From IMG/VR virus record IMGVR_UViG_3300037466_002047: a stretch of 64,000 nucleotides of DNA; one strand, given 5' to 3'. The notes under the pieces are model-generated. The model had not been told where the DNA came from. It saw nothing but the letters and a program-made list of their open reading frames with translations, and made no database searches. Source of the DNA: an uncultured virus (IMG/VR IMGVR_UViG_3300037466_002047). Its lineage: Duplodnaviria > Heunggongvirae > Uroviricota > Caudoviricetes. A program made the position numbers and the translations under genes. Shown here one piece after another: positions 1-64,000 of this stretch (positions are counted from its first letter, which is position 1; every line of letters begins with the position of its first letter).

Positions 1-254
1 GGTTGGTGAACAATGTGCCGGTTAATCTCCGCGATCCGGCGTTTTGCATCGTCGCTCAGTTGCCAGTCGTAGAGACTGCCGGACAGTACGACCTCTGGAT
101 TGAGGTCGGGCACATTGACGGGTTCGCCGCGAACGATGCGCGCGGCCTCTTGGAGAACTGCACAATCTGGACATGACCAGCCGAACGGGCTTTCGACCGA
201 ACGGCGCGCGGCGATCTGCATCAGCCCGTCAGCAACCTCTTTCGGCGTCAACAT
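1..254 (-). CDS. hypothetical protein, partial (runs off window start)
   Basis: ATG at 254 overlaps the end of ORF 248..373; open frame MLTPKEVADGLMQIAARR...CPDC... continues to the window edge. Confidence 0.5.
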   Translation of the reverse strand, partial: MLTPKEVADGLMQIAARRSVESPFGWSCPDCAVLQEAARIVRGEPVNVPDLNPEVVLSGSLYDWQLSDDAKRRIAEINRHIVHQ

Positions 255-373
255 GCGCGGCCCTCCAATTTCAGGTCTTCGATGAGCAACTGGATCTGCG
301 CGGCGACGATGGCGTTCGCGGACGCCGAGTCTCGGATCATGCGCAGGCGGGTGAGGAGATCGGCGCGCTTCAT
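248..373 (-). CDS. 41-aa hypothetical protein
   Basis: MKRADLLTRLRMIRD...; TGATG coupling with ORF 373..852. Confidence 0.5.
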   Translation of the reverse strand: MKRADLLTRLRMIRDSASANAIVAAQIQLLIEDLKLEGRAC

Positions 374-852
374 CAGAGCGACCTCCCCCGCTGCCGAAGG
401 CCAGGAGCGCTGCGATCTTCGTCCTCGATGACCTCCCGCTCTTGCCAGCCCAGCGGGAAACGGAAAGACGGGTCAGCGACACCATACAGGTGATACTTGT
501 TGCTCGTGTCGACCTTCCGGCTCTCGGCTGGGTACAATTCGACGGCCTCGCATTCCGGCCCGAGCAGTTCGTTCTTGATCTGCTGGAAGTGCCGCCAATC
601 CCGAATGCAGGGAGCGCCGTCGCGCCGCCGGATATTCAGGTGCACGAGTTTGCGCTCGGCATCGAGGACTCGGCGCTCGATTTGATAAAGGTCGTTCACC
701 CACACCTCGGTCGACACGTCCTCTTCATCGAGGCGGCGCTTGGCATCCTCCAGCGAGAGGCCGTACCGCTGGGCGGTGGCTTCGATGACCGCGCGAGGGG
801 TGTGGTTTACGAAAGACCGAACGAGCGGTCGCCATTTATATCCCGCGGTCAC
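373..852 (-). CDS. conserved phage hypothetical protein
   Basis: motif DWRHFQQIKNELLGPECEAVELYPAESRKVD..N.YHL, which I recognise as recurring in phage proteins; coupled to neighbours. Confidence 0.75.
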   Translation of the reverse strand: MTAGYKWRPLVRSFVNHTPRAVIEATAQRYGLSLEDAKRRLDEEDVSTEVWVNDLYQIERRVLDAERKLVHLNIRRRDGAPCIRDWRHFQQIKNELLGPECEAVELYPAESRKVDTSNKYHLYGVADPSFRFPLGWQEREVIEDEDRSAPGLRQRGRSL

Positions 853-1178
853 GGTTTCGCCTCGGCTTCGTTGGGCTGCTCCAGAGAGCCGCGCTCTGCC
901 GGTTCGCCATGGCGGCGAAGGCGCTGGAGGCGTTCGGCACGCTCGTCGTCATCGGCCTTCTGGCGGTCCCGACATCGCTTTGCCGACTCCTTTAGCATTC
1001 GAGCAACGACGTCGGCCTCGTCAGGACTCATCCGCGCCACATAGGGGTGCTCGCCAACGCGGATCGCCACGAAGTTGTCGCGCCCGTCAACGATGCGAAC
1101 CGAGATGCCCTGCTGGTCAGCGAGCACCTCCTTTCCGACCCCGGCCATTAGACCGGCCAGCCCATGAATTTCTCGCAT
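849..1178 (-). CDS. hypothetical protein
   Basis: ORF with upstream GGAG; overlaps the start of the next gene. Confidence 0.6.
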   Translation of the reverse strand: MREIHGLAGLMAGVGKEVLADQQGISVRIVDGRDNFVAIRVGEHPYVARMSPDEADVVARMLKESAKRCRDRQKADDDERAERLQRLRRHGEPAERGSLEQPNEAEAKP

Positions 1179-1197
1179 TTTCAAATCTCCTGAATTT

Positions 1198-1274
1198 TGG
1201 TGCGCCCGGCAGGACTCGAACCTGCATCGAAACCGTTATGAGCGGTTAGCTTTCACCAATTAAGCTACAGGCGC
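1198..1274 (-). tRNA. tRNA with CAT anticodon, most likely tRNA-Ile2 (lysidine-type); Met not excluded
   Basis: reverse complement GCGCCTGTAGCTTAATTGGTGAAAGCTAACCG-CTCATAA-CGGTTTCGATGCAGGTTCGAGTCCTGCCGGGCGCACCA: 7-bp acceptor stem, D arm, anticodon stem AACCG/CGGTT, GGTTCGAGTCC T arm, encoded CCA; G1-C72 pair argues against initiator tRNA. Confidence 0.93.
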
Positions 1275-1280
1275 TCAGAT

Positions 1281-1305
1281 AAACCCCGGGGCCGAAGCCC
1301 CGGGG
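1281..1305 (-). terminator. GC-rich UUCG hairpin with short U tail (terminator or processing signal)
   Basis: CCCCGGGGC-TTCG-GCCCCGGGG-TTT on the minus strand, between ORF 1319..1684 and the tRNA. Confidence 0.6.
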
Positions 1306-1318
1306 CCGCACAAGGCGA

Positions 1319-1684
1319 TCAGTTTGCCGTGCCGGTCAGACCAGCACCGTCCGTGATGACCGCCCCCGAGGCGACCAGCATGCGCTGCACCTCCTCGAAG
1401 GTCTCGATGACCGCATACCCACCGCCATCGATGAACGTGAGCCGAGAGCCCGGCCCGCGCGTTTCACGACGCGGGGTGATATTGCGGATCGTCTCGACGT
1501 TCACCATGAGGGGCTGAGTCACCGCAGGGGTGCCATCAGACAGGACCGGCGACTGAGCCGCGCCCTGATTTTCCCCGACGTCGTCGGTGTCGGTGAACGA
1601 AACGACATTGCTGGCTTCGGCCGGAGCGACCGGAGCAGGGGCAACAGCATCACGGATCACTTTGTGCAGTACGATGGCGCGCAT
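1319..1684 (-). CDS. hypothetical protein
   Basis: GAGGAG RBS before MRAIVLHK; C-terminal beta-rich segment. Confidence 0.65.
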   Translation of the reverse strand: MRAIVLHKVIRDAVAPAPVAPAEASNVVSFTDTDDVGENQGAAQSPVLSDGTPAVTQPLMVNVETIRNITPRRETRGPGSRLTFIDGGGYAVIETFEEVQRMLVASGAVITDGAGLTGTAN

Positions 1685-1737
1685 GGCGCTCTCCTCTTCA
1701 AAACCGCCTAATTTCCGGGAGGCGGCAAACCCGGTCG

Positions 1738-2271
1738 TCACTCGGCAGCCTTGCGGTACCGAGAGAGTTCGGAGGCGAGCGCCGGACGGCCGGTGCGGCG
1801 ACGCCGCTGGCGCTCGATGTGACTCGGTGCCTTGTCGTCCACCGACGCCTGAACGGCGGCGTCGAGATGGGCGCGCGGCAATTTGAAATCGCGATAGCCT
1901 TCCTCGATGCAGCGCAGATACGAGATCGAGGGCGGCATGATGCCGGTCGAATTCATCTGGTAGAACATGCCTTCGGTGAAGCCCTCCCAGGGCTTGCGGA
2001 GCGGGAACGTCACCTTCCGGTACATGCCATGCTCCGGGTCATCGGGACGGAAGCCCTCATACCGGTCCAGCGCGACCTCGCACTCCGGCGTGATCAGCCA
2101 AAGCCCGCCCCAGCATGAAGCGCCGGGCTCGTCGGCTACGTCCGCGACGCCGCGGAAAACGAGCCGGACGCCGTTCAATTTGAACTTGCCGACCGGCTGC
2201 GCCTTCGGGCAGCGCCAGCGCATCTGGCGCATGTTGAGGTTCGACCCGTAGGCAAAATAGAGTTTGGACAT
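1738..2271 (-). CDS. gamma-glutamylcyclotransferase (GGCT/AIG2-like) protein
   Basis: N-terminal LYFAYGSNL motif, LDRYEG, PPS..Y...I.EGY. Confidence 0.88.
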   Translation of the reverse strand: MSKLYFAYGSNLNMRQMRWRCPKAQPVGKFKLNGVRLVFRGVADVADEPGASCWGGLWLITPECEVALDRYEGFRPDDPEHGMYRKVTFPLRKPWEGFTEGMFYQMNSTGIMPPSISYLRCIEEGYRDFKLPRAHLDAAVQASVDDKAPSHIERQRRRRTGRPALASELSRYRKAAE

Positions 2272-2542
2272 TTTCGGCTCCGTAGGGCGTTCCCGCGCCC
2301 GGTTTCTGTGTGTTCGCTCCTTCGCGGGGCGGTTGCAAGTTCTAATTTTCGCGCTGCCAGTCGACAAGGCAGGTATTGCCGATCTTCGACAGCGGGAGCG
2401 GCGTTCGGATGCGCCAGTCGTTTAGCACGCCAAGTTTGTCGCGGAAGGGCGACACAACGGCCACCTGATCGTTAATCGCCACGATGAACGATAGCTGCCG
2501 CCAGAAAAAGAAAATGCCATTGAGGGGCAGGTGCTCGCGCAT

Positions 2543-2803
2543 TTACTCCTCCCCGCCATTCGACGCGGCAGCGGACTCGAAGTACGGCTTCATGCCGAGC
2601 GCGAGCGCGGCCATCGCCAGCCCGATATAGCGGGCGGCTTGCGACTCTCCATTTTCCCAGGACGTGAGCGAGCGGCGCGAGCAACCGAGCGCCTCCGCGG
2701 CCTGTTCTTGCGTGAACCCCATGCGCTCACGCCACGCGCGGATCATCGCGGGCGTGATGGGGCGCTCGGCTTGGACCGGAGCGGGGGTGGTAGGATCAGC
2801 CAT
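2543..2803 (-). CDS. XRE-family HTH regulator
   Basis: IRAWRERMGFTQEQAAEALGCSRRSLTSWENG. Confidence 0.85.
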   Translation of the reverse strand: MADPTTPAPVQAERPITPAMIRAWRERMGFTQEQAAEALGCSRRSLTSWENGESQAARYIGLAMAALALGMKPYFESAAASNGGEE

Positions 2804-2820
2804 GATTTCCTCCTTCAGGA

Positions 2821-3909
2821 TTAAGCGGCCCAGGACACGGAACCCGCAAGATCGCGAGTCCGCTGTTCGATGTACTCACGTTCGGCATCGCTGAGATCGA
2901 TGAGCGCAGCGAAACCGGAGATCGAGATGTCGGCGCGCGGCACCGACGCATCGACCTGCGGAGCGTCGCTGGTGGCCCAATAGCGGACCTCGCGGCCTTC
3001 GCGCCGTGTCGTGAACGCAAGGCCACAGGCGCGCGCCTGTGCGGGAATGGACACGCTCGGCCAATGCAGCGCGGCGCAGATTTCCTGCCCGGTCACGCCT
3101 TCCGGCCGGAGGAGCATTTGGCCGACTTGCCAAGCCTTCGACCCCTGGCGCGCGCGGTTGACGGCGCGCGGAACCTCGGCCGCAACGGTCCCGATTTGCA
3201 CGTCTGCCTTGCGAGCGGCAAAGGCCATTTTCAGGCAGATCGAAACCCAGCGCGTCGACTTGGTCGCGTCCAGCGTACCGGAGTGCTGGCGGAATTCGAT
3301 GGTGCGGTGACGGCGCAGCGCATCAAGGTTTAGTTTGAAGTAGCGGGACTCGTTGGAAAAGCGACCGGCGATGCACGTCCGGATTTCATCGACGTTGGCA
3401 GCGCGCTCGAGGGCACGGCGGTTGCCGTTCAGGCTCTCCAGGGAACGACAGTAGGCGTTGTTTTGCGCCCGGCGCGACGCGGGCATCATCGCATCGATCA
3501 CCGGCTCGAATGCCGCATAGATGCGAACGGCGTTCTTCAGGAAATCCAGCGAGACGGCCGCGCCGTTGATCGCCGCACCGACATGTACATGAAAGCCGCA
3601 CTTGCGATTGACCGTGCAGCCGAAATCCGACAGCGCCTCGGCAACCGCCGCGACCTCCCGCAGCCCGGCCTCGCCCATCAGCACCGGAGAGACAAGCTCG
3701 ATGCCGCGGGAATAATCCCCGAGCGAGCCGTCCGCGACGACCTTCCAATCCGTCCGGGTGATGTGGTTGTAGTTTTCGGCCATGCAGCCGCGGTCAAAGC
3801 CGCGGGCCTGGAGCCGCTGAGAAACCGCACGGGCGACCGCAGACTGGCTGCTGGACTCCGGCAGGTAGCATTCGAATTCGACGCCAAAGGATTGATTGAG
3901 GTAGGTCAT
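2821..3909 (-). CDS. putative amidoligase (COOH-NH2 ligase type 2) with a C-terminal DUF3489-like wHTH insert
   Basis: FGVEFE, W.VV.DGSL, IELVSPV, CGFHVHVG, RYFKLN, TIEFRQH.GT motifs. Confidence 0.85.
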   Translation of the reverse strand: MTYLNQSFGVEFECYLPESSSQSAVARAVSQRLQARGFDRGCMAENYNHITRTDWKVVADGSLGDYSRGIELVSPVLMGEAGLREVAAVAEALSDFGCTVNRKCGFHVHVGAAINGAAVSLDFLKNAVRIYAAFEPVIDAMMPASRRAQNNAYCRSLESLNGNRRALERAANVDEIRTCIAGRFSNESRYFKLNLDALRRHRTIEFRQHSGTLDATKSTRWVSICLKMAFAARKADVQIGTVAAEVPRAVNRARQGSKAWQVGQMLLRPEGVTGQEICAALHWPSVSIPAQARACGLAFTTRREGREVRYWATSDAPQVDASVPRADISISGFAALIDLSDAEREYIEQRTRDLAGSVSWAA

Positions 3910-4096
3910 TGGCTCGGCTCCGCGAATTCCCGTTCGCAGGGTCAAATTTGCTCGTAAAAGACCGACTTGCAACTGAATTGTGAGGCAGATTAGCGCAAAT
4001 GATGTTGCTATTTCGCATCCCCGGCGGTTTTGGGAGATCGGGTGGCGGAAAATGTCGGAAAGTGGCCGAAAGTGCCAAGCCGGTCCGCTCGGCAAA

Positions 4097-4131
4097 GAAA
4101 ACCCCCAGGGCCCGGCCAGGGGCCCCAGGGG
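4097..4131 (-). terminator. rho-independent terminator candidate
   Basis: GC-rich imperfect hairpin followed by TTTTCTTT on the minus strand, downstream of ORF 4163..4537. Confidence 0.5.
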
Positions 4132-4162
4132 CGAAGCAGCCGATGGCCTGCGCAAGAGCCGA

Positions 4163-4537
4163 TCAGGCCACCCGGTACCGGGTCGGAGACCCGGGCTGCT
4201 TTTCCTTTTTCAGTTTGACGCCTAGCGCCTTAGCCTGCTGCGGCATTGACACCGAAGGCCAATCGCACGCCTTCATGACCTCGGCCGCAGTGCAGCCGGT
4301 CGGCCGCTTCAGCATCGTGGCGATTTTCGCCAGCTTGGAGCCGGGGCGAGGCCCGGCCTTGGCATGATCGACCTTACCCCGAGCCGCGGAGCGCGCGGCT
4401 TTCTTGCTGGTACGCATGACACACTCCTCTTCTGCCCCGGCACCGGCCGGAGCGGCTTCGTCAACAGCGGAGGGGGACGCAGGTTCCGAGGCAGACTCCG
4501 CACCCGCCTGGGCTGGTTTTCGCTTCCGAACGCTCAC
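4163..4537 (-). CDS. DUF3489-like winged-helix protein (alternative start 4417)
   Basis: RPGSKLAKIATMLKRPTGCTAAEVMKACDW...RYR. Confidence 0.7.
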   Translation of the reverse strand: MSVRKRKPAQAGAESASEPASPSAVDEAAPAGAGAEEECVMRTSKKAARSAARGKVDHAKAGPRPGSKLAKIATMLKRPTGCTAAEVMKACDWPSVSMPQQAKALGVKLKKEKQPGSPTRYRVA

Positions 4538-4558
4538 GATACAACTCCTCCAAAGTGG

Positions 4559-4969
4559 TTAGAGATCGGCAGGCTGCGGGTCCGGCCATTGCCACAGAAC
4601 GACCCCATTAATGGCCGTTTGCGGGCGGGCGACCACTCCCATGGCGATGGCCATCTCGGCCTCTTCGCGCCCGCGGCCGAAGAAACGGATGGGCGGCAAC
4701 TGCTCGAGATCGACAGTCTCTCCAGCGTCGTCGACGCCGAACAGCACCGCATTTCCGGCGACCAGCCGACCGGCCATTCCGAAATAGGACTGCTCCTCGG
4801 GAGGGGTGAACAGCCCGTACTCGAACACGATGAACGCGAGATGACGGGACACAGAGCCGAAGTCGACCTCGCCTCGTTTCAGGCCCGCCGCCAGGATTGC
4901 ATCCTGCACGTCCGGCAAGTCCACGATCTCGGCCTTGCTCTCGGCGGCATTGACGATTCCAAATTTCAC
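4559..4969 (-). CDS. hypothetical protein
   Basis: GTG start coupled to the upstream stop; FIVFEYGL...LVAGNAVLFGVDDAGETVD. Confidence 0.65.
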   Translation of the reverse strand: MKFGIVNAAESKAEIVDLPDVQDAILAAGLKRGEVDFGSVSRHLAFIVFEYGLFTPPEEQSYFGMAGRLVAGNAVLFGVDDAGETVDLEQLPPIRFFGRGREEAEMAIAMGVVARPQTAINGVVLWQWPDPQPADL

Positions 4970-5445
4970 GACTTCACCTCCACAGGGACGATGCCGAGCA
5001 AATCGCGAAAGGGCGGATTGCGCGCCTCGTTGGAGGCACCGCGCGCCGCCCGCTCGGTCATCGACCAGCGATAGACAAACGGGTTGAAATGGCCCTTCGA
5101 CCACAAGGTCTCGAATTGCTGGATATCGCTGGCCACGCGACGCTGCACGAAAGCCTCGATGCCGCCGCGCGTGATCTCGGCCGCGGCTGCAATGCGCCCG
5201 GCCTCGAAACGCATGGGGGAGCCTCTGTCGCGGTAAACAGCGGGCTCCATCGGACGGCAGGCCGCGATGAAGGCCAGCCAATTGAAGTGGTCGATATCTT
5301 GCTTCGTGGGCGAGGGGTCGTAAGCGCGCTCTCGGTGCGCGCCCACGTCCCGCTGGCAAACGAGCGCGAATTTATACTCGCGCTCGGATGCCCGCTTGCC
5401 GACCACCTCGCCGTTCCATTTGGCGATGTAGGTGATCCTAGCCAT
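4966..5445 (-). CDS. hypothetical protein
   Basis: GGAGG RBS before MARITYIAKWNG; coupled to neighbours. Confidence 0.6.
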   Translation of the reverse strand: MARITYIAKWNGEVVGKRASEREYKFALVCQRDVGAHRERAYDPSPTKQDIDHFNWLAFIAACRPMEPAVYRDRGSPMRFEAGRIAAAAEITRGGIEAFVQRRVASDIQQFETLWSKGHFNPFVYRWSMTERAARGASNEARNPPFRDLLGIVPVEVKS

Positions 5446-5848
5446 GACCAACCGCCTCCGTTGCGACCGCGACCACGGCCCGGCGCATGCCGCTGGAGAG
5501 TTTCGGCCAGAGCGCGATGAGATCGACCGCGACCGGATCGATGGCGAATTTCTGCAGCGGGTCGTCCGCGACCGGCACGCCAGGGACGCCCATGCCATCA
5601 AAGAAAAACGATGGCGTGGTCTGCAGCACGGTGGCGATTTGCGTAAGGCGAGACGCGCCGATGCGGTTTTTCCCCTTCTCGTACTTTTGCACCTGCTGGA
5701 AGGTGAGGCCGAGCCCATCGGCCAACTTTTCCTGCGACAGGCCGAGCATCAACCGGCGGTGCCGCACCCGCGACCCGACGTGCACGTCCATCGGATCGGG
5801 GCCTTTCCGCCCAACGCGGCGGTTAGAGTTTTTCAAGTTCTTCGTCAC
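5438..5848 (-). CDS. XRE-family HTH regulator (alphaproteobacterial type)
   Basis: DVHVGSRVRHRRLMLGLSQEKLADGLGLTFQQVQKYEKGKNRIGASRL. Confidence 0.9.
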   Translation of the reverse strand: MTKNLKNSNRRVGRKGPDPMDVHVGSRVRHRRLMLGLSQEKLADGLGLTFQQVQKYEKGKNRIGASRLTQIATVLQTTPSFFFDGMGVPGVPVADDPLQKFAIDPVAVDLIALWPKLSSGMRRAVVAVATEAVGHG

Positions 5849-5866
5849 GGTTCATCCTCCTTTTGG

Positions 5867-6760
5867 TTACCAGCCGAAGTTCTCAGCGCAGATCGGGCCG
5901 ATGCCGCGACCGAGGGAGTCCTCAGCCGACAACAGCCGCCCGCAGCACGCGCAATTCCCGGTGAGCCGCCCGTAGCGGATCGCCGCCTCCTGCGGATCGA
6001 CCGCGGCCTCGAGCACCATGCGCTCCTGCTCGTCGGTGCACTCGCGCGAGCGGACAAAGCGCCCGCCGGTGATTTTGCCGAGGTAGGTGCCCGCCTCGCT
6101 TTTTGCGTACACAATGCCGTTGGCGCGGGCCTCGGTGCTGCGCGACGGCAGGGCGAAGATGACACCGGCCACGCGGAGCCGGGGGAAGCGCAGGATCGAT
6201 GCAGCGCGACCGAACGCCTCGGTGATCTTCGCCATGTCGATGGGGCGGGCGGCGGACTCACGAGCGACGCGCTCGGCCTCACGAGTCCGGGCGCGCTCGG
6301 CATCGCGAGCGACGCACCGCTGCACGGCGGCAAGCTGGTTTTCGCTGAGCGCCCGGCCCTTCGTCACGACCTCGAGCATCTTCGCGGCGAACTCGAAGCG
6401 GGGAGCGGTGGCCTGCATCCAGACCCATTCGGCGGCATGGTCGCGCTGGAAAGCCTCCAGCGCATTGACCCGGCGACGGGCAGCACTCGCGACGTTACGC
6501 TGGCGAGTCTCGCGCGACGTCTTGAATTGCAATTTGCCGGTGCCCTTGCAGGCAAAGCACTGGCCGGAGGAGCGGCCCGACCAGCCGCGGAAGACGCCTG
6601 AGCCGCCGCATTTCCGGCAGGGCTCCTCGAAAGACGGCGGACGGTAGTCGGCCGGAGGAGTGGCGGTGCGGGTGGCGACGGGCGCGCTCGGATCGAGCAA
6701 GTCGTCCAGCGGGTCGCCGTGCAACTCGTCAAACACGCGGGTGACGGGATCACGAGACAT
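5867..6760 (-). CDS. DnaJ-like Zn finger plus DUF6011-like protein
   Basis: CRKCGGSG...CFACKGTG; C-terminal CACCGRLLS.EDS.GRGIGPICAE. Confidence 0.8.
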   Translation of the reverse strand: MSRDPVTRVFDELHGDPLDDLLDPSAPVATRTATPPADYRPPSFEEPCRKCGGSGVFRGWSGRSSGQCFACKGTGKLQFKTSRETRQRNVASAARRRVNALEAFQRDHAAEWVWMQATAPRFEFAAKMLEVVTKGRALSENQLAAVQRCVARDAERARTREAERVARESAARPIDMAKITEAFGRAASILRFPRLRVAGVIFALPSRSTEARANGIVYAKSEAGTYLGKITGGRFVRSRECTDEQERMVLEAAVDPQEAAIRYGRLTGNCACCGRLLSAEDSLGRGIGPICAENFGW

Positions 6761-7389
6761 TATCGGCTCCTTTTTCAGCCCCGGGCGGTTCCCGCCGCGC
6801 CGTGGCCTTTCCGTGTTCGCTCTAACCGATGGGGGAGTCAACTCCTAGTTTCCGCACTCAACCCGGCTGGAGTAGTGGCATTTAATCCCGGTGGACTATG
6901 GGCCCCAGGCCCGGCATAGAACCGGGCATGCGCGCATTTGGTGACCCGAACAGCGATGAAGCCCGGCAGTATCTGCTGGATCGCCGTTGCATTCGGAATC
7001 ACCCCAAGCGCCACGGCACCGGCAAGCGCAACGCGCGCATCCGCCGGAAGCGCAAGGCCAAGGTCGCGCAGGCCAATGCAATCCGGTGGCGCGACCGCGG
7101 CAAGTTCCTCGATGCATCCCGCGCATATTGGCGCGGCGAGGCGGACCAGCACCCTTACTGAGCGAGGGATCGCGCCGCGGCCTTCCCCCGGCGCGTGAGG
7201 GACCAGAACCTGGGCCGGGCCGTTGCCACGCGTCGCCCCGTTTCATCGGAAGCGAATATCAGCCTGCGACAGCAAAGCGATTGCAGCGTTCGGAACTCCT
7301 ACGGCCCGCGGACCTCGCGCGGCCCCGCCAGCATTTCGAGGAGGATGGTGCGCTGCGATGGCGAGGGATAGCGATCCAGCATGGCTAAA

Positions 7390-7516
7390 CAACCCATTTT
7401 CTCGTTCGCAACCAAAGGGTAAAGCATGAATTGCGCACAGTGTTCCACAAGGCAAAACTAGCTGGGAACGCCGGGAAAGGGTATGTGAAGGGGGACCGGG
7501 AAAACGAGAGCCGAGA
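7390..7516. promoter_or_regulatory. divergent promoter region
   Basis: AT-richer non-coding stretch where gene orientation switches from minus to plus. Confidence 0.45.
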
Positions 7517-7729
7517 ATGACCTCAACATCACCGAAGAAAATGGCGCTCGCCGCCAGCGTGCTCACCGACGATTGGCAGAGCCTGCAGGACATCACGATT
7601 AAGTCCGAACGCCCGATGACGCACGTTCGCGACGACCTCACCGCGCTCTACGAGGAAGGCCGAGCCGAGCGGCGATACCAGCGCCATGGTAGCGCGCGGA
7701 TCGTTTATTTCCGCAGGCCGCAACAATGA
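7517..7729 (+). CDS. small winged-helix-like protein
   Basis: first gene of the rightward operon; helix-turn-helix-wing-like pattern. Confidence 0.5.
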   Translation: MTSTSPKKMALAASVLTDDWQSLQDITIKSERPMTHVRDDLTALYEEGRAERRYQRHGSARIVYFRRPQQ

Positions 7730-10318
7730 AAATCATGCTCGAGCCGACAGGCGCGCACGAGATCTTCAACGGGCAGCCTTTCCGCGTATTCAAAGGCCGC
7801 ACCGACAGCGGCATCGAAGTCCAGATGCTCGGCATGTTTCGGGTGACCGGCGGCGAGATCGCCCGGCAGACATTCATGCAGCAACTCGCGGACGCGGTGG
7901 GGGGGGACGGCAAGCACCCCACGCACGCACTCGACGGCCACAAGTTGATCGAGGGTTAAACGTGGGAGGGGGGAATGAAGCGAGAGCAGACACCGGCACG
8001 GCATGCGACGCATTGTTTCGCGACGACGGAAAGCGGTGGGTACTTCCTCATCACGTGCGGGTGCGGCTGGCACACCATGAGGCTGCAGCAATTTAAGGCC
8101 GCGGCGACACAGGCGGCGGTGGCGCATGCCGCCCAGGACAAGCGAAAGGGGAATGAACGTGAGCACAAAAATGCAAGCCGCCCGCGAGCGGTATGAAGCA
8201 GCGGCCCATGCGGTACAGAGCGGCGTCGCGACTGAAATGAATATCCCGGGCCGGGAGGCTGCGACCACGCCAAAGCATCTCCGGGTGGGCGTCAACATGG
8301 CGATGACCGACCATGCCTCTCTCGCGGAATTGTTGATGGCAAAGGGCATCATAAGCGAGGAAGAATACTTTGAGGCGCTCGCGGCCGGGGCCGAGCGCGA
8401 GAAGCGCCGCTACGAGGAATTGCTCTCCGAAATTTTCAATAAGCAGATCACGCTTGCATGAGTGCCGCCTCGCAAAGCGAGATGGGGCTAAAAGAGACGC
8501 TCGCGGAAATCGAGCGCCTCGAGGCGCATAACGACGAACTGCTGCGCGCGATCAAGAGCGCGGAAGCCCGCGTCGCCATTTACAGCCGGGCGACAATGAG
8601 CCTCGCGGAAATCGTCGCTACGCTTTGGAGGAATGGCCAGTGAGGGATTTCAGGGTGCCCATTCGGATCGAGGCGACAATGACCGTTCGGGCTTTTACCG
8701 TGAGGCACGCTCACGCGCTCGCACGCGAAGCCTGCAAAGGGGTGGATGTCGAGTTTTCGAGCCCGACAGAGATCCAGACCACGAAGGTGCGTCCCGCGGG
8801 CGTTAATCGAGTGAGGGCGAAGGGAGTCAAGGTCGATGAGCGAGTTTAAGCAATACCGGCGCACGACCATCGCTGAGATGCGGCCGTGGCAGCCGAGCGA
8901 GCGAATGGACGGCATCTCCATTTCTCAGGCCGACAGCGATGCAGGTTCGCCCAAGCTGGGCGACATGATCGCGCGCAACCCTGAGAACCACGCCGATCAG
9001 TGGCTGGTTGCGGAAGCGTACTTCGCCGCCAATTTCGTGGAGTTGGGATCGAGCCCGACCGGCGCCGAGCGATATTGGGAAGGCCGGTGGCGCGCCGAGA
9101 AAGCGGAGAATGACTCGCTGCGCGCCGTCCTAGAGGACGTATTGGGCCGCATCCGCGTGATGCAAAAACTGCTACAGGGGGACAAGCAATGATCACCGCC
9201 GCAATCGTGGTCGCCGCTATCGCGTTGGAATGGTTCGTAATTTTCCCCGCACTCGCCCGGCTCGGGAATTAAACAGTGCGCCTTCGCGCCATCGGTGGAC
9301 CGCATAACGGGCAATGGCTCGAGGTGCGCGATGATTTGCGCGAGGAGGATATGCACACCGAGGAGGTGACGCAGTCGAATGGGTCGTTCCGCGACTACCC
9401 CGGCCCCTGCGAGGATGAAGACTCTCTGCGCCGCCCGGTGTCATACACCGTCGCGCGCTACATCATGCATTCGATGAGATTCTGGGATCGCCGCAGCCGG
9501 AGCGCGGGCGAAGCCGACCAGCACGAAGTCCTCGTCCACGAAAGCATGAATCTCTTTGACGCGGTCAGCTACGCGCTGAGCGAATGGGCACCGAAGGATG
9601 CCGCGCCGGAGGAGGAGGAGACTCCTCTCGCGGAGATCGATGACGCCATATTCGATCAGGCGATGCACGACGCGCTTGTGACCGGGCGCGGCGTGATCGT
9701 GTGGAGCGATGATCGCCCGGTCGCCGTCCGGCCGGAGGATCAGGCGCGGTTAGACAATGAACGTGCTCTGATGGAGGAGCGCCAGCCGACGAGCACGCAA
9801 ATCATGCGCGAGATGGGGGCAGCGCAGGCACGCCAGCGGCAGGCCGTCGAACGTGCCCGGCGCGATATTGAGGAGGCGCGCGCGCTCGAGGCGTTTATGC
9901 GCGCCCGAGCCCGTGCGCAGAGCCTCCAGGGCGCACGCATGCAATCACAGGAGGCCGCCCGGCCGCAGCGCGCGCCACGCGAGACGCTCGCAAGCCGCCA
10001 TGGCATTCCGCATCCATTCCGCCAACCGGTGCAATTCGAGGAATTCGCGCGGCAGCACCCTACCGTAGCGCGGGAATATCTCAGGCACTTCGAAAGCGAC
10101 AACGGAGGTTAGGAATGTTCTGGGATATCTTTAAAGCTTGGATGTTGGTCGCGGTGGGCATCGCCGTGGTCACAATTGCAGGAGCCTTCGCGGGCAGCAT
10201 GCCGGTCCTTTATTGGGCGGGCACCCTGGCATGGGCATGGCTCATTTGCGGAGTCATCGGATTTGGAGTGCCAGTCCTGACGATCATTGGCCATTCCGCA
10301 TTCAAACGCGGGGATTGA
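7726..10318 (+). CDS. run of about 9 coupled small hypothetical ORFs (7726-7959, 7975-8196, 8159-8461, 8458-8643, 8640-8849, 8836-9192, 9189-9272, 9276-10112, 10115-10318)
   Basis: ATGA/GTGA overlaps and purine-rich RBSs; 8836-9192 has the phage-like motif GSPK.GDMIARNP.NH.DQWLV. Confidence 0.6.
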
Positions 10319-10485
10319 GCGATGGAGCAGCACTATCGCTTCGTCGCACAGGGCGGTGGTTACCGGAGCCGCTGGCGGCGCTACCGTGGCCGCATCAGAA
10401 TGCCGAGTCGGACAGAACGCCTAAAGCTGGGCGAGGGATACGGGATCGAAGTCCGCACGGCTAAGAAACAGAGAGGCAAAACCGC

Positions 10486-11076
10486 ATGAGTAAACGCTTC
10501 GCCAAAGCAGCGGAATCGAAACCCAAGGGATCGTCGCCGCGTGAGAAACAGAGCACCCGAAAATACGAGGGAGTAAATCCTACGCTCGCGCCATCTTCAG
10601 AGGGACCAAAACCTCCCGGCCCGGCACCATTCCTCCTCGACCTCGATGCGCAACTCCAACTGTCCGGACAGCCCGTCACGGTGCGCCAATTAATCGATCG
10701 GCTCGCACAGATGGGATGCACCGAATACGAACTCGCAACGCTCTGCGGCATCAGCGAGGAAACGTTTAGAGCGGTGAAGCGCAGGCAGCCCGAGGTCGTA
10801 AAGATCTGGGAGACCGGCCGCGTGACGCGGAAGATATCGCTTCGGCACAAACTCGACCGGCACGCAGACAAACAAGCGAGCGCCGCGATCTTCCTCGCCA
10901 AGAACGAACTTGGCATGCGCGACCAATTCGACATCAAGGGTCAGGTCGATCATCAGCACACCGGCCTGGTCTCATTGATGCAGACGCTCGATGGCAAGCA
11001 CGGCAAGGTGATCGAGGGCGAGGCGCAGGACATCACGCCAGCGACCGGTGCGAAACAGATCGAACATCAGCCGTGA
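10486..11076 (+). CDS. terS: terminase small subunit
   Basis: HTH (GCTEYELATLCGISEETF) plus ASAAIFLAKNELG.RD pattern typical of TerS; upstream of TerL. Confidence 0.7.
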   Translation: MSKRFAKAAESKPKGSSPREKQSTRKYEGVNPTLAPSSEGPKPPGPAPFLLDLDAQLQLSGQPVTVRQLIDRLAQMGCTEYELATLCGISEETFRAVKRRQPEVVKIWETGRVTRKISLRHKLDRHADKQASAAIFLAKNELGMRDQFDIKGQVDHQHTGLVSLMQTLDGKHGKVIEGEAQDITPATGAKQIEHQP

Positions 11077-12671
11077 GTGCAGAGACGCCTCTCGAATGGA
11101 GTCGCCGTCAGCTTCAAGAATGGCGCGCACAGGCGGACTTGGCAGAGGCGCAGGTTCGCTTCTGGCTATCAGAGATCAACCGCATCAAGCGCGAGGATTA
11201 CGAGCGCGCGAAAGGGGAGGAGAAGCAATGAGTGAGCGGAGCACACAGGAACAGCCGACACCGCCGCCCGGCACGAAGGTGCACGTCGCGACCAAATTCG
11301 AGATGCAACTCCAGATGTTGATCGTCGGGCAGCCGAGCGATGAAGTCCTCGAGGCTCTGATGATGGTCCTGCTTTCGACGTTTTGCGGCGCATGCTCGAG
11401 CGCAGATGAGGCGGAGGAGAGCGCCGACAGGTTCGCGGCCTACCTCCGGAAGCACATCCGGCCGAACTTCGGCTACATCAAAGCGCAGCACGCCACGCAA
11501 ACGAACAGCGAGCCCGGCCACGCATGAGCGACGACAAGGTGGTCAAGCTGCCGGTGGTCAGGATCGAGCGCGGCCCCGAGCGCGTCGACAAGCTCGCTGA
11601 AGCGATTAGGAAAAGCCCTGCGACGGTCATGCGCGGGCCTGAAGCGAACTACACGGTCGACGCCAAGCTCCAGGCGTTCACCGATGCCCTGCGGGAGATC
11701 GCCCGCGGCCGTTGCGACACCGGCAGAGCGATGCCAAGCGAGCGCGCGCGGAGAGTCGCACAGGAAGCGCTCGCGACGTGGGGAATGGGATGGGGGCAGA
11801 GCAAGTGACCGGACAACTTGCCCTCCCGCTCGGGCCACAGAGCCGCGCGACTCCGGAGGAGGAACACACCTTCCGCCTCTGGCAATCGGGATATGGCCTC
11901 GAGCGGCTCGCGGCAGAGCGCGGCATCACCGAGGTGCAAATGCTCGGCGTGATCGCTGCCATTTGGCGGAAGTTCGGGCCCGCATGACCCGCATCCACTG
12001 CTGCGTCCCGCATTGCAGGCGCACGCGCGAGAACGCGAACAATCGATCTCGGGAATGGATCTGCGGAAACCACTGGCGGCTGGTCGACAAGGCCCGGCGG
12101 CGAGTGTGGGGGCGCATCAGACGGCGATGGCGTCGCTTCGGGCCAAGGGATGGTGATGACGCGGTTGGGAGGCGGGTCTGGGCTGCGCTAAAGCGGCAGG
12201 CGATAGAACGCGCGCTCGGCATCCGAGGGTGAAGTGTGGGGACAACTCGGTCGGGTCGCATTGCCTCCGAGCACGGCAGGGTGACACTGGCACCGCACAC
12301 AGGGGAGAGCCGAAACGATGTCCCGACTGACCGAAATCCTGAACCACGACAATCCCGACATGCCGGAGGAAACGCGCGCGGAAGCGACGGCAATCCTTCA
12401 GGCGGAGATCGAGCGGCTACAGCAAGCCCTCGGCGTCACCGGGATCGCGCTGGTCGTCTCTGGCGAAGTGAAGCAATGCAAATGCGGCAACCCGGAGCAC
12501 AAGTACGTGCACGTCCTCGACGTGGGCGGCGGCTGGCCGATGCCGATGGAATTTCTCTACACCATGCTCGCGGACACCCGCGCTAATCCCGCTCAGACCC
12601 GCGGGACGTCGGCACGCCCCGAAATCGCCGCGACCCCGGCGAACGCCCCGAGCACGACCACGAAGCAATAG
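11073..12671 (+). CDS. run of small hypothetical ORFs (11073-11231, 11228-11527, 11524-11808, 11805-11987, 11984-12232, 12318-12671)
   Basis: translational coupling; 11984-12232 has a CC.PHC...IC..HW Zn-binding pattern. Confidence 0.6.
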
Positions 12672-12676
12672 ACCTT

Positions 12677-12940
12677 CGCTGGCGGCCCCCTCTCCGACGT
12701 CCGCGTCCCCTCACGGCACTTGGAGAGCGCCAGCAAAGCGGCCGGTGTCCGGAAGCCCCGGTCGGAAGCCGTCCCGGTTAACGTAACCCGCCGGGGCGGC
12801 TTCACCCCTCCCAGGAATCAGAGTTAGAATTGCATGCAGCCTTCAACGGCCAACGTTCGGAGGTCAGCCATGCAAGCCGCCGGGGAAAGCCCGGCACCGG
12901 ACGCCCTCGCGACGACACGCGGGGGCGCTTTCGTTTCAAC
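12677..12940 (+). ncRNA. structured intergenic RNA element (5 stem-loops, last one terminator-like)
   Basis: GCTGGCG/CGCCAGC, GAAGCCG/CGGCTTC, TTGCATG/CATGCAA, CCGGG/CCCGG, and CGCCCTCGCG/CGCGGGGGCG followed by TTTCGTTT. Confidence 0.6.
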
Positions 12941-12960
12941 CAAGGCAATGGAGAGCACGG

Positions 12961-15900
12961 ATGACTTCGATGGACGATGCGATGCGTAAATTTCAGGCCA
13001 CGACGCCGCCGAGCGAAGGGGTTCAATCTTCGGTCAGTGGGCAGGCACTCGGCGTGCTGCAGACGCAGGCCGGTCAGGTGAACCGCCCGCCGCCGGTGGT
13101 GAAGATGCTGGCCGATCAATTCAGCGCGGTGGCCGATACGCTTGAGGCGCAGGCTCGCCGCATCGGTGTTGCGCTTGACAGACTCGAGGGACCGCAGCCG
13201 TCGCAAAGCGGCGGGTCCAAGGCGGACGGCACCGAAACGCCGAGCCATCACCTCGCACGGCTCCGCGACGCGCTCGAGCGGCTGCACAAGGTCGCGCAGG
13301 CGCTCAACGCGAGCAACGAACGCATCGACAAGCTGGTGTGAGTGGGGCGAGTCGGGATATTAACAATGGCCGGGGCGATCCCGGCCATTTGCATAAGCGG
13401 GGAGCCGATGACGAAGCACCGAGTGCACGCACCTCACGCTGCGACGCACCGAGCGATTGCCAACCGGCATCTCGCACTCAACGTCCATCACATCGCCATC
13501 GGCGCTTTCCACAAAGCGAAGGGCGACACCGAGATCGGCCAACTGCATCAGAACGTGGCCGCGCATCACCTCGGGCTGGCGAAACTCTATGGCGGGCTCG
13601 CTGGCGACACGCCTGTCGTCACGCCCGCGCAGGCATTGGCAGGCGGCACGCAAGCCGACCCGCTTCCTCCACCGGACGGCACGCTCCCCGGCGGCGCACC
13701 GCTCGGCAACCCCAAGCCGGATGAGGAGTGACGACCATGGCGAAGGCTACGAGTGCACCGGTCAGCGGCGGACCGATCCAAGACCCGCCCGGCACGGTGC
13801 CCCCAGGCGACGAGGTGACACCGATCCAGGCTGGGCCATCCCCTGCCCCAGAGAAGCCCGCTGAGGAGCCCGCGCCGCTTCCCCCGCCCACCGAGCCGCC
13901 CCCGCCGCCGGAAGCGCCCCAGCCCCCGGAAAACGAGACTGCGCCCCCGGCGGAAGGCGACCATGACCCGGTAAGCGACGCCGAACAGGCGCGCATCACA
14001 CAGCACGAGCACGCCAAGGCCATGCTCGAGGGCCCGGGCGGCGACGTGGGCATGGAGATCGATGTCGCCGCGGTCAATCTCGACGAACTGCCGATGTGCC
14101 CGGCGGCGGTCGACCATCACGGCCGCCTTTGGGCGGTCGACATCGAAAAGCGCGTCCTTCGGCTGATGGGGCGCGTCACCCGATGATGCAATTCGCCAAG
14201 GTCGGGTACATCCTCTCGGTGTTTGCGGTGCACCCGCATGCGGTGCCGCTGAACAGCGTGGCGACGTACCACGACAAGGCCGAATGCGAGTCAGCGCGGG
14301 GAGCAATCCTCGCGCAGATTCGTCCGGCCGACCGGCGGCGCATTGCCGTGATTTGCATTCCCATGCCCGCGGGGCGGGTCTCGGTCACCACGACGCCAGC
14401 GAAGGAGTGAAGCGATGCCGCTCGTCTCTCAGGCACAAGCACGGTGGGCTTACGCAAACCAGAGCAAGCCCGGGCAGGAGGGTGACGCGGCACGCGAATT
14501 CATTGCAGCATCGCCGGGCGGGCCGGGCAGCGTGAAAGCGCTCCCGGCTCGCGTTCATGACGGAAAGCCAATGCGAGCGAAGAAACGCCGTCCGTTCGGC
14601 TCGCTCGCGCCCGGGGAAGACTGAGCATGATCATGCTGTACATCTGGTGGACCGCGTGCGTTTGGGGCACATTCGAAGCGTTCACCGGAGGAATTGCAGA
14701 TGAGCGAGCGCCGCAAGCATCAGTGCCATCGGGACGGCTGCGACAGTGAAGCGTCCTTCGCCACGAAGATCCGCGTGCTCTGCCGAGCGCCAGGCGTAAC
14801 GCCGATCCCGCTGACCTTCGACTGCTCGATCCGAGTGTGCGCCAAGCACGCGCTCGAGTCCGACGTCCGGAAATACCTGCTCAATGATAAGAACCGCGAG
14901 ACGATGCTCACGAAGATCGTTGACCAGGGATACCCCGAGCCCGATCTGCTCTCGCTGTCGGTGACATTCGAGCCGATCAAGGCCGAGCGCGCTCCGCTCA
15001 AGATCGACACGGCCCGCACGCACTGCTGCGACCGGGCGAACTGCTCGAACGTGGCGAAGTGGCAGGTCAAGCGTCTATTCCGGATGATGTGGCAGCGCGG
15101 CCGCGGCAAGCCGATGATCGAAGTGCTCACGAACATGCTCGTCTGCGACGACTGCCGGGCGCGCGTGCGGCCGCAAGACTTCCCCGAAGGCGAGACGCGC
15201 GCGTGGCTCAATGCCAAGGGTGTCTCGATGCCGGACCTCAAGACGGCGGAAGTGAAATTCGAGCCGCTGGTCGACGGCAAGCGCCTGCAGCCGAAGCTCT
15301 GGGTCGGGGACGATGGCCCGGTGCATCAGTTCGCGCCGAAGCATGAGCCCGAAGTTGCCCGCCCGCGTGAAAGCGATGGGGCCTGACCTCCCATGCGCCG
15401 AGTGCGGCGGCCCGATCTACACGCTCAAACATGGGCGTCGCGTCCGGCCCGATCCCGACCACGACTTGTGCCGCAAGTGCTGGCGGGCGCAAGCTGATCG
15501 GATGGCGACAAAGCGCGACCGAGTCGCCGGAGAGCACCGCTTCAGGAAGAAACGTCCACCCATCCGATGAGGAGTGACCGATGTCCTTCAACGTCCGCGT
15601 CTTCGGGTATCGCGGCACAACGCAACTGCCGGTCTCGCTGGAAAAGGCATTCCACGCCGATTCCGTGCAGGTGCTGAGCGAGCCGTATGAATTCGGCCAA
15701 AAGCTCGTGTCGAACGGCGCAACGCCGGTGTCGAGCGCGCCGGACAGCGACCATGCGCAGGTCAAGCTGCTGCGCGTCGAGGTGCCGGACGGCGAAGCCA
15801 TCCGATACGAGATCGGGCCCAGCGGCACAGTGCGCGATCCTGGCGACACGTCACCGCGGCTGAGCGGAAGCGACAATTTCGAGTTTGCGCCGGGCTGGGT

Positions 15901-16146
15901 GTTCTCGTTTGTCGACGCGGCGAGCTTCCCCTAATGCGTGGCACCCGCATTCCATTCCTGCTGGGCGACCTCGAGCGGGCCATCCGCAACATCGCGCCAC
16001 AGACCGGGCAATTGGAGCTACGGCTCCAGCCCGGCACACACCGCCCGGTCATGGAGGCGCTGGCCGATCACTACGGTCGGCCCGAACTGGTCAAGGCGGA
16101 CGAATTCGTCCTCGGCTCGGTGGTGATCAGACGTGGCGGACTTTGA
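12961..16146 (+). CDS. run of hypothetical ORFs (12961-13341, 13408-13731, 13728-14186, 14183-14410, 14415-14624, 14700-15386, 15376-15570, 15581-15934, 15934-16146)
   Basis: coupled ORFs with high GC3; 14700-15386 has two tandem Cys/His Zn-finger-like repeats. Confidence 0.65.
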
Positions 16147-17689
16147 AGATCAGGCGAGCGAGGACATCGCGCGCGAGTACGTGGGCGACAGGCTCACCGA
16201 CCGTGACTACCGGCTGAGCAATCTCTATCGGATCAGAGACGAGCAGGGCAAAGCGGTCCGTTTCGCGCCGAACGATGCGCAGCGCATATTCGACAAGGAA
16301 ATGTGGTTCCGCAACGTCATCCCGAAGGCGCGCAAGCTCGGCTTCTCGACGTTCATTGGCATTTTCATCCTCGATGAGTGCCTGATGACCAGCGGGAGCA
16401 CCTGCGGCATCACCGACCGCTCGATCACCGACGCCGAAGACAAGCTGGCGATGATCAAGTTCGCCTACGAGGGCATGCCGCCGGAGTTGCGGGACTCGTA
16501 TTTCAGGCTGGTCCGCTCCAACGACAAATACATTGAGTGGTCGAACGGCTCATCGGTCTCGGTCGGCCTCACCTATCGCGGCGGCACGCCTCGCATCCTG
16601 CACGTCTCGGAGTTGGGGAAGGTCTCGGTCGACACGCCGGAGCAGGCGCGCGAGATCATGACCGGCGCGATCCAGGCGGTGCCGCAAGGCGGGCTGGTGT
16701 TCGTGGAGTCGACCGCTCACGGCACGAGCGGCATCTTCTGCGACATGGTCAGGCAGGCGGAAGCGCGCCGCATCGCGCATACCCCGCTGACAAAACTCGA
16801 TTTTAAGAGCCAGTTCTTCGGCTGGATGCACAAGCGCGAGTACCGCGTCCCGAACCACCTCGTGATCGTGCCCCAGGAATTGCGCGATTACTTCGCTGAG
16901 TTGCGAGCGAAGCACGGCATCGCGCTCGATGCCGACCAGATGGCGTGGTACGCGCAAAAGCACGCCGAACTCGGGCCCGACGACTGTAAGCAGGAATTCC
17001 CGTCTATCCCCGACGAACTGTTCTATTCGTCGCTGCAGGGCGCGTACTGGCGCAAGGAACTCACCAAGGCGCGCGCCGAGGGCCGCATCGGGCAATTGGT
17101 GCCCTTCGACCCGTCGCGGCCGGTTAACACGTTCTGGGACATCGGGGAGGACTGCACGTCGATCTGGTTTCACCAGACGGATGGCGTGCGCCACCGCTTC
17201 ATCGATTACTACGAGGAGGAGGGCGGCAGCATTCAGTCGGCGTGCGGCGTGGTGCATGCGAAAGCGCGCGACCGCGGCTTCGTCTACAAAAAGCACTATT
17301 TCCCGCACGACCTCGACCGTCGCTCGTGGGAGAACAACGCCACCAACCGGAAAAGCATCGCCACCGAACTGCTCGGTGACCGGATCAAGGTGGTCGACCG
17401 CATCGATGACAAGGCGGACAGCATCGAGGCGGGCCGCCGGATGCTGGCCATGGCGTGGTTTGACCAGCAGCACTGCTCTCGGGGTGTCGAATGCTTGGAT
17501 AACTACCGAAAGCAGTGGAATGACCGCATGGGAATGTTCAAATCGGAGCCGCTGCACGATTGGGCGTCTCACGCCTCCGACGCTCTCCAGCAAGGCGCGA
17601 TGGGACTCGAGCCCGAACGCGCGCCGAGCAAGCGACGAAGCGGGCAATCGCTGGTCGACCGGCCACGGACAACGGCATGGAGCGCGTGA
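16133..17689 (+). CDS. terL: terminase large subunit
   Basis: Walker A PKARKLGFST, Walker B ILHVSE, ESTAHG coupling motif, RNase H-like FWDIG...HDWASHASDA. Confidence 0.95.
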   Translation: MADFEDQASEDIAREYVGDRLTDRDYRLSNLYRIRDEQGKAVRFAPNDAQRIFDKEMWFRNVIPKARKLGFSTFIGIFILDECLMTSGSTCGITDRSITDAEDKLAMIKFAYEGMPPELRDSYFRLVRSNDKYIEWSNGSSVSVGLTYRGGTPRILHVSELGKVSVDTPEQAREIMTGAIQAVPQGGLVFVESTAHGTSGIFCDMVRQAEARRIAHTPLTKLDFKSQFFGWMHKREYRVPNHLVIVPQELRDYFAELRAKHGIALDADQMAWYAQKHAELGPDDCKQEFPSIPDELFYSSLQGAYWRKELTKARAEGRIGQLVPFDPSRPVNTFWDIGEDCTSIWFHQTDGVRHRFIDYYEEEGGSIQSACGVVHAKARDRGFVYKKHYFPHDLDRRSWENNATNRKSIATELLGDRIKVVDRIDDKADSIEAGRRMLAMAWFDQQHCSRGVECLDNYRKQWNDRMGMFKSEPLHDWASHASDALQQGAMGLEPERAPSKRRSGQSLVDRPRTTAWSA

Positions 17690-17882
17690 TGGACATCATC
17701 CTGACGATCATGGCGGGGTTGCTCATTGGCGCGCTCATCGTCTTCTTCGGCGGCTGCCTCTGTGGGTACTCCTACGGCGCGAACCAAATGCATCGACGGT
17801 GGACCGCCGAGATTAAACGCCACGGCATACGCGAGATCAGCCGGTGCAACATCTGCGGACATCAGAAAGGGGAGAAGCTCAA

Positions 17883-18389
17883 GTGACGATGGGACTACAG
17901 GAGCCGAACAAGCCGCATCCGTTCGTGCGCCCGCCACCGAGCATGCTAGTGGTGCAGGGGATGCCGCCGATGGCCGATGCCATCCTGGCGGCCTTCCCGC
18001 ACGCTCGAGGAGCGAAGATTTTGTATTGCTGGGGCACGACAATCTATGCCAGCAACGGCGCGATCTGTGGGCCTGAGAAGGTCGCGCATGAGACGATCCA
18101 TGCCATCCGGCAGGGCGACGACGTCGAGGGCTGGTGGTGGCGCTACATTGCGGACGCTGCCTTCCGGTTTGCGGAGGAGGTGCCAGCGCACATCGCAGAG
18201 TATATCTTTCTGTGCGACAGCGAATCAGGGCGCGCGGCACGCCGGAGAAATCTCGCCCGCATCGCGTCTGCGCTCGCATCACCGCTCTACGGTCGCCTCG
18301 TCACGGCCGAAAAGGCAAAGCGCGTAATCCTCGACGGTGCGTCCGCTGCCAAGTCGGAAGGGATGGAGCGATGGGCGTCAGCGAACTGA
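17883..18389 (+). CDS. HExxH zincin-like metallopeptidase candidate
   Basis: VAHETIHAIRQ...FAEEVPAH. Confidence 0.5.
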   Translation: MTMGLQEPNKPHPFVRPPPSMLVVQGMPPMADAILAAFPHARGAKILYCWGTTIYASNGAICGPEKVAHETIHAIRQGDDVEGWWWRYIADAAFRFAEEVPAHIAEYIFLCDSESGRAARRRNLARIASALASPLYGRLVTAEKAKRVILDGASAAKSEGMERWASAN

Positions 18390-18616
18390 GGGAAGCCTTC
18401 AACCGTGTCGCGGAGCCGAGATATTCGGCTCAGCGTGCCTTCCTCGGCTATGAGTTGGTGAACGGCGCGCAGGTGCAGCGCATCTCGTTCGTGGGCTCCA
18501 CTCAGGCCGGACAGCCGTTCACGGCGACTTCGGACCCACTGCCGATGAACGCCGACCCGCGCGCCGCGGCCGAGCAAGTCGCCACCAATCTCCTCCAGCA
18601 AGGGACACAGCCATGA
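18371..18616 (+). CDS. hypothetical protein
   Basis: GGAG RBS; coupled to neighbours. Confidence 0.55.
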   Translation: MGVSELREAFNRVAEPRYSAQRAFLGYELVNGAQVQRISFVGSTQAGQPFTATSDPLPMNADPRAAAEQVATNLLQQGTQP

Positions 18617-19026
18617 CCCGCCGCCTGCTCTTCGCCATCCTCGCCCTCTGCGGCCTTGCGTTTCTGCTCGTCCACTCGGGCGCACACGCGCAGACTCTCA
18701 GCCAGCAGCAAAGCGCCGCGTACAGCGCGACCAATGCGCAGACGATCAAGGTGGCGACCGGCCGGTCGACCGCGACGATTTACGTCATGCAATACCTGCT
18801 GAGCGCGAGCGCGGCGGGCACGGTGCAGATCGAGTACGGCACCGGGAGCACCTGCGGCACCGGCACGGTGAACATCACTGGCGCGCTGCAGATTGCAGCC
18901 GGGGGCAACGTGCAGGCCGGGAATGGCGGCGGCACGCTATTCGTCGTTCCGCCCGGCAATGACGTCTGCATCGCATCGACCGGAACGGCCTCGTTCGCCG
19001 GTCACATCAGCTTCCTGCAGTACTGA
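18613..19026 (+). CDS. beta-rich protein with signal-peptide-like N-terminus
   Basis: MTRRLLFAILALCGLAFLLVHSGAHA-Q (basic, hydrophobic, AxA). Confidence 0.7.
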   Translation: MTRRLLFAILALCGLAFLLVHSGAHAQTLSQQQSAAYSATNAQTIKVATGRSTATIYVMQYLLSASAAGTVQIEYGTGSTCGTGTVNITGALQIAAGGNVQAGNGGGTLFVVPPGNDVCIASTGTASFAGHISFLQY

Positions 19027-19048
19027 CCAACCCAGAGGAGAGAACCGC

Positions 19049-19582
19049 GTGAGCGAAGTTGAGACACAGGACGTGATCGAAACCCAGATCAAATCGATCC
19101 CCCAGGTCGGGGAGATTGTCGTCTTTCACCCGCGGCCGGGCGAATTCCGCGGCGGGCGTTCCGAATTCCCCGCGCTGGTCATGGGCGAGAACAGGCGCAC
19201 GCCGGGTGCTATCGATTTGCTCGTGTTTTACGACCGCGAGGACACGCATCTGGTCGAAGGCGCTGAGGAGTGCCCGGCGGACCGATCCTCGATGGGATGG
19301 ACGCGCTCGAGCACCGGCACGCTCGCCGGGTCGCCGGAGCGCGATGCGCTGATCTCCCTGTCGAGCCAACTGGTGATGGCCCAGAGTCGGATCGAAGCGC
19401 TCGAGGAGCAAGTCCAGATGGTCTCGCGCGCGCTATTCGGCGGCCTGGAGATGCCTGACGGTGAAAGCGTGCTCGGCATCCTCGATGAGCATGAGGACCG
19501 CATCAGCGCGGTCGAAAAGCTCGCCAAGCCCAAACCTAATACTAAGGCGGCGAGGGCCGCTGCCGCAGCGAAAACGGAGTGA
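19049..19582 (+). CDS. hypothetical protein (SH3-like N-terminus plus coiled coil)
   Basis: GAGGAG RBS; PQVGEIVVFHP...PALV; heptad C-terminus. Confidence 0.6.
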   Translation: MSEVETQDVIETQIKSIPQVGEIVVFHPRPGEFRGGRSEFPALVMGENRRTPGAIDLLVFYDREDTHLVEGAEECPADRSSMGWTRSSTGTLAGSPERDALISLSSQLVMAQSRIEALEEQVQMVSRALFGGLEMPDGESVLGILDEHEDRISAVEKLAKPKPNTKAARAAAAAKTE

Positions 19583-19585
19583 TAG

Positions 19586-22063
19586 ATGGCCACCGCCACC
19601 ATCGATCAGGACACCGCGGCACCCGACGCGATCTCAAACGCGCCGCAGGACGCCGATGATCCGCGCCCGGTCAGCAAGCTCTCTCCGAGCGAGCAATTCG
19701 AGGTCTTGAAGCGGTGGTGGCGGGCAGACGCCGATCACTCTCGCGAATGGCGGCGTGAGGCGCGGGACTCCTTCGGCTTCCGTGCTGGCGAGCAGTTGTC
19801 GCCGGAAGACAAGGCCGCGCTCGATGAGAAGAATCGGCCGCACATCGTCTTCAACCGGGTGCTGCTGATCCTCAAAGCCGTGGCGGGCATGGAGATCAAC
19901 GGACGGCACGAGATCTCGTTCATCCCGCGCAAAACCGAGGATACGGCGGTCAACGAATTGCTGACCGGCGCATCAAAGTGGATGGCGGATAATTGCGACG
20001 GCGAGGATGAGGAGTCGCAAGCCTTCGAAGATTGCTGCACCTGCGGCATGGGCTGGACAGAGAGCCGCATGTCATTCGAGGACGACGAGGAAGGCTCGTA
20101 CATCGAGGAATCCGTCGATCCGATTGAGATGTATTGGGACCGGACGGCGCGGAAAAAGAACATCAGCGACGCCCGGCGCATGTCACGCGTCCGCCGCATG
20201 CCGTTTGCCGATGCCACGGCGATGTTCCCGGGCAAGACGCGCCTGCAATTGGATGCGCGATGGGCCGATGACAATATGGGCGACTACCCGGAGCGCACGC
20301 TCGAGGAGCGGCGCATCCGTGACGCGGAGAACTCCGGCATCGACCCGCTCGATGACCAGACTGAGGTCACCATCGTCAACATGCAGTGGATCGAGAAGGA
20401 GCCGTATTGGCTCGTTGCCGATCTGCAGACGAACCGCAAGGTGGCGCTGAGCACCACCGAGTATCAGCAATTCTCCAAGCGCATGCAGACGCTCGCCAAG
20501 ATGGTCCCGCCGGAGATGGCCGGGCAATTTCAGGTGCACGCGGTGCGCATGGTCCGGAAGGTCTACAAATCTGCCTTCCTCGGCGGCGAGTTGCTGCAGG
20601 AAGCGCAGAGCACGCCCATCGATAAGCAATTCTCATGGGCTTGCATCACTGGCGAGCGCGACGCCGAGAAAAAGGTGTGGTTCGGGCTCGTCCGGCCGAT
20701 GCGCGATCCGCAGATGTGGGCGAACAAGTGGCTCGCGCAGATCCTGCACATCCTCAACACGACCGCAAAGGGCGGCATCCTTGCTGAGGAGGACGCATTC
20801 GAGGACCAGCGCGAAGCAGAGAACAGCTACGCGCAGGCCGACACGATCACCTACGTCGCGAACGGCGCGCTGTCGGGTGAGAAGCCGAGGATATTGCCGA
20901 AGCCCGGCGCTGGCGACCCGGCGAAGTACGTCGACCTGCTCCAGTTTGCGGTGTCATCGATCCGCGACGTGATCGGCGTGAATCTTGAATTGCTCGGGCA
21001 GCAAGACATGCAGCAGCCGGGCGTGGTCGAGATGATGCGCAAGCAGGCGGGTATGACGGTGCTCGCGACGCTGTTCGACTCGCTGCGCCGTTTCCGCAAG
21101 ATCGTCGGCCGCAAGCGCTTGTTCTTCATCCAGAACTACCTCTCGGACGGCCGCATCATCCGCGTGGCCGGGCAGGATGAGGTCAAGGCGCTGCCGCTGC
21201 TCAAGCAGCAGACGCTCGGTGAATACGATGTGGTGGTCGATGACACGCCGACCAGCCCGAACCAAAAAGAGGCGAATTGGGCGATCATCCAGCCGTTGCT
21301 GGCGGTGTTTAAGGATCAACTCGTCGCCAACCCTGAAATCTTCGCCATGCTGCTGGAGTACTCGCCGCTGCCGAACCGGGTGGTGGAAGCGATCAAGTCG
21401 TTCATCGGAAAGATGCAGCAGAATCCCGACTCCCAGGTCGACAAGAACCTGCAGCGCCAACTCATCATCTCGGAGATCACGAAGAACCAGAGCACGGCCG
21501 AAATGCAGGACGCCAAAGCAGGCGCGACGCAGCAAACGGCGCTCTACGACTTCGCGATGGCCAAGCACATGCTCGAGTCCGGCCAGTACGGGCAACTCAA
21601 GGCGCACCTCGACGCGATGGAGGCATCTGCAAAGGTCCAGGCCGCGCAATCGAATGCGGTCAAGGCAGGGGCAGACGCCGATCACTCGCGGGCAAAGGCC
21701 GCGCGCGAGGTCGTCGGCACGAAACTCGATCTCATGAATGCCCGGCGACAGCACGCCGACCAACAGCATCAGCACGGCATGGATGCCGCCGGTCATCACC
21801 GCGAAATGCTCGGCCATCTGGTCGACAGCATCGGTGCCGTGGCCGGGGCGCATCGCGATATGGCGGCCGCGGCGAAGGATCGAGCCCAGGCCAGCATCAT
21901 GCCGGTGCAGGCGCAGACCGAACGCTTGCAGGCGCACACGCAAGCGCATGCAGCGCGCAGCGCGGATCACCGCAACCGGGCGGCGGCCGAGAAAGATCGC
22001 GTGGCTGCCGCTCGAGACGCGGCGACGCCGATTCAGCAGCCGGGGATGGCAGGCCAGCAATGA
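19586..22063 (+). CDS. portal protein (P22-like) with long C-terminal extension
   Basis: NRPHIVFNR, FED...CGMGW, FGLVRPMRDPQ..AN, YDVVVD..PTSPNQ; follows TerL. Confidence 0.9.
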   Translation: MATATIDQDTAAPDAISNAPQDADDPRPVSKLSPSEQFEVLKRWWRADADHSREWRREARDSFGFRAGEQLSPEDKAALDEKNRPHIVFNRVLLILKAVAGMEINGRHEISFIPRKTEDTAVNELLTGASKWMADNCDGEDEESQAFEDCCTCGMGWTESRMSFEDDEEGSYIEESVDPIEMYWDRTARKKNISDARRMSRVRRMPFADATAMFPGKTRLQLDARWADDNMGDYPERTLEERRIRDAENSGIDPLDDQTEVTIVNMQWIEKEPYWLVADLQTNRKVALSTTEYQQFSKRMQTLAKMVPPEMAGQFQVHAVRMVRKVYKSAFLGGELLQEAQSTPIDKQFSWACITGERDAEKKVWFGLVRPMRDPQMWANKWLAQILHILNTTAKGGILAEEDAFEDQREAENSYAQADTITYVANGALSGEKPRILPKPGAGDPAKYVDLLQFAVSSIRDVIGVNLELLGQQDMQQPGVVEMMRKQAGMTVLATLFDSLRRFRKIVGRKRLFFIQNYLSDGRIIRVAGQDEVKALPLLKQQTLGEYDVVVDDTPTSPNQKEANWAIIQPLLAVFKDQLVANPEIFAMLLEYSPLPNRVVEAIKSFIGKMQQNPDSQVDKNLQRQLIISEITKNQSTAEMQDAKAGATQQTALYDFAMAKHMLESGQYGQLKAHLDAMEASAKVQAAQSNAVKAGADADHSRAKAAREVVGTKLDLMNARRQHADQQHQHGMDAAGHHREMLGHLVDSIGAVAGAHRDMAAAAKDRAQASIMPVQAQTERLQAHTQAHAARSADHRNRAAAEKDRVAAARDAATPIQQPGMAGQQ

Positions 22064-22407
22064 CGCGCGCGCGGGCGGCGCTTTTCCGCCATTTGCAGAT
22101 CTTCTTCGAAACGCACCTGCGGGGCATTCATCGCTATGATGAATTTGCCCCGTACGTCGCTCAAGACGCCGAGCCCGAGCCGGGCAAGCGCCGGTGGGCG
22201 CACGGCAAGCTCAAGGAAATTGTGGAAGGGCGCTTCGGGGATTACGAAATCCTGTTAGCGTCCCCCCTCGAAGTCCCGCCGCTCGGGCGGGTCTCGCTTC
22301 GCGCCGTTGATGGCGGGTTTAACATCAGTGGACCGATAGACTCGGCCACGTTTGACCGCATGGGCGAGGCGATCAGGTTTCACCACAGGCAAAGGGAGAG
22401 TGTCTGA
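22060..22407 (+). CDS. hypothetical protein
   Basis: coupled between portal and scaffold. Confidence 0.6.
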   Translation: MTRARAALFRHLQIFFETHLRGIHRYDEFAPYVAQDAEPEPGKRRWAHGKLKEIVEGRFGDYEILLASPLEVPPLGRVSLRAVDGGFNISGPIDSATFDRMGEAIRFHHRQRESV

Positions 22408-23564
22408 TGTCCGGAGAGTCTGCACAGGGCGGCGAGGCCGCGGCGGCAGAGATGATGCTCGATGATGGATTCAGCGCGGATGAGCGCGCTGCATTCGATG
22501 CGATGATGACGGGAGAGCCTGCGCCAGATCCCGCACTTGAGCAGCCCGTCGAACCGATTGTCGATCCGACCGCGACCGGCGAGCAGCCCGACCCTGCGCT
22601 TGCGGCGGCCGAGGGCGACGATGACGATGAGGCGGACGGTCAACAGCCCGCTCAGCAGCAGAACGCCCAAGTCGACAAGGACGGCAAGCCGCTCCCACGC
22701 CGGGTGAATTACAACAAGTTCGCCCGCATGGAGGACCGCGCGAAGAAAGCAGAGGGCGAACTCGCGCAATTGAAAGAGATGTTCACGCGCACCGACGAGC
22801 GGCTGAAACTGCTCAACGACGCGCTCACGGCCGGGCAGCGGAAAGAGGTCAAAGAACAGCGCGATGAGGATCCCGAGCCCGACCCGGAAAAGGATATCTT
22901 CGGCTGGGTGAAGTGGGCTCAGCGCGACCGGCAGCGCATGATGCAGCAACTGCAGGGGCAGCAGCAGTCGCGGCAGGCCGACCAGGGCGAGCAGCAGCTT
23001 AAGCAGTTCTATCGCGACGACGTGCAGGTGTTCGCTCAGCAGGAACCCAACTTCGCTGCTGCGTATGACCACCTGATCCGCTCGCGCGCGGTGGAATTGG
23101 CGCAATACTTCTTCGGCAAGGACATCACCGAAGGCGAGCGCCTCACGCCTCCCGAACTCCAGCGCATCCGCGCCGCGATCTCGAGCGAGGAGCGGGCGCT
23201 GGTGGCCGAGGCGGCGCAGAACCGGCAGTCCCCGGCCAAGCGGGTGTTCATGCTGGCCAAGGCGCGGGGCTTTAAGCCCGGCGTGGCGGCCCAGCCTGGG
23301 GCACAGGGCGCGCAAAACGGGCAGGGCGGGCAACAGCAGCCTGCCGCTCGGCAAAACGCACAGGCGGCTTCCGCAGCGCCATCGGTGGCTGAGGAGATCG
23401 CCCGCATCCAGCGCGGCACCCGCCAGCCGAGCCTGAGCCAAGGCGGCGGTGCTCCGGCCAACCCGATGACGGCCGAGCGGCTCGCGAACATGCCTCAAGA
23501 GGAATTCGAGCGCATGGTCGAGCACATGAGCGACGCCCAACTGCAGCAATTCATGGGCGCGTGA
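22407..23564 (+). CDS. scaffolding protein
   Basis: acidic disordered N-terminus, coiled coils, positioned between portal and capsid. Confidence 0.75.
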   Translation: MSGESAQGGEAAAAEMMLDDGFSADERAAFDAMMTGEPAPDPALEQPVEPIVDPTATGEQPDPALAAAEGDDDDEADGQQPAQQQNAQVDKDGKPLPRRVNYNKFARMEDRAKKAEGELAQLKEMFTRTDERLKLLNDALTAGQRKEVKEQRDEDPEPDPEKDIFGWVKWAQRDRQRMMQQLQGQQQSRQADQGEQQLKQFYRDDVQVFAQQEPNFAAAYDHLIRSRAVELAQYFFGKDITEGERLTPPELQRIRAAISSEERALVAEAAQNRQSPAKRVFMLAKARGFKPGVAAQPGAQGAQNGQGGQQQPAARQNAQAASAAPSVAEEIARIQRGTRQPSLSQGGGAPANPMTAERLANMPQEEFERMVEHMSDAQLQQFMGA

Positions 23565-23586
23565 CCGCAGGTTTAGGCGAGTGACG

Positions 23587-23616
23587 AACCGGGGGAGTTT
23601 GACTCTCCCGGTTTTT
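23587..23616 (+). terminator. rho-independent terminator
   Basis: AACCGGGGGAG-TTTGA-CTCTCCCGGTT-TTT after the scaffold gene. Confidence 0.7.
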
Positions 23617-23816
23617 CCGTTCTAAGAATTTGATGCCGCGAAGATGCGAGTCGAGAGACAGGGCACTTTCGCGAAGTCGGACGCCTCCCGGTTTAAGCAG
23701 GCAAGCGCAGCATCCGGCGCATACCACGGAGCCCCGCAGCGCAGCGATAACCGCGCACCCCGAATTCCGACGTCACCGCACGCTCGCGTGCAACTTGAAC
23801 AAGGGTGCAGCCCCAA

Positions 23817-24920
23817 ATGTCCATCACCTCCTATGGCGTCAATGACGCCTTGGCGATCAAGCTCTGGTCGAAGAAGCTCGACCACGAGGCGCTGAAATAT
23901 ACCGACATCGGCCCGCTGGTCGGTGACGACGCAAACTCCGTCATCCACCGCAAGACCGAGATGCAGAAGGGCCCCGGCGATAAGGTTACCTTCGGCATCC
24001 GCATGCAGTTGTCCGGCGCTGGCTTCACCGAAAACCAGCTTGCCGAGGGCAACGGCGAGTCGCTCACGACCTACAACGATGCGCTGACCATCAACGAACT
24101 CGGTCACGTCGTCGGTGTGAAGTCGGAGAACACCATCGACGCGCAGCGCGTCCCGTTCAGCCTCCGCGCCGAGGCCAAGAGCGGCCTCGCGGATTGGTGG
24201 CAGAAGCGCTATTCGGTGACGTTCTTCAATCAGGTCTGCGGCTACACGGTGCAGGGCGACACGCGCTACACCGGCTTGCAGGCCGTGCTGGCTGCCACGC
24301 GCATCATCCGGCAGTCCGGCCGCGCGAACGACGAGTCGCTGGTTGCCGCGGACACCTTCACTCTCGATCTGATCGATAAGGCGAAGGAAACCGCGACCAC
24401 GGCGACGCCGAAGATCCGGCCGATTGCGGTGAAGGGCGCTGGTGGTGGCGATGGCCGCCGCGACTTCAACGCGACGCTCACCGACAAGTACATCATGTAC
24501 TTGCATCCATATCAGGTCACCGACCTCCGGAAGAACACCTCGACCGGCCAGTGGCTCGATATCCAAAAGGCCGCGTACATGGGCATGGGCGCGACCCGCA
24601 ACCCGATCTATTCGGGTGCCCTGGGCGAGTACAACGGCGTGATCCTGCGCAGCGCCATTGACGTCACCAATGGCGTCTCGAGCGCCGGTGCCGACGCCCC
24701 GAACGTCAAGCGCGCGGTGCTGCTCGGCGGTCAGGCGTGCATGATCGGCTTCGGCCAGAAGAATGCCCCCAGCAAATTCCGCTGGAACGAGGAGTTGTTC
24801 GATCACAAGCGCCGCCTCGAGGTGTCCGCTTGGTCGATCTGGGGTCTGAAGAAGACTCAGTACAACGGCAATGACTACGGCGTGGTGGTCGTCGCGACCT
24901 ACGCCGTGGCGCACACCTAA
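23817..24920 (+). CDS. major capsid protein (N4-gp56/DUF4043-like)
   Basis: KLWSKKL, KGPGDKVTF, AEGNGESL, GALGEYNGVIL, RAVLLGGQA, WNEELFD, GLKKTQYNGNDYG. Confidence 0.9.
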   Translation: MSITSYGVNDALAIKLWSKKLDHEALKYTDIGPLVGDDANSVIHRKTEMQKGPGDKVTFGIRMQLSGAGFTENQLAEGNGESLTTYNDALTINELGHVVGVKSENTIDAQRVPFSLRAEAKSGLADWWQKRYSVTFFNQVCGYTVQGDTRYTGLQAVLAATRIIRQSGRANDESLVAADTFTLDLIDKAKETATTATPKIRPIAVKGAGGGDGRRDFNATLTDKYIMYLHPYQVTDLRKNTSTGQWLDIQKAAYMGMGATRNPIYSGALGEYNGVILRSAIDVTNGVSSAGADAPNVKRAVLLGGQACMIGFGQKNAPSKFRWNEELFDHKRRLEVSAWSIWGLKKTQYNGNDYGVVVVATYAVAHT

Positions 24921-25006
24921 CGGCCTGACGGCTGACCGCTCCACCGGCTGATGCCCTCCCCTTCGGGGGAGGGTGAGGCCAGAACCAAACGAGGCAAGGA
25001 ACTCAA

Positions 25007-25429
25007 ATGGCCACTGGAACCGCTGCGGTCGTTCCTGCTCCCCGGCAGGCCCCGCGTCAGGTCATCAACAGCCTGAAAAAGACCGTCAACTGGAACGACG
25101 TCGGCATCGGTGCAGGCGTTGCATTTGACGCGTCGCTCCCGATGGGTGCGTTCGTTGTCGACGTGCTCGCTGAGATCGTGACCCCGTTCAACGCGGGCAC
25201 GACGAACGTGCTCACTGTCGGCACCAACGCATCCCGCGATGACATCATCGCCGCCGGTGACGTCGATGAGAGCACGGCCGCGGTCACCCGCGTGACCACC
25301 GGCCTCGGCCGTTCGCTCGCGGCTGCTGCCGACAAGATCGTCTACGCGAAGTACGCGCAGACTGGCGCTGCCGCGACGGCGGGTCAGGCTGTGATCGTCA
25401 TCGTTTACGAAGGCGGCTGGGCGTCCTAA
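25007..25429 (+). CDS. capsid decoration/cement-like protein
   Basis: LPMGAFVVDV...VTPFNAGTTNVLTVG...AATAGQA; immediately after the capsid gene. Confidence 0.65.
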   Translation: MATGTAAVVPAPRQAPRQVINSLKKTVNWNDVGIGAGVAFDASLPMGAFVVDVLAEIVTPFNAGTTNVLTVGTNASRDDIIAAGDVDESTAAVTRVTTGLGRSLAAAADKIVYAKYAQTGAAATAGQAVIVIVYEGGWAS

Positions 25430-25507
25430 TCGGGCGGCCGACCGGCTATCGGGCTCCACCGGCCGCCGCGAGGGCACATCGCTCTCCGGCGGCTTTTCCA
25501 AACGGGG

Positions 25508-25990
25508 ATGATGATGACCCTTCGACTTCGATCATTTGCCATTGCGGCGGCCGTTGCGCTGATCGGCATTGGCACGGCTGCGTATGCAGCGCGCGTGTCC
25601 GGCACGACCGGCACTGAGATGCGATTCCAGCAAGAGGCGCTCAAGATGGGCGCTCCTGCGATGGTCAACGCGACCGGCACGGCAGCGTCCGGCGCGGTGA
25701 CGCTCAATCAGGCAGCCTCCGGCGTGATCACCTCCGAGGCGCTGACCACGGCGGCCGGTGGCGATTACACGCTCACGATCACCGACGACGCCATCGCGGC
25801 TGCGGATATTGTGCTCGCGTCCGTGCAGAACGGCACGAACACGACGGTCGAGCCAGCGATTACGACCGTCGCTCCGGCGGCTGGCTCGGTAGTGATCAAG
25901 GTGCGAAACCTGCACGCATCGAGCGCGCTCAACGGGACCATCAAAGTCTCGTTCTTGGTCATTCACACCGCGGCGCTCAACGCAGAGTAA
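25508..25990 (+). CDS. virion protein with hydrophobic N-terminus
   Basis: ASGVITSEALTTAAG...GSVVIKVRN...ALNGTIKVSF. Confidence 0.65.
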   Translation: MMMTLRLRSFAIAAAVALIGIGTAAYAARVSGTTGTEMRFQQEALKMGAPAMVNATGTAASGAVTLNQAASGVITSEALTTAAGGDYTLTITDDAIAAADIVLASVQNGTNTTVEPAITTVAPAAGSVVIKVRNLHASSALNGTIKVSFLVIHTAALNAE

Positions 25991-26011
25991 TCGCCGCTCC
26001 GGAGGGCCGGG

Positions 26012-26689
26012 ATGGCTGGCGACCTCGCCACGATGAAGGCTCGGATCGCGTCAGAGATTGCGCGGTCCGACCTCACGACACAGATCGCCAGCGCGATCAC
26101 AGACGCCATCGGCATCTACCAGAAAGAGCGCTTCCGCTTTAACGAAGCGGTGCCCGACGATGCTAAGTCGTTCCAGACGGTGGCCGGGCAGGCGATCTAC
26201 ACGGCCAACGACCTCGCAGACATCGCGACGGTGCAATCACTCGACTACCTGCTGATGCAGGTGGGAGTGACGCTGTTCGCGCTCAAGCGCGAGGATCCCG
26301 AGATCGTCCGCATGTACAATCAGACCTCGCAGATGATGGGTCAGCCCGGCTGGTTCGCCTATGAGGGCAACGAACTCATCCTCGCAGCCATCCCCGACAA
26401 GGCGTACACGATCATCCTGGGCGGGTATTTCGTGGCTCCGGCTCCGGCGAGCGATGACGAGGTCGGCAATAAGTGGATGACGGACGCCGAGCGCCTCATC
26501 CGCGCGCGCGCGAAATACGAGATCGCCTGCCACGTCACGCGCAACGCGAAGATGAAGCAGGACATGAGCCCAGACGCGCCGGAGGACAACGGCGGCATGG
26601 TCGGCGCTACGTATCGCGAGGAGCGGCTGCTCAAGGCTGAGGCCAATCGTATCACCGGCCGCGGGATCATTCGCCCGATGCAATTCTGA
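26012..26689 (+). CDS. head-tail adaptor
   Basis: MKARIASEIARSDLT.QI..AI.DAI..Y...RFRFNE; position. Confidence 0.75.
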   Translation: MAGDLATMKARIASEIARSDLTTQIASAITDAIGIYQKERFRFNEAVPDDAKSFQTVAGQAIYTANDLADIATVQSLDYLLMQVGVTLFALKREDPEIVRMYNQTSQMMGQPGWFAYEGNELILAAIPDKAYTIILGGYFVAPAPASDDEVGNKWMTDAERLIRARAKYEIACHVTRNAKMKQDMSPDAPEDNGGMVGATYREERLLKAEANRITGRGIIRPMQF

Positions 26690-26700
26690 CGGGGCCGCCG

Positions 26701-28422
26701 ATGCCGACGATCCCATTCCCAGAATACGCTCCAGACCTCAGCGACATCGAAACCGCCTACTCCGCACTGGTGCAGGGCTGCATCCCGCGCAAGGACGGCT
26801 ATGGGCCATTCCCGACGCTGCAGGCATTCTCGCAATCGCTGCCGAGCGCGTGCCGGGGCATGTTCGTCGCGCGCCGCACGGACGGCACGGTGGCGATTTT
26901 CGGGGCGACATCCACCGACCTCTACCTACTCGACAACACGAGCTTCACGTGGTCGAACGTCTCGAAGGGCGGCACGAGCTATTCCGCACTGCTCTCAGGA
27001 CAGAACTGGCGCATTGTCCAATTTGCCGACACGGTGGTGGCGGTCCAGCGCGGGACCGTTCCGCAGAAATTCGTGCTCGCGTCATCGGCGGCTTTTGAGG
27101 ATCTGGGGGGATCGCCGCCCGCGTGCTCGCATATCGCGGTGATCGGCGGGTTCTTGGTGCTGAGCGGGATCGTCTCACTGCCCCAGCGGGTCCAATGGAG
27201 CGACCTCTACGGCATCGAGACGTGGACGGCGGGCGTTGGCTTCTCCGACTTTCAGGATTTGGCGGACGGCGGCACCGTGCACACGGTGGCGGGCTGCGAT
27301 CTGTTCGGCGTGCTGTTTCAGGACGACCGCATCCGGCGGCTGGTCTATGTCCCGGGCTCGGCCGCGGTGTTTGAGATGGTGGTGGTGTCCACCGCTGAGT
27401 CGATCATCGGTGAGTATTCGCCCATCACGCTCGGCAATAAGATTATGTACCTCTCGTCGCAGGGATTTCGCGCTATCGGCGGCGACGGCGAGCCAACCTA
27501 CATCGGGAAAGAGCGTGTCGACCGGACGGTGCTGGCCGATTTGGACACGACAAACCTCCAATTGCTGCAGGGGTCGACAGACCCGAGCGGCACGCGCGCG
27601 ATGTGGGCGTACAAATCGAACAACGGTCATGCCGACCTCTTCGACAAGATCGTGTGCTTCGACTTCGCGCTGAACAAATGGACGGTTCTCTCGCAATCCG
27701 GCGAGTACCTGACGTCATTTCAAAAGCCCGGCGTGACGCTGGAGGGGTTGGACGCGCTGGCTCCCGGCCAGATCACGATCAGCGGCGCGGCCGACAATGG
27801 ATCCGGCGCAATCCGGCTCACGGTGAGCGCGCTCACGAACGGCGCATTCACGCTGGGCGCGGTGGGCGCACAGGCGCAGAACTTCATCGAAGTGCAGGAC
27901 GTGGGAGGCACGACCGAGGCCAACGGGTCGTGGGCGTATACGATTATCGACGCCACGCACATTGATCTGGTCGGCTCGACGTTCACCAATGCCTACACGT
28001 CCGGCGGGGCGATTGGCGGCGCGTTGGATTCGCTGAGCGCGCCGTTTGACACGTATTCGTCGGCGGCGCTCGCGCAACTCGGCGCGGCTGGCGCTGACCA
28101 CAAGCTGGGCTTCTTCACCGGCCCGAGCATGGAAGCGATCATCGAGACAGGCGAGATGGACGGCGACGGCATGATGAGTTTCGTGACCGGCGTCACACCG
28201 ATCACCGATGCCGCCGAGGCGATGGTCTCCATCGGATATCGCAAGCGGCCGCAGGACGCGGTGACGTACAGCACCGAGACGGCCATCGATGACAATACCG
28301 GGCAGGCCCCGCAACTGGTGGAGTCGCGCTACCTGAAAGCGCGGCTGCGCATCCCCGCTGGATCGGATTGGACCTATGCACGCGGCGTGAAGCCGGAAGT
28401 GCAGATCGCGGGTGAGGTCTGA
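26701..28422 (+). CDS. tail nozzle/stabilization protein
   Basis: IPFPEYAPD N-terminus, beta-propeller-like content, RVQWS, position after the adaptor. Confidence 0.75.
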   Translation: MPTIPFPEYAPDLSDIETAYSALVQGCIPRKDGYGPFPTLQAFSQSLPSACRGMFVARRTDGTVAIFGATSTDLYLLDNTSFTWSNVSKGGTSYSALLSGQNWRIVQFADTVVAVQRGTVPQKFVLASSAAFEDLGGSPPACSHIAVIGGFLVLSGIVSLPQRVQWSDLYGIETWTAGVGFSDFQDLADGGTVHTVAGCDLFGVLFQDDRIRRLVYVPGSAAVFEMVVVSTAESIIGEYSPITLGNKIMYLSSQGFRAIGGDGEPTYIGKERVDRTVLADLDTTNLQLLQGSTDPSGTRAMWAYKSNNGHADLFDKIVCFDFALNKWTVLSQSGEYLTSFQKPGVTLEGLDALAPGQITISGAADNGSGAIRLTVSALTNGAFTLGAVGAQAQNFIEVQDVGGTTEANGSWAYTIIDATHIDLVGSTFTNAYTSGGAIGGALDSLSAPFDTYSSAALAQLGAAGADHKLGFFTGPSMEAIIETGEMDGDGMMSFVTGVTPITDAAEAMVSIGYRKRPQDAVTYSTETAIDDNTGQAPQLVESRYLKARLRIPAGSDWTYARGVKPEVQIAGEV

Positions 28423-31400
28423 TGTCCGAGTGGTATGGCTTCGATGACTACGACCCGCTCGGTGACTATGCCGCCGATCCAGCGCCTGCGCATTGGTGGC
28501 AGCGGCTCGGCGTCGAAACGCCACCGCAGACCGATCCGACCGGCATGGCGGGATCGCCCCTGGGCGACCTGAACCTATGGAATCGCATCGGACACGAAAC
28601 GTGGTTCGGCCGACTGGCGATGGCTCCATTCGCCCCAGGAACGGCGCTGAGCGGCGCGCTCACCAAGCCGATGCCTCAGACGGGGACGTGGCGTGACGTC
28701 GATGAGGCGACACGGCAGGCCAATACACAGGGCCTCGAGTCCGCGGCCGGGGATCTCGCCAACCTCGCGGTGGTGAGCGGCCTGCCGAACGTCGCGCTCG
28801 AGGGCACGGCCGGGCTCGCCAACCGCTCGATCTTCGGCAGCATGGCGGGAGCAGGGCACAATGGCGGCCCTGCGATGCCGATGGAGCCAGTGCCCGGCAC
28901 GAACCCGGGCGGTTTCTATTCGGCGGCCCAGCGCGCGATCGAGAACGCGCCGATGAAGACGCCGCAGACGATGGATCAGTGGGCGGCATGGCTGCGCAAT
29001 CAGCCGGGCGTCAAGCCGGAGGAATTGCAGTCGCTCGGCATCCACCCCGACAATCCGAATCCGAACCTCTTTACCGGCGACAAGATCGACAAGTCGGCGC
29101 TCTCCGGCCAGATCGCGGAGAACACGCCGAAGTTTACGGAGCATGCGCTGGGCGAGCCGCGCGCCGTAACCATGGACAGGCTCGAGCGAGACTTCGGCGG
29201 CTCTTTGCAGACGTTGCGCGACTATGGACTCGAGCCTGAAATCGGGCCGGACGGCGACATGCTCGCACTCTTCGACAAGCATGATCCGGAAGCCGACATG
29301 ATCCACCCGCTCGACCTCGACAGCGAGTCCTATGACGCGCCGAGCGAGGTCATCCAGGCCGGGAAGCGCCTCTGGCGCGGCTTCGAGAGCCTGCGCGAAG
29401 GCCAACCAACGAAATACGACTCATGGGCGGGCATCAAAGGGCAGAATCGCGCGGTCACTGACGACCCAAGCTCGAGCGTCGTGCCCGACGAAGCCTACCG
29501 CGAGCGCCTCTACGAATTGCAGCGGCCGCGCCGGGATGAACTCGCGCCCGATCAGACCGCGCAGGACAAGTACCGGCAGACCTGGGACGACCTCAGCGCC
29601 AAGATCACCGCGCAGCAAGAGGCGGTGAACGAGGCTCGCCGCGGCATGTCGCCCACCTTCGCTGGCGAGGTCGACAAGCTCCATAAACTCGAGGCGCTGC
29701 GCGACAACGTGCACGACCGCATGGTCGACGACACGCTCGCGCGCAAGCCGTACTGGATCAACCGCGGCATGACGGCGAACTCCGATCAGATCGCGGCGCG
29801 CGCCGACCAGCTAACAGAATCGCGCCGCGCTTATGGTCTTGGCGAAGATGAGACGCGGCCCGCGGATATGTATATGCGCGCGCGCCGTGAGTTGGACCCA
29901 TTGATGGATGCGCGGAGTTCGAGTCAGCATTTCCTCGGCGGCCATTGGGAGCCGAAAGACGTCCTCTACCACCTGCGCACGACCGAAGGGTCGATGGGAT
30001 CGCCCGACCTCGAGAGCATCACGCGCCGCATGGTCGACGCGGTGCATGGGAAGCCGGAAGGCGAAATTCCCGAGGAAATGGCGCAAGAGCGATATGAGAA
30101 TACGGTCTTTCCGGACGCCGCGACCGAAGTGCCGTTCTGGCAGAACTTGCCGGAGGCCGAAAAGCAAAAATGGCGCGAGGCGGCGAAGGCCGATTATTAC
30201 GAAGCCATGCAGGACTCGCTCGGATCGGGTGCGCCAGATCTAGCGGTCCGCAAGGGCCTCATCACCCCGGAGGAAGCCGCGGACGTCTCGCGCGCGAACG
30301 GCTGGCGGTCCGGCTACGAGGACAAGCCCGGCGTGCCCACGACCTCCTCGCATCACGTCGAGGAAGTGCAGTCCGACTGGCTGCAGAAGCTGCGCGACCA
30401 GGGCTATCAGATCCCGCCGCAGGCCGAGCCGAGCATCGAGGAAGCGCTCGCCGGGACCGGGCATAAGATCGATGAACTCCTGCCGCCGGTGAGCGGAGCG
30501 GAGAAGCAGGCGCTCGACCGCAAGGTATTCCAGGGCATGTATGGTGGCCCCGAGAAATTCGAGCAGGCCGTAGATTACATCGCGAAGGTGAACTACGAGG
30601 CCCGACAAGGTGAGGGCTCGTGGAATCGCGCATCAGAGGCGGCGAAAGAGAACCAACGGGACATCGAGCGCATGCGCGAATATCGCTCGCTGCCGCATAT
30701 GGCGAACAGCGCCGCCGATGTCGCACTCGAAAAGGGCGCGATCACTCCGGAGGAAGCCGAAGCTTGGAAGTATGCGCAGACCACGCCGGGCGCATTCCGC
30801 CTCACCTTTGGCGGGGATGGCAGCGCTCGCGAGGGCTCTACTATCCACTACAAAACCCGCGCCGATGCCGAAGAAGTGGTGAAGGATGAGTACAAAGGCG
30901 ACAAGCGCGGCATCTACCGGCTGCCGAACGGCTCCCAGCGCTTCGCACCGGGCGACAAGCTGCCCGATGGCTCGGTGGCGCAGACGCACGCGGTGAAGCT
31001 GCCCCAGGCGTACCGCGGGCAATCCGTGTTTACCGGCCGCACACCCGGCGAGGCTGAGGAAACGGCGCTCTGGCAGATGCGCAACGCCTACAATTCCCAG
31101 ATCCCAGACGCGCCGTTTAAGGGCAACTGGCACGAACTCGCGCTCAAGCAGGCGGTGCTCGATGCCGTAAAGAACGGCAAGGACGCGGTGACGTGGTGGC
31201 CTGGGCAGGTGCATGCGGATCGGTATGGGTTCGATCAGGTGGCACGCTCGATGAGCTACCAGCCGGAGACGAACCAACTCACCGTGCATTTGCATAACAC
31301 GCGCTCGGTGACGCATCGGATCGCGCCGGAGGATTTGGCGGGCCACGTCGGTCCAGAGATCGCGGAGAAGCTCACCAAGCCCATCGAGGGCGGCAACCAC

Positions 31401-31901
31401 GCGGCGCTGGCCCATGAAATGGAATACGAGCAGTGGCTCGAGCAGAACGGCCTGCAGAACGGCACGCGCCCCGATGACGTCGTTCGCATCATGCGGAACG
31501 TGCGGGATCAATATCCGGATGGGTCGCCGGAGCGGAATCGCGCCGTCGAATTGATGACAGAGGCTAAGGTGTTCAAGCAGCGCGGCGACCGGCTGATGGC
31601 CGCTCCTCGAGTCAACACCGTGGAAGGCGACGACCTCAAGTTCTCCGACAGCCGGGCAAATGGCATGCGCGGCTTTTACGACACGATGCTGCCGCGCACC
31701 GCGAATTCGCTCTTCAAAAAGTATGGCGTGAAGGTTGAGCGCGCGAAGGTCAAAACCGACCGCGGCGAAGGCGTCGCGCATGTGCTCAAGATCACGCCGA
31801 AGCTGCGCGAGGCTGTGCAGAAAGAGGGACTCCCGCTATTCCAGGCAGGCGCACCGCTGGGTGTCCTGCTCAACCGCGGCCGCGAGGATGAAAAACAATG
31901 A
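28422..31901 (+). CDS. large (1159 aa) internal/ejected virion protein
   Basis: GFYSAA...GVKPEEL, HW...LYHLR, VEEVQSDW, PDAPFK..W.ELALK, GMRGFYD..LP motifs. Confidence 0.7.
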   Translation: MSEWYGFDDYDPLGDYAADPAPAHWWQRLGVETPPQTDPTGMAGSPLGDLNLWNRIGHETWFGRLAMAPFAPGTALSGALTKPMPQTGTWRDVDEATRQANTQGLESAAGDLANLAVVSGLPNVALEGTAGLANRSIFGSMAGAGHNGGPAMPMEPVPGTNPGGFYSAAQRAIENAPMKTPQTMDQWAAWLRNQPGVKPEELQSLGIHPDNPNPNLFTGDKIDKSALSGQIAENTPKFTEHALGEPRAVTMDRLERDFGGSLQTLRDYGLEPEIGPDGDMLALFDKHDPEADMIHPLDLDSESYDAPSEVIQAGKRLWRGFESLREGQPTKYDSWAGIKGQNRAVTDDPSSSVVPDEAYRERLYELQRPRRDELAPDQTAQDKYRQTWDDLSAKITAQQEAVNEARRGMSPTFAGEVDKLHKLEALRDNVHDRMVDDTLARKPYWINRGMTANSDQIAARADQLTESRRAYGLGEDETRPADMYMRARRELDPLMDARSSSQHFLGGHWEPKDVLYHLRTTEGSMGSPDLESITRRMVDAVHGKPEGEIPEEMAQERYENTVFPDAATEVPFWQNLPEAEKQKWREAAKADYYEAMQDSLGSGAPDLAVRKGLITPEEAADVSRANGWRSGYEDKPGVPTTSSHHVEEVQSDWLQKLRDQGYQIPPQAEPSIEEALAGTGHKIDELLPPVSGAEKQALDRKVFQGMYGGPEKFEQAVDYIAKVNYEARQGEGSWNRASEAAKENQRDIERMREYRSLPHMANSAADVALEKGAITPEEAEAWKYAQTTPGAFRLTFGGDGSAREGSTIHYKTRADAEEVVKDEYKGDKRGIYRLPNGSQRFAPGDKLPDGSVAQTHAVKLPQAYRGQSVFTGRTPGEAEETALWQMRNAYNSQIPDAPFKGNWHELALKQAVLDAVKNGKDAVTWWPGQVHADRYGFDQVARSMSYQPETNQLTVHLHNTRSVTHRIAPEDLAGHVGPEIAEKLTKPIEGGNHAALAHEMEYEQWLEQNGLQNGTRPDDVVRIMRNVRDQYPDGSPERNRAVELMTEAKVFKQRGDRLMAAPRVNTVEGDDLKFSDSRANGMRGFYDTMLPRTANSLFKKYGVKVERAKVKTDRGEGVAHVLKITPKLREAVQKEGLPLFQAGAPLGVLLNRGREDEKQ

Positions 31902-32191
31902 TCCAGTATGGCACGCCTGACGCTATCCAGATGATGCTCGCGCAAATCCAGCAGAGCATGCAGCCGAAACAGGGGCAGCAGCCCCAGCAACCGTCGATGA
32001 TGTCGCAAGTCTCGCAGATGCCGTCGCTGCGGCCATTCGGTGCGCTCGCGCCAGCGCCGTCGTTCATGAGCGGCGCAAAATCCATCGCCACGGGCAACGC
32101 CAGTCCGTGGCAGAATCCAGACGGCGGACCGATCCCAAGCCTCGATGCGCCAGCTTCGGCTGGGCTCGATGACTACTATGGAGGCTATTGA
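31898..32191 (+). CDS. Q/P/M-rich small protein
   Basis: coupled ORF; contains RPFGALAP. Confidence 0.55.
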   Translation: MIQYGTPDAIQMMLAQIQQSMQPKQGQQPQQPSMMSQVSQMPSLRPFGALAPAPSFMSGAKSIATGNASPWQNPDGGPIPSLDAPASAGLDDYYGGY

Positions 32192-32526
32192 TGGCACCGA
32201 ACCTTCCCCCGCTCGGCATGCTCAGCAGCATGATGCAGCAATCGTCGCCACAGGCCCCGCAGGGGCAGCCGATGCGGCCTCCGATGAGCGGGCCGGGCCC
32301 GGCGATGCCGGGAGGCGTTCCACAGCCCGGTGGGGCACCGCAGCCGGGCGGCGCGATTGGCCTTTGTGCAAATCCGCCGGGCGTCCCGTTCCAGTGCGGA
32401 ACCTGTCAGTTCTTCAAGCAGGGCCGGTGCGGCAACCCCGACCCGCGGCTGAACGGGAAGCCGGTCCAACCGGTGTGGTGCTGCAATAAATATCAGCATC
32501 CGGCGATGCAGACCCTCATCCCATGA
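32188..32526 (+). CDS. Pro-rich protein with HiPIP-like Cys cluster
   Basis: QCGTCQFF...RC...V.P..CCNKY. Confidence 0.6.
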   Translation: MMAPNLPPLGMLSSMMQQSSPQAPQGQPMRPPMSGPGPAMPGGVPQPGGAPQPGGAIGLCANPPGVPFQCGTCQFFKQGRCGNPDPRLNGKPVQPVWCCNKYQHPAMQTLIP

Positions 32527-32849
32527 GCGGCATCAATCTCGGCCCCACCGAAACGAACCTCTGGCGCATTGTAGCGGCGATCATTGCACTCGCCCGCGGT
32601 GCGTCGAACGCCGTGGGGACCGTCACGCTGCGGGCGGGGCAGACGACCACGACCGTAACCCCATCGACGTCACCGGCCGCGGAGAACGTCTCGTCGGGCA
32701 TGCAGGTATTCCTGCAGCCCAAGACGGCGAACGCGGCGGCGGTGATCGCGAGCACGTACATCTCGGACGTTGGGTCAAAGTCGTTCACGATCACGCATCC
32801 CAGCGACGCGAATGCGGACAAAACCTTCGGCTGGAAGGCAGCCGGATGA
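32523..32849 (+). CDS. small tail/virion protein
   Basis: G.SNAVGTVTL...TTTTV...P.TANAAA...FTITH...DKTF. Confidence 0.65.
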   Translation: MSGINLGPTETNLWRIVAAIIALARGASNAVGTVTLRAGQTTTTVTPSTSPAAENVSSGMQVFLQPKTANAAAVIASTYISDVGSKSFTITHPSDANADKTFGWKAAG

Positions 32850-33262
32850 GCACCCTCAGCCCGCTCATTTGCGTGCCGCCGGACCAGATCGATGCGGTGT
32901 GGCCTTATGTGCTCGGATACCTGCGCGCGGCCTATCTCGCGTGCGACGACAATATGCCGGAGAACCTGCAAAAGTGGCTGAAGGACAAGGACGGCCTGCT
33001 GTGGATTTACACGACCGGCGGTCGGGTGCTCGCGGCCATGGTCACGTCCATCGAGAGACGGCCGAGCGGCCCGGTGCTTCGGCTGGGCGCGACCGGCGGC
33101 ATTCAACTTGAACGATGGCGAGATTGTCAGCGCCGAATCATAGAATATGCGCGCGCGGAAGGCTGTGTTAAAATCGTGGTCGAAGGCCGCCCCGGATGGG
33201 CTAAGGCGTTGCGCGAGTACGGCTACACGACGCAGCGAGTCATTCTGGAAAAGGTGCTCTGA
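32846..33262 (+). CDS. GNAT-like tail assembly protein
   Basis: W...I.EYARAEGC.KI..EGRPGW.K.L; usual podoviral position before the ejection genes. Confidence 0.65.
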   Translation: MSTLSPLICVPPDQIDAVWPYVLGYLRAAYLACDDNMPENLQKWLKDKDGLLWIYTTGGRVLAAMVTSIERRPSGPVLRLGATGGIQLERWRDCQRRIIEYARAEGCVKIVVEGRPGWAKALREYGYTTQRVILEKVL

Positions 33263-34365
33263 TGACCGGCGGCTCCTCGCAGACACAGAACGCGTCCACG
33301 ACGCAGCAGTCGACCACGCAGCCGTGGTCGGAGGCGCAGCCGCTGCTGAAAAACCTCATCGGTGACTACTCCGCGATGAACCCGGCGGTGACGCCGGAGC
33401 AGCAAGCCGCGCTCCAGAACCTCGGCGGCGCGGCCGCATCGATCCCGCAATGGGACGCCGACACCCTCTACTCGCCGTTTGAAAGCGCCCTGGGCTTCAA
33501 CACGACGAACGAGCAGAACGAACTGCAGGGCATTCCTGGCGGGCTGGCGTCGCATCTGAGCGATACGGTCGACCAGAACAACCTCAACCCGATGAACACG
33601 CCGGGTTTCTCCGACGCGCTCGGGACGATGAACAACGACATCACCAATCAGGTGAAAAGCATCTATGCCGGATCGGGCCGCGACCCGACCGGCGCTGGTT
33701 CGTTCGCGCAATCGCTCGGCCGCGGCCTCTCGCAAGGCGAAGGGCAACTGATCGAGAACCAATTTAATCAGAACCGCGGCGCGCAGAACTCGGCGGCAGA
33801 GGCGATTGCTGGCTCCCAGGGCACGGCAGCGACCCAGACGGCGGCGCTGCGCGAGGCTGACCTCAACGCGCAACTGCAGGGGCTCGGCTACATGCCCCAG
33901 GCGCTGCAAGACCTCGTCATGCCCGCGCAGACGATGATGCAATTCGCCAACGCGGGGTACGGGCAGCCTTTCCAGAACCTGCAGGATCTGCTCTCGCCGT
34001 CGCTCGCGCTCGGATCGATGGGATCGGAGTCGAGCGGCACTGGCACGTCGACCGGCACGGTCACACAGAGCAGCAGCGCGCTCGGCAACATTCTCGGCGG
34101 CATTACCGGCGGGCTCGGCCTGCTAGGGAAATTCCTGCCATCCGATGAGCGCGTGAAGGACGACATCGAGGAGGTCGGTGAACTCCACGACGGCCAGAAA
34201 GTCTATGCCTACCGCTACAAGGGCAGCCCGACCACGCATCTCGGCCTGCTCGCGCAGGAAGTGCTCGATCACGATCCCGACGCGGTCGATGATTTCGGCG
34301 GGATGCTCGCGGTCGATTACAAACGGGCGACGCGCGACGCCGCAGCCATGGGAGCACACGCATGA
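33262..34365 (+). CDS. ejection protein with C-terminal peptidase S74-like chaperone domain
   Basis: S/T/Q/G-rich body; PSDERVKDDI...YAYRYKG...GLLAQEV...PDAV...VDY. Confidence 0.8.
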   Translation: MTGGSSQTQNASTTQQSTTQPWSEAQPLLKNLIGDYSAMNPAVTPEQQAALQNLGGAAASIPQWDADTLYSPFESALGFNTTNEQNELQGIPGGLASHLSDTVDQNNLNPMNTPGFSDALGTMNNDITNQVKSIYAGSGRDPTGAGSFAQSLGRGLSQGEGQLIENQFNQNRGAQNSAAEAIAGSQGTAATQTAALREADLNAQLQGLGYMPQALQDLVMPAQTMMQFANAGYGQPFQNLQDLLSPSLALGSMGSESSGTGTSTGTVTQSSSALGNILGGITGGLGLLGKFLPSDERVKDDIEEVGELHDGQKVYAYRYKGSPTTHLGLLAQEVLDHDPDAVDDFGGMLAVDYKRATRDAAAMGAHA

Positions 34366-35027
34366 GCGACTTTGGATCGTTCACATCGCCGTATGTGTCC
34401 GGCGCTGCCTATGGCCTCCGGGGCGACGAATTCGAATTGAACCCGCAGGTTTATCAGGGGTCGCTGGGCCCGCAGGGCAAGATTCCGACGCTATCGAAAG
34501 ACCAACTCGGCAGCGTCGTGAGCGGGCTCAATCTCTCGCCGGATTATTTGCGACAGGTGATGTTCTCGCAGAGCACGCCGACCAGCTTCCGCGCGGAAGG
34601 TGGAGAATCCGGCGATACGATGCCGGTCCCGACCAGCTTCGCTGATAGCAATCTCATCAGCGAATTCGGGGATACGATGCCGGGTGGCTCTGGGGCGAAC
34701 TCGGCACACACCGGTTACTACACAGCGGCTCCCGGAGAGCAGGTATCATTCGCTGATTTGCGCAATGCGCTGCAGCAGTATGGCTTGCCGGGCAGCGATC
34801 AGCCTGCGGCGGCTGCTCCGAGCACGCCTACGGCTGCGCCGCAGCCCTATACGCCGAATTTCGTGCACCTCGACGGGATTCCATATCTCAACACGTCGCC
34901 ATCGGCACGTGGTGCTCCGTTCGGCTCGCTCGCGCCGTCCGCTGGCGGCGACCAGAGCAGCCCGGCCGGTGTGAATTGGCAAAACTGGATGATGGGCGCG
35001 GGCCCGACCGGCTCGAGCAACTACTGA
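34362..35027 (+). CDS. putative internal virion protein
   Basis: coupled ORF in the ejection module; contains APFGSLAP. Confidence 0.6.
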   Translation: MSDFGSFTSPYVSGAAYGLRGDEFELNPQVYQGSLGPQGKIPTLSKDQLGSVVSGLNLSPDYLRQVMFSQSTPTSFRAEGGESGDTMPVPTSFADSNLISEFGDTMPGGSGANSAHTGYYTAAPGEQVSFADLRNALQQYGLPGSDQPAAAAPSTPTAAPQPYTPNFVHLDGIPYLNTSPSARGAPFGSLAPSAGGDQSSPAGVNWQNWMMGAGPTGSSNY

Positions 35028-35037
35028 GGAGGCTGCG

Positions 35038-36084
35038 ATGGCCGACGACGGCAGCGATTACAACCCGCTCGACCTCGGCATGCTCGGGTATCTCGGGCTG
35101 CAGGGCGCGCGCGCGGGCGCGGCGGGCTTCCGTGCCATTGCGCCATATCTCGGCCGGGCCGCTGGCTCTGCGATGGGGGCGTTGAGCGGCCCTGTCGGGG
35201 CCGGTGCGATGGCCGCATATGAGACGATGCGCCCGACCACGGCGAACTCCGACGAAGTCGACATGTATGTCCGCGACCCTTCCGGCGCGCTCCTCCCGAA
35301 TCCGAAAGCGATGCAACTCGGCCTGCTGCCGCACGCCGGGTATGACGAGTCTGGGTTCGAAAATTACGACTTCGGAGCCGACGACTCGAAGCCGTCGAAA
35401 GAGGACAGCGCACCCGCGCCCAAGACGGCCGACGCTGCCCCCTCCTCCGGATACGACGAAGCGGGGTTTGAGAATTACGACTTCGGCCCGTCGCCGGTCG
35501 ACGTATCGGCGCGCAGCAAGCCTCCGTCATCGTCGGGCCCGGGCAGGGCATCGAGCGTTGCGACGACGCCGGGGCAGTACGCGACGGCACCGAGCAGCGT
35601 CGGCGGTTTCTTCGGCCGCATCGGCAACGTGCTGCACAACAATTCCAACATGTTCCTCGGCCTCGGCGCTGGCCTTGCTGGCAAGCGGTCGTTTGGCGAG
35701 GCGATGTCCGGCGGCTTCGAAGGCGCGGCCAAGGGCGGCCAGATGGACGTCAGCCAGAACATGCAGATGCAGGGCATCCGCGCAGCGTATTCAAACCTCA
35801 TCCAGCAGGGCATCGACCCGCGCGCTGCGCTGGCCGCCGTCTACAATCCCGAACTCATGAAGGCGCTCATCAATCGCCAGTACGGCGTGGGCAAGGTGGT
35901 CGATGGTGAGGCCGACCCGATGACCGGCGTGACGCGGAAGGTCGTGCAGTATCCGAACGGGCAGATCGTGCCGCTCGATGCGGCGTCGAAACCGGTGCCG
36001 GTGCGGACTTTCGAGGAAGCGCTGAAGCTGCCGAAGCATACGCTTTTCAGCCTGCCCGATGGCCGTGGCGGCATGACGCGATAG
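35038..36084 (+). CDS. putative ejection protein
   Basis: G/A-rich; internal repeat GYDE(S/A)GFENYDFG x2. Confidence 0.7.
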   Translation: MADDGSDYNPLDLGMLGYLGLQGARAGAAGFRAIAPYLGRAAGSAMGALSGPVGAGAMAAYETMRPTTANSDEVDMYVRDPSGALLPNPKAMQLGLLPHAGYDESGFENYDFGADDSKPSKEDSAPAPKTADAAPSSGYDEAGFENYDFGPSPVDVSARSKPPSSSGPGRASSVATTPGQYATAPSSVGGFFGRIGNVLHNNSNMFLGLGAGLAGKRSFGEAMSGGFEGAAKGGQMDVSQNMQMQGIRAAYSNLIQQGIDPRAALAAVYNPELMKALINRQYGVGKVVDGEADPMTGVTRKVVQYPNGQIVPLDAASKPVPVRTFEEALKLPKHTLFSLPDGRGGMTR

Positions 36085-36093
36085 GGGCACCTG

Positions 36094-37119
36094 ATGTCCA
36101 ACACCTACGACTACACGAATGCACCGGCCGATCCGTCGCAGCCGCAGCCACAAGCGCCGCAGCCGCCGCAAGCGGCGCAATTCGCGTCGCAGGTGCCCGA
36201 CGACGTCTGGGCGAGTCATTTCCAGATGTTCTCGCCGGAGGAGATGCAGTCGCTGACCGGCGGCGGCTCGGGATCGGGCTCGGGTATGCCTGCGGAATTG
36301 GCCGGGCTGCGCGGGCAGGACTTCATGGATGCGCTTAAGCAGTCCAACCCGACCTTTTACGAGCGCGTGAAGCGCGTGGGTGAAGGGCGCGAGCCGTTCC
36401 CCACCGGCTACTCGCAAAAGATTCCGCAGAACCAAATGCTGATCCGGATGCTCGGATTGGCGTATCCCGGCTATACGGCGCAGGATTTCAAGCTCCGCGG
36501 CGACGTGCTCAAGGACTTTAAAACCGGCCGATCATCGGTGCAGGTGCAGGGCGCGAACCAAGCCATCCTGCACGCGCAGACCGCGCTCGATGCGTCCGAG
36601 AAGCTGGGCGGCTTCAACACGCTCCCGGCCGTCCTCAACCCGCTGCGCAATGCATACGAGAGCCAATTCGACACCGACTATCAGACACAAAAGGCGCGCT
36701 TCGAAGCGTCGGTGAATGCGCTCGGCGGCGAACTGACCAAAGCGTTCCGCGGCAGCGCAGGCGCGCTCGAGGACGTGCGGAATTGGAAAGAGAACGCTCT
36801 GGCCGCGAACTCGCCCGCCACGCGCGCGGCCTCGATCCGCGCGGGGATGGAATTGCTGCACGGCTCGCTCGAGACGCTGGCGGACAAGTACAACGCGGGC
36901 ATGTCGTCCAGCATCAGCGGCATGCAGTTGCTGCGCGGGAAGAACGCCGAGATCTTCTCGAAGATCATGGGTATCCCGCTCGATAACACCCAGACCAAGG
37001 GCTACTACGGCGACTCGGGCCCCGATGCTGGTATGCAGGATCCGAATCCGAGCGCCCCGAAAGCGCCCGCGCCCGGCAATTACATCTACCAACCCGGCAA
37101 AGGACTCGTCCCGCGATGA
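36094..37119 (+). CDS. putative ejection protein
   Basis: helical, within the ejection module, coupled to the next gene. Confidence 0.7.
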   Translation: MSNTYDYTNAPADPSQPQPQAPQPPQAAQFASQVPDDVWASHFQMFSPEEMQSLTGGGSGSGSGMPAELAGLRGQDFMDALKQSNPTFYERVKRVGEGREPFPTGYSQKIPQNQMLIRMLGLAYPGYTAQDFKLRGDVLKDFKTGRSSVQVQGANQAILHAQTALDASEKLGGFNTLPAVLNPLRNAYESQFDTDYQTQKARFEASVNALGGELTKAFRGSAGALEDVRNWKENALAANSPATRAASIRAGMELLHGSLETLADKYNAGMSSSISGMQLLRGKNAEIFSKIMGIPLDNTQTKGYYGDSGPDAGMQDPNPSAPKAPAPGNYIYQPGKGLVPR

Positions 37120-40100
37120 CGATCAGCGTCACCGGCCCTGACGGATCGAATTTCGCGTTTCCGGATGGCACGCCGGAGGCGGAAATCTCGTCCGCGCTCG
37201 ACTCGCATTATGCGCAGGCTGGGACGCCGAATGAGTCACGTGGAACATCGCGCGCTGGTAAAGCGGCCGACGTTTCTCTACCGGAAGGATTGGTGCGTGC
37301 GACCGCGACGGGCACGCCGGTCGTCGGCGGGCTGCTGAACAAGCTCGACGCCGCGACGAACGCGCTGCTCGCGCCATTGCTCGACAAGTACACGCCGGAC
37401 AATTTCGAGAAGCTGCCGGAAGGCTCGTTCAACGAGCGCTATCAGCATGCGCTCGACGTCCAGAATGCAAAGGACGCCGAATTTCAGAAAGATCACCCGG
37501 TGCTCAACACGGCCGCCGAGGTCGCTGGCGGCCTGGGATCGACCGGCGCGGCCTTGCGCGCGGCCCCGGCGACCATGTCGCGCGTGCTCGGCCTGACCGG
37601 CGAGACGTTGCCGCAGCAAGTCGGCCAGGGCATTGCCGCTGGCGCGGGCCTGGGCGCTGCGGACTCGGCCACGCGCGGCGAGGATGCGGGCACAGGGGCG
37701 ATGATCGGAGCCATTACCGGCGGCGTCGCCCCGGTGGCGGCCAATCTGGTCGGCCGGGCGGTGAACGGGGTGCGTGGCCTTCGCCCGCCTCCGCGCGCGC
37801 CCCAGGTCTTCGAGGACGTCGCTGGGCATCCGGTGCCGCTGACGGTCGGCCAGCAGACCCAGGATCCGAACATCATCATGGAGGAGCAGCGGGCGCTGCG
37901 CGGGGCGGACAGCCCGGCGGCCAACGCGGCGGCCTCCGAGTATTTCCAGGGGGTCCAGAAACCGGCTGTAGAGGCCGCTGGTGAGGCGGTTGCGCGCCGG
38001 ATGAGCCCAGGTGGGGAGTTGACCGCAACGACGCCCCAGGAAGGCGCTGAGGGCCTCCTGAACGCCCTCGGGCAGCGCGGGCAGGCCGACGCTGGCGAAG
38101 CTGCGCGCCAGGCCGAGTTGCTTGGAACCGCTCGGCAAGGTCTCTCACGGTCCCTTACGCCCCCCTCTGCGCCCTCTAATCCGCTCGACGCCGCCTCTGT
38201 AGTCCAGGCTCAGATCGGCAGCATGCGGCAGGGGGAACAGCAAGCGGTCCAGCAAGCGACCGACCGGGTCGAGCAGAACAGCCAGCGCCTCATGGCCTCA
38301 TTCCACCCGGAAGGACAGGTGCTGGCGAACTCGCCCATGGAAGCCGGGCAGGTGGTCAGCGACGCCGTCTCTCAGGCGCGCGCGAACGCGGAAGGCGCGT
38401 ACCGCGATGCCTACCAGACGATGCGGGAAACCCCGGGCCATTTCCACCCGGCGTCGTTCAATGGCATCAGCGAGCGCATTGGGAGCGCCGTGACCACGCC
38501 GGATTCGATCCCGATCAATGCCGAGACGACGCCGAATGCGCATCAGGCGCTCGGCAATCTCGATGAGATGCTTAATGGCATCACTCAGCAGCGCGGTGAG
38601 AATGGTCGCATCATCCCACGGTCGGGCCCGCTCGATGCCGCGGCGGTCGATGATGCGCGCAAACGTTTGAACGCGTACCTGCGCATGGCGCAACAGCGCG
38701 GGCAGACCACCGGACAGTGGGCGGACGCCTCCGCGATGCGCGATGTTATCGCGGAATTCGACAAAGAGGTCGAAGACGCGATCCGCAGCGGCAAATTCAT
38801 CGGCAATGGGCAGAATGCGCTCGGCGCGATGGAGCGCGCGCGCGGCCTCTTCTCCAATTATCGAAAGACGTTCACCCGGCAGGGCGCTGGCGATCAGGTC
38901 GGACCCGCGATGGAGAGCATCGTCGGCCGCCATGAGGGGCAGGCCGCGGCTCCTGAGACGGTCGCGAAGATGGTCACGAGCGGAGCCAAGGCCCCGCTCA
39001 TCGGCCGTCGCCTTGTCGATCTCTTCGGTCAGGACTCACCGGAGGTCGGCGCGATCCGGCAGGGCCTGCTCTCTCAGATGACTCGCGACGCGAGCGGCGC
39101 GGCGCTCCCGGCAGACAAGGCCGCGGGAAACATCGAGTCCATGCTGCGCGGCTCTTCGCTGCGAGACGTGTACTTCACGCCGGAGCATCAGGAAGCGCTC
39201 GCTCAGCACGCGCGGGATCTGCGCGGCACCATCCAGGCCCCGCGCGCGGCGACCGATGTGGTCACACCGGCCATGCAGCGCATCGTGGGCGAGGGCGGCG
39301 GTCAGGCGTACACGCCTCAGCAAGTGCTGGATCTCACGCTCGGCACTAAAGGCGTCGGCCAGAATCCGGTCGGCGTGCAGATCGCCCAGCACCTGAAGCA
39401 GACGGCTGGGGAGCAGTCGCCCGCATTCCAGGCGCTGCGCTCCGCGGCATTTGAGCGGCTCCATGGCGCGGACAGCAGCGAGACGGCGGGCAACATTCGC
39501 GAGTACCTCAATGGCCGCGGCAAGGCGATGGCGGACGTGCTGCACGCCGCGCCTATCGAGCGGCAGGCGCTGGAGGATTACGCGGCAGTGCACGAGGCGG
39601 CGCATGCGCGCTCGGCGGGCCCGCGCACGACCGGCAGCAAGCTCCTCGAGGATATGAAGGGCGTCACCGGCCGCCAGCCGACCGCGACCGACATCACCGC
39701 GATCCTCAACCCGCGCAACGGGCGCGAGCGCGCCGTCGAACTGGCGAAATCGGTCATCGCATCGGAGGGCGAGAACTCGCCCGCGCATGTTGCGATCAAG
39801 CAGGGGCTCTGGGCGCAGGCGCTCGAGAATAAGACCGGCCCGATGGACGTGGGCTCGAAGGCGGTGATCTCCAAGCTGCAGGAACTGCTGCACGGCTCCG
39901 GCAGGCCGTTGGCGCAGGCGGTCTATTCCGCCGACGAGCGCGCGCTGATGCAGTCGTACCTCGATCTCACGCGCAAGATCACGCCACCGAACGGGACGGT
40001 GAACTATTCGAACACGTCCTCGGTGCTGATGAAGGCGTTTCGAGGAGGCATCGACTCCTTGTTCGGGGGTCTCGGCATGTTTCACTTCGGCCCGGTCGGG

Positions 40101-40283
40101 GTGTTGGCGGGTCATGCCGCCGACCGCTCCCAGGGGGCCGTTCGCGACGTCATCCGCTCTGCCAGAATGGCGCGGCTGCTCTTCGGCACGCCACAAGGCA
40201 TCCATGCGGCGGCGAACCTGCAACGTGATCTCGGACGGCTGATGTCATTTGGGCAGCGCGCCACGCTGCCTGCGATGCACTAA
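37116..40283 (+). CDS. large ejection/DNA-transfer protein
   Basis: N-terminal VTGPDG..F.FPDGT.E.EI; A/G-rich helical; C-terminal N.SNTS. Confidence 0.8.
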   Translation: MTISVTGPDGSNFAFPDGTPEAEISSALDSHYAQAGTPNESRGTSRAGKAADVSLPEGLVRATATGTPVVGGLLNKLDAATNALLAPLLDKYTPDNFEKLPEGSFNERYQHALDVQNAKDAEFQKDHPVLNTAAEVAGGLGSTGAALRAAPATMSRVLGLTGETLPQQVGQGIAAGAGLGAADSATRGEDAGTGAMIGAITGGVAPVAANLVGRAVNGVRGLRPPPRAPQVFEDVAGHPVPLTVGQQTQDPNIIMEEQRALRGADSPAANAAASEYFQGVQKPAVEAAGEAVARRMSPGGELTATTPQEGAEGLLNALGQRGQADAGEAARQAELLGTARQGLSRSLTPPSAPSNPLDAASVVQAQIGSMRQGEQQAVQQATDRVEQNSQRLMASFHPEGQVLANSPMEAGQVVSDAVSQARANAEGAYRDAYQTMRETPGHFHPASFNGISERIGSAVTTPDSIPINAETTPNAHQALGNLDEMLNGITQQRGENGRIIPRSGPLDAAAVDDARKRLNAYLRMAQQRGQTTGQWADASAMRDVIAEFDKEVEDAIRSGKFIGNGQNALGAMERARGLFSNYRKTFTRQGAGDQVGPAMESIVGRHEGQAAAPETVAKMVTSGAKAPLIGRRLVDLFGQDSPEVGAIRQGLLSQMTRDASGAALPADKAAGNIESMLRGSSLRDVYFTPEHQEALAQHARDLRGTIQAPRAATDVVTPAMQRIVGEGGGQAYTPQQVLDLTLGTKGVGQNPVGVQIAQHLKQTAGEQSPAFQALRSAAFERLHGADSSETAGNIREYLNGRGKAMADVLHAAPIERQALEDYAAVHEAAHARSAGPRTTGSKLLEDMKGVTGRQPTATDITAILNPRNGRERAVELAKSVIASEGENSPAHVAIKQGLWAQALENKTGPMDVGSKAVISKLQELLHGSGRPLAQAVYSADERALMQSYLDLTRKITPPNGTVNYSNTSSVLMKAFRGGIDSLFGGLGMFHFGPVGVLAGHAADRSQGAVRDVIRSARMARLLFGTPQGIHAAANLQRDLGRLMSFGQRATLPAMH

Positions 40284-40447
40284 CGGCGGTCGAGCGCCAC
40301 GGCGAAGCCAAAGCAGGCGATGCAAACTCCAATTGTTCCGAGCAGTCCGTAGTGCGCGACGACGTAAGGCGCTACGACTCGGTGTATGAGGAGCATGAAG
40401 CCGATGAAGGCGATGGTGGCTGTCAGGAGCACGCGGTCCATGCCCAT
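40280..40447 (-). CDS. small 2-TM membrane protein (moron-like)
   Basis: two hydrophobic helices; opposite strand within the late operon. Confidence 0.6.
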   Translation of the reverse strand: MGMDRVLLTATIAFIGFMLLIHRVVAPYVVAHYGLLGTIGVCIACFGFAVALDRR

Positions 40448-40509
40448 CTCAATATCAGCGGCCGGTGACGGCGGGACGGAGATCGCCTCGCTCTCCACAG
40501 GAGATCATC

Positions 40510-41295
40510 ATGGCGAGGTATGACCTTGGCGACCCGCTGATGAGCTTCATCGGGAATTGGGAGGCATTCCGCGCTAAGCCATATTGGGACCACGGCCAGT
40601 GGTCGGTCGGCTTCGGCACGCGCGCGCATGGCCCGAACGATGTTGTCGACATGGCCGAAGCGACGCAGCGCCTCCGAAACGAGGTCGGCTATTCGCAGTC
40701 GCTGGTGAATCAGCGCTTCCCCAACTTGCCGCAGGGGTGGAAGGACGCGCTCACCTCTCTCACCTACAACTCCGGTACGAAATGGATGGACGGCGGGCTC
40801 GGCAAGGCGCTGAGCAGCGGTGATTACGATGCCGCGAAGCGCGCGTTCCTCGGGATCAACAAGTCGCAAGGCCAGTACATGGAGGGCCTCGCGCAGCGCC
40901 GAGCCGACGAATTGAATACGTTTGCCGATGGCAATGCCCAGCCGCAGCAAGCCATTCAACTCGCGCAGAGCATGAAGCGGAATCCCGTCGACCAGCTGGG
41001 CACCGTGCCGATGAATTCCGATGCGAGCGCCCCGGCCCCGAGCACGCCGGATGCGCCGACGCAGACGGCTGATGCCAGCGCGGGCTCGAGCACTCCGAGC
41101 TTCGGCAGCCTCAGCGGCGACCTCTCGGCCATCGGTAAAGCATTCCAGCAGCCGCAAGCGAAGCTGCAGATGCTGCCGCCGCCGCAGATCCAATATCCGC
41201 AGCCGCCGGGGCTCATGCAGGCCCGCGCGCTCGCCATGGCGATGGCGATGCGGCCTATCGCGAGCACCTCCGAGACAATGGGGACTACCGTATGA
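40510..41295 (+). CDS. GH24-like lysozyme, probably virion-associated
   Basis: FI..WEAFRAKPYWD.GQWSVGFGT, DALTSLTYNSG, GLAQRR.DE; low-complexity tail. Confidence 0.8.
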   Translation: MARYDLGDPLMSFIGNWEAFRAKPYWDHGQWSVGFGTRAHGPNDVVDMAEATQRLRNEVGYSQSLVNQRFPNLPQGWKDALTSLTYNSGTKWMDGGLGKALSSGDYDAAKRAFLGINKSQGQYMEGLAQRRADELNTFADGNAQPQQAIQLAQSMKRNPVDQLGTVPMNSDASAPAPSTPDAPTQTADASAGSSTPSFGSLSGDLSAIGKAFQQPQAKLQMLPPPQIQYPQPPGLMQARALAMAMAMRPIASTSETMGTTV

Positions 41296-42383
41296 TGTTG
41301 CAAAACCTTGCAAAAACTTGCAAAGCCGCCGCGGGCAAACTGCTCGCTCCGATGATCGCGGCATTCCTTGTCGCGGGCTTGGCGAACGGCGCGTTCTATC
41401 AATGGAGCAGAACGGCGGCGACGAACGCCAGCGTCGACACGTCGATCAATTGGGCGGAGTCGATGGCTCCGTCATCGATCAACGATTCTGCCCGCGCGAT
41501 GATGGCGCGGCTCGCGGAGTGGCGGGACGATAATTCCGGCGCGCTGACGACCGGCGGCACCTCGACGGCGTACACGGTGAGCACCTATGAGGGCTTCACC
41601 AACCCGCCGCCCGATGGCGTGACGCTGAACATCACCTTTAACGTGACGAATGGCTCCGCTCCGACGCTCGCGGCGGACAGCGGCACGGCGTACCCCATCC
41701 AGACGGCGAGCGGCACGGCGGTGACAAGCGGCACGCTTGTCGGTGGAGCGCCGTATCGGCTCCGCTTCAGCAATTCCAGTTCTGCGTGGATTTTGCAGAG
41801 CTATTACTCGATCTCGACTATCCCGGTCGGCACCGTTTCACCTTATTCGGGGACGACCGCTCCGACCGATTGGTTACTGGCCGATGGGTCGTGCGTCTCG
41901 CAAACGACTTATCCGAAGCTCTACGCGGTGATTGGCAGCATCTACGGTACGTGCAGCGCCGGACAATTCGCACTGCCCGATTTGCGGGCCCGCACCGTGT
42001 TCGGATTTGATAATGGCAACGCGACCGGGCGGCTTACGACTGCAGGGCTTAGCGCAAGCTCGGTGAGTGATGTTGGCGGCAGCCAATTCCACACCCTGAC
42101 AATTTCCGAGATGCCCGCGCATAGCCATACGGCGACATCGACGGTCACCGACCCCGGCCACACGCATCTCGAATTAGGGACGGCACAAAACAGCTTCACA
42201 GGCGGCACGAATGGCGCTGCTTTCGCCTTCATTCAAGGCGGCGGCTCTTCAAGCTTCGGCAATACGGCGACCGCCACCACCGGCATCACCGTGAGCACGT
42301 CCGTTGGGTCGCAGGGCGGCGGGAATGCGCATTCTGTTGTGAATCCCGGCATCATCCTCCTCTATATCATCAAGGTGAACTGA
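41292..42383 (+). CDS. tail fibre with tail-collar domain
   Basis: PVGTVSPYSGTTAPTDWLLADGS.VS.TTYP.LYAVIG..YG...FALPDLR. Confidence 0.85.
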   Translation: MMLQNLAKTCKAAAGKLLAPMIAAFLVAGLANGAFYQWSRTAATNASVDTSINWAESMAPSSINDSARAMMARLAEWRDDNSGALTTGGTSTAYTVSTYEGFTNPPPDGVTLNITFNVTNGSAPTLAADSGTAYPIQTASGTAVTSGTLVGGAPYRLRFSNSSSAWILQSYYSISTIPVGTVSPYSGTTAPTDWLLADGSCVSQTTYPKLYAVIGSIYGTCSAGQFALPDLRARTVFGFDNGNATGRLTTAGLSASSVSDVGGSQFHTLTISEMPAHSHTATSTVTDPGHTHLELGTAQNSFTGGTNGAAFAFIQGGGSSSFGNTATATTGITVSTSVGSQGGGNAHSVVNPGIILLYIIKVN

Positions 42384-42811
42384 TGACGGTCGTTAGGACA
42401 GACACCCGCGCGACGCGCGACAATGCTGAGCGCCTCCGCTTCCAGCCGACCGGCGGGATCAGCGAGACGAACGTGCAAAAGGCGATTGAGCAGGTCTCCA
42501 CGAGACCGCCGTCGTTGACGCCGACCAGCGTAACGAATGCGCTCTCGCCGTTCGCACCGACGAACGATGACGTGCTGCTGGAGGTCGACAGCAGCGCCGG
42601 AGCGGTGACAATCAATCTGCAGGACGCCTCCATTCGCACCTTGCCGCTCGTCATCAAGGACATCGCGGGAGCGGCGAGCACGCACAACATCACGATCAAC
42701 CCCAATGGTGCCAACACCATCGATGGGGCAGCGGACTACGTGATCAACGCCGACTATGGCGCGGTCAATCTCTTTCCCCGTTCCGGAACAGGCTACTCGG
42801 TGGTGCCATGA
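42383..42811 (+). CDS. tail-associated protein
   Basis: NVQKAIE; VDSSAGAVTINL...IKD..G.A..NITI..NG..TIDG. Confidence 0.7.
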   Translation: MTVVRTDTRATRDNAERLRFQPTGGISETNVQKAIEQVSTRPPSLTPTSVTNALSPFAPTNDDVLLEVDSSAGAVTINLQDASIRTLPLVIKDIAGAASTHNITINPNGANTIDGAADYVINADYGAVNLFPRSGTGYSVVP

Positions 42812-44709
42812 AACGAATTGCGACCATTCTCGCGCTTCTCCTGCTCGCCGCGCCTGCATTCGGGCAGGCCATCGGCCAACTGCCCGCGGGCAATGTCTGG
42901 GGCAACCCGACTGCCTCGCGCGGCGTAGCGCAGCCGACATCGATCACATCGATTCTCGACCGCGCGCTGTGCAGTGCACAGGGCAACGTCGTCGCGCGCG
43001 GAGCATCCGCATGGACGTGCTCGGTGTCGCCGGTTCTCGGTCTGCCGGGGAGCACGCAAGGATCGCTCGGCTTCGCTGGCGCGACCTCCGGCACCGCGAC
43101 GATCAAAGCGCAGGCTGCGGCCGGAACGCCGACGCTCACTTTTCCGAACACCAGCGGCACATTTGCCGTGGGCGTGGCCTCGCCGCTGACCCTGAGCGCG
43201 ACCACCGGCCAGATCGGTTGGAGCGGGACCAGCGGCGGCATTCCTTATTTCTCATCGGGCACGGCGGTTGCTTCGTCCGGCGCGCTGACGGCCAATGCGC
43301 TCGTGTTCGGCGGCGGCGCGGGCGCTGCTCCGAGCACGCCCGTGGGACTCGGCACGACCTCGACCGTCCTTCACGGCAATGCCGCGGGCTTTCCTTCTTT
43401 CGGTGCGGTGACCACGGCCGATGCGCCGACGCTCGCCCCGTTGGCGAGCCCGGCATTTACCGGCACCCCTACCGCGCCGACGCCGTCGACGACCGATAAT
43501 TCGACAAAAATCGCGACCACGGCGCTTGTCGCGTCGAAGCTGTCTGCCTATACGCTCAGGCTTCCGAACCCGACTAATTTGTATGTTGCGACGACCGGCA
43601 GCGACAGCAATGACTGCCTGAGTTTGGCGACGCCGTGCCTCACGATTCAGCACGCGGTTAACCTGCTGTATGTTGTCTATGACGGTGGCGGTAGCTCGAG
43701 CACCATCAACGTCGGCGCGGGCACCTTCTGCGGGGTCGTGGTCAGCTATCCGCTGCCCGGCGGCACATATATTTTAATTAAAGGAAACGGGTCTAGCTCG
43801 ACAATCATCCAGGCGTGCAGCGCAGGCGGCTCCGGAGTTACCGCCAATGCCAAGGCGACTATTTATTTGCAAGACCTGCAGTTGTCTGGAGGAGGGCAAA
43901 CCGGGTCGAATGATCTGCTAATCGAGTATTTCTCGTTCGTCGGGCTGATGGGACAGATCAATTTTGCGGCCGCAGATCATGCCCTGATCGATGCACTCGA
44001 TCATGCTGTCTTTAATGCAAATAGCCAGCCCATCGTCATCAGCGGTGGCGCACAGTATGGCTTTCTGATCTCGACACAGAGCGCCGTGGTTACGGGAGTC
44101 GGGGTCACCAATGTCATCACTGGCACTCCAAACTTCTCTGTCGCCTTCATCGATGCAATCGATGGCTCATTCTTCAACATGGGCATCTCGTCGTCATGGA
44201 GCGGAAGCGCGACCGGCGTGAGGTACGACCTTGCTCTGAACAGCTATATCGATACGGAGCAGATCACCACGCCGCTGCCGGGAAGCCTCCCCGGCACGAT
44301 CTCAAATGCGTCCCGCTATTACACTAATACAGGTTTGGCCTGCATCGGCGGGGTCGGTGGGTGCGCCAACATCAATGTGCCGACAGGGCTCGGAACGGGA
44401 GGCACCGCGAGCATCGTAGCAGGATCGGGCGACACGGCCGGAGAGGTGATCCTATCTCCCGGGACCGGCGCGGCCAGCAATGGGTTCGTATATGTGAACC
44501 TGAATAGCAAATTGGCCGGTTCTCTCGGGCAAGCCGGGTTTTGCGTCGTCGGACTGGCAAACTCAGGTTCGGCGTGGCCTACGGGCAGCAATGTGCAAAG
44601 CTTCTATAGCGGCGTCTCCACGGGAGGGCAGATACTGATCCGGTGGGATTCCAATGGATCGGCACTCGTCAGTGCCGCAAGCTATGGCATCAACTGGAAG
44701 TGCGAATGA
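42808..44709 (+). CDS. tailspike/receptor-binding protein
   Basis: APLASPAFTGTPTAPT...NSTKIATTA fibre motif, then YVATTGSDSNDC..ATPCLTIQHA beta-helix start. Confidence 0.8.
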   Translation: MKRIATILALLLLAAPAFGQAIGQLPAGNVWGNPTASRGVAQPTSITSILDRALCSAQGNVVARGASAWTCSVSPVLGLPGSTQGSLGFAGATSGTATIKAQAAAGTPTLTFPNTSGTFAVGVASPLTLSATTGQIGWSGTSGGIPYFSSGTAVASSGALTANALVFGGGAGAAPSTPVGLGTTSTVLHGNAAGFPSFGAVTTADAPTLAPLASPAFTGTPTAPTPSTTDNSTKIATTALVASKLSAYTLRLPNPTNLYVATTGSDSNDCLSLATPCLTIQHAVNLLYVVYDGGGSSSTINVGAGTFCGVVVSYPLPGGTYILIKGNGSSSTIIQACSAGGSGVTANAKATIYLQDLQLSGGGQTGSNDLLIEYFSFVGLMGQINFAAADHALIDALDHAVFNANSQPIVISGGAQYGFLISTQSAVVTGVGVTNVITGTPNFSVAFIDAIDGSFFNMGISSSWSGSATGVRYDLALNSYIDTEQITTPLPGSLPGTISNASRYYTNTGLACIGGVGGCANINVPTGLGTGGTASIVAGSGDTAGEVILSPGTGAASNGFVYVNLNSKLAGSLGQAGFCVVGLANSGSAWPTGSNVQSFYSGVSTGGQILIRWDSNGSALVSAASYGINWKCE

Positions 44710-44722
44710 TGAGGAGAAGTAG

Positions 44723-45565
44723 ATGAACCATCCATTCGCAGTTTTGATGCCCGAGTACGTCCGCCTGCTCGCGAGCATGATTGTCGACCCGCGGCGCGCG
44801 CCGGAGATCGAGCGGTGGGCGCAAAAGCTCGCCGGTCCACTCTACTGGCCGCGCTACGAGCAGGTGCAAGGCATGACGGCGATTCCCGGCGAATTGATCG
44901 CCGCGCTTGATTATCGGGAGTCGAGCGCCAACCCGCGCTGTGCGCTCGGTCAGGGCGACCTTTGGAGCGAGGTCTCGCGGCATTACCCGAGCGGCTGCGG
45001 GCCGTTTGCATCATGGGTGGCCGCGGCGGCGTTCTATATCCACCGCGAGCATTTCGATGACCACTCGCACGAATGGTCGTGGCCTTACGCTTGCTGGAAG
45101 ATCGAAGGCTGGAACGGATTCGGCCCGCGCAATCACGGCATCCACACCGGCTACCTCTGGGCCGGGACGAACCACTATTATCGAGGCAAGTACGTGGCCG
45201 ATGGCGAGTGGGACCAGAGCGCCGAGGACAAGCAGATCGGCGCGATCCCGTTGATGATGCGCATCATGGAAATTCGCGGCACGTCGCTGCCCGGGATGCC
45301 CGGCAAGGTCGTCGCACTCGGACCGAAACCGATGCCCGCGCCGCTCGGAGTCGGAGCGACTCCCAGCCCAGGGCATGACGTACTCTGGCTGCAGGCGGCG
45401 CTCAACAAGGTGCTCAAAATCGACCTCATCACCGATGGTCTCTATGGCCGCGAAACGCGGTCAGCAGTGCGCGACTATCAAAAGCTGCGCGGATTAACTG
45501 TGGATGGCTTGTTCGGGCCTAAGACGGATGAGGCACTTACCGGTGATTTGAAAGCCGCGGCTTAG
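44723..45565 (+). CDS. endolysin (lysozyme-family domain plus C-terminal PG-binding domain)
   Basis: IAALDYRES, E.WNG.G, YLWAGT.HY.RGKYVADG, V.WLQ..LN...DGLYG..T..AVRDYQ...GL.VDG..GPKT. Confidence 0.88.
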   Translation: MNHPFAVLMPEYVRLLASMIVDPRRAPEIERWAQKLAGPLYWPRYEQVQGMTAIPGELIAALDYRESSANPRCALGQGDLWSEVSRHYPSGCGPFASWVAAAAFYIHREHFDDHSHEWSWPYACWKIEGWNGFGPRNHGIHTGYLWAGTNHYYRGKYVADGEWDQSAEDKQIGAIPLMMRIMEIRGTSLPGMPGKVVALGPKPMPAPLGVGATPSPGHDVLWLQAALNKVLKIDLITDGLYGRETRSAVRDYQKLRGLTVDGLFGPKTDEALTGDLKAAA

Positions 45566-45632
45566 AAGCCGCCGATTGTGCGGCCGCGGCTGGCGTGAGA
45601 AGAATACGAGCCGACTCCAGAGGAGATGAAAG

Positions 45633-45950
45633 ATGGGCGAAATGAAGTACCGGCCTTATTGGCTTCCCGATACGCAGGGCTTCCTCGCCCTGGCCATCAT
45701 CATGGTCGTCGCCGTGCTGGCGTTCCTGCTCCTGCAGACTGAGATCAAATTCGACGACAAGGTGGCGGGCGCATTTATGACCGTGCTCGGCGTGCTCACC
45801 GCGTGCTTGAAGGACGTCTATCAGTTTTTCTTCGGCTCCTCGCGGGGCTCGGAGAAGAAAGATGACGTCATGGTCGCGGCTGCTCTCGCATCGCCTCCGT
45901 CTTCGGCATCACCCGCTCCTGCTCCGGCCCCGCCGCAGCAGAGCAACTGA
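45633..45950 (+). CDS. holin-like 2-TM protein
   Basis: two TMs followed by FFFGSSRGS..KD. Confidence 0.75.
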   Translation: MGEMKYRPYWLPDTQGFLALAIIMVVAVLAFLLLQTEIKFDDKVAGAFMTVLGVLTACLKDVYQFFFGSSRGSEKKDDVMVAAALASPPSSASPAPAPAPPQQSN

Positions 45951-45961
45951 GGAGCACCATC

Positions 45962-46408
45962 GTGACGAAACTGATCAGGGTTGGCGTATTCCTCGCGCTC
46001 GCAATTGCGGTCGCGGGCTGCGCCCAAGTCCAGGCGTTCCAGCAAAAGGTCGAGAACGCTGTCTCCACGCTCACCTCGACGCAGATCAACTACAACTACG
46101 TCGTGGCTGGCATTCAGTCCTTTGAAGGGCTGCAGAAGGTCGGCGCTGCTTATTTGCGCCTACCGACGTGCACGATGACCAGCGGGCCGATCTGCCACGA
46201 CCGGCGAGCGACTGCGCCGATCAGGGCGGCGTTCCTGGCGGGCCGCAAGGCTCGCAACGACGCGCTCGCCTACATGGACGCGCATCCATGCGACACGAGC
46301 ACAAGCGTCTGTCCGCTGATGCCGGACGGCGTGTACGCCGGGCTCCGCGATGCAATCAATGAATTGCAGAGCCTCTATTCCACCTACAAAGTGAACCTTG
46401 GAGGCTAA
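45962..46408 (+). CDS. lipoprotein (spanin-like candidate)
   Basis: lipobox VAGC after a hydrophobic leader; in the lysis module. Confidence 0.6.
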   Translation: MTKLIRVGVFLALAIAVAGCAQVQAFQQKVENAVSTLTSTQINYNYVVAGIQSFEGLQKVGAAYLRLPTCTMTSGPICHDRRATAPIRAAFLAGRKARNDALAYMDAHPCDTSTSVCPLMPDGVYAGLRDAINELQSLYSTYKVNLGG

Positions 46409-46410
46409 CC

Positions 46411-46740
46411 GTGGAAGCAGCACTCGAAGCAGTCCTGGCCGTGATCCTGCAGGTCGTGCAGATGACCGGCGCGAGCGCGGCGACCACCGAGACGGTGGCG
46501 ACCGTCGTCAATGCGCTCGTCAAGCTGATCCCGGTGGTCCTCGACATCGCGCCGAAGCTCATCAGCACGGTGAAGAACATCATCGCCGCGCTCGAGGCAA
46601 ATCCGGCCACGCTGCCGGATCAGATCGCCACGCTCAAAGCGGCGCTGCCTGCCGACGACGCGGACTTTGACAGCGCCGCGCAGCAAGCGGAGGCGAATGA
46701 CACTGCTGCCGCCGCGGCGGAAGCGGATCCGAAGTCGTAG
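46411..46740 (+). CDS. hypothetical lysis-module protein
   Basis: GGAGG RBS; amphipathic helices. Confidence 0.55.
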   Translation: MEAALEAVLAVILQVVQMTGASAATTETVATVVNALVKLIPVVLDIAPKLISTVKNIIAALEANPATLPDQIATLKAALPADDADFDSAAQQAEANDTAAAAAEADPKS

Positions 46741-46752
46741 GGGAACAAGGGC

Positions 46753-47064
46753 ATGAGCGGCACCGCCGACATCTTCGCATGGCTCGGCATCCGCATCCCC
46801 GATCTGGTCGCGGGATTTATGGGCGGTGTCGTGAACGCTCTGTTTTTCTCGAAAGGACGCCCCATCGACGTGGTCGCAAGCCTCGTCGGTGGGGCACTTA
46901 CTGCGAACTACCTGACGACACCGGTGGCCCATATCGGCGGGCTCGATGAGGGGGTTGCAGGTTTCATCGTCGGCGTGACCGCGATGGCCATCTGCCAAAG
47001 TTTATTCTCGGTAGCGAACTCTTGGACGGCTCGGATCGTTAGGGGTACCGATGCAGGACAATAG
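46753..47064 (+). CDS. holin-like multi-TM protein
   Basis: LVAGFMGG, GGALTANYL, AGFIVG..AM. Confidence 0.65.
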   Translation: MSGTADIFAWLGIRIPDLVAGFMGGVVNALFFSKGRPIDVVASLVGGALTANYLTTPVAHIGGLDEGVAGFIVGVTAMAICQSLFSVANSWTARIVRGTDAGQ

Positions 47065-47533
47065 CGGGCTCACCGAATTGTTCCTCGCGCTCACGGTGCT
47101 GGGCGCGTTCCTGGCCGTCTGGAAGATGGCCATGCTGGCATGCGCATGCCGGGGAAGCGCCATAGGCAGGCACGCCCACAGGACGGCGCTGGCTGCGTTT
47201 GCGGTGGCGTCCCTACTGGCGGCCCGGTTTGCCTGGGAAACCGCCTGGGTGCCCTTGTGGCCGTGTTTGGCGGGGGTCTTAGTCGGTGACCTTTGGCTGG
47301 TTTTCAGGATCGGCTGGGCTTACGGGGCCGAAATGGCCGAGATCCGCGTGGAGGCCAGCGGTTCGCGCTTTGCAGAGGGCGCGACGACGGGCGGAACTTC
47401 GGGACCGATGGCGAAGCCTTCCCGGGGCGTTTGGCCGCAGCCTTGGCAGCCTCCCGCTTCTCAAGTTTCCGCTGCCGCTTTATCAGCACGCGGTCGGGAT
47501 GCTGAGCGCCATCACCGCGGACGTTCGTCTTGA
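47051..47533 (+). CDS. membrane protein (C-terminal extent doubtful; overlaps a convergent gene)
   Basis: three hydrophobic segments in the first ~90 aa. Confidence 0.45.
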   Translation: MQDNSGLTELFLALTVLGAFLAVWKMAMLACACRGSAIGRHAHRTALAAFAVASLLAARFAWETAWVPLWPCLAGVLVGDLWLVFRIGWAYGAEMAEIRVEASGSRFAEGATTGGTSGPMAKPSRGVWPQPWQPPASQVSAAALSARGRDAERHHRGRSS

Positions 47534-47894
47534 ACCGGTGCGCGGTCGCCGTCCGGTAGATCAGGTGCTCCGGATCGTTCGCATCGGGCTCATATCCGAC
47601 ATGCTCCCCCGCCGAATTAAAGACCTTCTCGCGCGCTCCGAGCGGAGGATCGTGGTCCAAATGGAGAGCCTCGGCCTCGGTCGGCTCTTCCACACCGGAG
47701 AGAACCTGCGCCAACTGGAGCAATAGCTCCTCCAGCAAGCGACGGAAGCCGCGCCGATAGATCGGATTCACCGTCGGGTCTGCGAGGTCGCGCGTGCGCA
47801 TGACGACCTCGTCGGGAAACATCTCCCCGAGTTGGCGCATCGCCACCCGGCAGCGAACCTCCAGAGGGATGTGCGGGCGCAATAGGCGCGGCAT
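47304..47894 (-). CDS. HNH-like nuclease
   Basis: LHLDHDPPL...NDPEHL......H..KT; basic C-terminus. Confidence 0.6.
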   Translation of the reverse strand: MPRLLRPHIPLEVRCRVAMRQLGEMFPDEVVMRTRDLADPTVNPIYRRGFRRLLEELLLQLAQVLSGVEEPTEAEALHLDHDPPLGAREKVFNSAGEHVGYEPDANDPEHLIYRTATAHRFKTNVRGDGAQHPDRVLIKRQRKLEKREAAKAAAKRPGKASPSVPKFRPSSRPLQSANRWPPRGSRPFRPRKPSRS

Positions 47895-48109
47895 TCATGG
47901 CTCCAAAGCGGGCGGCTGATCCGAGCGATCCCAGCGGGCCTTATATTCGTCGATGAATTCGGGCTCGTAGCTCGAGCGCCAGCCGCACGTGCAAAAGAAC
48001 TGATTGCCGTCGAAGCGAACGCGCCGGAAGCAGCGGTCCTCGCCGCAGTAGGGCATATAGCCCGGCCGGGTCATGAGGTTTTCGCGAACGATGCTACGCT
48101 CCGGCATGC
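47895..48109 (-). CDS. small Cys-rich protein
   Basis: YMPYCG..RC......F.CTCGWRS. Confidence 0.55.
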
Positions 48110-48648
48110 AGCCAATCCTCGTCGCGGTCTTTCCAGGCGAGCAATTCGACCTTGGCATGCCCGGCGATGCGGTCGGCCGAGTTCTTCACATATTCCGGAA
48201 CGTAGTGGTGGATGAACTCCGGCGACATGAGCGCAATTTGGACTCTAAAACGAGTCACCTGCCGGATCATCAGCGTGCCCTGCTGAATGTCGCGCCGGAG
48301 CGACGGGCAGAACCGCATGCAGATGGCCGCACACTCGCGATGGAGCAGCGGCTCGACCTGCATCACGGCCGGACCTTCCGCGCCATTGTTCCGGACCGTC
48401 GCATGGGATAGCGACACCTTGGTCCGATTGCGCAGCGGCTTTCCACAGAGGTCGCAGAGCCCCTCACCGATGGCTTGGCGCTGGCGGACGTTATGAGGCT
48501 TGCCGAATAGCGGCTTCCCTTCGCCCGGGTGGTGCTCCTGGCAGAGCGCGGGCCGACCGTCAGCGAAACGGCAGCGCGCGACGAACTGCCTTTCCTCCGC
48601 GGACCACGAGACGGTGAATGGGACCGGCGTGTTTCCAAATGTGAGCAT
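48094..48648 (-). CDS. Zn-binding hypothetical protein
   Basis: PVPF...W, H..RQR...LCDLCGKPL, EPLLHRECA.....CP. Confidence 0.7.
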   Translation of the reverse strand: MLTFGNTPVPFTVSWSAEERQFVARCRFADGRPALCQEHHPGEGKPLFGKPHNVRQRQAIGEGLCDLCGKPLRNRTKVSLSHATVRNNGAEGPAVMQVEPLLHRECAAICMRFCPSLRRDIQQGTLMIRQVTRFRVQIALMSPEFIHHYVPEYVKNSADRIAGHAKVELLAWKDRDEDWLHAGA

Positions 48649-49025
48649 TAGCGTCGCCGCGTGGCCTCCAATAGCGGAAGGTTAGCCTCCGTGGGGACAT
48701 AGATGGTCTCGCCTTCCCGCTCCTCCATCATCCGAATCCATTGCCAGCGCAGATAGAGGTCGTGCTCCTTCAAGCCCTCACCGATGCGGTTGATCTGCTC
48801 GCGCACGGCTTCGGCTTCGATGATCGCCGCCTCTTTGTTCAACGTGGCAGCGTTCTTCCGGCCGAGGGCTCGAGCGACCTGAATCTGCTGTTCGGCTTGC
48901 GCCTGCGCGAGGTCGGCCTCGCCGCTCTTGCGAGAGGACCAAACATTATAAATCGGCATGACCAACATCAACGCGCTGATGACCACCAGCACGATTAGCA
49001 TTCCGATGAATACGATCTCGATCAT
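48648..49025 (-). CDS. SPFH/band-7-like small membrane protein
   Basis: N-terminal TM, P.YNVW, G.A.LA.A, YLRW.WI, IYVPTEANLP.LEA; AGGAG RBS. Confidence 0.7.
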   Translation of the reverse strand: MIEIVFIGMLIVLVVISALMLVMPIYNVWSSRKSGEADLAQAQAEQQIQVARALGRKNAATLNKEAAIIEAEAVREQINRIGEGLKEHDLYLRWQWIRMMEEREGETIYVPTEANLPLLEATRRR

Positions 49026-49180
49026 TTGCGCTTCTCCTTCTTTGGTTTTTTCGCCGGGATTGCCGCCACCTTCTCCTTTAAAGCCTGGAGCGAGGCGCGC
49101 TTCTCCTGCTGCGACCGCTCGAAGTTGGCCTCGCGTAGAGCTTTGATCTGATCCTGTTTCGGAGATGGCTGCTTCGACAT
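49022..49180 (-). CDS. 52-aa basic protein
   Basis: MSKQPSPKQDQIK...KKPKKEKRK; GGGAG RBS; ATGA overlap with the next gene. Confidence 0.55.
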   Translation of the reverse strand: MSKQPSPKQDQIKALREANFERSQQEKRASLQALKEKVAAIPAKKPKKEKRK

Positions 49181-49531
49181 GTTGCTGCTCCCGGTAGGCG
49201 GTGACTACTTCGATTTGAATGGCACGAATTTTCGCAGGGTCGCCACAACCCTCATCCAGACACCGGGCGTGCATGTGCTGCCAGAGAGGGAACGGGATTC
49301 CGAGCCGTAGCGCCTCGACCTGGGGACGCGGGCCAACGGGCCCATGCGTCGGGGAGCAAGTGGGGCACCAATAGAGCCCGAGCGTTCGGTGCTTGCGTAG
49401 TTGGCGGCGACCGCACCCCCAGATGCAGTGCATTTTTTCATTTCCCGGTTTCGCAGCCGAGCGTCACGACGCCGCTGCTTGTTCATCGCTTCGATGGTGC
49501 AGGACCATTCAGACATTGCAGCCCCCCAGCA

Positions 49532-50148
49532 ACTGAATTCGGGGCAGGACCGTCGCCCTAAGCGTCTCACGGCCCCGCCCCGTCATCAGTATCTGTCGCA
49601 TGCAGCGACAGATCGACGAGCGAATGCGAGTCGCACACTCGTCAATTTACCCGCTCCTCTGAGACGGAGGCACAAGGTAACGGGCAATTCGAATTTCGGC
49701 GGCGACGGCCCAGAACCCTCTACCAAGGGCACTCTGCAAGGCCCCAGCATCGACCCCGGCGAAGGACATTCACGAGGAACCCATGCAGGGCAACCGCCGC
49801 CTGTCCGAACCGGTCACGTGCCCGGCACGGCATCTCGCCCGGTAACCAGCACTATTTCAGCCGGTGCGTAGCGAGTAACGAACATCGGAGGCCCGGCCGT
49901 TCGGGACGCAACCCGCTGGGGGCTGGGGGGCTGGGGTCCAGCGAGCAATCCGCCGACCGAGCCACCGATGTTCGCACGCTTCTTTCAGGGCCGATCCTAC
50001 GCCCTAGCAAACCTCACGGACCGGCCCTTTCCGAAGCCTTGAGAGAGATCTCGCGACGAGGACATCTCTTCAGAGCGAATGCTCTGAATGCCGCCAACTC
50101 CTCTAAGGTCCAGGGCAGGAGGGGATCGGCGGCAATCGGTGAGAGCGA
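49532..50148 (-). ncRNA. ~600-nt highly structured non-coding segment
   Basis: at least seven clear inverted repeats tiling the intergenic region; no convincing ORF. Confidence 0.65.
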
Positions 50149-50622
50149 TTAGCCGGTCGGCTCCGAGGAGGGCGACACGTCGATGACCGGGAGCGCCTTG
50201 ATTTCCTCCTCGGGCATGTTGGCGAGGAGCGACTTGCGCAATTCGTCGGCGCGGCGGCGCTTATCGGCCTTCGCGACCGCATCCATGAACTGCGTCTCGC
50301 GGTCCAGAACGCGCTTGAATTCAGACACATCGACCTTCGACACAATCCAGCGCACCTCAGTGCGGGAGTCGTAATCGATTTCCAAATCGACCTCCGCGAC
50401 CTGCACGGTGGTGAAGCCGAGGCGGTTCTCGCCATTCGTGGGGACGACGCAGATGTCGCCCTTCGAGATGCTCTTGTCGAGCGTTTTGAACAGCATCGGC
50501 TTGGTGCCCGGGTGCACGTTGCCCTCGGGGGTCAGGCCCTCGTAGCTGCAGAGGATGGCGCGGACCTCGGGGTTCACGAGAAAGACAGCGAGCGATTTAT
50601 TTGCAATGGCGGCGGTAGACAC
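50149..50622 (-). CDS. hypothetical phage protein
   Basis: FKTLD..I.KGD..VVPT...V.V.EVD...RWIVSKVD. Confidence 0.7.
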   Translation of the reverse strand: MSTAAIANKSLAVFLVNPEVRAILCSYEGLTPEGNVHPGTKPMLFKTLDKSISKGDICVVPTNGENRLGFTTVQVAEVDLEIDYDSRTEVRWIVSKVDVSEFKRVLDRETQFMDAVAKADKRRRADELRKSLLANMPEEEIKALPVIDVSPSSEPTG

Positions 50623-50638
50623 GTTCTCGGCTCCTTTT

Positions 50639-51064
50639 TCAAAATTTGCGTGCGGGACGTTCGCTCTCGACGGCGGGCTGGGGTAGGGCCTCTCCAGGGT
50701 TGTCCACGTTATCCCCTGCACCGTTCGCAATTTCGAGCAAGACGTCGGCGTGACACGAGAGTCCGACGCGGCACCAGCACGCCAGATTTTTACCTGCCAA
50801 TTCGCGGCGCGCGGCTTCGATGAGATTGGGTCGCTGCATGATCATGAGCCGGTAGCACTCGATGGCATCCTCCCGCGTCGGCACCGCGAAATAGGGCGAG
50901 CCGGGGATTTGCTTCCCCGCTGGCCAATTCGGGAGGATGGAGAACGGATTCCCGAACTTGCCCGGCCGCGTGACCTTCACGGCGTCGAGTCCGTTCAATT
51001 TGCGGGAGCGCGCCTGCAGATCAAAGCCAGCACGCCGAGAGAGCGAGATGCGGACCGGCTTCAT
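50639..51064 (-). CDS. DUF4326-like protein
   Basis: VTRPGKFGNPF...LAGKNLACWC.....CHADVLLEIAN. Confidence 0.85.
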   Translation of the reverse strand: MKPVRISLSRRAGFDLQARSRKLNGLDAVKVTRPGKFGNPFSILPNWPAGKQIPGSPYFAVPTREDAIECYRLMIMQRPNLIEAARRELAGKNLACWCRVGLSCHADVLLEIANGAGDNVDNPGEALPQPAVESERPARKF

Positions 51065-51641
51065 GCGTTGCCGCCGCGCTCGTGCTCGGGAGCAGGGCGC
51101 GTGCCGGACCAATCCGGCCGCACGCCGTGGTGTTCGAATATCAAATCGCTGACGGCTGCGATCATCATGGCCTTGAACGCCTCCATGCGGACCTTATCGA
51201 TGACAAATTGCATCCGGATCGAGCCGAGGAAAACCGCGCCATCCATGGTGTCGGGGAGCGCGTAATAGGCGACCCACAGCGAGCCCTCGACGCGCAGCGC
51301 GAGCCGACCGACCTGCTCCTTAAGTTTTGCCGGGATGTCGTCGCTCACGCCACGCCCTCCAATTTCGCCCGCAGAGCAATGGAGGCGATCAAGGCGCTCG
51401 TGTATCGCGATACTTTCGCCACGACCACCTCCTCCGGGGGCGACCCTTCACGCGCGCGGCTCCAGAGCCGGTCGGTGACGTACATCGACATTGCGCTCCA
51501 TACCGCGACCTCCGGCGCTTTCCGGTCGCGCTGCGCGTCCTCTAGCAAGCTGGCGCGCGCGCGGAGCCGATCCATTGCTTCCTCGATCTCTTTGACCGTG
51601 TCGAGGATCGCGGTTTTCATTTCTTCAGACGGTGTACTCAT
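51061..51641 (-). CDS. two hypothetical ORFs (51061-51348, 51345-51641)
   Basis: coupled ORFs. Confidence 0.6.
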
Positions 51642-52168
51642 CAGCCCCTCTCCAATTCGGCTCGCGTGATGCCGAGCACGCCAGCGAGATATTCAAGCAC
51701 GTCCTCACACGACCGTCGGTATTCTTCCTTGGTCATGTGCCCCTCTTCCGGATCGCCCACTTTCTGGCTCCGGGGGGCGCGGACGCGCACGGCATTTCCG
51801 GACACGGTGACGACTACGCCATCGTTCGCGCGGTCTTTCAACGCCCATACGCCGATGGCCTGGGCCGCCTGCTCATTGGCGGCCTCGAGGTAGGAATCGA
51901 CGTACCAGCCGGTGTTGATGAGCGCCCGGTGCCGCATGTCGGACACGGTCGGGTAGCGCGCGGTCTGCTCGGGGGTGAGTTGGTCGTGGGCACGCCGGAT
52001 GATCGCATGATAGCGCCCGCGCTCCCGCGGCGAGACGTCATCGACCTCTACCGCCTCCATCACGTAGCGGCGGCCGTCCTGCATTCGATTGCGGCAGAGC
52101 AAGAGGTACTTCGGATCGGGCCTGAGCACGCCAGCCTCGGCGTCCCAGACGAACGGCACCGGCTGCAT
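51641..52168 (-). CDS. recombination-module accessory protein (NinB/Orf-like position)
   Basis: directly after the exonuclease; RH.ALI.TGW, PRSQ, M.KEEY..S...VL. Confidence 0.55.
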   Translation of the reverse strand: MQPVPFVWDAEAGVLRPDPKYLLLCRNRMQDGRRYVMEAVEVDDVSPRERGRYHAIIRRAHDQLTPEQTARYPTVSDMRHRALINTGWYVDSYLEAANEQAAQAIGVWALKDRANDGVVVTVSGNAVRVRAPRSQKVGDPEEGHMTKEEYRRSCEDVLEYLAGVLGITRAELERG

Positions 52169-52800
52169 CAGCGCACCCCGTAGTTCCGGACCAGGGCGCA
52201 GAGCGCGTCGCAGTCTTTGTTAAATTGCAGGACCGCGGCATAGAGATCCTTGATGAATTTATCGTCGCGGAAGATGCGGAAGCGCGGGGTAACAGGCATG
52301 GTCCGGTAGTAGCAGACGACGTCGCACCATTCGCGCTCACAAATCCAGAGACACCCCTGCACCTGTGCCATGTGCTCGGGGGGCATCCGGTCGAGGCGGA
52401 TCGTCTCCACCATGATGTGGGGCGATTGCGATTTAAATTCGACAATACCCTTGTCACCGACAAGCCCATCAGGGCTGCAGGAGCACATGCCGTCCCGGTG
52501 CACGACAAGCCCGACCTTGCGCACGGTCTCGTCGGTCAGGAGTTCGTAGGCGCTGAGCGCCTCGGGCTCCATGGTGTGGCCTCGGTCGGTGTAAGAATTG
52601 GAAAATGACTCCGCGGGCTCCCCGGAGAGACGTTCGCCAGCGATCTTCCGGAGATATTCGTCGCGCACTTTGCCCTCGCCCTTGGCGAGGATCTTCTTGA
52701 AATTGCTGGCGGTGGGGCGGCCGCAGCGGTGCTCAAACCACTCCGGCGAGTTCTGTTCGCACTCTATGACGAGCGGCTGTTTCCCGAGACGGTTTGACAT
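52168..52800 (-). CDS. YqaJ/lambda-exonuclease family protein
   Basis: EQNSPEW...R.G.PTAS, RGH.MEP.A, SPDGLVG...VEFKS, QVQG.LW. Confidence 0.92.
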   Translation of the reverse strand: MSNRLGKQPLVIECEQNSPEWFEHRCGRPTASNFKKILAKGEGKVRDEYLRKIAGERLSGEPAESFSNSYTDRGHTMEPEALSAYELLTDETVRKVGLVVHRDGMCSCSPDGLVGDKGIVEFKSQSPHIMVETIRLDRMPPEHMAQVQGCLWICEREWCDVVCYYRTMPVTPRFRIFRDDKFIKDLYAAVLQFNKDCDALCALVRNYGVR

Positions 52801-53606
52801 CACTTCTGCCGGATGAGGTTCATGGCCTGGGCGAACTGCTGGCCGGAGAGTTGATCGACCGCTTCGACTCCGAAGTGGGTGCAAAGCTTCGGCACGTCCA
52901 CGCCCTTAAATTCGATTGCCTTGTTCAACTCATCGAGTTGCTTCTTGGTGATCGGCGTGACGTCGCGCGCGCGCTCGCCATCGGTATCCTCGCCAGCGAT
53001 GGTCACATCGAAAATCATCAGCTTGAGGTAGCGCCGACCGTAGGAGAGGATGACGCCGACGCCCTGCGATGGGGCCATCAACTCCTTGCCCTGCGGCGAC
53101 TTGTGCGCGCCCGCGGGGAAGTCGAGGAAGTACTCGCGGCTCCAGCCAGAATGCCCATGGATGAGAACGCCTTTGACGCGATAGTGCCCATCCAGAGGAG
53201 AGTCGGCCATCGTCGTGGTAAGGCCGAAGCCGTGCTTCGCCATCAGCGGGTCCAGTTCGGATGACACCTTCTCGAGCGTCGCATATTTATGCTTGTCCGA
53301 TGCCTTATCCTTCGCGATGCGCGGCCGCGCCGATTGCAGCGCGATCAGCGCGGAGAACGCCTCGCGCTCCGCTTGGCGCGCGCGCTCCTCGTTCAGCAAT
53401 TTGGTGAGTTCGCCCATCTTCGCGGTATCGACCCTCGGATCGAGAGAGGCAGCGAGGATGCTCGCGAGCATGGTGTCCGCCGGAGCGGGCGCGGCGGCCG
53501 GAGCGGCGGCAACCGCCACCTCCTGAGATTTGCGCTTCCGGGTCGGCGCGACGTCGGCCTCCATCGGAAGCTCGGGAGATTTATCGGCGGTGGCGGCCTT
53601 GGTCAT
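52800..53606 (-). CDS. ERF-family single-strand annealing protein
   Basis: KYATLE, P.M.KHG, H.HSG, QG.G..LSYGRRYL......GEDTDG. Confidence 0.88.
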   Translation of the reverse strand: MTKAATADKSPELPMEADVAPTRKRKSQEVAVAAAPAAAPAPADTMLASILAASLDPRVDTAKMGELTKLLNEERARQAEREAFSALIALQSARPRIAKDKASDKHKYATLEKVSSELDPLMAKHGFGLTTTMADSPLDGHYRVKGVLIHGHSGWSREYFLDFPAGAHKSPQGKELMAPSQGVGVILSYGRRYLKLMIFDVTIAGEDTDGERARDVTPITKKQLDELNKAIEFKGVDVPKLCTHFGVEAVDQLSGQQFAQAMNLIRQK

Positions 53607-53981
53607 TTGTTCAAATTTCCTTGTTGGTGGTTGGGCGCGCGAGATGATGCAGGAACAGCGTCTCGCGGCGGAAAGCAGAGCACCCCTGCTCTGGTAGGCG
53701 GAAGGTCGCCCACATAGGGCTGTTGCGATTTTCACAAACGGCCCCGGCGCGATCATTCTCGGCCAGGATCACGCTATCGCACCAAAAGCGGCAGACGGCG
53801 CATCGATTAGGCGCGCATTTTTCAGTCATTGGAGTCACCCCTCTATGCCCACCCGGGAGAGGCGAGACGGTCGGCGCTTTGAATGAAGGAAGGGCAGTTC
53901 GGCTCGAGTTTCCCGGGACACGAAGCGGCAGGTTCGCGTGGGTGAGCGGGCGGGGAAAGCGCGATTCCGGTCATTCCACTG

Positions 53982-54011
53982 AAAAGAAAAGGCCCGGTGG
54001 ATAACCGGGCC
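53982..54011 (-). terminator. rho-independent terminator
   Basis: GGCCCGGT-TATCC-ACCGGGCC-TTTTCTTTT on the minus strand. Confidence 0.8.
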
Positions 54012-54067
54012 AGAGGTGGGCTTTCGCCACGTTCGGGAGGAACGCGGCGACAGGATGCACATACCGA

Positions 54068-54466
54068 CTACATTTGTGCAAGTGGAGTTATCCCCTGACG
54101 CCGGTAAGCTATGACGCCGCGCATCGACCGCACGCGACGGCGCACGCGATGCCCGTCATTGCCGGATAGCACCTCCCAGCCTTCCGCGGCGTGACCAACG
54201 ATCTTTCCAACATGGTGGGCCCAGACGACGATCACGCCAATGGCGGGGCCACCAGCATCGATCCCCCACCGCGCCCATGCGCGCGCTTGATTGAAAAGTT
54301 TTCCAGGGTCGTGGTCGACCAGATTGTGCCGAGCATACCACCCGCACCATGCAGACGGCCTGGGATCGCCGGTCGAAGCCCGGTGATGATGGTGATGCGA
54401 GCGCGCCGCGGCAGGGGAAGCGGCGAGAGCGAGGGCACAGGCCAGAGCAATCGCGGTGGGTTTCAT
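54068..54466 (-). CDS. secreted CHAP/NlpC-P60-like peptidase
   Basis: signal peptide, His run, AWCGW, ARAW..WG, HHVG.I.G, SGND. Confidence 0.75.
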   Translation of the reverse strand: MKPTAIALACALALAASPAAARSHHHHHRASTGDPRPSAWCGWYARHNLVDHDPGKLFNQARAWARWGIDAGGPAIGVIVVWAHHVGKIVGHAAEGWEVLSGNDGHRVRRRVRSMRGVIAYRRQGITPLAQM

Positions 54467-54559
54467 CTGGTCTCCCTTGGTTCCGTTGCGAGGGACGGAA
54501 TCGGTAGCGTGCACCCGGCCGCGATGTCCAGTTCGCGGTGCATAAGTCCTGAGCGCCCA

Positions 54560-54627
54560 TTGTCGGGCGAGCGCGCGCGGTGCTCAGATCGCGATGTTAA
54601 TTTTTCCCACATAAATGGAGATGCAAG
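54560..54627. promoter_or_regulatory. divergent promoter region
   Basis: AT-rich GTTAATTTTTCCCACATAAAT between divergent operons. Confidence 0.45.
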
Positions 54628-55098
54628 ATGGCTCGCAAGGCCAAGAACGCCGACTCCGGCGAGAGCAAAGTGTCGACGTCCGTGTCGGTGCTGATCAACG
54701 CCAACCAATTGAACAATCTCATCAAAGCCGGTCGCTCGACCGCGAAGCAGACGGCCGAATTGACCGGCTCGTTCCGCGAGAAGATCGCCTATGCGAAGGA
54801 CAAGCAGTGCCTCCACACCAAGGCGTTCGCGCACACGCGCCAGATGGACAAGATGGAGCCCGAGCAACTGCTCGAGTACTGGACGCACCTGCTCGCCTAC
54901 ATGGACATGGCGGGCATCAAGGAACGCATGGACGCTGTCGGCACGCTCGGCCTCGATGATGGCGATGCGCCCGCCGGTGCTGACGTCGGTGGCCGTCCCG
55001 CGAACGTCGAAAGCCTTGCGGAAAAGCGCAAGCGCCGCAGCGCCGCGGCCGAAGGCGAAGGCGAAGGCCAGGGCGAACCCGAAACCGCCGTCCACTGA
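54628..55098 (+). CDS. GapR-like (DUF2312-related) DNA-binding protein candidate
   Basis: helical pattern ...IAYAKDKQCLHTKAF...MDKMEP...LLAYMDMAG resembling the GapR core. Confidence 0.45.
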   Translation: MARKAKNADSGESKVSTSVSVLINANQLNNLIKAGRSTAKQTAELTGSFREKIAYAKDKQCLHTKAFAHTRQMDKMEPEQLLEYWTHLLAYMDMAGIKERMDAVGTLGLDDGDAPAGADVGGRPANVESLAEKRKRRSAAAEGEGEGQGEPETAVH

Positions 55099-55682
55099 TG
55101 CGTCCGTTCGCGGACCTTGCCGGGCGAAAGTTCGGCCACCTCGTCGCCGTCTCCTCCGAATTGAGGGGGCGGCGACGTTATTGGGAATGCCGCTGCGAGT
55201 GCGGAACGGTAAAGCGCATCAGGCATGATGGCCTGCTCGCTGGCGACCATACATCCTGCGGGTGCCTTAAGGGTTTCGCACACGGCGGCACTGGCACGCC
55301 GGAACATAAGGCGTGGTGCAATATGATCGAGCGGTGTCACACGACAACGCATCGCGAATATCGACGCTATGGCGGGCGCGGGATTGAGGTCTGTCAGGAA
55401 TGGCGAGAGAGCTTCATTGCATTTCTGCGGCACATCGGGCCACGTCCATCACGGAAGCATTCCGTCGACCGGATAGACAATAACGACGGCTACCGCCCCG
55501 GCAACGTCCGATGGGCGACCGCGCGGCAGCAAGCCCACAATCGGCGCGGTCAAATCAATGAAGCGATAGCGGAGCGCGTCCGCAAGGCGAAGGGTAAGCA
55601 AATCGAAATAGCGCAGCGATTTGGAATACATCCTTCGACCGTCAGTCGCATAAAATCGGGTGAACAATGGGCCTCTATTTAG
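55098..55682 (+). CDS. HNH homing endonuclease
   Basis: CRCECG, SCGC, W.NM..RC, YGGRGI.VC.EW, SVDRIDN..GY.PGNVRWAT..QQ..N; C-terminal HTH. Confidence 0.9.
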   Translation: MRPFADLAGRKFGHLVAVSSELRGRRRYWECRCECGTVKRIRHDGLLAGDHTSCGCLKGFAHGGTGTPEHKAWCNMIERCHTTTHREYRRYGGRGIEVCQEWRESFIAFLRHIGPRPSRKHSVDRIDNNDGYRPGNVRWATARQQAHNRRGQINEAIAERVRKAKGKQIEIAQRFGIHPSTVSRIKSGEQWASI

Positions 55683-56194
55683 GCGTTGACCCAGGCATCA
55701 CCGGCGCGCTGTCCATCGTGGATTGCGCGCCGGGTCGTACCCCGGCCCTCGTTTCGTGCATCGATGTTCCGGTGGCAGGCGAGGGGGCGAAGAAACGAGT
55801 GGCGGTCGGCAAGCTCTCGGAGTGGCTCGATAAGCACGACGCCAACATCAAGGTCGCCTATATCGAACGCGCGCAGGCAATGCCCGACCAGGGATCGTCC
55901 AGCGGCTTCCTTTACGGCCGGTGCGTGGGCGCGCTCGAGGCCACGGTCCTCCTGCACGGCATCCCCCTCAGAACGGCCGAGCCGAGCGTCTGGAAGCGCG
56001 CAATGGGTCTCAGCAAGCAAGGGAAGCCTGCCAGCCTCGCAAACGCACGGCTGCTCGTTACAGGCTCGTCTGAGGCCCTTACGCGCGCAGGCGACCATAA
56101 CCGAGCGGAGTCCATGCTGATCGCGGTCTGGGGCGCGACGCAACAGGGAGTCCTAGTTCCGATCAGTTTTCAAGCTACGCGGCAGGCGGGCTGA
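55667..56194 (+). CDS. RuvC-like Holliday junction resolvase
   Basis: LGVDPG.TGA, IE, P..WK, DHNRAE.MLIA. Confidence 0.85.
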   Translation: MGLYLGVDPGITGALSIVDCAPGRTPALVSCIDVPVAGEGAKKRVAVGKLSEWLDKHDANIKVAYIERAQAMPDQGSSSGFLYGRCVGALEATVLLHGIPLRTAEPSVWKRAMGLSKQGKPASLANARLLVTGSSEALTRAGDHNRAESMLIAVWGATQQGVLVPISFQATRQAG

Positions 56195-56295
56195 GGATTC
56201 GGTGAGTTGCGGGGGAGAACTCTCCCGCGGCCATAGCTACCCCGGCGGGAAGCGGGCCATGTAGCGCCCGCCCGGGGGGCGGATACGGGGAGCCG

Positions 56296-56943
56296 ATGCA
56301 ATCATCGCAATCACTTCCGCCCGGCGACCGCTTGCTTCGCGGGCTGCCGCTCAAGCATTTCCCTTGCGTCCACGCCGACGTGCCGTGGCATTACAAGCCC
56401 TATAAGCCCCCGCCGCCGGACGCGCATGGTCGCCGCGACACGGAACGCCACTACAGCACGATGAGCGTCGATGAGATCGCGGCGCTGCCGGTTGCAGACT
56501 ATGTCGCGCGCGACTGTCATCTGTGGTTCTGGTCGACCGGAACGCACCTCCCGATGGCTTTCGAGATCATGCGTGGGTGGGGGTTTAAGTTTTCCGCGAG
56601 CGGCTTCGTCTGGATCAAATTGAAAAAGAAGTTTGGCCAGCGCGAGCACCTCATCCGGAGCTATAGCATTGAGGAAGCGCTACACCTCGGGCTCGGCAAA
56701 ACGACGCGCAAAAACGCGGAGTTCTGCCTTCTCGGCCGCCGCGGCAATCCGAAAAAGCTGAGCAACAGCGTGCGCGAGGTCATCCTCACGCCAGTGCGTG
56801 AGCATTCGCGCAAACCGGACGAGGTGTACGAGCGCATCGAAAAATACTGCCCGGGCCCGCGGCTCGATTTGTTCGGCCGACAGCAGCGCCCGGGATGGGA
56901 AGTCCGCGGCGACGAAGCCGACAAGTTCGGAGTCGAGGCATGA
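56296..56943 (+). CDS. MT-A70 family adenine methyltransferase
   Basis: ADVPW, HYSTM, L.FW.T, WGF, FVWIK, R.NAEFCL.G.RG, REHSRKPD, LFGR..RPGW..RGDE. Confidence 0.92.
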   Translation: MQSSQSLPPGDRLLRGLPLKHFPCVHADVPWHYKPYKPPPPDAHGRRDTERHYSTMSVDEIAALPVADYVARDCHLWFWSTGTHLPMAFEIMRGWGFKFSASGFVWIKLKKKFGQREHLIRSYSIEEALHLGLGKTTRKNAEFCLLGRRGNPKKLSNSVREVILTPVREHSRKPDEVYERIEKYCPGPRLDLFGRQQRPGWEVRGDEADKFGVEA

Positions 56944-57818
56944 CGACGCCGCTGGGGTACGTCCGCGTTTATCGCCGCACCTGGGAGCACGCAATGTTTC
57001 GCGATGAGCCCTATACGCGCCGCGAAGCATGGCTCTGGCTGATTTCGGAAGCCGCATGGAAGCCAACTCAAGTCCGGATTTGGCCGATCCCCGGCAGAGC
57101 CGGAGTGGTGATCAATCTCGAGCGCGGCCAAGTCGCCCACGCCGAGCGGTTCCTTGCGGAGAAGTGGGGGTGGAGCCGGAGCAAGGTTCGGCGGTTTATT
57201 CGCGACCTAACCTCCGAACGGATGGTGAGCCGCGCGACGGCCCAGCCTGCGGCCCAGGCTATTAGCGTACTAACCATCTGCAAATACGACGAATATCAGC
57301 CGGACCGATCCGACGACGGCCCAGCCTCTGACAACGAAACGGCCCAACCTGCGGCCCGCGATCCGGCCCAAAGTAAAAGAACAGAAAGAACAGAAAGAAC
57401 AGAAATAGGGGTAGAATCTATCGGTCCCGAGCTGACCCTTTTCGGGGTCAACGCGAACGCCGGAACCGAACTCCCGAGCGGTCCACCGGCAGCGCCGAAG
57501 CCAGCCAAGGTTCCCGCGGTGCAGGACGACTGGCCGGTGGATTACGGGGAACAATTCTGGGTTCGATACCCTCCTGGCCGGAAGTCCGGCAAGAAAGCGG
57601 TGCTCGCGAAGCTGGCGACCATTCGCAAAAACCGGGAAGTGACCTTCGCGCGCCTAATGGACGGACTGAGCCGATACGTCGAATCCATGCCGGACCCGAA
57701 ATACACGAAAGGCCCGCTCGTCTGGTTGAACCAGGGGTGCTGGGACGATGAGCCGCCGCCCGCGAGTCAACGTGGGCGAGAATTGACGATGGCCGACATT
57801 GCGCGAGGAAATTTCTGA
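56940..57818 (+). CDS. replication initiator (lambda O-like)
   Basis: EAWLWL, LERGQ.....RFLA.KWGWS..KV.RF, TIC.Y..YQ, FW..YP, WLN..CW.DE; internal iterons. Confidence 0.8.
   Translation: MTTPLGYVRVYRRTWEHAMFRDEPYTRREAWLWLISEAAWKPTQVRIWPIPGRAGVVINLERGQVAHAERFLAEKWGWSRSKVRRFIRDLTSERMVSRATAQPAAQAISVLTICKYDEYQPDRSDDGPASDNETAQPAARDPAQSKRTERTERTEIGVESIGPELTLFGVNANAGTELPSGPPAAPKPAKVPAVQDDWPVDYGEQFWVRYPPGRKSGKKAVLAKLATIRKNREVTFARLMDGLSRYVESMPDPKYTKGPLVWLNQGCWDDEPPPASQRGRELTMADIARGNF
57238..57406 (+). repeat. iteron-like repeats and A-rich tandem repeat (probable origin)
   Basis: CGGCCC at 57238, 57250, 57317, 57340, 57352, 57364, then AAGAACAGA x3. Confidence 0.7.
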
Positions 57819-58609
57819 TGAGCAACGAACTCACAACGCAGGCAGAAAACCGGCGGCCGGTGCTGGCGGACGATCCGACGACGCGCGAGATCGTCCGCGT
57901 GCTCACGCTGATGAAGCTCGCTGACGGGGAGCGTGAGCTTCGCCGCGAACTCAAGCCGGGTGAGCGCAAGGCGCTCGAGCGCCGCAAGATCGAAATCGGG
58001 CGCTTCCTCCGGCCGATTGATCGTGCCGATGAGGAGCGTCGCCACCTCGCGCAGACGCTCGGGCAAATGTTCCTCGGCTTTGGGACGGCAAATACGAAAG
58101 ACGCCGCCGCGAAGGTTTCGGCTTACATCGAGGGCCTACTCGACCAGCCACTGCACGCGATCCTTTGCGCCATCGATGACATCCGGAGGGGCAACACGGA
58201 TCTGGATTCCTCCTTCGCGCCGACCAGCGTCGACATCGTTAAGGCGGCGAAAAAATACACCGAGGATGCGCGCGCGGAGTTGGCGGCCATCGACGCGACG
58301 CTCCGCGGCAAGCCCGGCCAAGTCCAGATCAGCGAAGCGGAGCGTGCGCGCATTGGTGCTGGACTCAAGGATCTCGCGAAGGGGATGCGCGCCAACCTCG
58401 ACGGCGAAAAAATCGACAAAGGCGACGAATTCGCCAAGGCCGCGGCCGCCAGGAATAACTCCTACATCGGAAACGAGTGGGAGCGGTACGGGCTCGAGCC
58501 GCGCTATGCGGACAAGGAAAAGACGATTCCGGTGAGTCTCGCGCTGGCGCGCATGAACAATCCGGAGTTGGATGTTCAATGCCGCAACATCGAAAAACGG
58601 AGGAAGTGA
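57818..58609 (+). CDS. helicase-loader-like protein (by position)
   Basis: follows the initiator; Y...L.D.P..AI..A......FAPT. Confidence 0.5.
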   Translation: MSNELTTQAENRRPVLADDPTTREIVRVLTLMKLADGERELRRELKPGERKALERRKIEIGRFLRPIDRADEERRHLAQTLGQMFLGFGTANTKDAAAKVSAYIEGLLDQPLHAILCAIDDIRRGNTDLDSSFAPTSVDIVKAAKKYTEDARAELAAIDATLRGKPGQVQISEAERARIGAGLKDLAKGMRANLDGEKIDKGDEFAKAAAARNNSYIGNEWERYGLEPRYADKEKTIPVSLALARMNNPELDVQCRNIEKRRK

Positions 58610-58998
58610 ACGTGAGCAGCAACGGATGGGTCGGCGTCGACCTCGACGGCACGTTGGCCTTTTACGACCACTGGCGCGGGCCCGAGCACATCGGCGCTCC
58701 GATCCCCGCCATGCTCGAGCGCGTGAAGCGCTGGATCGCGGAGGGCCGGGAGGTCCGCATCTTCACGGCACGCGTCGACAATGCGAACGGGGACGCCTTC
58801 ACGGCCCGCCGCGCCATCGAAGCGTACTGCCAGGAGCATGTCGGTGAGGTGCTCCCGATCACCAACCAAAAGGACTACCGGATGGTAGAAATGTGGGACG
58901 ACCGCTGCGTACAGGTCATCCCAAACACCGGCCGCACGATTGCGGACGAATTGGAATCCGAGCGCATGGCGCGCGCGGGCAAGCAGGCGGGGCACTGA
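58606..58998 (+). CDS. HAD-family phosphatase (PNK 3'-phosphatase-like)
   Basis: VGVDLDGTLA, IFTAR, TNQKD, WDDR. Confidence 0.88.
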   Translation: MNVSSNGWVGVDLDGTLAFYDHWRGPEHIGAPIPAMLERVKRWIAEGREVRIFTARVDNANGDAFTARRAIEAYCQEHVGEVLPITNQKDYRMVEMWDDRCVQVIPNTGRTIADELESERMARAGKQAGH

Positions 58999-59037
58999 CG
59001 CCCGGTTCGGTTGGTAGGAGTTAGTAGCGTGGGATCG

Positions 59038-59346
59038 ATGAAAGAGTTGCTTGGTGATGATCCGCAAGCGTTCGCGCGGCACACCGACCCAGGGACGAGC
59101 CGCGAAGCGGCGGCCCGCATCAGCAGCAAAGTTAATAAGCTCGAGCAGGCGGTCGCTGACTCGATAAAGGCGGCGGGCGTGGCGGGGCGCACGTGGGACG
59201 AGATCGCGGCCGATACCGGGTTGGATAAGGCATCGGTGTCGCCGCGCTTTAAGCCACTGCGCAAAAAAGGCGTCATCCGCGCCAAGGTCGATGATGCTTC
59301 GAAGGAAGTGAGACGCGACCGGCAAACCGTGTGGGTGGCGGTGTAG
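59038..59346 (+). CDS. winged-helix DNA-binding protein
   Basis: AR.TDP.TS.EAA; TWDEIA..TG...SVSPR...L...G; VW. Confidence 0.7.
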   Translation: MKELLGDDPQAFARHTDPGTSREAAARISSKVNKLEQAVADSIKAAGVAGRTWDEIAADTGLDKASVSPRFKPLRKKGVIRAKVDDASKEVRRDRQTVWVAV

Positions 59347-60288
59347 CCATGCCGAGCACGCCCACGGCGGCTGTAGAAAAGCATACGCTTCCGACACGCC
59401 GGAAGCAGCGTGCCGCCGCGCTTTTCGGCCTTCGGATGATCGGGCGGGGATGGAGCGGGCAGGCCAACGAGGAAAACGCCGCTATGAGCGAGGCAGGAGC
59501 AAAGCTGTTGAACGCCGCCCGCGAGGCAGTGCAAGTGGCCACTTGCGACCATCGACTTGAACTGATCGCGAGGCAGGAAAAGGCAGACGGCACCGTCTAC
59601 ACCGCTCACTGCCTTAAATGTCGGGCGCGCTTCACCACGCACCGCCTTTCAGAATTAACAAGATTGTAGAGAGACGCCGCCATGACGATTATGCCTGTAG
59701 AGACGTTTCAGCCGTTTGCGCGGCAGATGTTTGAGGCGGTTTCGGCAGCTTGTGCGCTCCCTGACGGGACTAGTCGCGAAGTACTTTTGAAGTCGCTCGC
59801 CGCTGCCGTTATGGCCGCAACGCATGTGCCGGTCATGGTCACGGACGACAATCTAAAATCGGAGGTGAAATAGCCCGCTATGGCGCAGATCGGCGGAAGG
59901 CTTGGCGGAAAGACCGCAGCTATGGAGAAGCTGCGGGACGAGTTCTTGCGAAAGCATCCGAAGGCTACCGTCGCCACCTGTCATCCTGGCGGCGAGGTCA
60001 TCGTCGAGAAGCACGTCGAGGAACTCGGTCCACTACGGCTAACCGATCAACGGAAGGAATAGCCCGGTGAGCGACAAACGCGAATGGGTGATCCGCAAGC
60101 GCGGATACTTCTACCGGCCCAATCGTGCGGGCTACACGTCGAATATAAACGAGGCTGGGCGTTACACCCAAGCCGAAGCGACGGCGGAGGAACGGGTCGA
60201 GCCGATGCTAATCACCGCGCACCTCGCCTGCGAGTTCGAGAACTTCGCGGCCTACGGGCCGATGGACGACGCAACCTAACAGGTTAGC

Positions 60289-60505
60289 CCGCCATGATCA
60301 CAGATAATAATCGCAGCTTTTTGAAGCTACTCCTGCGGTCCCCCGACATCGGCGACGGCTGGCGTCAGGTTTCGGATGTCGTCTGGCCGCTCGTATCGGG
60401 GTTTGACAAGAAAGAACTACTGGAATTGAACGAAGACGAGAAGCGGGTCCGATTGTCCCCTGACGGTCTAGTCGTAGCGAACTACTTGGTTTGAAGGAAT
60501 ATGCC
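60289..60505 (+). repeat. 217-bp exact direct repeat, copy 1 (carries the 66-aa ORF MITDNNRSF...)
   Basis: base-by-base identical to 62106-62322. Confidence 0.97.
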
Positions 60506-61078
60506 CGTGGCGCGATACACCGACATGGCACTGGCGCAGATCAGGGCGGCAGCAGGAAGCAATCAGGCCGAATGGTCAGAGTTCGACCACGCGATTATGA
60601 ACATCGCGCGGGAGGCCGACGAGGAGGTCGAGCGGCTGCGCCAGGTCGAACACAGGTATTTGGAAATGAGAACGGCCGCTCAATCTGCGGCTCACTCTGG
60701 ATGACAGGATAGCCCCGCAATGTCTTACGCCGACGATCTAGCGAAGGACCGGGACAAGTACCGGGCGCAGCGCAACCAACTTGCGCGGATGCTCGAAACG
60801 CTGATCGAGGATGCTACGCCAAAGAACGTCGCGGCGGCGAAGAAGCTCCTGCGGAAAATTGAGCAGTCGGACCCGATTGCAAATGCAGTATCCAAGATAA
60901 CAGGATAGCCCGGTCATGCTGCGCTATTGGTACACGCTAAAGGGCTGGCTGGAATGGCCGATGTGCTGGGTTCGCGGCCATGACATGCACACGTTCCCGG
61001 CGTCATGTGCGGATGGTGCCGGGTACATCTACTGCACCCGTTGCAACAAATTGGAAGAAGTGTAGGAACACCCCGATC

Positions 61079-61348
61079 ATGTGGCAGCCAATGAAAACCG
61101 CTCCGAAGGACGGGACGTGGATTGTTGCCTTCCGTCCGCCTGCGAATGTCGGATCGTGGGACACCTTCGTTCCCGTCAGGTGGGACCAAGACCTAGAAGA
61201 TTTTGTATGGCCAGACCGGCACTGCACGGTTGATCCGTACACCGCCGCAGCCGATGACGACGATTGGCTGGTCGGTGGCGACTACTACGAAGCCAAGGGA
61301 ACGTTCACCCACTGGATGCCGTTGCCAGACCCGCCGAAAACGAATTGA
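61079..61348 (+). CDS. DUF551-like protein
   Basis: WQPMKTAPKDGT...THWMPLP.PP. Confidence 0.8.
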   Translation: MWQPMKTAPKDGTWIVAFRPPANVGSWDTFVPVRWDQDLEDFVWPDRHCTVDPYTAAADDDDWLVGGDYYEAKGTFTHWMPLPDPPKTN

Positions 61349-62105
61349 ACATTTTGTGGAGATAGGCCGCTGCCATGACCGAACTCAGCGACTACAGGCG
61401 CATGATCGAGAGGCCGATGCTGGCGTCGAAAGATGCCGAGATTGCCCGACTGCGCACCTTGAACCGCAAGCTGGTAATGTCGCTTGCCGTCACCTTCTGC
61501 GCGGGCACGTTCTACTGGCTCGCCTACGTGTTGAGATAGCCCGATCAAACGTCAGATGGCCCCTGGTAGAAGTCGCGGGAAACCGCCGCCAACGGAGGTC
61601 GAGGCGTGACAGACCGGAGAGACGGTCACGAGATAGATGGACCCGACGCGACACCTGCCGGGGTCTATGGTGGACCGCAAGGAGTGGTGCGACAGCCGGA
61701 GAGACGGCACTGAAATAGAGGACGGGCAGGCCGATGACCACTCTTCCTGTTGACTACCGAAAGCGCCCTTGGCGGGCTAAGTACCTAGACGAAGAAACGC
61801 CGGTACTTAGCAGGTGGATTGTGTTTGGCGAATTTGACGACGGCACCGTCGGCATTAGCGACATGAACTCTGACATTTTCGAGCATGTGCCCAGAGACGT
61901 TGCCGAGCAGATTATCGACGCGCGAAACGCCTTTGTTGACGTTGTCTTAAAACACTTCTCCCACCTGTAGGATTGCGCCCGATGCCGCGCTATCGCGTAG
62001 AGTTCAAAGAAACGCGAACCCATGTTGCGGTTATCGAGGCCGACGACGCCGAAATCAAGCGCGTGGTGTCCGCACGGATCGCCATGCATAACCTGTCGAG
62101 ATAGG

Positions 62106-62322
62106 CCGCCATGATCACAGATAATAATCGCAGCTTTTTGAAGCTACTCCTGCGGTCCCCCGACATCGGCGACGGCTGGCGTCAGGTTTCGGATGTCGTC
62201 TGGCCGCTCGTATCGGGGTTTGACAAGAAAGAACTACTGGAATTGAACGAAGACGAGAAGCGGGTCCGATTGTCCCCTGACGGTCTAGTCGTAGCGAACT
62301 ACTTGGTTTGAAGGAATATGCC
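62106..62322 (+). repeat. 217-bp exact direct repeat, copy 2
   Basis: identical to 60289-60505. Confidence 0.97.
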
Positions 62323-62323
62323 G

Positions 62324-62767
62324 CTAACCGAGCGTCCCAGGCGCGAAGCAATATGTCTGCCTACCGCCGCCGACACCTACCCACCACCAAACCGCATGTC
62401 CTGTCGGATTCGGGCCAGTGAGAACCTTGTACTTCTCGATTTTCTCGCCTTCGACTATCACGCTGCCGTCTTGGTTGAGCGTGTAGTCGCCATAGTACGG
62501 ATGCCCGTCTGCTTCGTCACAGCACCATAGGCCAGCTGCGTTGTGCTGTGACCTATACCACTGCGCATGAGGGGCATTGGCGTATTTGCCGGAGGGATCG
62601 CGGGCATGAGCGGTTGCCAGACCAATCAAACATGCGATGATGATCAGTGCACCATAAATGGCTTTCGTCTGCCAGTCGCCAAATCTGCTATAGTCGGACG
62701 TCTCCGGCGAATAGATTTTGCCGCTCAGCCTGAAAGCTTCGGAGAGCGGATCGTCCAGATCGCTCAT
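62324..62767 (-). CDS. secreted/membrane-anchored Cys-containing phage protein
   Basis: TM + AHA, WY......CCDEADG, PNPTGHAVWW, YCFAPG. Confidence 0.7.
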   Translation of the reverse strand: MSDLDDPLSEAFRLSGKIYSPETSDYSRFGDWQTKAIYGALIIIACLIGLATAHARDPSGKYANAPHAQWYRSQHNAAGLWCCDEADGHPYYGDYTLNQDGSVIVEGEKIEKYKVLTGPNPTGHAVWWWVGVGGGRQTYCFAPGTLG

Positions 62768-63105
62768 CCTGTATATTCCCGGTCGATGCCACGTGCGCCG
62801 CGCACAAACCCCTCACCGTGACGCAACTCGTCATAGCGGCGATCAAGGGTATCCATGCGAGCGTCCATCGTATCGAGGCGCTGCTTTTGAACGGCCACGT
62901 CGGTCAGAAGTGTATTGACGACCTTCATTTCATCCTTCAGACCTTTGATCTCGTCTGCTTGTTGCTTCATGGCCAATTCTACCCGCCCGGTAGTGCGACC
63001 GAGTCGGATCAAAATAAGGCCGCCGCCGCCGACGATGCCGATAACTTCGATTAGCTTTAGCCCTGTATCGAGTGCAGCGAGTGCATCGGCCCCTGTCACT
63101 GCCAC
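62764..63105 (-). CDS. TM plus coiled-coil lysis-module-type protein
   Basis: N-terminal TM, heptads, RYDELRHGEGF. Confidence 0.65.
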   Translation of the reverse strand: MAVTGADALAALDTGLKLIEVIGIVGGGGLILIRLGRTTGRVELAMKQQADEIKGLKDEMKVVNTLLTDVAVQKQRLDTMDARMDTLDRRYDELRHGEGFVRGARGIDREYTG

Positions 63106-63215
63106 GACCTTTCATTAACGTTTATTGGTTCAAGATCGTCGGCGGTCATTCGGGCCTCCTTTCAGGCTCGGGTGGTCAGGGTCGGGCGAGCGTTGCCGCG
63201 CTCGTTCGGCCCGCT

Positions 63216-63611
63216 CTACTTTCGTCCGAAAATGGCAATCGCGGCCTGGGAAAGCCCTTGACCTATGCCGACAGCGGCACCGGACGGAAACACGTTGGCG
63301 ATGATGAGCCTCGCCCATTCGAGCGTTTCGCCTTCCAGGTGGGGCGTATGGCCCAGGCCGAGCGCGGAATCCCACGCCACGGACTTGCCGAAGTAGAAGG
63401 CGAGAGGCAGCGTGAATGCGAGCCACGCGACCCAAAAGGCCCGATAGGCCATCGCCGCTTTGGTTTGGCTAAGGCGTGCCTCCAGCGTCTTAATGCGGGC
63501 GTCCCACAGGATTCGCTCTTGATCGGTCTGCGCGTTCTCATGCGCTGTGTAGGCCGCCGTCATATCCTTTAGAATTGCGCCGATCGGATTGAGCCAAGCA
63601 AGGAAGCCCAT
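63216..63611 (-). CDS. holin-like membrane protein
   Basis: amphipathic N-terminus, W...FTLPL..YFGK.V.WD..LGLG.T..L. Confidence 0.65.
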   Translation of the reverse strand: MGFLAWLNPIGAILKDMTAAYTAHENAQTDQERILWDARIKTLEARLSQTKAAMAYRAFWVAWLAFTLPLAFYFGKSVAWDSALGLGHTPHLEGETLEWARLIIANVFPSGAAVGIGQGLSQAAIAIFGRK

Positions 63612-63614
63612 GGC

Positions 63615-63971
63615 TCACGCCTTTTTCAGCGTGCGAGCGCGTGCCCAAGCAACGACGGCGGCAAAGAGAGCTAGGGCAATGCCGACATCCGTGGGCGTCA
63701 CCCACGCCTGGATAACCTGCTTGAATGCGTCTGCTGCGCCGGGATCATTCAGCAGACCGCAAACCCAATCTGTGACTTGGCTGCTAACCGCGACGAGAAG
63801 TCCGGAAAGCACCCCGAGCTGCGCCACAACCATCGTGGCCGATCCCCTCCCCGCATCGATCCATCTGCCGAATCCGGTTGAGGTCGATTTCAGGTACGAG
63901 GAAACGAAGTCATAGAGGACGACCGCGAAGATCGCGAGCGCGACAAAAGTGGTGATAGCTTTGAACGACAT
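63615..63971 (-). CDS. 3-TM holin-like protein
   Basis: three hydrophobic helices; basic C-terminus ARARTLKKA. Confidence 0.6.
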   Translation of the reverse strand: MSFKAITTFVALAIFAVVLYDFVSSYLKSTSTGFGRWIDAGRGSATMVVAQLGVLSGLLVAVSSQVTDWVCGLLNDPGAADAFKQVIQAWVTPTDVGIALALFAAVVAWARARTLKKA

Positions 63972-64000
63972 AGCTCAGCCCTTTTTGTGGAAATATCGAA

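Follow-up and report, generated by a model that had tools for sequence, protein, structure and literature searches.

Tiny genes joined by a common linker in the early operon of a soil phage

The question raised by this locus is whether a short sequence found at the joints of a run of tiny genes serves only their translation or is also a place where genes are exchanged. The window, by which we mean the whole stretch of 64,000 nucleotides analysed, is phage DNA from plant-root soil. On its + strand, at 59349-62323, it has an array of about 13 tiny genes with one short linker common to their joints. The early operon ends with this array, and a converging cluster of membrane-protein genes adjoins it. 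Our best reading is that the region is a hyperplastic accessory-gene array which terminates the early operon of the phage, and that it is not an integron. We consider it probable that a standard translational-coupling linker doubles here as a short-homology crossover point.

Layout of the array and its linker

The linker consists of a purine-rich Shine-Dalgarno (SD) sequence, followed by (A/T)TAG(C/G)CC(G) and then by a start codon, the core being 0-7 nt upstream of it. A cassette begins with CC(G/C), 0-5 nt and the start codon; then come the ORF, a purine-rich SD, (A/T)TAG and a final G/C. The gaps between stop and start are 2-26 nt in all 12 pairs of the array, while 24 of the 65 co-oriented neighbour pairs outside it overlap by 4 or 1 nt. 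Inside the array there are no terminator-like sites on the + strand and a single, weak promoter-like match on that strand. No tandem repeats were found, and Rfam gave no match in 58500-64000 with E up to 1. The individual units are given in Table 1.

Table 1. Units of the array, the genes that follow it and the general recombination genes of the phage
Feature	Position	Strand	Description
YqaJ-type exonuclease	52168-52884	-	own general recombination gene of the phage
Erf single-strand annealing protein	52800-53756	-	own general recombination gene of the phage
U1	59349..59669	+	106-aa ORF; internal ATG at 59484; holds the first predicted junction, GAGGAAAACG followed by CCGCTATG
U2	59682..59873	+	63 aa; tail AAAATCGGAGGTGAAATAG resembles the tail of G003 cassette f
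U3	59880..60062	+	60 aa
U4	60067..60279	+	70 aa, GTG start
U5	60294..60494	+	66 aa, first copy; repeat D1
U6	60507..60704	+	65 aa from GTG
U7	60720..60908	+	62 aa; protein ends in KITG and stop
U8	60916..61065	+	49 aa, cysteine-rich
U9	61079..61348	+	89 aa, DUF551 (PF04448)
U10	61375..61539	+	54 aa, hydrophobic C-terminus
Unit without credible ORF	61540..61733	+	two 24-nt repeat copies (repeat D7)
U11	61734..61970	+	78 aa
U12	61982..62104	+	40 aa
U13	62111..62311	+	second U5 copy, last cassette
Converging gene closing the array	62324..62767	-	147 aa; missing at the same position in G003
Right-flank gene	62764..63105	-	113 aa, conserved

The original prediction had listed 15 junction strings, and all 15 are found at their coordinates. 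Not all of them separate genes. The first one (59469) sits inside the open frame of U1, an ORF in which two formerly separate units have possibly been merged after a stop codon was lost. The junction at 61533 is present and the next 194 nt have no credible ORF; the one at 62311 is present too, but it is the end of the array, where the SD tail of U13 reaches to about 62322 with no gene beyond. The ORFs had also been described as unrelated, but U5 and U13 are identical. Paralogy among units is limited to this pair and to a DUF551 pair (35% identity).

Some units have features of their own. U9 passes the Pfam gathering cut-off for DUF551 (24.3 bits, cut-off 22, E 5.9e-5), and cassette D1 of the complete phage G003, described below, scores 23.7 bits. 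In the Atlas the fold of U5 looks like that of small winged-helix-type proteins, none of which rises above the bar, so that a winged-helix-type nature of U5 is a lead only. An in-frame ATG of U6 at 60501 was rejected as its start, being too near the SD. The D7 copies, each of which contains a small CCGGAGAGACGG hairpin, occupy 61614-61637 and 61696-61719.

The linker is specific to the array. The pattern TAG.{0,2}CC appears within 16 nt before 8 of the 14 array starts and before none of the 86 other starts, which were taken from crude gene calls (p=1.6e-8). An equal frequency of the motif before ordinary genes, which had been named as evidence against the cassette idea, is thus not observed. 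CCG is found at -10..-1 in 12/14 array starts, as compared with 23/86 of the others and 25% of random 10-mers. TAG is the stop codon of 8 of the 13 array genes and of 15 of the 88 others, which agrees with the earlier remark that the TAG of the motif is often the upstream stop. On the + strand TAGSCCG occurs 9 times in the 64-kb window, 7 of them in 59871-62108, a clustering within 2.2 kb with a Poisson P of about 2e-9; for ATAGSCCG 6 of the 7 + strand matches fall inside the array. No structural gene has the motif. When both strands of the whole window are counted there are 15 TAGSCCG matches against a shuffle mean of 11.4, which is not above the shuffles, so that the signal lies in the clustering.

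The conserved bases are not limited to stop codons. TAG(S)CC is kept where the TAG is not a stop (U4 to U5, U6 to U7 and U9 to U10) and also in the promoter-proximal leaders of two other phages, as GGGGTAGGCCGC-ATG in G002 and GGAGAGGCCC-ATG in G003. Unrelated cassettes have identical linkers of 12-19 nt: U7 and cassette c of G002, which are unrelated, end in the same 16 nt, CAAGATAACAGGATAG, and the 16-nt tail of U12, TGTCGAGATAGGCCGC, is also that of the unrelated cassette l of G003. The exact core TAG[CG]CC is missing in 16 of the 39 junctions compared, which counts against our explanation.

Related arrays and the exchange of cassettes

Only three arrays have been found altogether, a small number which counts against our explanation. 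G003 is a complete phage with 15 cassettes and the same linker; 14 of these cassettes end in TAG, compared with 6 of its 42 other ORFs, and 10 of the 13 forward motif matches in its 44 kb fall within 2.3 kb. The G003 array is directly followed by a gene which has 91% DNA identity with the right-flank gene of the window. In G001 and G002 only the clustering of the motif stands out: the pattern totals are 4 against 5 for a reversed-pattern control in G001 and 3 against 3 in G002, totals which count against our explanation. Judged by eye, the arrays of G003 and G002 begin 3' of a promoter-like divergent region.

The clearest case is U5. Its two copies in the window are identical from CCGCC-ATG to GGAATATGCC, and it is present with 99-100% identity in G001, in two copies, and in G002. 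Apart from U5, G001/G002 (51 kb) share no DNA above about 82% with the window. The identity begins at CCGCC-ATG and ends at GGAATATGCC in every context; the repeated DNA unit in the window, at about 60289-60505, runs from CCGCC-ATG to GAAGGAATATGCC. These limits are those proposed in the original prediction, with a CCG head and a purine-rich tail, and a unit which recurs elsewhere with the same ends is what it had suggested looking for. At least 5 contexts of U5 are seen on its left and 5 on its right. In the 5 right-hand contexts it keeps its own tail, even in the two which are array ends without a gene to serve; the tail, SD plus TAG, belongs to the upstream unit as had been proposed. A gene end would double as the ribosome-binding region of the next gene. 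The DUF551 cassettes behave similarly: the tail TGAACATTTTGTGGAGATAGGCC of U9 (to 61368) is common to those of G001 and G003, and downstream of the DUF551 tail three different genes occur.

G001 and G003 can be compared directly. Their cassettes d and DUF551 are 100% identical. After DUF551, G003 has a 262-nt insertion of one cassette with respect to G001, with ATAGGCC on both sides. Cassette e differs in 2 positions, and divergence begins after GATTAGCCC. In all three arrays one duplicated cassette brackets others, an arrangement which we write as X-cargo-X.

We have also compared the window with contigs from four rhizosphere metagenome runs. The contigs end or branch at 60063, 60277, 60507, 61370, 62089/62100 and 62324, with other genes beyond. 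Run X1 may be the source of the window itself, which again counts against our explanation. It has contigs which bridge every junction of the window array around U5, with similar depths in all segments (10.8-15.3). Its contigs also end at 59480, inside U1, and in one arrangement U3 is followed by AATAGC and then by a different gene. In run X2 U5 alone forms a 217-nt contig with a depth of 75.5, as compared with 3.7-8.5 for its flanks, and another contig has two separate 1-nt deletions in the ORF-less unit. In run X3 U3 is a separate 205-nt contig (59871-60069). Not all breakpoints are at linkers: in the array 59368, 60020 and 61331 are off them, and 57985, 58066 and 58728 fall within larger upstream genes; both groups count against our explanation. 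No circular forms were seen in the contig data of the four runs. A contig joint that goes back was considered as a possible circle and rejected, since the linear arrangement of G001 accounts for it. The comparison of G001 with G003, the contexts of U5 and these contigs show gain, loss, duplication and reordering of units, with breakpoints that fall in the TAG(S)CC core. Two findings had been named as evidence against the original prediction, a fixed gene order in the relatives and breakpoints without relation to CCG; neither was obtained.

GenBank phages have 67-72% identical patches in an upstream gene only and nothing over the array. No viral relatives were found for the wHTH gene (59011-59346) and U1; for U9 and U4 the search gave a single distant viral relative in each case, neither of them with the motif. 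U5 has two relatives in genome contigs (49% and 57% identity) and three in metagenome contigs (47-56%), none of them in a motif array. With the right-flank gene as anchor there are 8 loci, and only G003 has the motif. A degenerate tail pattern is found in 51 loci, with an array only in two, both of which are G003. One locus with 3 pattern matches was rejected as an array, the matches being on the antisense strand of structural genes; another was a chance match. The linker scans used exact patterns only.

How the cassettes might be exchanged

Our explanation may be put as follows. The last codons and the stop codon of a gene would form the ribosome-binding region of the next one, so that a cassette with standard ends would be translated wherever it lands, by translational coupling. 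All junctions have a common core of 6-8 nt, often extended to 12-19 nt, which suggests that they act as short-homology crossover points. Crossovers between non-allelic junctions, within a genome or between co-infecting phages or prophages, would insert, delete, replace or duplicate single cassettes, and these outcomes (insertion, loss, replacement and duplication of one cassette) are seen in the sequences compared. The X-cargo-X arrangement might arise from a non-allelic crossover of two arrays with a common cassette, or else from an excised circle which integrates through a common cassette. The likely enzymes would be host functions or the annealing recombinases of the phages, which are Erf/YqaJ in the window and AAA_24 in G003; this assignment is a guess. 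Annealing recombinases are usually said to need more homology than 6-8 nt, which counts against this explanation.

A different possibility is dedicated gene capture, with the linker as the site of a specific enzyme, possibly encoded by the host or outside the window, and circles excised and inserted as in integrons. In well-matched comparisons every breakpoint tested falls no more than a few bases from the same core, the many contexts of U5 would be explained, circle integration would yield X-cargo-X, and a small resolvase-family gene is found directly upstream of the G002 array. The precision of the breakpoints fails to separate homology-driven from site-specific exchange, because the shared bases are found only at the linker. 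The enzyme and its sites are what speak against capture. As the original prediction had already noted, there are no attC palindromes and no integrase: of the 25 inverted-repeat pairs listed, not one places its two arms at the same junction, and among about 84 ORFs of the window, which is part of a contig, Pfam gives no Phage_integrase or Resolvase match. Junctions of 2-26 nt leave no room for attC, the core lacks dyad symmetry, and the contig data hold no circles. The window lacks a homologue of the G002 resolvase (best tblastn E 2.4); in G003 another gene takes the place of this resolvase, and the only tyrosine recombinase of G003, an ordinary integrase, is 36 kb from the array. We looked for a co-occurring recombinase, as had been proposed, and found no site-specific one common to the window phage, G001/G002 and G003. 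The integron-style capture system of the original prediction is not supported, and we consider it improbable. Nuclease-driven exchange, of a kind described in part of PMC10055350, was also rejected: the HNH gene (55098-55682) is 4 kb off and is not found in G003.

The linker might instead be primarily regulatory, an mRNA or DNA operator where some factor, of the phage or of its host, binds or cuts for group control of the translation of accessory genes; recombination would then be illegitimate and untargeted, and selection would keep whole genes with their site. The conserved bases exceed what SD pairing needs, they are kept at non-stop TAGs and in leaders, and some mosaic breakpoints are off the linkers. 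Position, single orientation and restriction to non-structural genes are also as in the start-associated sequences of mycobacteriophages, in what we have used of PMC3203893. However, repeat-mediated exchange would be expected to leave a one-cassette indel with a direct repeat of the core, as is observed, and identical linkers of 12-19 nt on unrelated cassettes fit it as well; no candidate binding factor is common to the three phages, and regulation alone leaves X-cargo-X in 3/3 arrays unexplained. We find this reading rather unlikely, though less so than dedicated capture. The array could finally be trivial, an effect of RBS-plus-stop composition in a GC-rich phage or a chimeric assembly across the U5 repeat. 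The TAGSCCG count of the whole window agrees with the former; the window is apparently metagenome-derived, and public contigs break at U5, so that they do not confirm how its copies are joined to their flanks. On the other hand, other gene starts in the window lack the motif, 49 unrelated viral loci have at most 3 pattern matches per strand against 10 in the G003 array, and seven loci with distant relatives of the flank gene have none. The bridging contigs of run X1 and the same architecture in the independently assembled G001 and in the complete G003 make an artefact very improbable.

A more ambitious form of the exchange hypothesis is, in our opinion, doubtful. In this view phages would have a kind of 'mini-integron', with the linker as its evolved exchange site: a pool of ORFans, probably for host takeover or counter-defence, would be traded singly among morphologically unrelated phages of one host community and expressed through the tail of the neighbour, by circles or non-allelic crossovers, with annealing recombinases working on 8-19 nt or an unrecognised enzyme. 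Natural sequences show directly how one gene has been inserted, duplicated or newly paired. These arrays offer a clean system for asking if homologies as short as these direct gene exchange between unrelated phages, if small genes become portable through translational coupling, and how fast sets of accessory or counter-defence genes turn over in soil phage communities. The linker is a possible search handle for such gene pools in metagenomes.

Comparison with known systems

Together with our preferred reading we think it probable that the array resembles two known systems, the shuffling of PeSL cassettes and the start-associated sequences (SAS) of cluster K. T4-type phages have PeSL (promoter-early stem-loop) cassettes in their hyperplastic regions (Arbiol et al. 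2010, PMC2839356; Comeau et al. 2014, PMC4122927). In the parts of these papers used here, the authors draw a parallel with integrons and show circles from exchange between neighbouring signals. The genes are small, mostly ORFan and non-essential with one conserved expression signal between them, like our run of small genes with one linker; the breakpoints of indels and replacements between related phages fall in the conserved signal, as we also find; neither system has a dedicated integrase. They differ in that PeSL, as described there, is a transcriptional unit, with a sigma-70-type early promoter and a terminator hairpin, whereas our junctions are 2-26 nt long, lie within one operon and have only SD, stop and start, without promoter or terminator. 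Nor are the phages related to T4, the capsid of the window being of the Phage_capsid_3 family and G003 being SU10-like.

The SAS of cluster K mycobacteriophages (Pope et al. 2011, PMC3203893; 2025 survey PMC12699233) are, in the sections consulted, short asymmetric motifs placed 3-7 bp ahead of gene starts, all pointing the same way and confined to the non-structural part of the genome. They include the SD, extra conserved bases which are unable to pair with 16S rRNA and sometimes the upstream stop; they precede genes of different families, and GGATAG...CC is present in both motifs. SAS are scattered over a genome arm, whereas our linkers head the genes of one array, and gene exchange is not among the SAS roles described in those sections of PMC3203893 and PMC12699233. 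The original prediction had proposed this analogy, which holds for position and style but not for the 13-mer consensus, from which SAS deviate in up to 2 positions: GGGATAGGAGCCC with up to 3 mismatches has 17 matches in the whole window, where 20.6 are expected, and none in 59300-62330. There are no ESAS-like inverted repeats here. The host group also differs, being likely alphaproteobacterial here.

Integrons have an integrase IntI, sites attI and attC and a promoter Pc; attC sites are imperfect palindromes of tens of bases. In both cases co-oriented single-gene cassettes, which in our array may be promoterless and expressed from upstream, reassort between elements, with the same cassette among different neighbours. 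The array differs by the absence of attC, IntI and attI, by its phage carrier and by an expression which would be secured at translation by the tail of the neighbour.

Short conserved boundary (linker) sequences were reportedly proposed for the mosaicism of lambdoid phages by Susskind and Botstein in 1978 and by Clark et al. in 2001. There too homologous recombination at short conserved sequences of gene boundaries joins unrelated modules, according to the part of PMC3029335 used here, which also states that such linkers are not findable at most phage mosaic boundaries. Conserved linkers have rarely been seen at mosaic joints; in our case one linker family, placed within the translation signals, marks nearly every boundary of three arrays.

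The linker and the phage which carries it

The 64-kb window is phage DNA. Besides the genes in the table it encodes tail genes and a lysozyme. A plus-strand early operon begins at about 54 kb, with genes for HNH, a RusA-like resolvase, an MT-A70 methylase, a DnaD-like replication protein and a small winged-helix protein. The array is the distal end of this operon, and minus-strand genes for small membrane-type proteins converge head-on with it. A search of GenBank phages gave no close relative, with weak matches to Rhizobium and Mesorhizobium phages; the stretch is present in four rhizosphere metagenome runs (X1–X4).

Features of the window and of two other phage contigs with cassettes on the same linker
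Feature	Contig	Position	Strand	Remark
Small-gene run	window	7500-11800	plus	co-oriented genes
Large terminase	window	16133-17689
Portal	window	19586-22063
Capsid	window	23805-24920
YqaJ exonuclease	window	52168-52884	minus
Erf annealing protein	window	52800-53756	minus
Array	window	59349-62323	plus	U1-U13
U1	window	59349-59669	plus
U5	window	60294-60494	plus
ORF-less unit	window	61540-61733
Its 24-nt direct repeats	window	61614-61637; 61696-61719
U13	window	62111-62311	plus
147-aa gene	window	62324-62767	minus
Resolvase/invertase-family gene	G002 (L005)	3501-4148	minus	215 aa; Resolvase + HTH_7
G003 array	G003 (L025)	1064-4158		15 cassettes
Portal gene in two ORFs	G003 (L025)	9762-12061	minus

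The array is formed by discrete cassettes: a chain of genes, U1 to U13, coding for proteins of 40–106 aa, plus one 194-nt unit which has no credible ORF. The linker between them reads, 5' to 3', a purine-rich Shine-Dalgarno (SD) sequence (AGGA, GAGA or GGAG), (A/T)TAG, C or G, CC(G), 0–5 nt and ATG or GTG. We call tail the SD and stop end of a cassette and head the part from CC(G) to the start codon. All 15 junction strings of the original prediction are found at their positions. At the first one the string is there, but it is not a gene boundary: the reading frame of U1 continues through it, with AAC GCC GCT ATG in place of the TAG CCC GCT ATG of other junctions. U1 looks like two cassettes fused after stop codon loss. 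Contigs of X1 terminate at 59480, within U1.

The motif had also been set apart from the general start context of this phage, and this is confirmed: TAG.{0,2}CC precedes 8 of the 14 array starts and none of the 86 other starts, which are crude calls (Fisher p = 1.6e-8). CCG lies within the final 10 nt upstream of 12/14 array starts and 23/86 others (p = 4e-5), the baseline in random 10-mers being 25%. TAG is the stop codon of 8/13 array genes vs 15/88 others (p = 1.4e-3). Array genes are spaced by 2–26 nt; outside the array, overlaps of 4 or 1 nt are found in 24 of the 65 pairs of co-oriented neighbours. The small-gene run at the other end of the table, with many 4-nt overlaps, serves as an internal control, and the motif is not used there. 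Over the whole window TAGSCCG shows no excess (15 on both strands vs 11.4 in shuffles); it is clustered, with 7 of the 9 plus-strand copies inside 2.2 kb (Poisson P ~2e-9). At three junctions (U4>U5, U6>U7 and U9>U10) the TAG is not the stop codon, so that the motif exceeds a plain SD next to a stop.

Among 49 unrelated viral loci the pattern has at most 3 matches per strand; seven loci that contain a distant relative of the flank gene have none, and it was not found with distant U5 relatives (44–59% identity). In G001 and G002 the totals equal the reversed-pattern control and clustering alone stands out, 5/7 matches being inside the 1.6-kb array. In G003 10 of 13 forward matches fall inside 2.3 kb (the reversed pattern gives 6), and TAG is the stop of 14/15 cassettes vs 6/42 other ORFs (p = 7e-8).

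When the junctions of the three arrays are pooled, exact TAG[CG]CC is present at 23 of 39. Tail families extend across unrelated cassettes: 16 nt are common to U7 and G002 c (both proteins end in KITG), 16 nt to U12 and G003 l, 14 nt to G003 h and k, and GAGATAGGCCGC is present at four junctions. Junction homology is therefore often 12–19 nt, beyond the 6–8 nt core, and the tails themselves are transferred between genes.

Cassettes common to different phages

The ORFs had been considered unrelated. This is incorrect for U5 and U13, which are one gene, a duplication overlooked in the original prediction. Both copies are identical from CCGCC-ATG through TGAAGGAATATGCC and diverge on both sides exactly at those ends; U13, the final copy, keeps its SD tail with no gene beyond. 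A protein scan with U5 gave 100% matches in two viral contigs. G002 terminates within U5, while G001 opens within one copy and has a second one 560 nt onward. With 99–100% identity, U5 is the only DNA more than ~82% identical to the window across 51 kb of both contigs. In the four complete contexts identity starts at CCGCC-ATG behind four distinct tails (GGTTAGC, GAGATAGG, GGATTAGC and AGGATAGG) and stops at GGAATATGCC, followed by four distinct continuations. A single base (alignment column 220; window 60467) distinguishes phages, not copies within one phage; on this thin evidence there may have been homogenisation or recent separate duplication. Directly upstream of the G002 array there is a divergent resolvase/invertase-family gene; it is missing from the window, and a different gene takes its place in G003.

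G003 was found by a 17-base search using the tail of U9 (DUF551). It is a complete phage of 44,216 nt with SU10-type capsid and portal, a GapR-like protein, AAA_24 and a tyrosine integrase. The DNA it has in common with the window is limited to the gene immediately past the array (91% identity) and to small patches; identity of 45–55% is seen for some of the tail proteins. The 147-aa gene, which lies between the array and this flank gene in the window, is not in G003, and an X4 contig connects 62114 to 62771, thus bypassing it. The G003 portal ORFs are adjacent and match SU10_portal 2-169 and 171-590; this may reflect a frameshift or a sequencing error, or the gene may be genuinely split.

The comparison of G001 with G003 is the decisive one. 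Identity sets in at GCCC-ATG; ahead of this point G001 has the U5 tail and G003 a promoter-proximal leader. The match is 100% through cassettes d and DUF551; then G003 has 262 additional bases, exactly one cassette with ATAGGCC at either side, followed by cassette e with 2 differing positions. Past GATTAGCCC they part, G001 continuing into U5 and G003 into cassette f. Cassette f is itself found twice in G003 (1 position differs), ends within the core and encloses g, h and i. Together with the U5 duplications, one duplicated cassette encloses others in all three arrays.

The only family assignments for the cassettes are DUF551 (U9 and D1 of G003) and a few PHROGs of unknown function. Among 5.8 billion proteins, 9 belong to the U5 family. 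In its Atlas model (pTM 0.64) U5 is similar to small winged-helix proteins which bind DNA (TM 0.6–0.72, all below the tool's bar). From their position and turnover, one might guess that cassettes serve host takeover or counter-defence. Each repeat of the ORF-less unit has a CCGGAGAGACGG mini-hairpin inside and a degenerate tail at its end (GAGATAGA or GAAATAGA). This unit has a fold z-score of -2.4 and two separate 1-nt deletions in an X2 variant; it may represent decayed cassette tails or a small RNA.

Metagenome contigs at the array

Population evidence comes from assembled contigs of X1–X4, of which X1 may be the window's source. Contigs of all four runs terminate or branch at linkers. In X1 a different gene follows the ...AATAGC of U3 (60063) and a third kind of gene the U5 tail (60507). 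In X4 a second DUF551 gene of G003 type follows the DUF551 tail (61370), and G003 cassette l, with the 16-nt tail it has in common with U12, stands ahead of 62089. The G002 and G001 contexts are seen ahead of 60277 and 62100 and behind 62324. Stand-alone contigs contain U3 (59871–60069, X3) and U5 (60289–60505, X2). The depth of U5 in X2 is 75.5, its neighbours having 8.5 and 3.7–5.3, which fits with U5 being carried by several genomes. It is the most promiscuous cassette and also the highest in depth.

Among the matches listed (24 of 72), 7 of the 12 distinct places with loose ends within the array are at linkers, which make up ~12% of its length. Loose ends which do not fit the pattern are at 59368, 60020, 61331 and in a cluster at 60616–60648, whose very short matches may come from other organisms. 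Breaks are also found inside larger upstream genes (57985, 58066 and 58728). Exchange is thus not restricted to linkers. In two patches of larger early genes, 57934–58150 and 58585–58801, depth jumps 5- to 6-fold in X2 and X4; they are common to more abundant genomes, so mosaic joints there are independent of the linker.

Mechanism and comparison with known systems

The feature is genuine and array-specific and behaves as swappable cassettes. When cassettes move, a tail stays with the gene upstream of it and a head with the gene downstream; the core is where cassettes are inserted, duplicated and re-paired. The linker would provide translational coupling, by which any cassette could be expressed at any position. 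Exchange may proceed through short-homology recombination by Erf/YqaJ-type or host functions. A duplicated cassette enclosing others could arise when two arrays which both bear it cross over at non-allelic linkers, or else when a circle integrates through it.

A dedicated capture system operating at the linkers would give equally precise breakpoints, since nothing outside the core is shared, but we consider it improbable. The integron-like capture proposed at first is not borne out: there are no attC-like palindromes and no site-specific recombinase common to the phages, and a search of the window with the G002 resolvase gave no homologue (best E 2.4). The array is not an integron.

A word-matched search of the open-access literature gave no description of an SD-stop linker that marks where phages exchange single genes. 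The start-associated sequence of cluster K mycobacteriophages, suggested earlier as analogue, is indeed the nearest in form, but its consensus is not found here, and the passages of PMC3203893 consulted give it no role in exchange. The nearest in function is the PeSL-mediated modular shuffling of T4-type phages (PMC2839356; PMC4122927). The array is best read as a new form of linker-mediated modular shuffling, with translational coupling built in.

Follow-up and report, generated by a model that had tools for sequence, protein, structure and literature searches.

Integrons carry one-gene units in a single orientation behind an upstream promoter, with a recurring site, and their cassettes move between arrays. 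Comparable arrangements have been described in phages. In T4-type phages, PeSLs are a repeated, oriented motif that lies between small ORFs of unknown function in a plastic region, and the sections of Arbiol et al. (2010, PMC2839356) on this motif describe a conserved element of ∼100 bp that combines a sigma-70 early promoter with a terminator stem-loop. The same authors proposed that neighbouring motifs recombine and loop out mini-circles able to re-insert elsewhere (PMC2839356). In lambdoid phages, boundary (linker) sequences were proposed as homologous-recombination sites that shuffle modules (Clark et al. 2001; Susskind & Botstein 1978; both as cited in PMC3029335). Passages of PMC3029335 also describe the stoperators of mycobacteriophages, which are 13-bp asymmetric repressor sites placed genome-wide in one orientation within short intergenic spacers, and MPMEs, which are very small mobile elements of 439 bp with inverted-repeat ends, identical across phage genomes, with 6 extra bp between IR-L and the target at each insertion.

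Here we analyse an array of tiny genes in a stretch of 64,000 nt from an uncultured tailed phage (hereafter the window, which is part of a contig), where one unit, U, is present twice. The array resembles an integron in its one-gene, one-orientation units behind a likely upstream promoter, its recurring site and the occurrence of the same cassette in several arrays and positions. It differs from an integron in lying on phage genomes, in its spacers of 2–26 nt and in having no attC-like sites, and the ORFs of the window that were scanned included no integron integrase. On our best reading, the array adds a new form to the boundary-sequence or PeSL kind of phage gene shuffling. Searches of an open-access library turned up no account of a TAG-GCC junction array, and one may be in print elsewhere.

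Structure of the duplicated unit

The features of the window that are needed in the following are listed here by position and strand.

52803–53756, minus strand: Erf-family single-strand annealing protein (phrog_155, 6.7e-29; PF04404, 2.8e-08)
55667–56194, plus strand: RuvC-like Holliday-junction resolvase (phrog_1770, 2.4e-19)
59038–62311, plus strand: array of 14 tiny ORFs (ORF calls), 3' of the replication genes of a tailed phage
59871–62108, plus strand: span of the junction cores, with 8 of the 10 plus-strand matches of the window to TAG(C/G)CC(C/G)
60289–60505, plus strand: U copy A, made of CCGCC, an ORF (60294–60494, 66 aa, stop TGA) and then AGGAATATGCC
60506–62105, plus strand: inter-copy block of 1600 nt with seven small ORFs (40–89 aa), one of them DUF551
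60893–60912, plus strand: boundary sequence AAGATAACAGGATAG.. (last codons KITG and TAG), also present in locus L005
62089–62114, plus strand: 26-nt boundary sequence leading into copy B (last four codons NLSR, TAG, GCCGC, start codon)
62106–62322, plus strand: U copy B (ORF 62111–62311), final gene of the plus-strand operon
62324–62767, minus strand: convergent 147-aa gene abutting copy B

The initial annotation had reported a 217-bp unit duplicated without any difference, and this is borne out both by direct comparison of 60289–60505 with 62106–62322 (217 of 217 nt identical) and by a repeat search, which recovered the same pair (repeat family D1, spacing 1817 nt). The differing contexts given there for the two copies were found as well: the left flanks are ..CAGGTTAGC for copy A and ..GAGATAGG for copy B, the right flanks read CGTGGCG and GCTAACC, and the first base beyond U mismatches at either side, with not a single base of further identity. 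U contains a single 66-aa ORF plus half a stop-start junction on each side, and the short direct repeats that flank the copies (GCCCG, GCCGC) belong to the junction motif, which is present at every gene of the array. The stop codon of the convergent gene begins 2 nt past the end of copy B.

Seven ORFs separate the copies, the number of intervening units given in the initial annotation (60507–60704, 60720–60908, 60916–61065, 61079–61348, 61375–61539, 61734–61970 and 61982–62104). The 194-nt non-coding gap inside the block (61540–61733) folds undistinctively (z = −1.78; 10 of 200 shuffles fold equally well or better), and Rfam gave zero matches for 58000–64000 at E up to 1. The repeat search yielded no inverted pair linking the ends of either copy. 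A small transposable element (MPME or MITE-like) is not supported for U, which lacks terminal inverted repeats and a target-site signature; compared with MPMEs as portrayed in the passages of PMC3029335 on these elements, U also differs in that its ends are ordinary array junctions. Mobility of U by a homing endonuclease was likewise rejected: the sole HNH gene (55098–55682) lies 4.6 kb from copy A, and its protein has no detectable homologue in a second phage (incomplete contigs G001 and G002, see later in the text) that also carries two copies of U.

A boundary motif at the gene junctions

In the window array, 12 of the 13 intergenic distances measure 2–26 nt, and most junctions take the form of a purine-rich, Shine-Dalgarno-like run followed by TAG, (G/C)CC(G/C), 0–9 nt and ATG, where TAG usually ends the preceding gene. 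Cores start at 59871, 60060, 60285, 60710, 60906, 61363, 61537 and 62102, every one of them where an ORF ends or starts, and a degenerate core (AATATGCC) ends both copies of U (60498–60505 and 62315–62322). The core measures ∼7 nt and is variable, with TAGC, TAGG, TATG and TTAG forms. Across the whole window, TAG(C/G)CC(C/G) occurs at chance level (19 matches, 18.1 expected). TAG is the stop codon of 9 of the 14 array genes versus 12 of 73 roughly called ORFs in the rest of the window, and of 13 of the 14 genes in the array of a third phage, G003. In the complete 44.2-kb genome of G003, 9 of the 12 forward matches to ATAGSCCS fall within 1448–3754, and a reversed-pattern control gave two forward matches and one reverse match. 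G001 and G002 show no enrichment of this strict 8-mer, their junctions being looser variants. The motif itself is array-specific. Stoperators are likewise one-orientation sites in short spacers; they occur genome-wide, whereas the array sites are confined to the array, and the stoperator passages of PMC3029335 give gene shuffling no part.

The boundary most likely serves the translation of the tightly packed genes. A scan of 58500–63300 gave three promoter-like sites (1.5 expected), the lone one at a gene border being a weak 9-of-12 match (62096–62125), and stem-loops and promoter/terminator pairs were absent from the array junctions in that region. This sets the array apart from PeSLs as presented in the sections of PMC2839356 on their motif: the array spacers are too short for promoter/terminator pairs, and the boundary measures 7–26 nt, lies within one operon and takes in parts of the genes it separates, namely a stop codon and a start codon, together with a ribosome-binding-like run. 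Moreover, the array phages are unrelated, temperate-type and high in G+C, in contrast to the T4-type hosts of PeSLs.

The boundaries are conserved between unrelated genes. The 26-nt sequence at 62089–62114 shares 24 of 26 nt with G003 (locus L031, 3579–3604), with unrelated genes on both sides; no alignment was obtained between the two upstream proteins. The boundary sequence at 60893–60912 directly precedes the U copy of L005, with 15 nt (60893–60907) in common; the upstream proteins share KITG and nothing more. The boundary-sequence model, in the part of PMC3029335 that outlines it, likewise invokes short conserved sequences that mosaic phages have in common at gene borders, where the genes to the left and right are unrelated. 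All mapped array events break at such sequences; the exceptions are the window module 62768–63215, which lies outside the arrays, and three loose contig ends in one metagenome run (given below). Two features distinguish the array from lambdoid linkers as sketched in PMC3029335, namely one boundary type at nearly every border of 14–15 genes and fresh events, as seen in copies with 100% identity and in a filled/empty pair.

Metagenome contigs at the two copies

Support for the two copies was sought in the Logan contigs of four runs (X1–X4) from public rhizosphere metagenomes, the best-matching of which may be the window's own source sample. In X1, an entry contig leads into copy A from upstream (60034–60313, depth 10.8), a single contig of 1652 nt runs from copy A through the whole inter-copy block into copy B (60478–62129, depth 11.5) and an exit contig leads out of copy B (62295–62923, depth 15.3). 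The coverage around the copies therefore agrees with the duplication, at about 1:1:1 for entry, block and exit. The block connects to the rest of the genome solely via U, at both ends, and together with these depths this fits two copies on one molecule, although contigs built from 31-letter words also allow a mixture of molecules with 0, 1 or 2 blocks. All four U junctions were found in at least two runs, and in X3 U forms its own 217-nt contig, exactly 60289–60505. The contigs of X2–X4 cover only parts of the window stretch, the uncovered parts being uninformative.

An assembly artefact or chimera, in which two strain variants with U at different places were joined or the repeat loop was passed once too often, seems extremely improbable to us. 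A repeat of 217 nt does exceed the words of short-read assemblers, the IMG/VR contigs G001 and G002 each break within U, and the phasing of the two copies lies beyond contig data. However, the X1 block is accessible through U only, its depth matches those of entry and exit, each junction recurs between runs, and the second phage displays the same topology with matching depths (sums at shared words, 41.6 versus 10.8 + 32.9, which fits one loop pass).

The contigs also revealed further arrangements. In X1 and X3, a relative matches the window as far as 60063, a position within TAGC, and diverges afterwards, and in X1 U has a third exit, at 60507. The flanking contexts of U number five or more within one sample set. 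Finally, X2 contains three loose contig ends that lie within genes (60187, 60615 and 60645).

Related arrays in two other phages

The same kind of array is found in two otherwise unrelated phages, represented by G001/G002 and G003. G001/G002 contain U in two places, 98–100% identical to the window (99.5%, one difference in 217 nt) and separated by three genes; the path from unit to unit has a depth of 32.9 in X1 and 15.6 in X2. This phage and the window have almost nothing else in common in a search that covered the window outside 40001–44000. A tblastx comparison returned mostly linked low-score pieces, with nothing beyond U and the DUF551 end scoring well.

In G003, a different gene is duplicated. 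V, a gene of 56 aa detected among viral contigs in G003 only, is present at L031 1896–2066 and 2767–2937; the duplication comprises 177 nt (L031 1893–2069) with one mismatch, begins 3 nt before the ATG, just past TAG(C/G), and its final bases are ..AAATAGGCC. A cassette of 256 nt with a second DUF551-like gene (DUF551b; L031 1455–1709) lies between two ATAGGCC, and the empty counterpart in G001 (locus L001) has one ATAGGCC, with flanks that are 100% and 97% identical. Downstream of gene Y, L001 carries U and L031 carries V, and identity resumes at the GCCCATG preceding gene X. Each cassette-by-cassette difference mapped among the three phages has its breakpoints within the motif.

The passages of PMC2839356 that compare relatives also place gene insertions, deletions and replacements at the PeSL motif. 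In the array such changes bounded by the motif are seen at the DUF551b pair, at U versus V after gene Y and at the left border of gene X. These changes follow the working principle of PeSLs, which does not make the array a member of that family. Outside the motif, the module at 62768–63215, shared with G003 at 91%, has its two ends at successive borders of minus-strand genes and has no TAGGCC motif, and the stretch shared by L005 and G003 has a boundary ∼18 nt inside the 3' end of a gene.

Further searches returned more distant material. Window positions 59000–63200 had no blastn match among INPHARED phages, the flanking 147-aa and 70-aa proteins found distant relatives only (55–67%; L011–L013) with no usable synteny, and scans of metagenomes and genomes with U gave relatives of 47–57% only (L008–L010, L014, L015) and no second near-identical context. 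One U homologue lies in a Sulfitobacter contig. Four distant U homologues (L002, L003, L004, L006) have one copy within 6 kb on each side and no junction style of this kind. Among viral contigs, the pattern ACAGGATAGSCCSNNNATG hit at least 15 loci, none of those listed being window-like, and the five inspected were not array-like; the pattern TGTSGAGATAGGCCSC hit at least 80 loci, and among the 80 listed, two, in G003, have 8–9 junction-type sites and the remaining 78 have 0–2.

Proposed recombination at the gene boundaries

We favour, with a probability of ∼0.58, the reading that the two copies of U arose by ordinary short-homology recombination at the conserved boundaries, or by homologous insertion through U itself. 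U is then a single cassette in the array, which belongs to the early region. A boundary in one orientation at every gene border would provide 4–26 nt of shared sequence where joins damage no gene, and general recombination or template switching there could delete, duplicate or swap whole genes, both inside one genome and between co-infecting phages. The Erf and RuvC-like functions of the phage may assist, and a dedicated site-specific enzyme would be unnecessary. The duplication could result from two events that each run from boundary to boundary; U and the seven genes might, for example, first have been duplicated in tandem, after which the second set of seven was lost. Alternatively, a circle of U and the seven genes could be looped out of a sister genome, boundary to boundary, and then be inserted by one homologous crossover inside U, so that directly repeated copies of U would flank the block. 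This second route reproduces the junction pairs of both phages, where the first copy has the recipient's left and the donor's right junction and the second copy the reverse. We infer the enzymes and the route, as well as the part of the motif in translation.

The sequence shared at the inferred crossovers measures 4–7 nt, a length that ordinary microhomology events use too. Annealing proteins are usually said to require more than this. Erf is a candidate helper of short-homology recombination; no homologue of the window Erf was detectable in G001/G002, records that are an estimated 49% and 34% complete. Other observations that weigh against our reading are the three X2 contig ends within genes, the unenriched strict 8-mer in G001 and G002 and the motif-free ends of the module shared with G003.

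The initial annotation had read the duplication as site-specific excision and re-insertion of a discrete cassette. The discrete cassette is supported, as U is duplicated in a second phage, V is duplicated junction-to-junction in a third, and the filled/empty pair and two replacements break inside the motif. Site-specific excision and re-insertion is not supported, in view of the 2–26-nt spacers at 12 of 13 junctions, the lack of attC-like structure and the lack of a recombinase common to the three phages. It had also taken the limits of identity to fix the position of the crossover. This is not supported either: a single homologous crossover within U, between the genome and a looped-out circle, would yield all four left/right junction combinations, and the limits of identity would then show no more than the positions at which donor and recipient diverge.

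A dedicated integron-like system, with a phage or host enzyme that recognizes the TAG-GCC junction and moves single cassettes within and between phages, would explain why all mapped cassette breakpoints, including those of the U and V duplications and of the filled/empty pair, lie within a few bases of one core. It would also fit the five or more contexts of U in one sample set, the 99.5% identity of U in two phages with hardly anything else in common and the confinement of a single-orientation motif to the arrays. We nevertheless consider such a system rather improbable. The core of about 7 nt is degenerate, U has no terminal inverted repeats and junctions of 2–26 nt are too short for attC-like folded sites. 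No tyrosine or serine recombinase was detected in the window ORFs scanned (47 against PHROGs, 32 against Pfam), and none is common to the window phage, G001/G002 and G003. G002 does encode a small serine recombinase directly upstream of the likely promoter of its array, but a counterpart is absent from G001 and G003. PF00589 integrases are present in G002 and G003 at 3–9 kb from the arrays and resemble ordinary phage integrases, and G001 has none. Random illegitimate recombination followed by selection for whole genes, the motif being merely a translation signal, is presented as the prevailing view of phage mosaicism in the relevant part of PMC3029335. The stretch shared by L005 and G003 ends inside a gene, and the module shared with G003 (62768–63215) has gene-border ends free of the motif, so that selection for intact genes alone can place breakpoints at borders. 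For the array itself we hold this explanation to be unlikely, since the copies are 100% identical (V, one base off), which leaves selection little time, and since every array event ends within a few bases of the core rather than anywhere in the spacer. Moreover, the filled/empty pair is bordered by a 7-nt direct repeat, and selection for gene integrity does not explain boundaries of 15–26 nt kept between phages with unrelated genes.

With three phages from similar samples and fresh events on one array-specific boundary, a decades-old question of phage evolution becomes testable. The arrays offer an unusually clean view of phage gene shuffling, with copying, loss and swapping gene by gene, and recombination at the boundaries would show small accessory genes spreading singly through a phage community. 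As a separate observation, near-identical U in two copies each in two unlike phages implies several recent events on one gene, which a general mechanism does not predict and which speaks against it.

The U protein matched no family in Pfam or PHROG. Its AlphaFold model is confident (pLDDT 88), Foldseek against the PDB gave weak winged-helix-type matches only (best E 0.044), and an Atlas search returned winged-helix-type leads under the Atlas naming bar; we treat 'winged-helix-like' as a lead. It is quite doubtful that the array is a cassette platform of temperate phages in which the stop-start junction ..A-TAG-GCC(G/C)-N-ATG is a recombination site for a dedicated factor, perhaps the winged-helix-like U protein. 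On such a platform, single ORFs would be excised, duplicated and exchanged among unrelated phages co-infecting one host, and a U protein acting as the factor would account for the near-identical, twice-present U in two unrelated phages.

A duplicated unit in an array of small genes

Profile matches (PHROGs and Pfam) mark the window as a tailed phage, in which an array of 14 tiny plus-strand ORFs occupies 59038-62311, downstream of the replication initiator and the other phage genes listed. Only three array ORFs gave family hints, all of them weak.

Phage genes, array ORFs with family hints, and parts of the duplicated unit, U
16133-17686, terminase
19586-22060, portal
23805-24917, major head protein
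40465-41292, endolysin
41292-44706, tail fibre genes
52803-53756, minus strand, Erf annealing protein
55098-55682, HNH endonuclease
55667-56194, RuvC-like resolvase
56296-56943, MT-A70 methylase
56895-57818, replication initiator
59038-59343, plus strand, array ORF, weak hint of a winged helix
60720-60905, plus strand, array ORF, DUF3618 match below the cutoff
61079-61345, plus strand, array ORF, weak hint of DUF551
First bases of each copy, plus strand, left end of U, CCGCC
60294-60494, plus strand, ORF of U in copy A, 66 codons, stop TGA
62111-62311, plus strand, ORF of U in copy B, 66 codons, stop TGA
After the ORF in each copy, plus strand, right end of U, AGGAATATGCC

As the initial annotation had claimed, copies A (60289-60505) and B (62106-62322) of U agree at all 217 positions, the base immediately outside being different at both sides, and the seven units that it had placed between them correspond to seven ORFs. 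The spacing of the pair is 1817 nt in a repeat search of the window, and an exact 217-nt repeat in 64 kb cannot have arisen by chance. Copy B is the last gene of the array, and a convergent gene on the minus strand has its stop codon starting 2 nt past it. The U protein matched no Pfam or PHROG family and has only nine sequence relatives among the 5.8 billion proteins searched; its model is confident (pLDDT 88), and structure comparison gives a weak likeness to winged-helix domains.

Some smaller features of the region were also noted. The AATATGCC that closes U includes an ATG (60501-60503 in copy A, 62318-62320 in copy B), which in copy A is in the same frame as the GTG start of the next gene (60507) and in copy B starts a frame of 70 codons that lies antisense to the convergent gene and is probably no gene. 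Inside both copies (60313-60330 and 62130-62147) lies a 7-bp hairpin with a T-rich tail, terminator-like on the minus strand and a weak match to the consensus. In copy B it is located about 180 nt past the stop of the convergent gene and might end the transcript of that gene, possibly bearing on the position of U as terminal gene in two phages. A single long non-coding gap interrupts the array, 61540-61733 (194 nt); it gave no match in an Rfam search and has an undistinctive fold (z = -1.78). Within it are direct repeats of 24 nt at 61614-61637 and at 61696-61719, which are 79% alike and 82 nt apart, and both end with a junction-like GA(G/A)ATAGA; decayed cassettes are one reading of them and a regulatory site another. 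Far from the array, on the minus strand at 1741-4155, gamma-glutamyl cyclotransferase-like and amidoligase-like genes lie side by side and look like an auxiliary gene pair.

Metagenomic support for two copies

Logan contigs, built from 31-letter words, of four public rhizosphere runs (X1-X4) were placed on window positions 59600-63000; the run covering the stretch best may be the sample from which the window came. In X1, one contig (60034-60313, depth 10.8) leads into copy A from upstream, a single contig of 1652 nt (60478-62129, depth 11.5) runs from copy A through the entire block into copy B, and another (62295-62923, depth 15.3) leads out of copy B. The block is therefore joined to the rest solely via U at both ends, and the entry, block and exit depths, near 1:1:1, match the duplication. 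A contig of shared words at 60284-60318 has a depth of 41.6, compared with 10.8 + 32.9, and such sums are as expected for two phages sharing U. In X3, U forms a separate contig, exactly 60289-60505, at depth 75.5. We take the duplication of U as real; because the contigs give no phasing of the copies, they also fit a mixed population with zero, one or two blocks, which is possible.

U and cassette events in other arrays

Searching viral contigs with U returned two, G001 and G002, both from one metagenome, which represent a second phage carrying U twice. The G002 record (L005) terminates within U, and that of G001 (L001) begins within U and continues through gene X, a DUF551 gene and gene Y to a complete second U at 671-892. 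A search for U in other phage contigs had been proposed as a check, and the phage that it found is otherwise almost unshared: identity of U to the window is 98-100%, and the 30-kb and 21-kb records have nothing beyond U and a few scraps in common with window 1-40000 and 44001-64000. Position 60467 is T in both window copies and G in both copies of the second phage, a synonymous difference. The unit-to-unit path of the second phage has a depth of 32.9 in X1 and 15.6 in X2; sums put its entry depth at ~38 and its exit depth at ~29, values consistent with a single pass through the loop. An isolated 78-nt stretch, remote from the arrays, is 82% identical between window 5657-5734 and G002 7291-7368.

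A third phage, G003 (L031), was found by a pattern from the other shared scrap, the DUF551 end and its junction; its genome is complete (44.2 kb, with terminal repeats) and includes an array of 14 ORFs. Gene V (56 aa) occurs twice in it (1896-2066 and 2767-2937), with three genes between. The duplicated stretches (L031 1893-2069 and 2764-2940) have one mismatch, non-synonymous (M/T, residue 32), and their identity begins 3 nt before the ATG, directly after TAG(C/G), and stops after AAATAGGCC. V is unrelated to U, and both duplications start and stop at the same motif positions.

The arrays of G001 and G003 are also related to each other. L031 1060-1454 equals L001 105-499 (100%), and L031 1710-1903 is 97% identical to L001 493-688; between these stretches L031 has an additional 256-nt gene with ATAGGCC at either side, where L001 has one ATAGGCC. 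The two constitute a filled/empty pair. The identity starts at GCCCATG before X and ends at TTAGCCC after Y, which is followed by U in L001 and by V in L031. In X1 and X3, a relative equals the window without difference to 60063, inside TAGC, and then diverges, and X1 has a third continuation downstream of U, at 60507.

Array boundaries are conserved independently of their genes. Of the 26 nt in window 62089-62114, which comprise four final codons (NLSR), TAG, GCCGC and the start, 24 are the same in L031 3579-3604; the proteins upstream of this boundary do not align and the downstream genes also differ. Similarly, 60893-60907 equals the 15 nt preceding U of L005, where the upstream proteins have only KITG in common. 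However, some observations run counter to a view based on the motif only. A module at 62768-63215, consisting of one minus-strand gene (113 aa) and its upstream spacer, is 91-94.5% identical to G003 4090-4536 from border to border and has no TAG-GCC motif at its borders; over the compared part, window 44001-64000, the two phages are otherwise unrelated. Moreover, a stretch shared by L005 and G003 ends about 18 nt within a gene, and in X2 three loose ends fall within array genes.

The junction motif

Most array genes are preceded, in this order, by a purine-rich run (GGA, GAGA, AGGA), TAG, (G/C)CC(G/C), 0-9 nt and the ATG or GTG. In most cases the TAG terminates the preceding gene: TAG stops end 9 of the 14 array genes versus 12 of 73 roughly called ORFs elsewhere in the window, and 13 of 14 genes in the G003 array (L031 1064-4158). 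It is retained at junctions whose actual stop is farther upstream, such as those before copy A and before 61375. Across the window as a whole, the junction core, a 7-mer, occurs about as often as chance predicts (19 matches, 18.1 expected). Eight of its ten plus-strand matches fall within 59871-62102 and none in the plus-strand structural genes, so it is not merely the ribosome-binding style of the host. In G003, 9 of 12 forward ATAGSCCS matches lie within 1448-3754, and TAG-GCC junctions are found nearly throughout the 14 ORFs. We infer that the motif serves coupled translation in a packed array; a putative stoperator-like protein binding could be an alternative role.

Possible routes of duplication

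Site-specific excision and re-insertion of a discrete cassette had been proposed for U. The discrete cassette is upheld by the filled/empty pair and the V duplication, but site-specific machinery is not supported: the window ORFs scanned against PHROGs and Pfam yielded no recombinase, the repeat search of the window revealed no terminal inverted repeats of U, and 12 of the 13 array spacers are 2-26 nt, so that attC-like sites have no room. G002 encodes a small serine recombinase (L005 4501-5148, minus strand; Resolvase domain, 8.8e-39, and HTH_7) immediately before the likely promoter of the array and facing away from it. A counterpart was found in neither G001 nor G003, the latter having an unrelated 203-aa ORF at the matching place. 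The tyrosine integrases of G002 and G003 are kilobases from the arrays, and the HNH and Erf proteins of the window have no homologue in the incomplete records of G001 and G002. At junctions whose two parents are inferable, the parents have 4-7 nt in common, a length at which microhomology-driven events occur: ATAGGCC in the filled/empty pair, and CCGC at the entry to copy B, compared with the G003 version of the boundary.

The ends of identity need not be the crossover points. A circle of U and block could form by looping out between two boundaries of a sister genome and insert, via one homologous crossover inside U, into a recipient genome having U as terminal gene. In the product, the left junction of the first copy would come from the recipient and its right junction from the donor, with the opposite holding for the second copy. 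Such a route would match the junction pairs of both phages, TTAGC-U-CGTG ... GATAGG-U-GCTAACC in the window and GATAGG-U-CATG ... TTAGC-U-GCCAATT in G002/G001. The earlier view that the ends of identity define the crossover is not supported, as a crossover inside U would yield these pairs too. A tandem duplication followed by boundary-to-boundary deletion explains the junctions equally well as insertion of a circle.

The window case lacks the defining features of integrons, PeSLs, small transposons and homing elements, and the literature searched held no description of such a junction array. Its closest working analogue, judging from the account in PMC2839356, is the PeSL system of T4-type phages, in which small ORFs have repeated promoter-terminator motifs on either side, and recombination of one motif with another accounts for gene gain, loss and replacement and yields mini-circles. 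Clark et al. 2001 and Susskind & Botstein 1978, as cited in PMC3029335, are the sources for short gene-border sequences that lambdoid phages have in common, proposed to serve homologous recombination. In contrast, the boundary in the window is a minimal stop-start junction inside one operon, and the events are very fresh.

One feature of U is odd. It differs by 1 base in 217 between two phages sharing almost nothing else, with two copies per phage, and each pair has its own allele. This pattern, seen in no other array gene, implies that U was, at a minimum, recently transferred once and duplicated (or converted) twice. It is not expected from a general mechanism, whereas it would be if U were under strong selection or had a property favouring its own spread.
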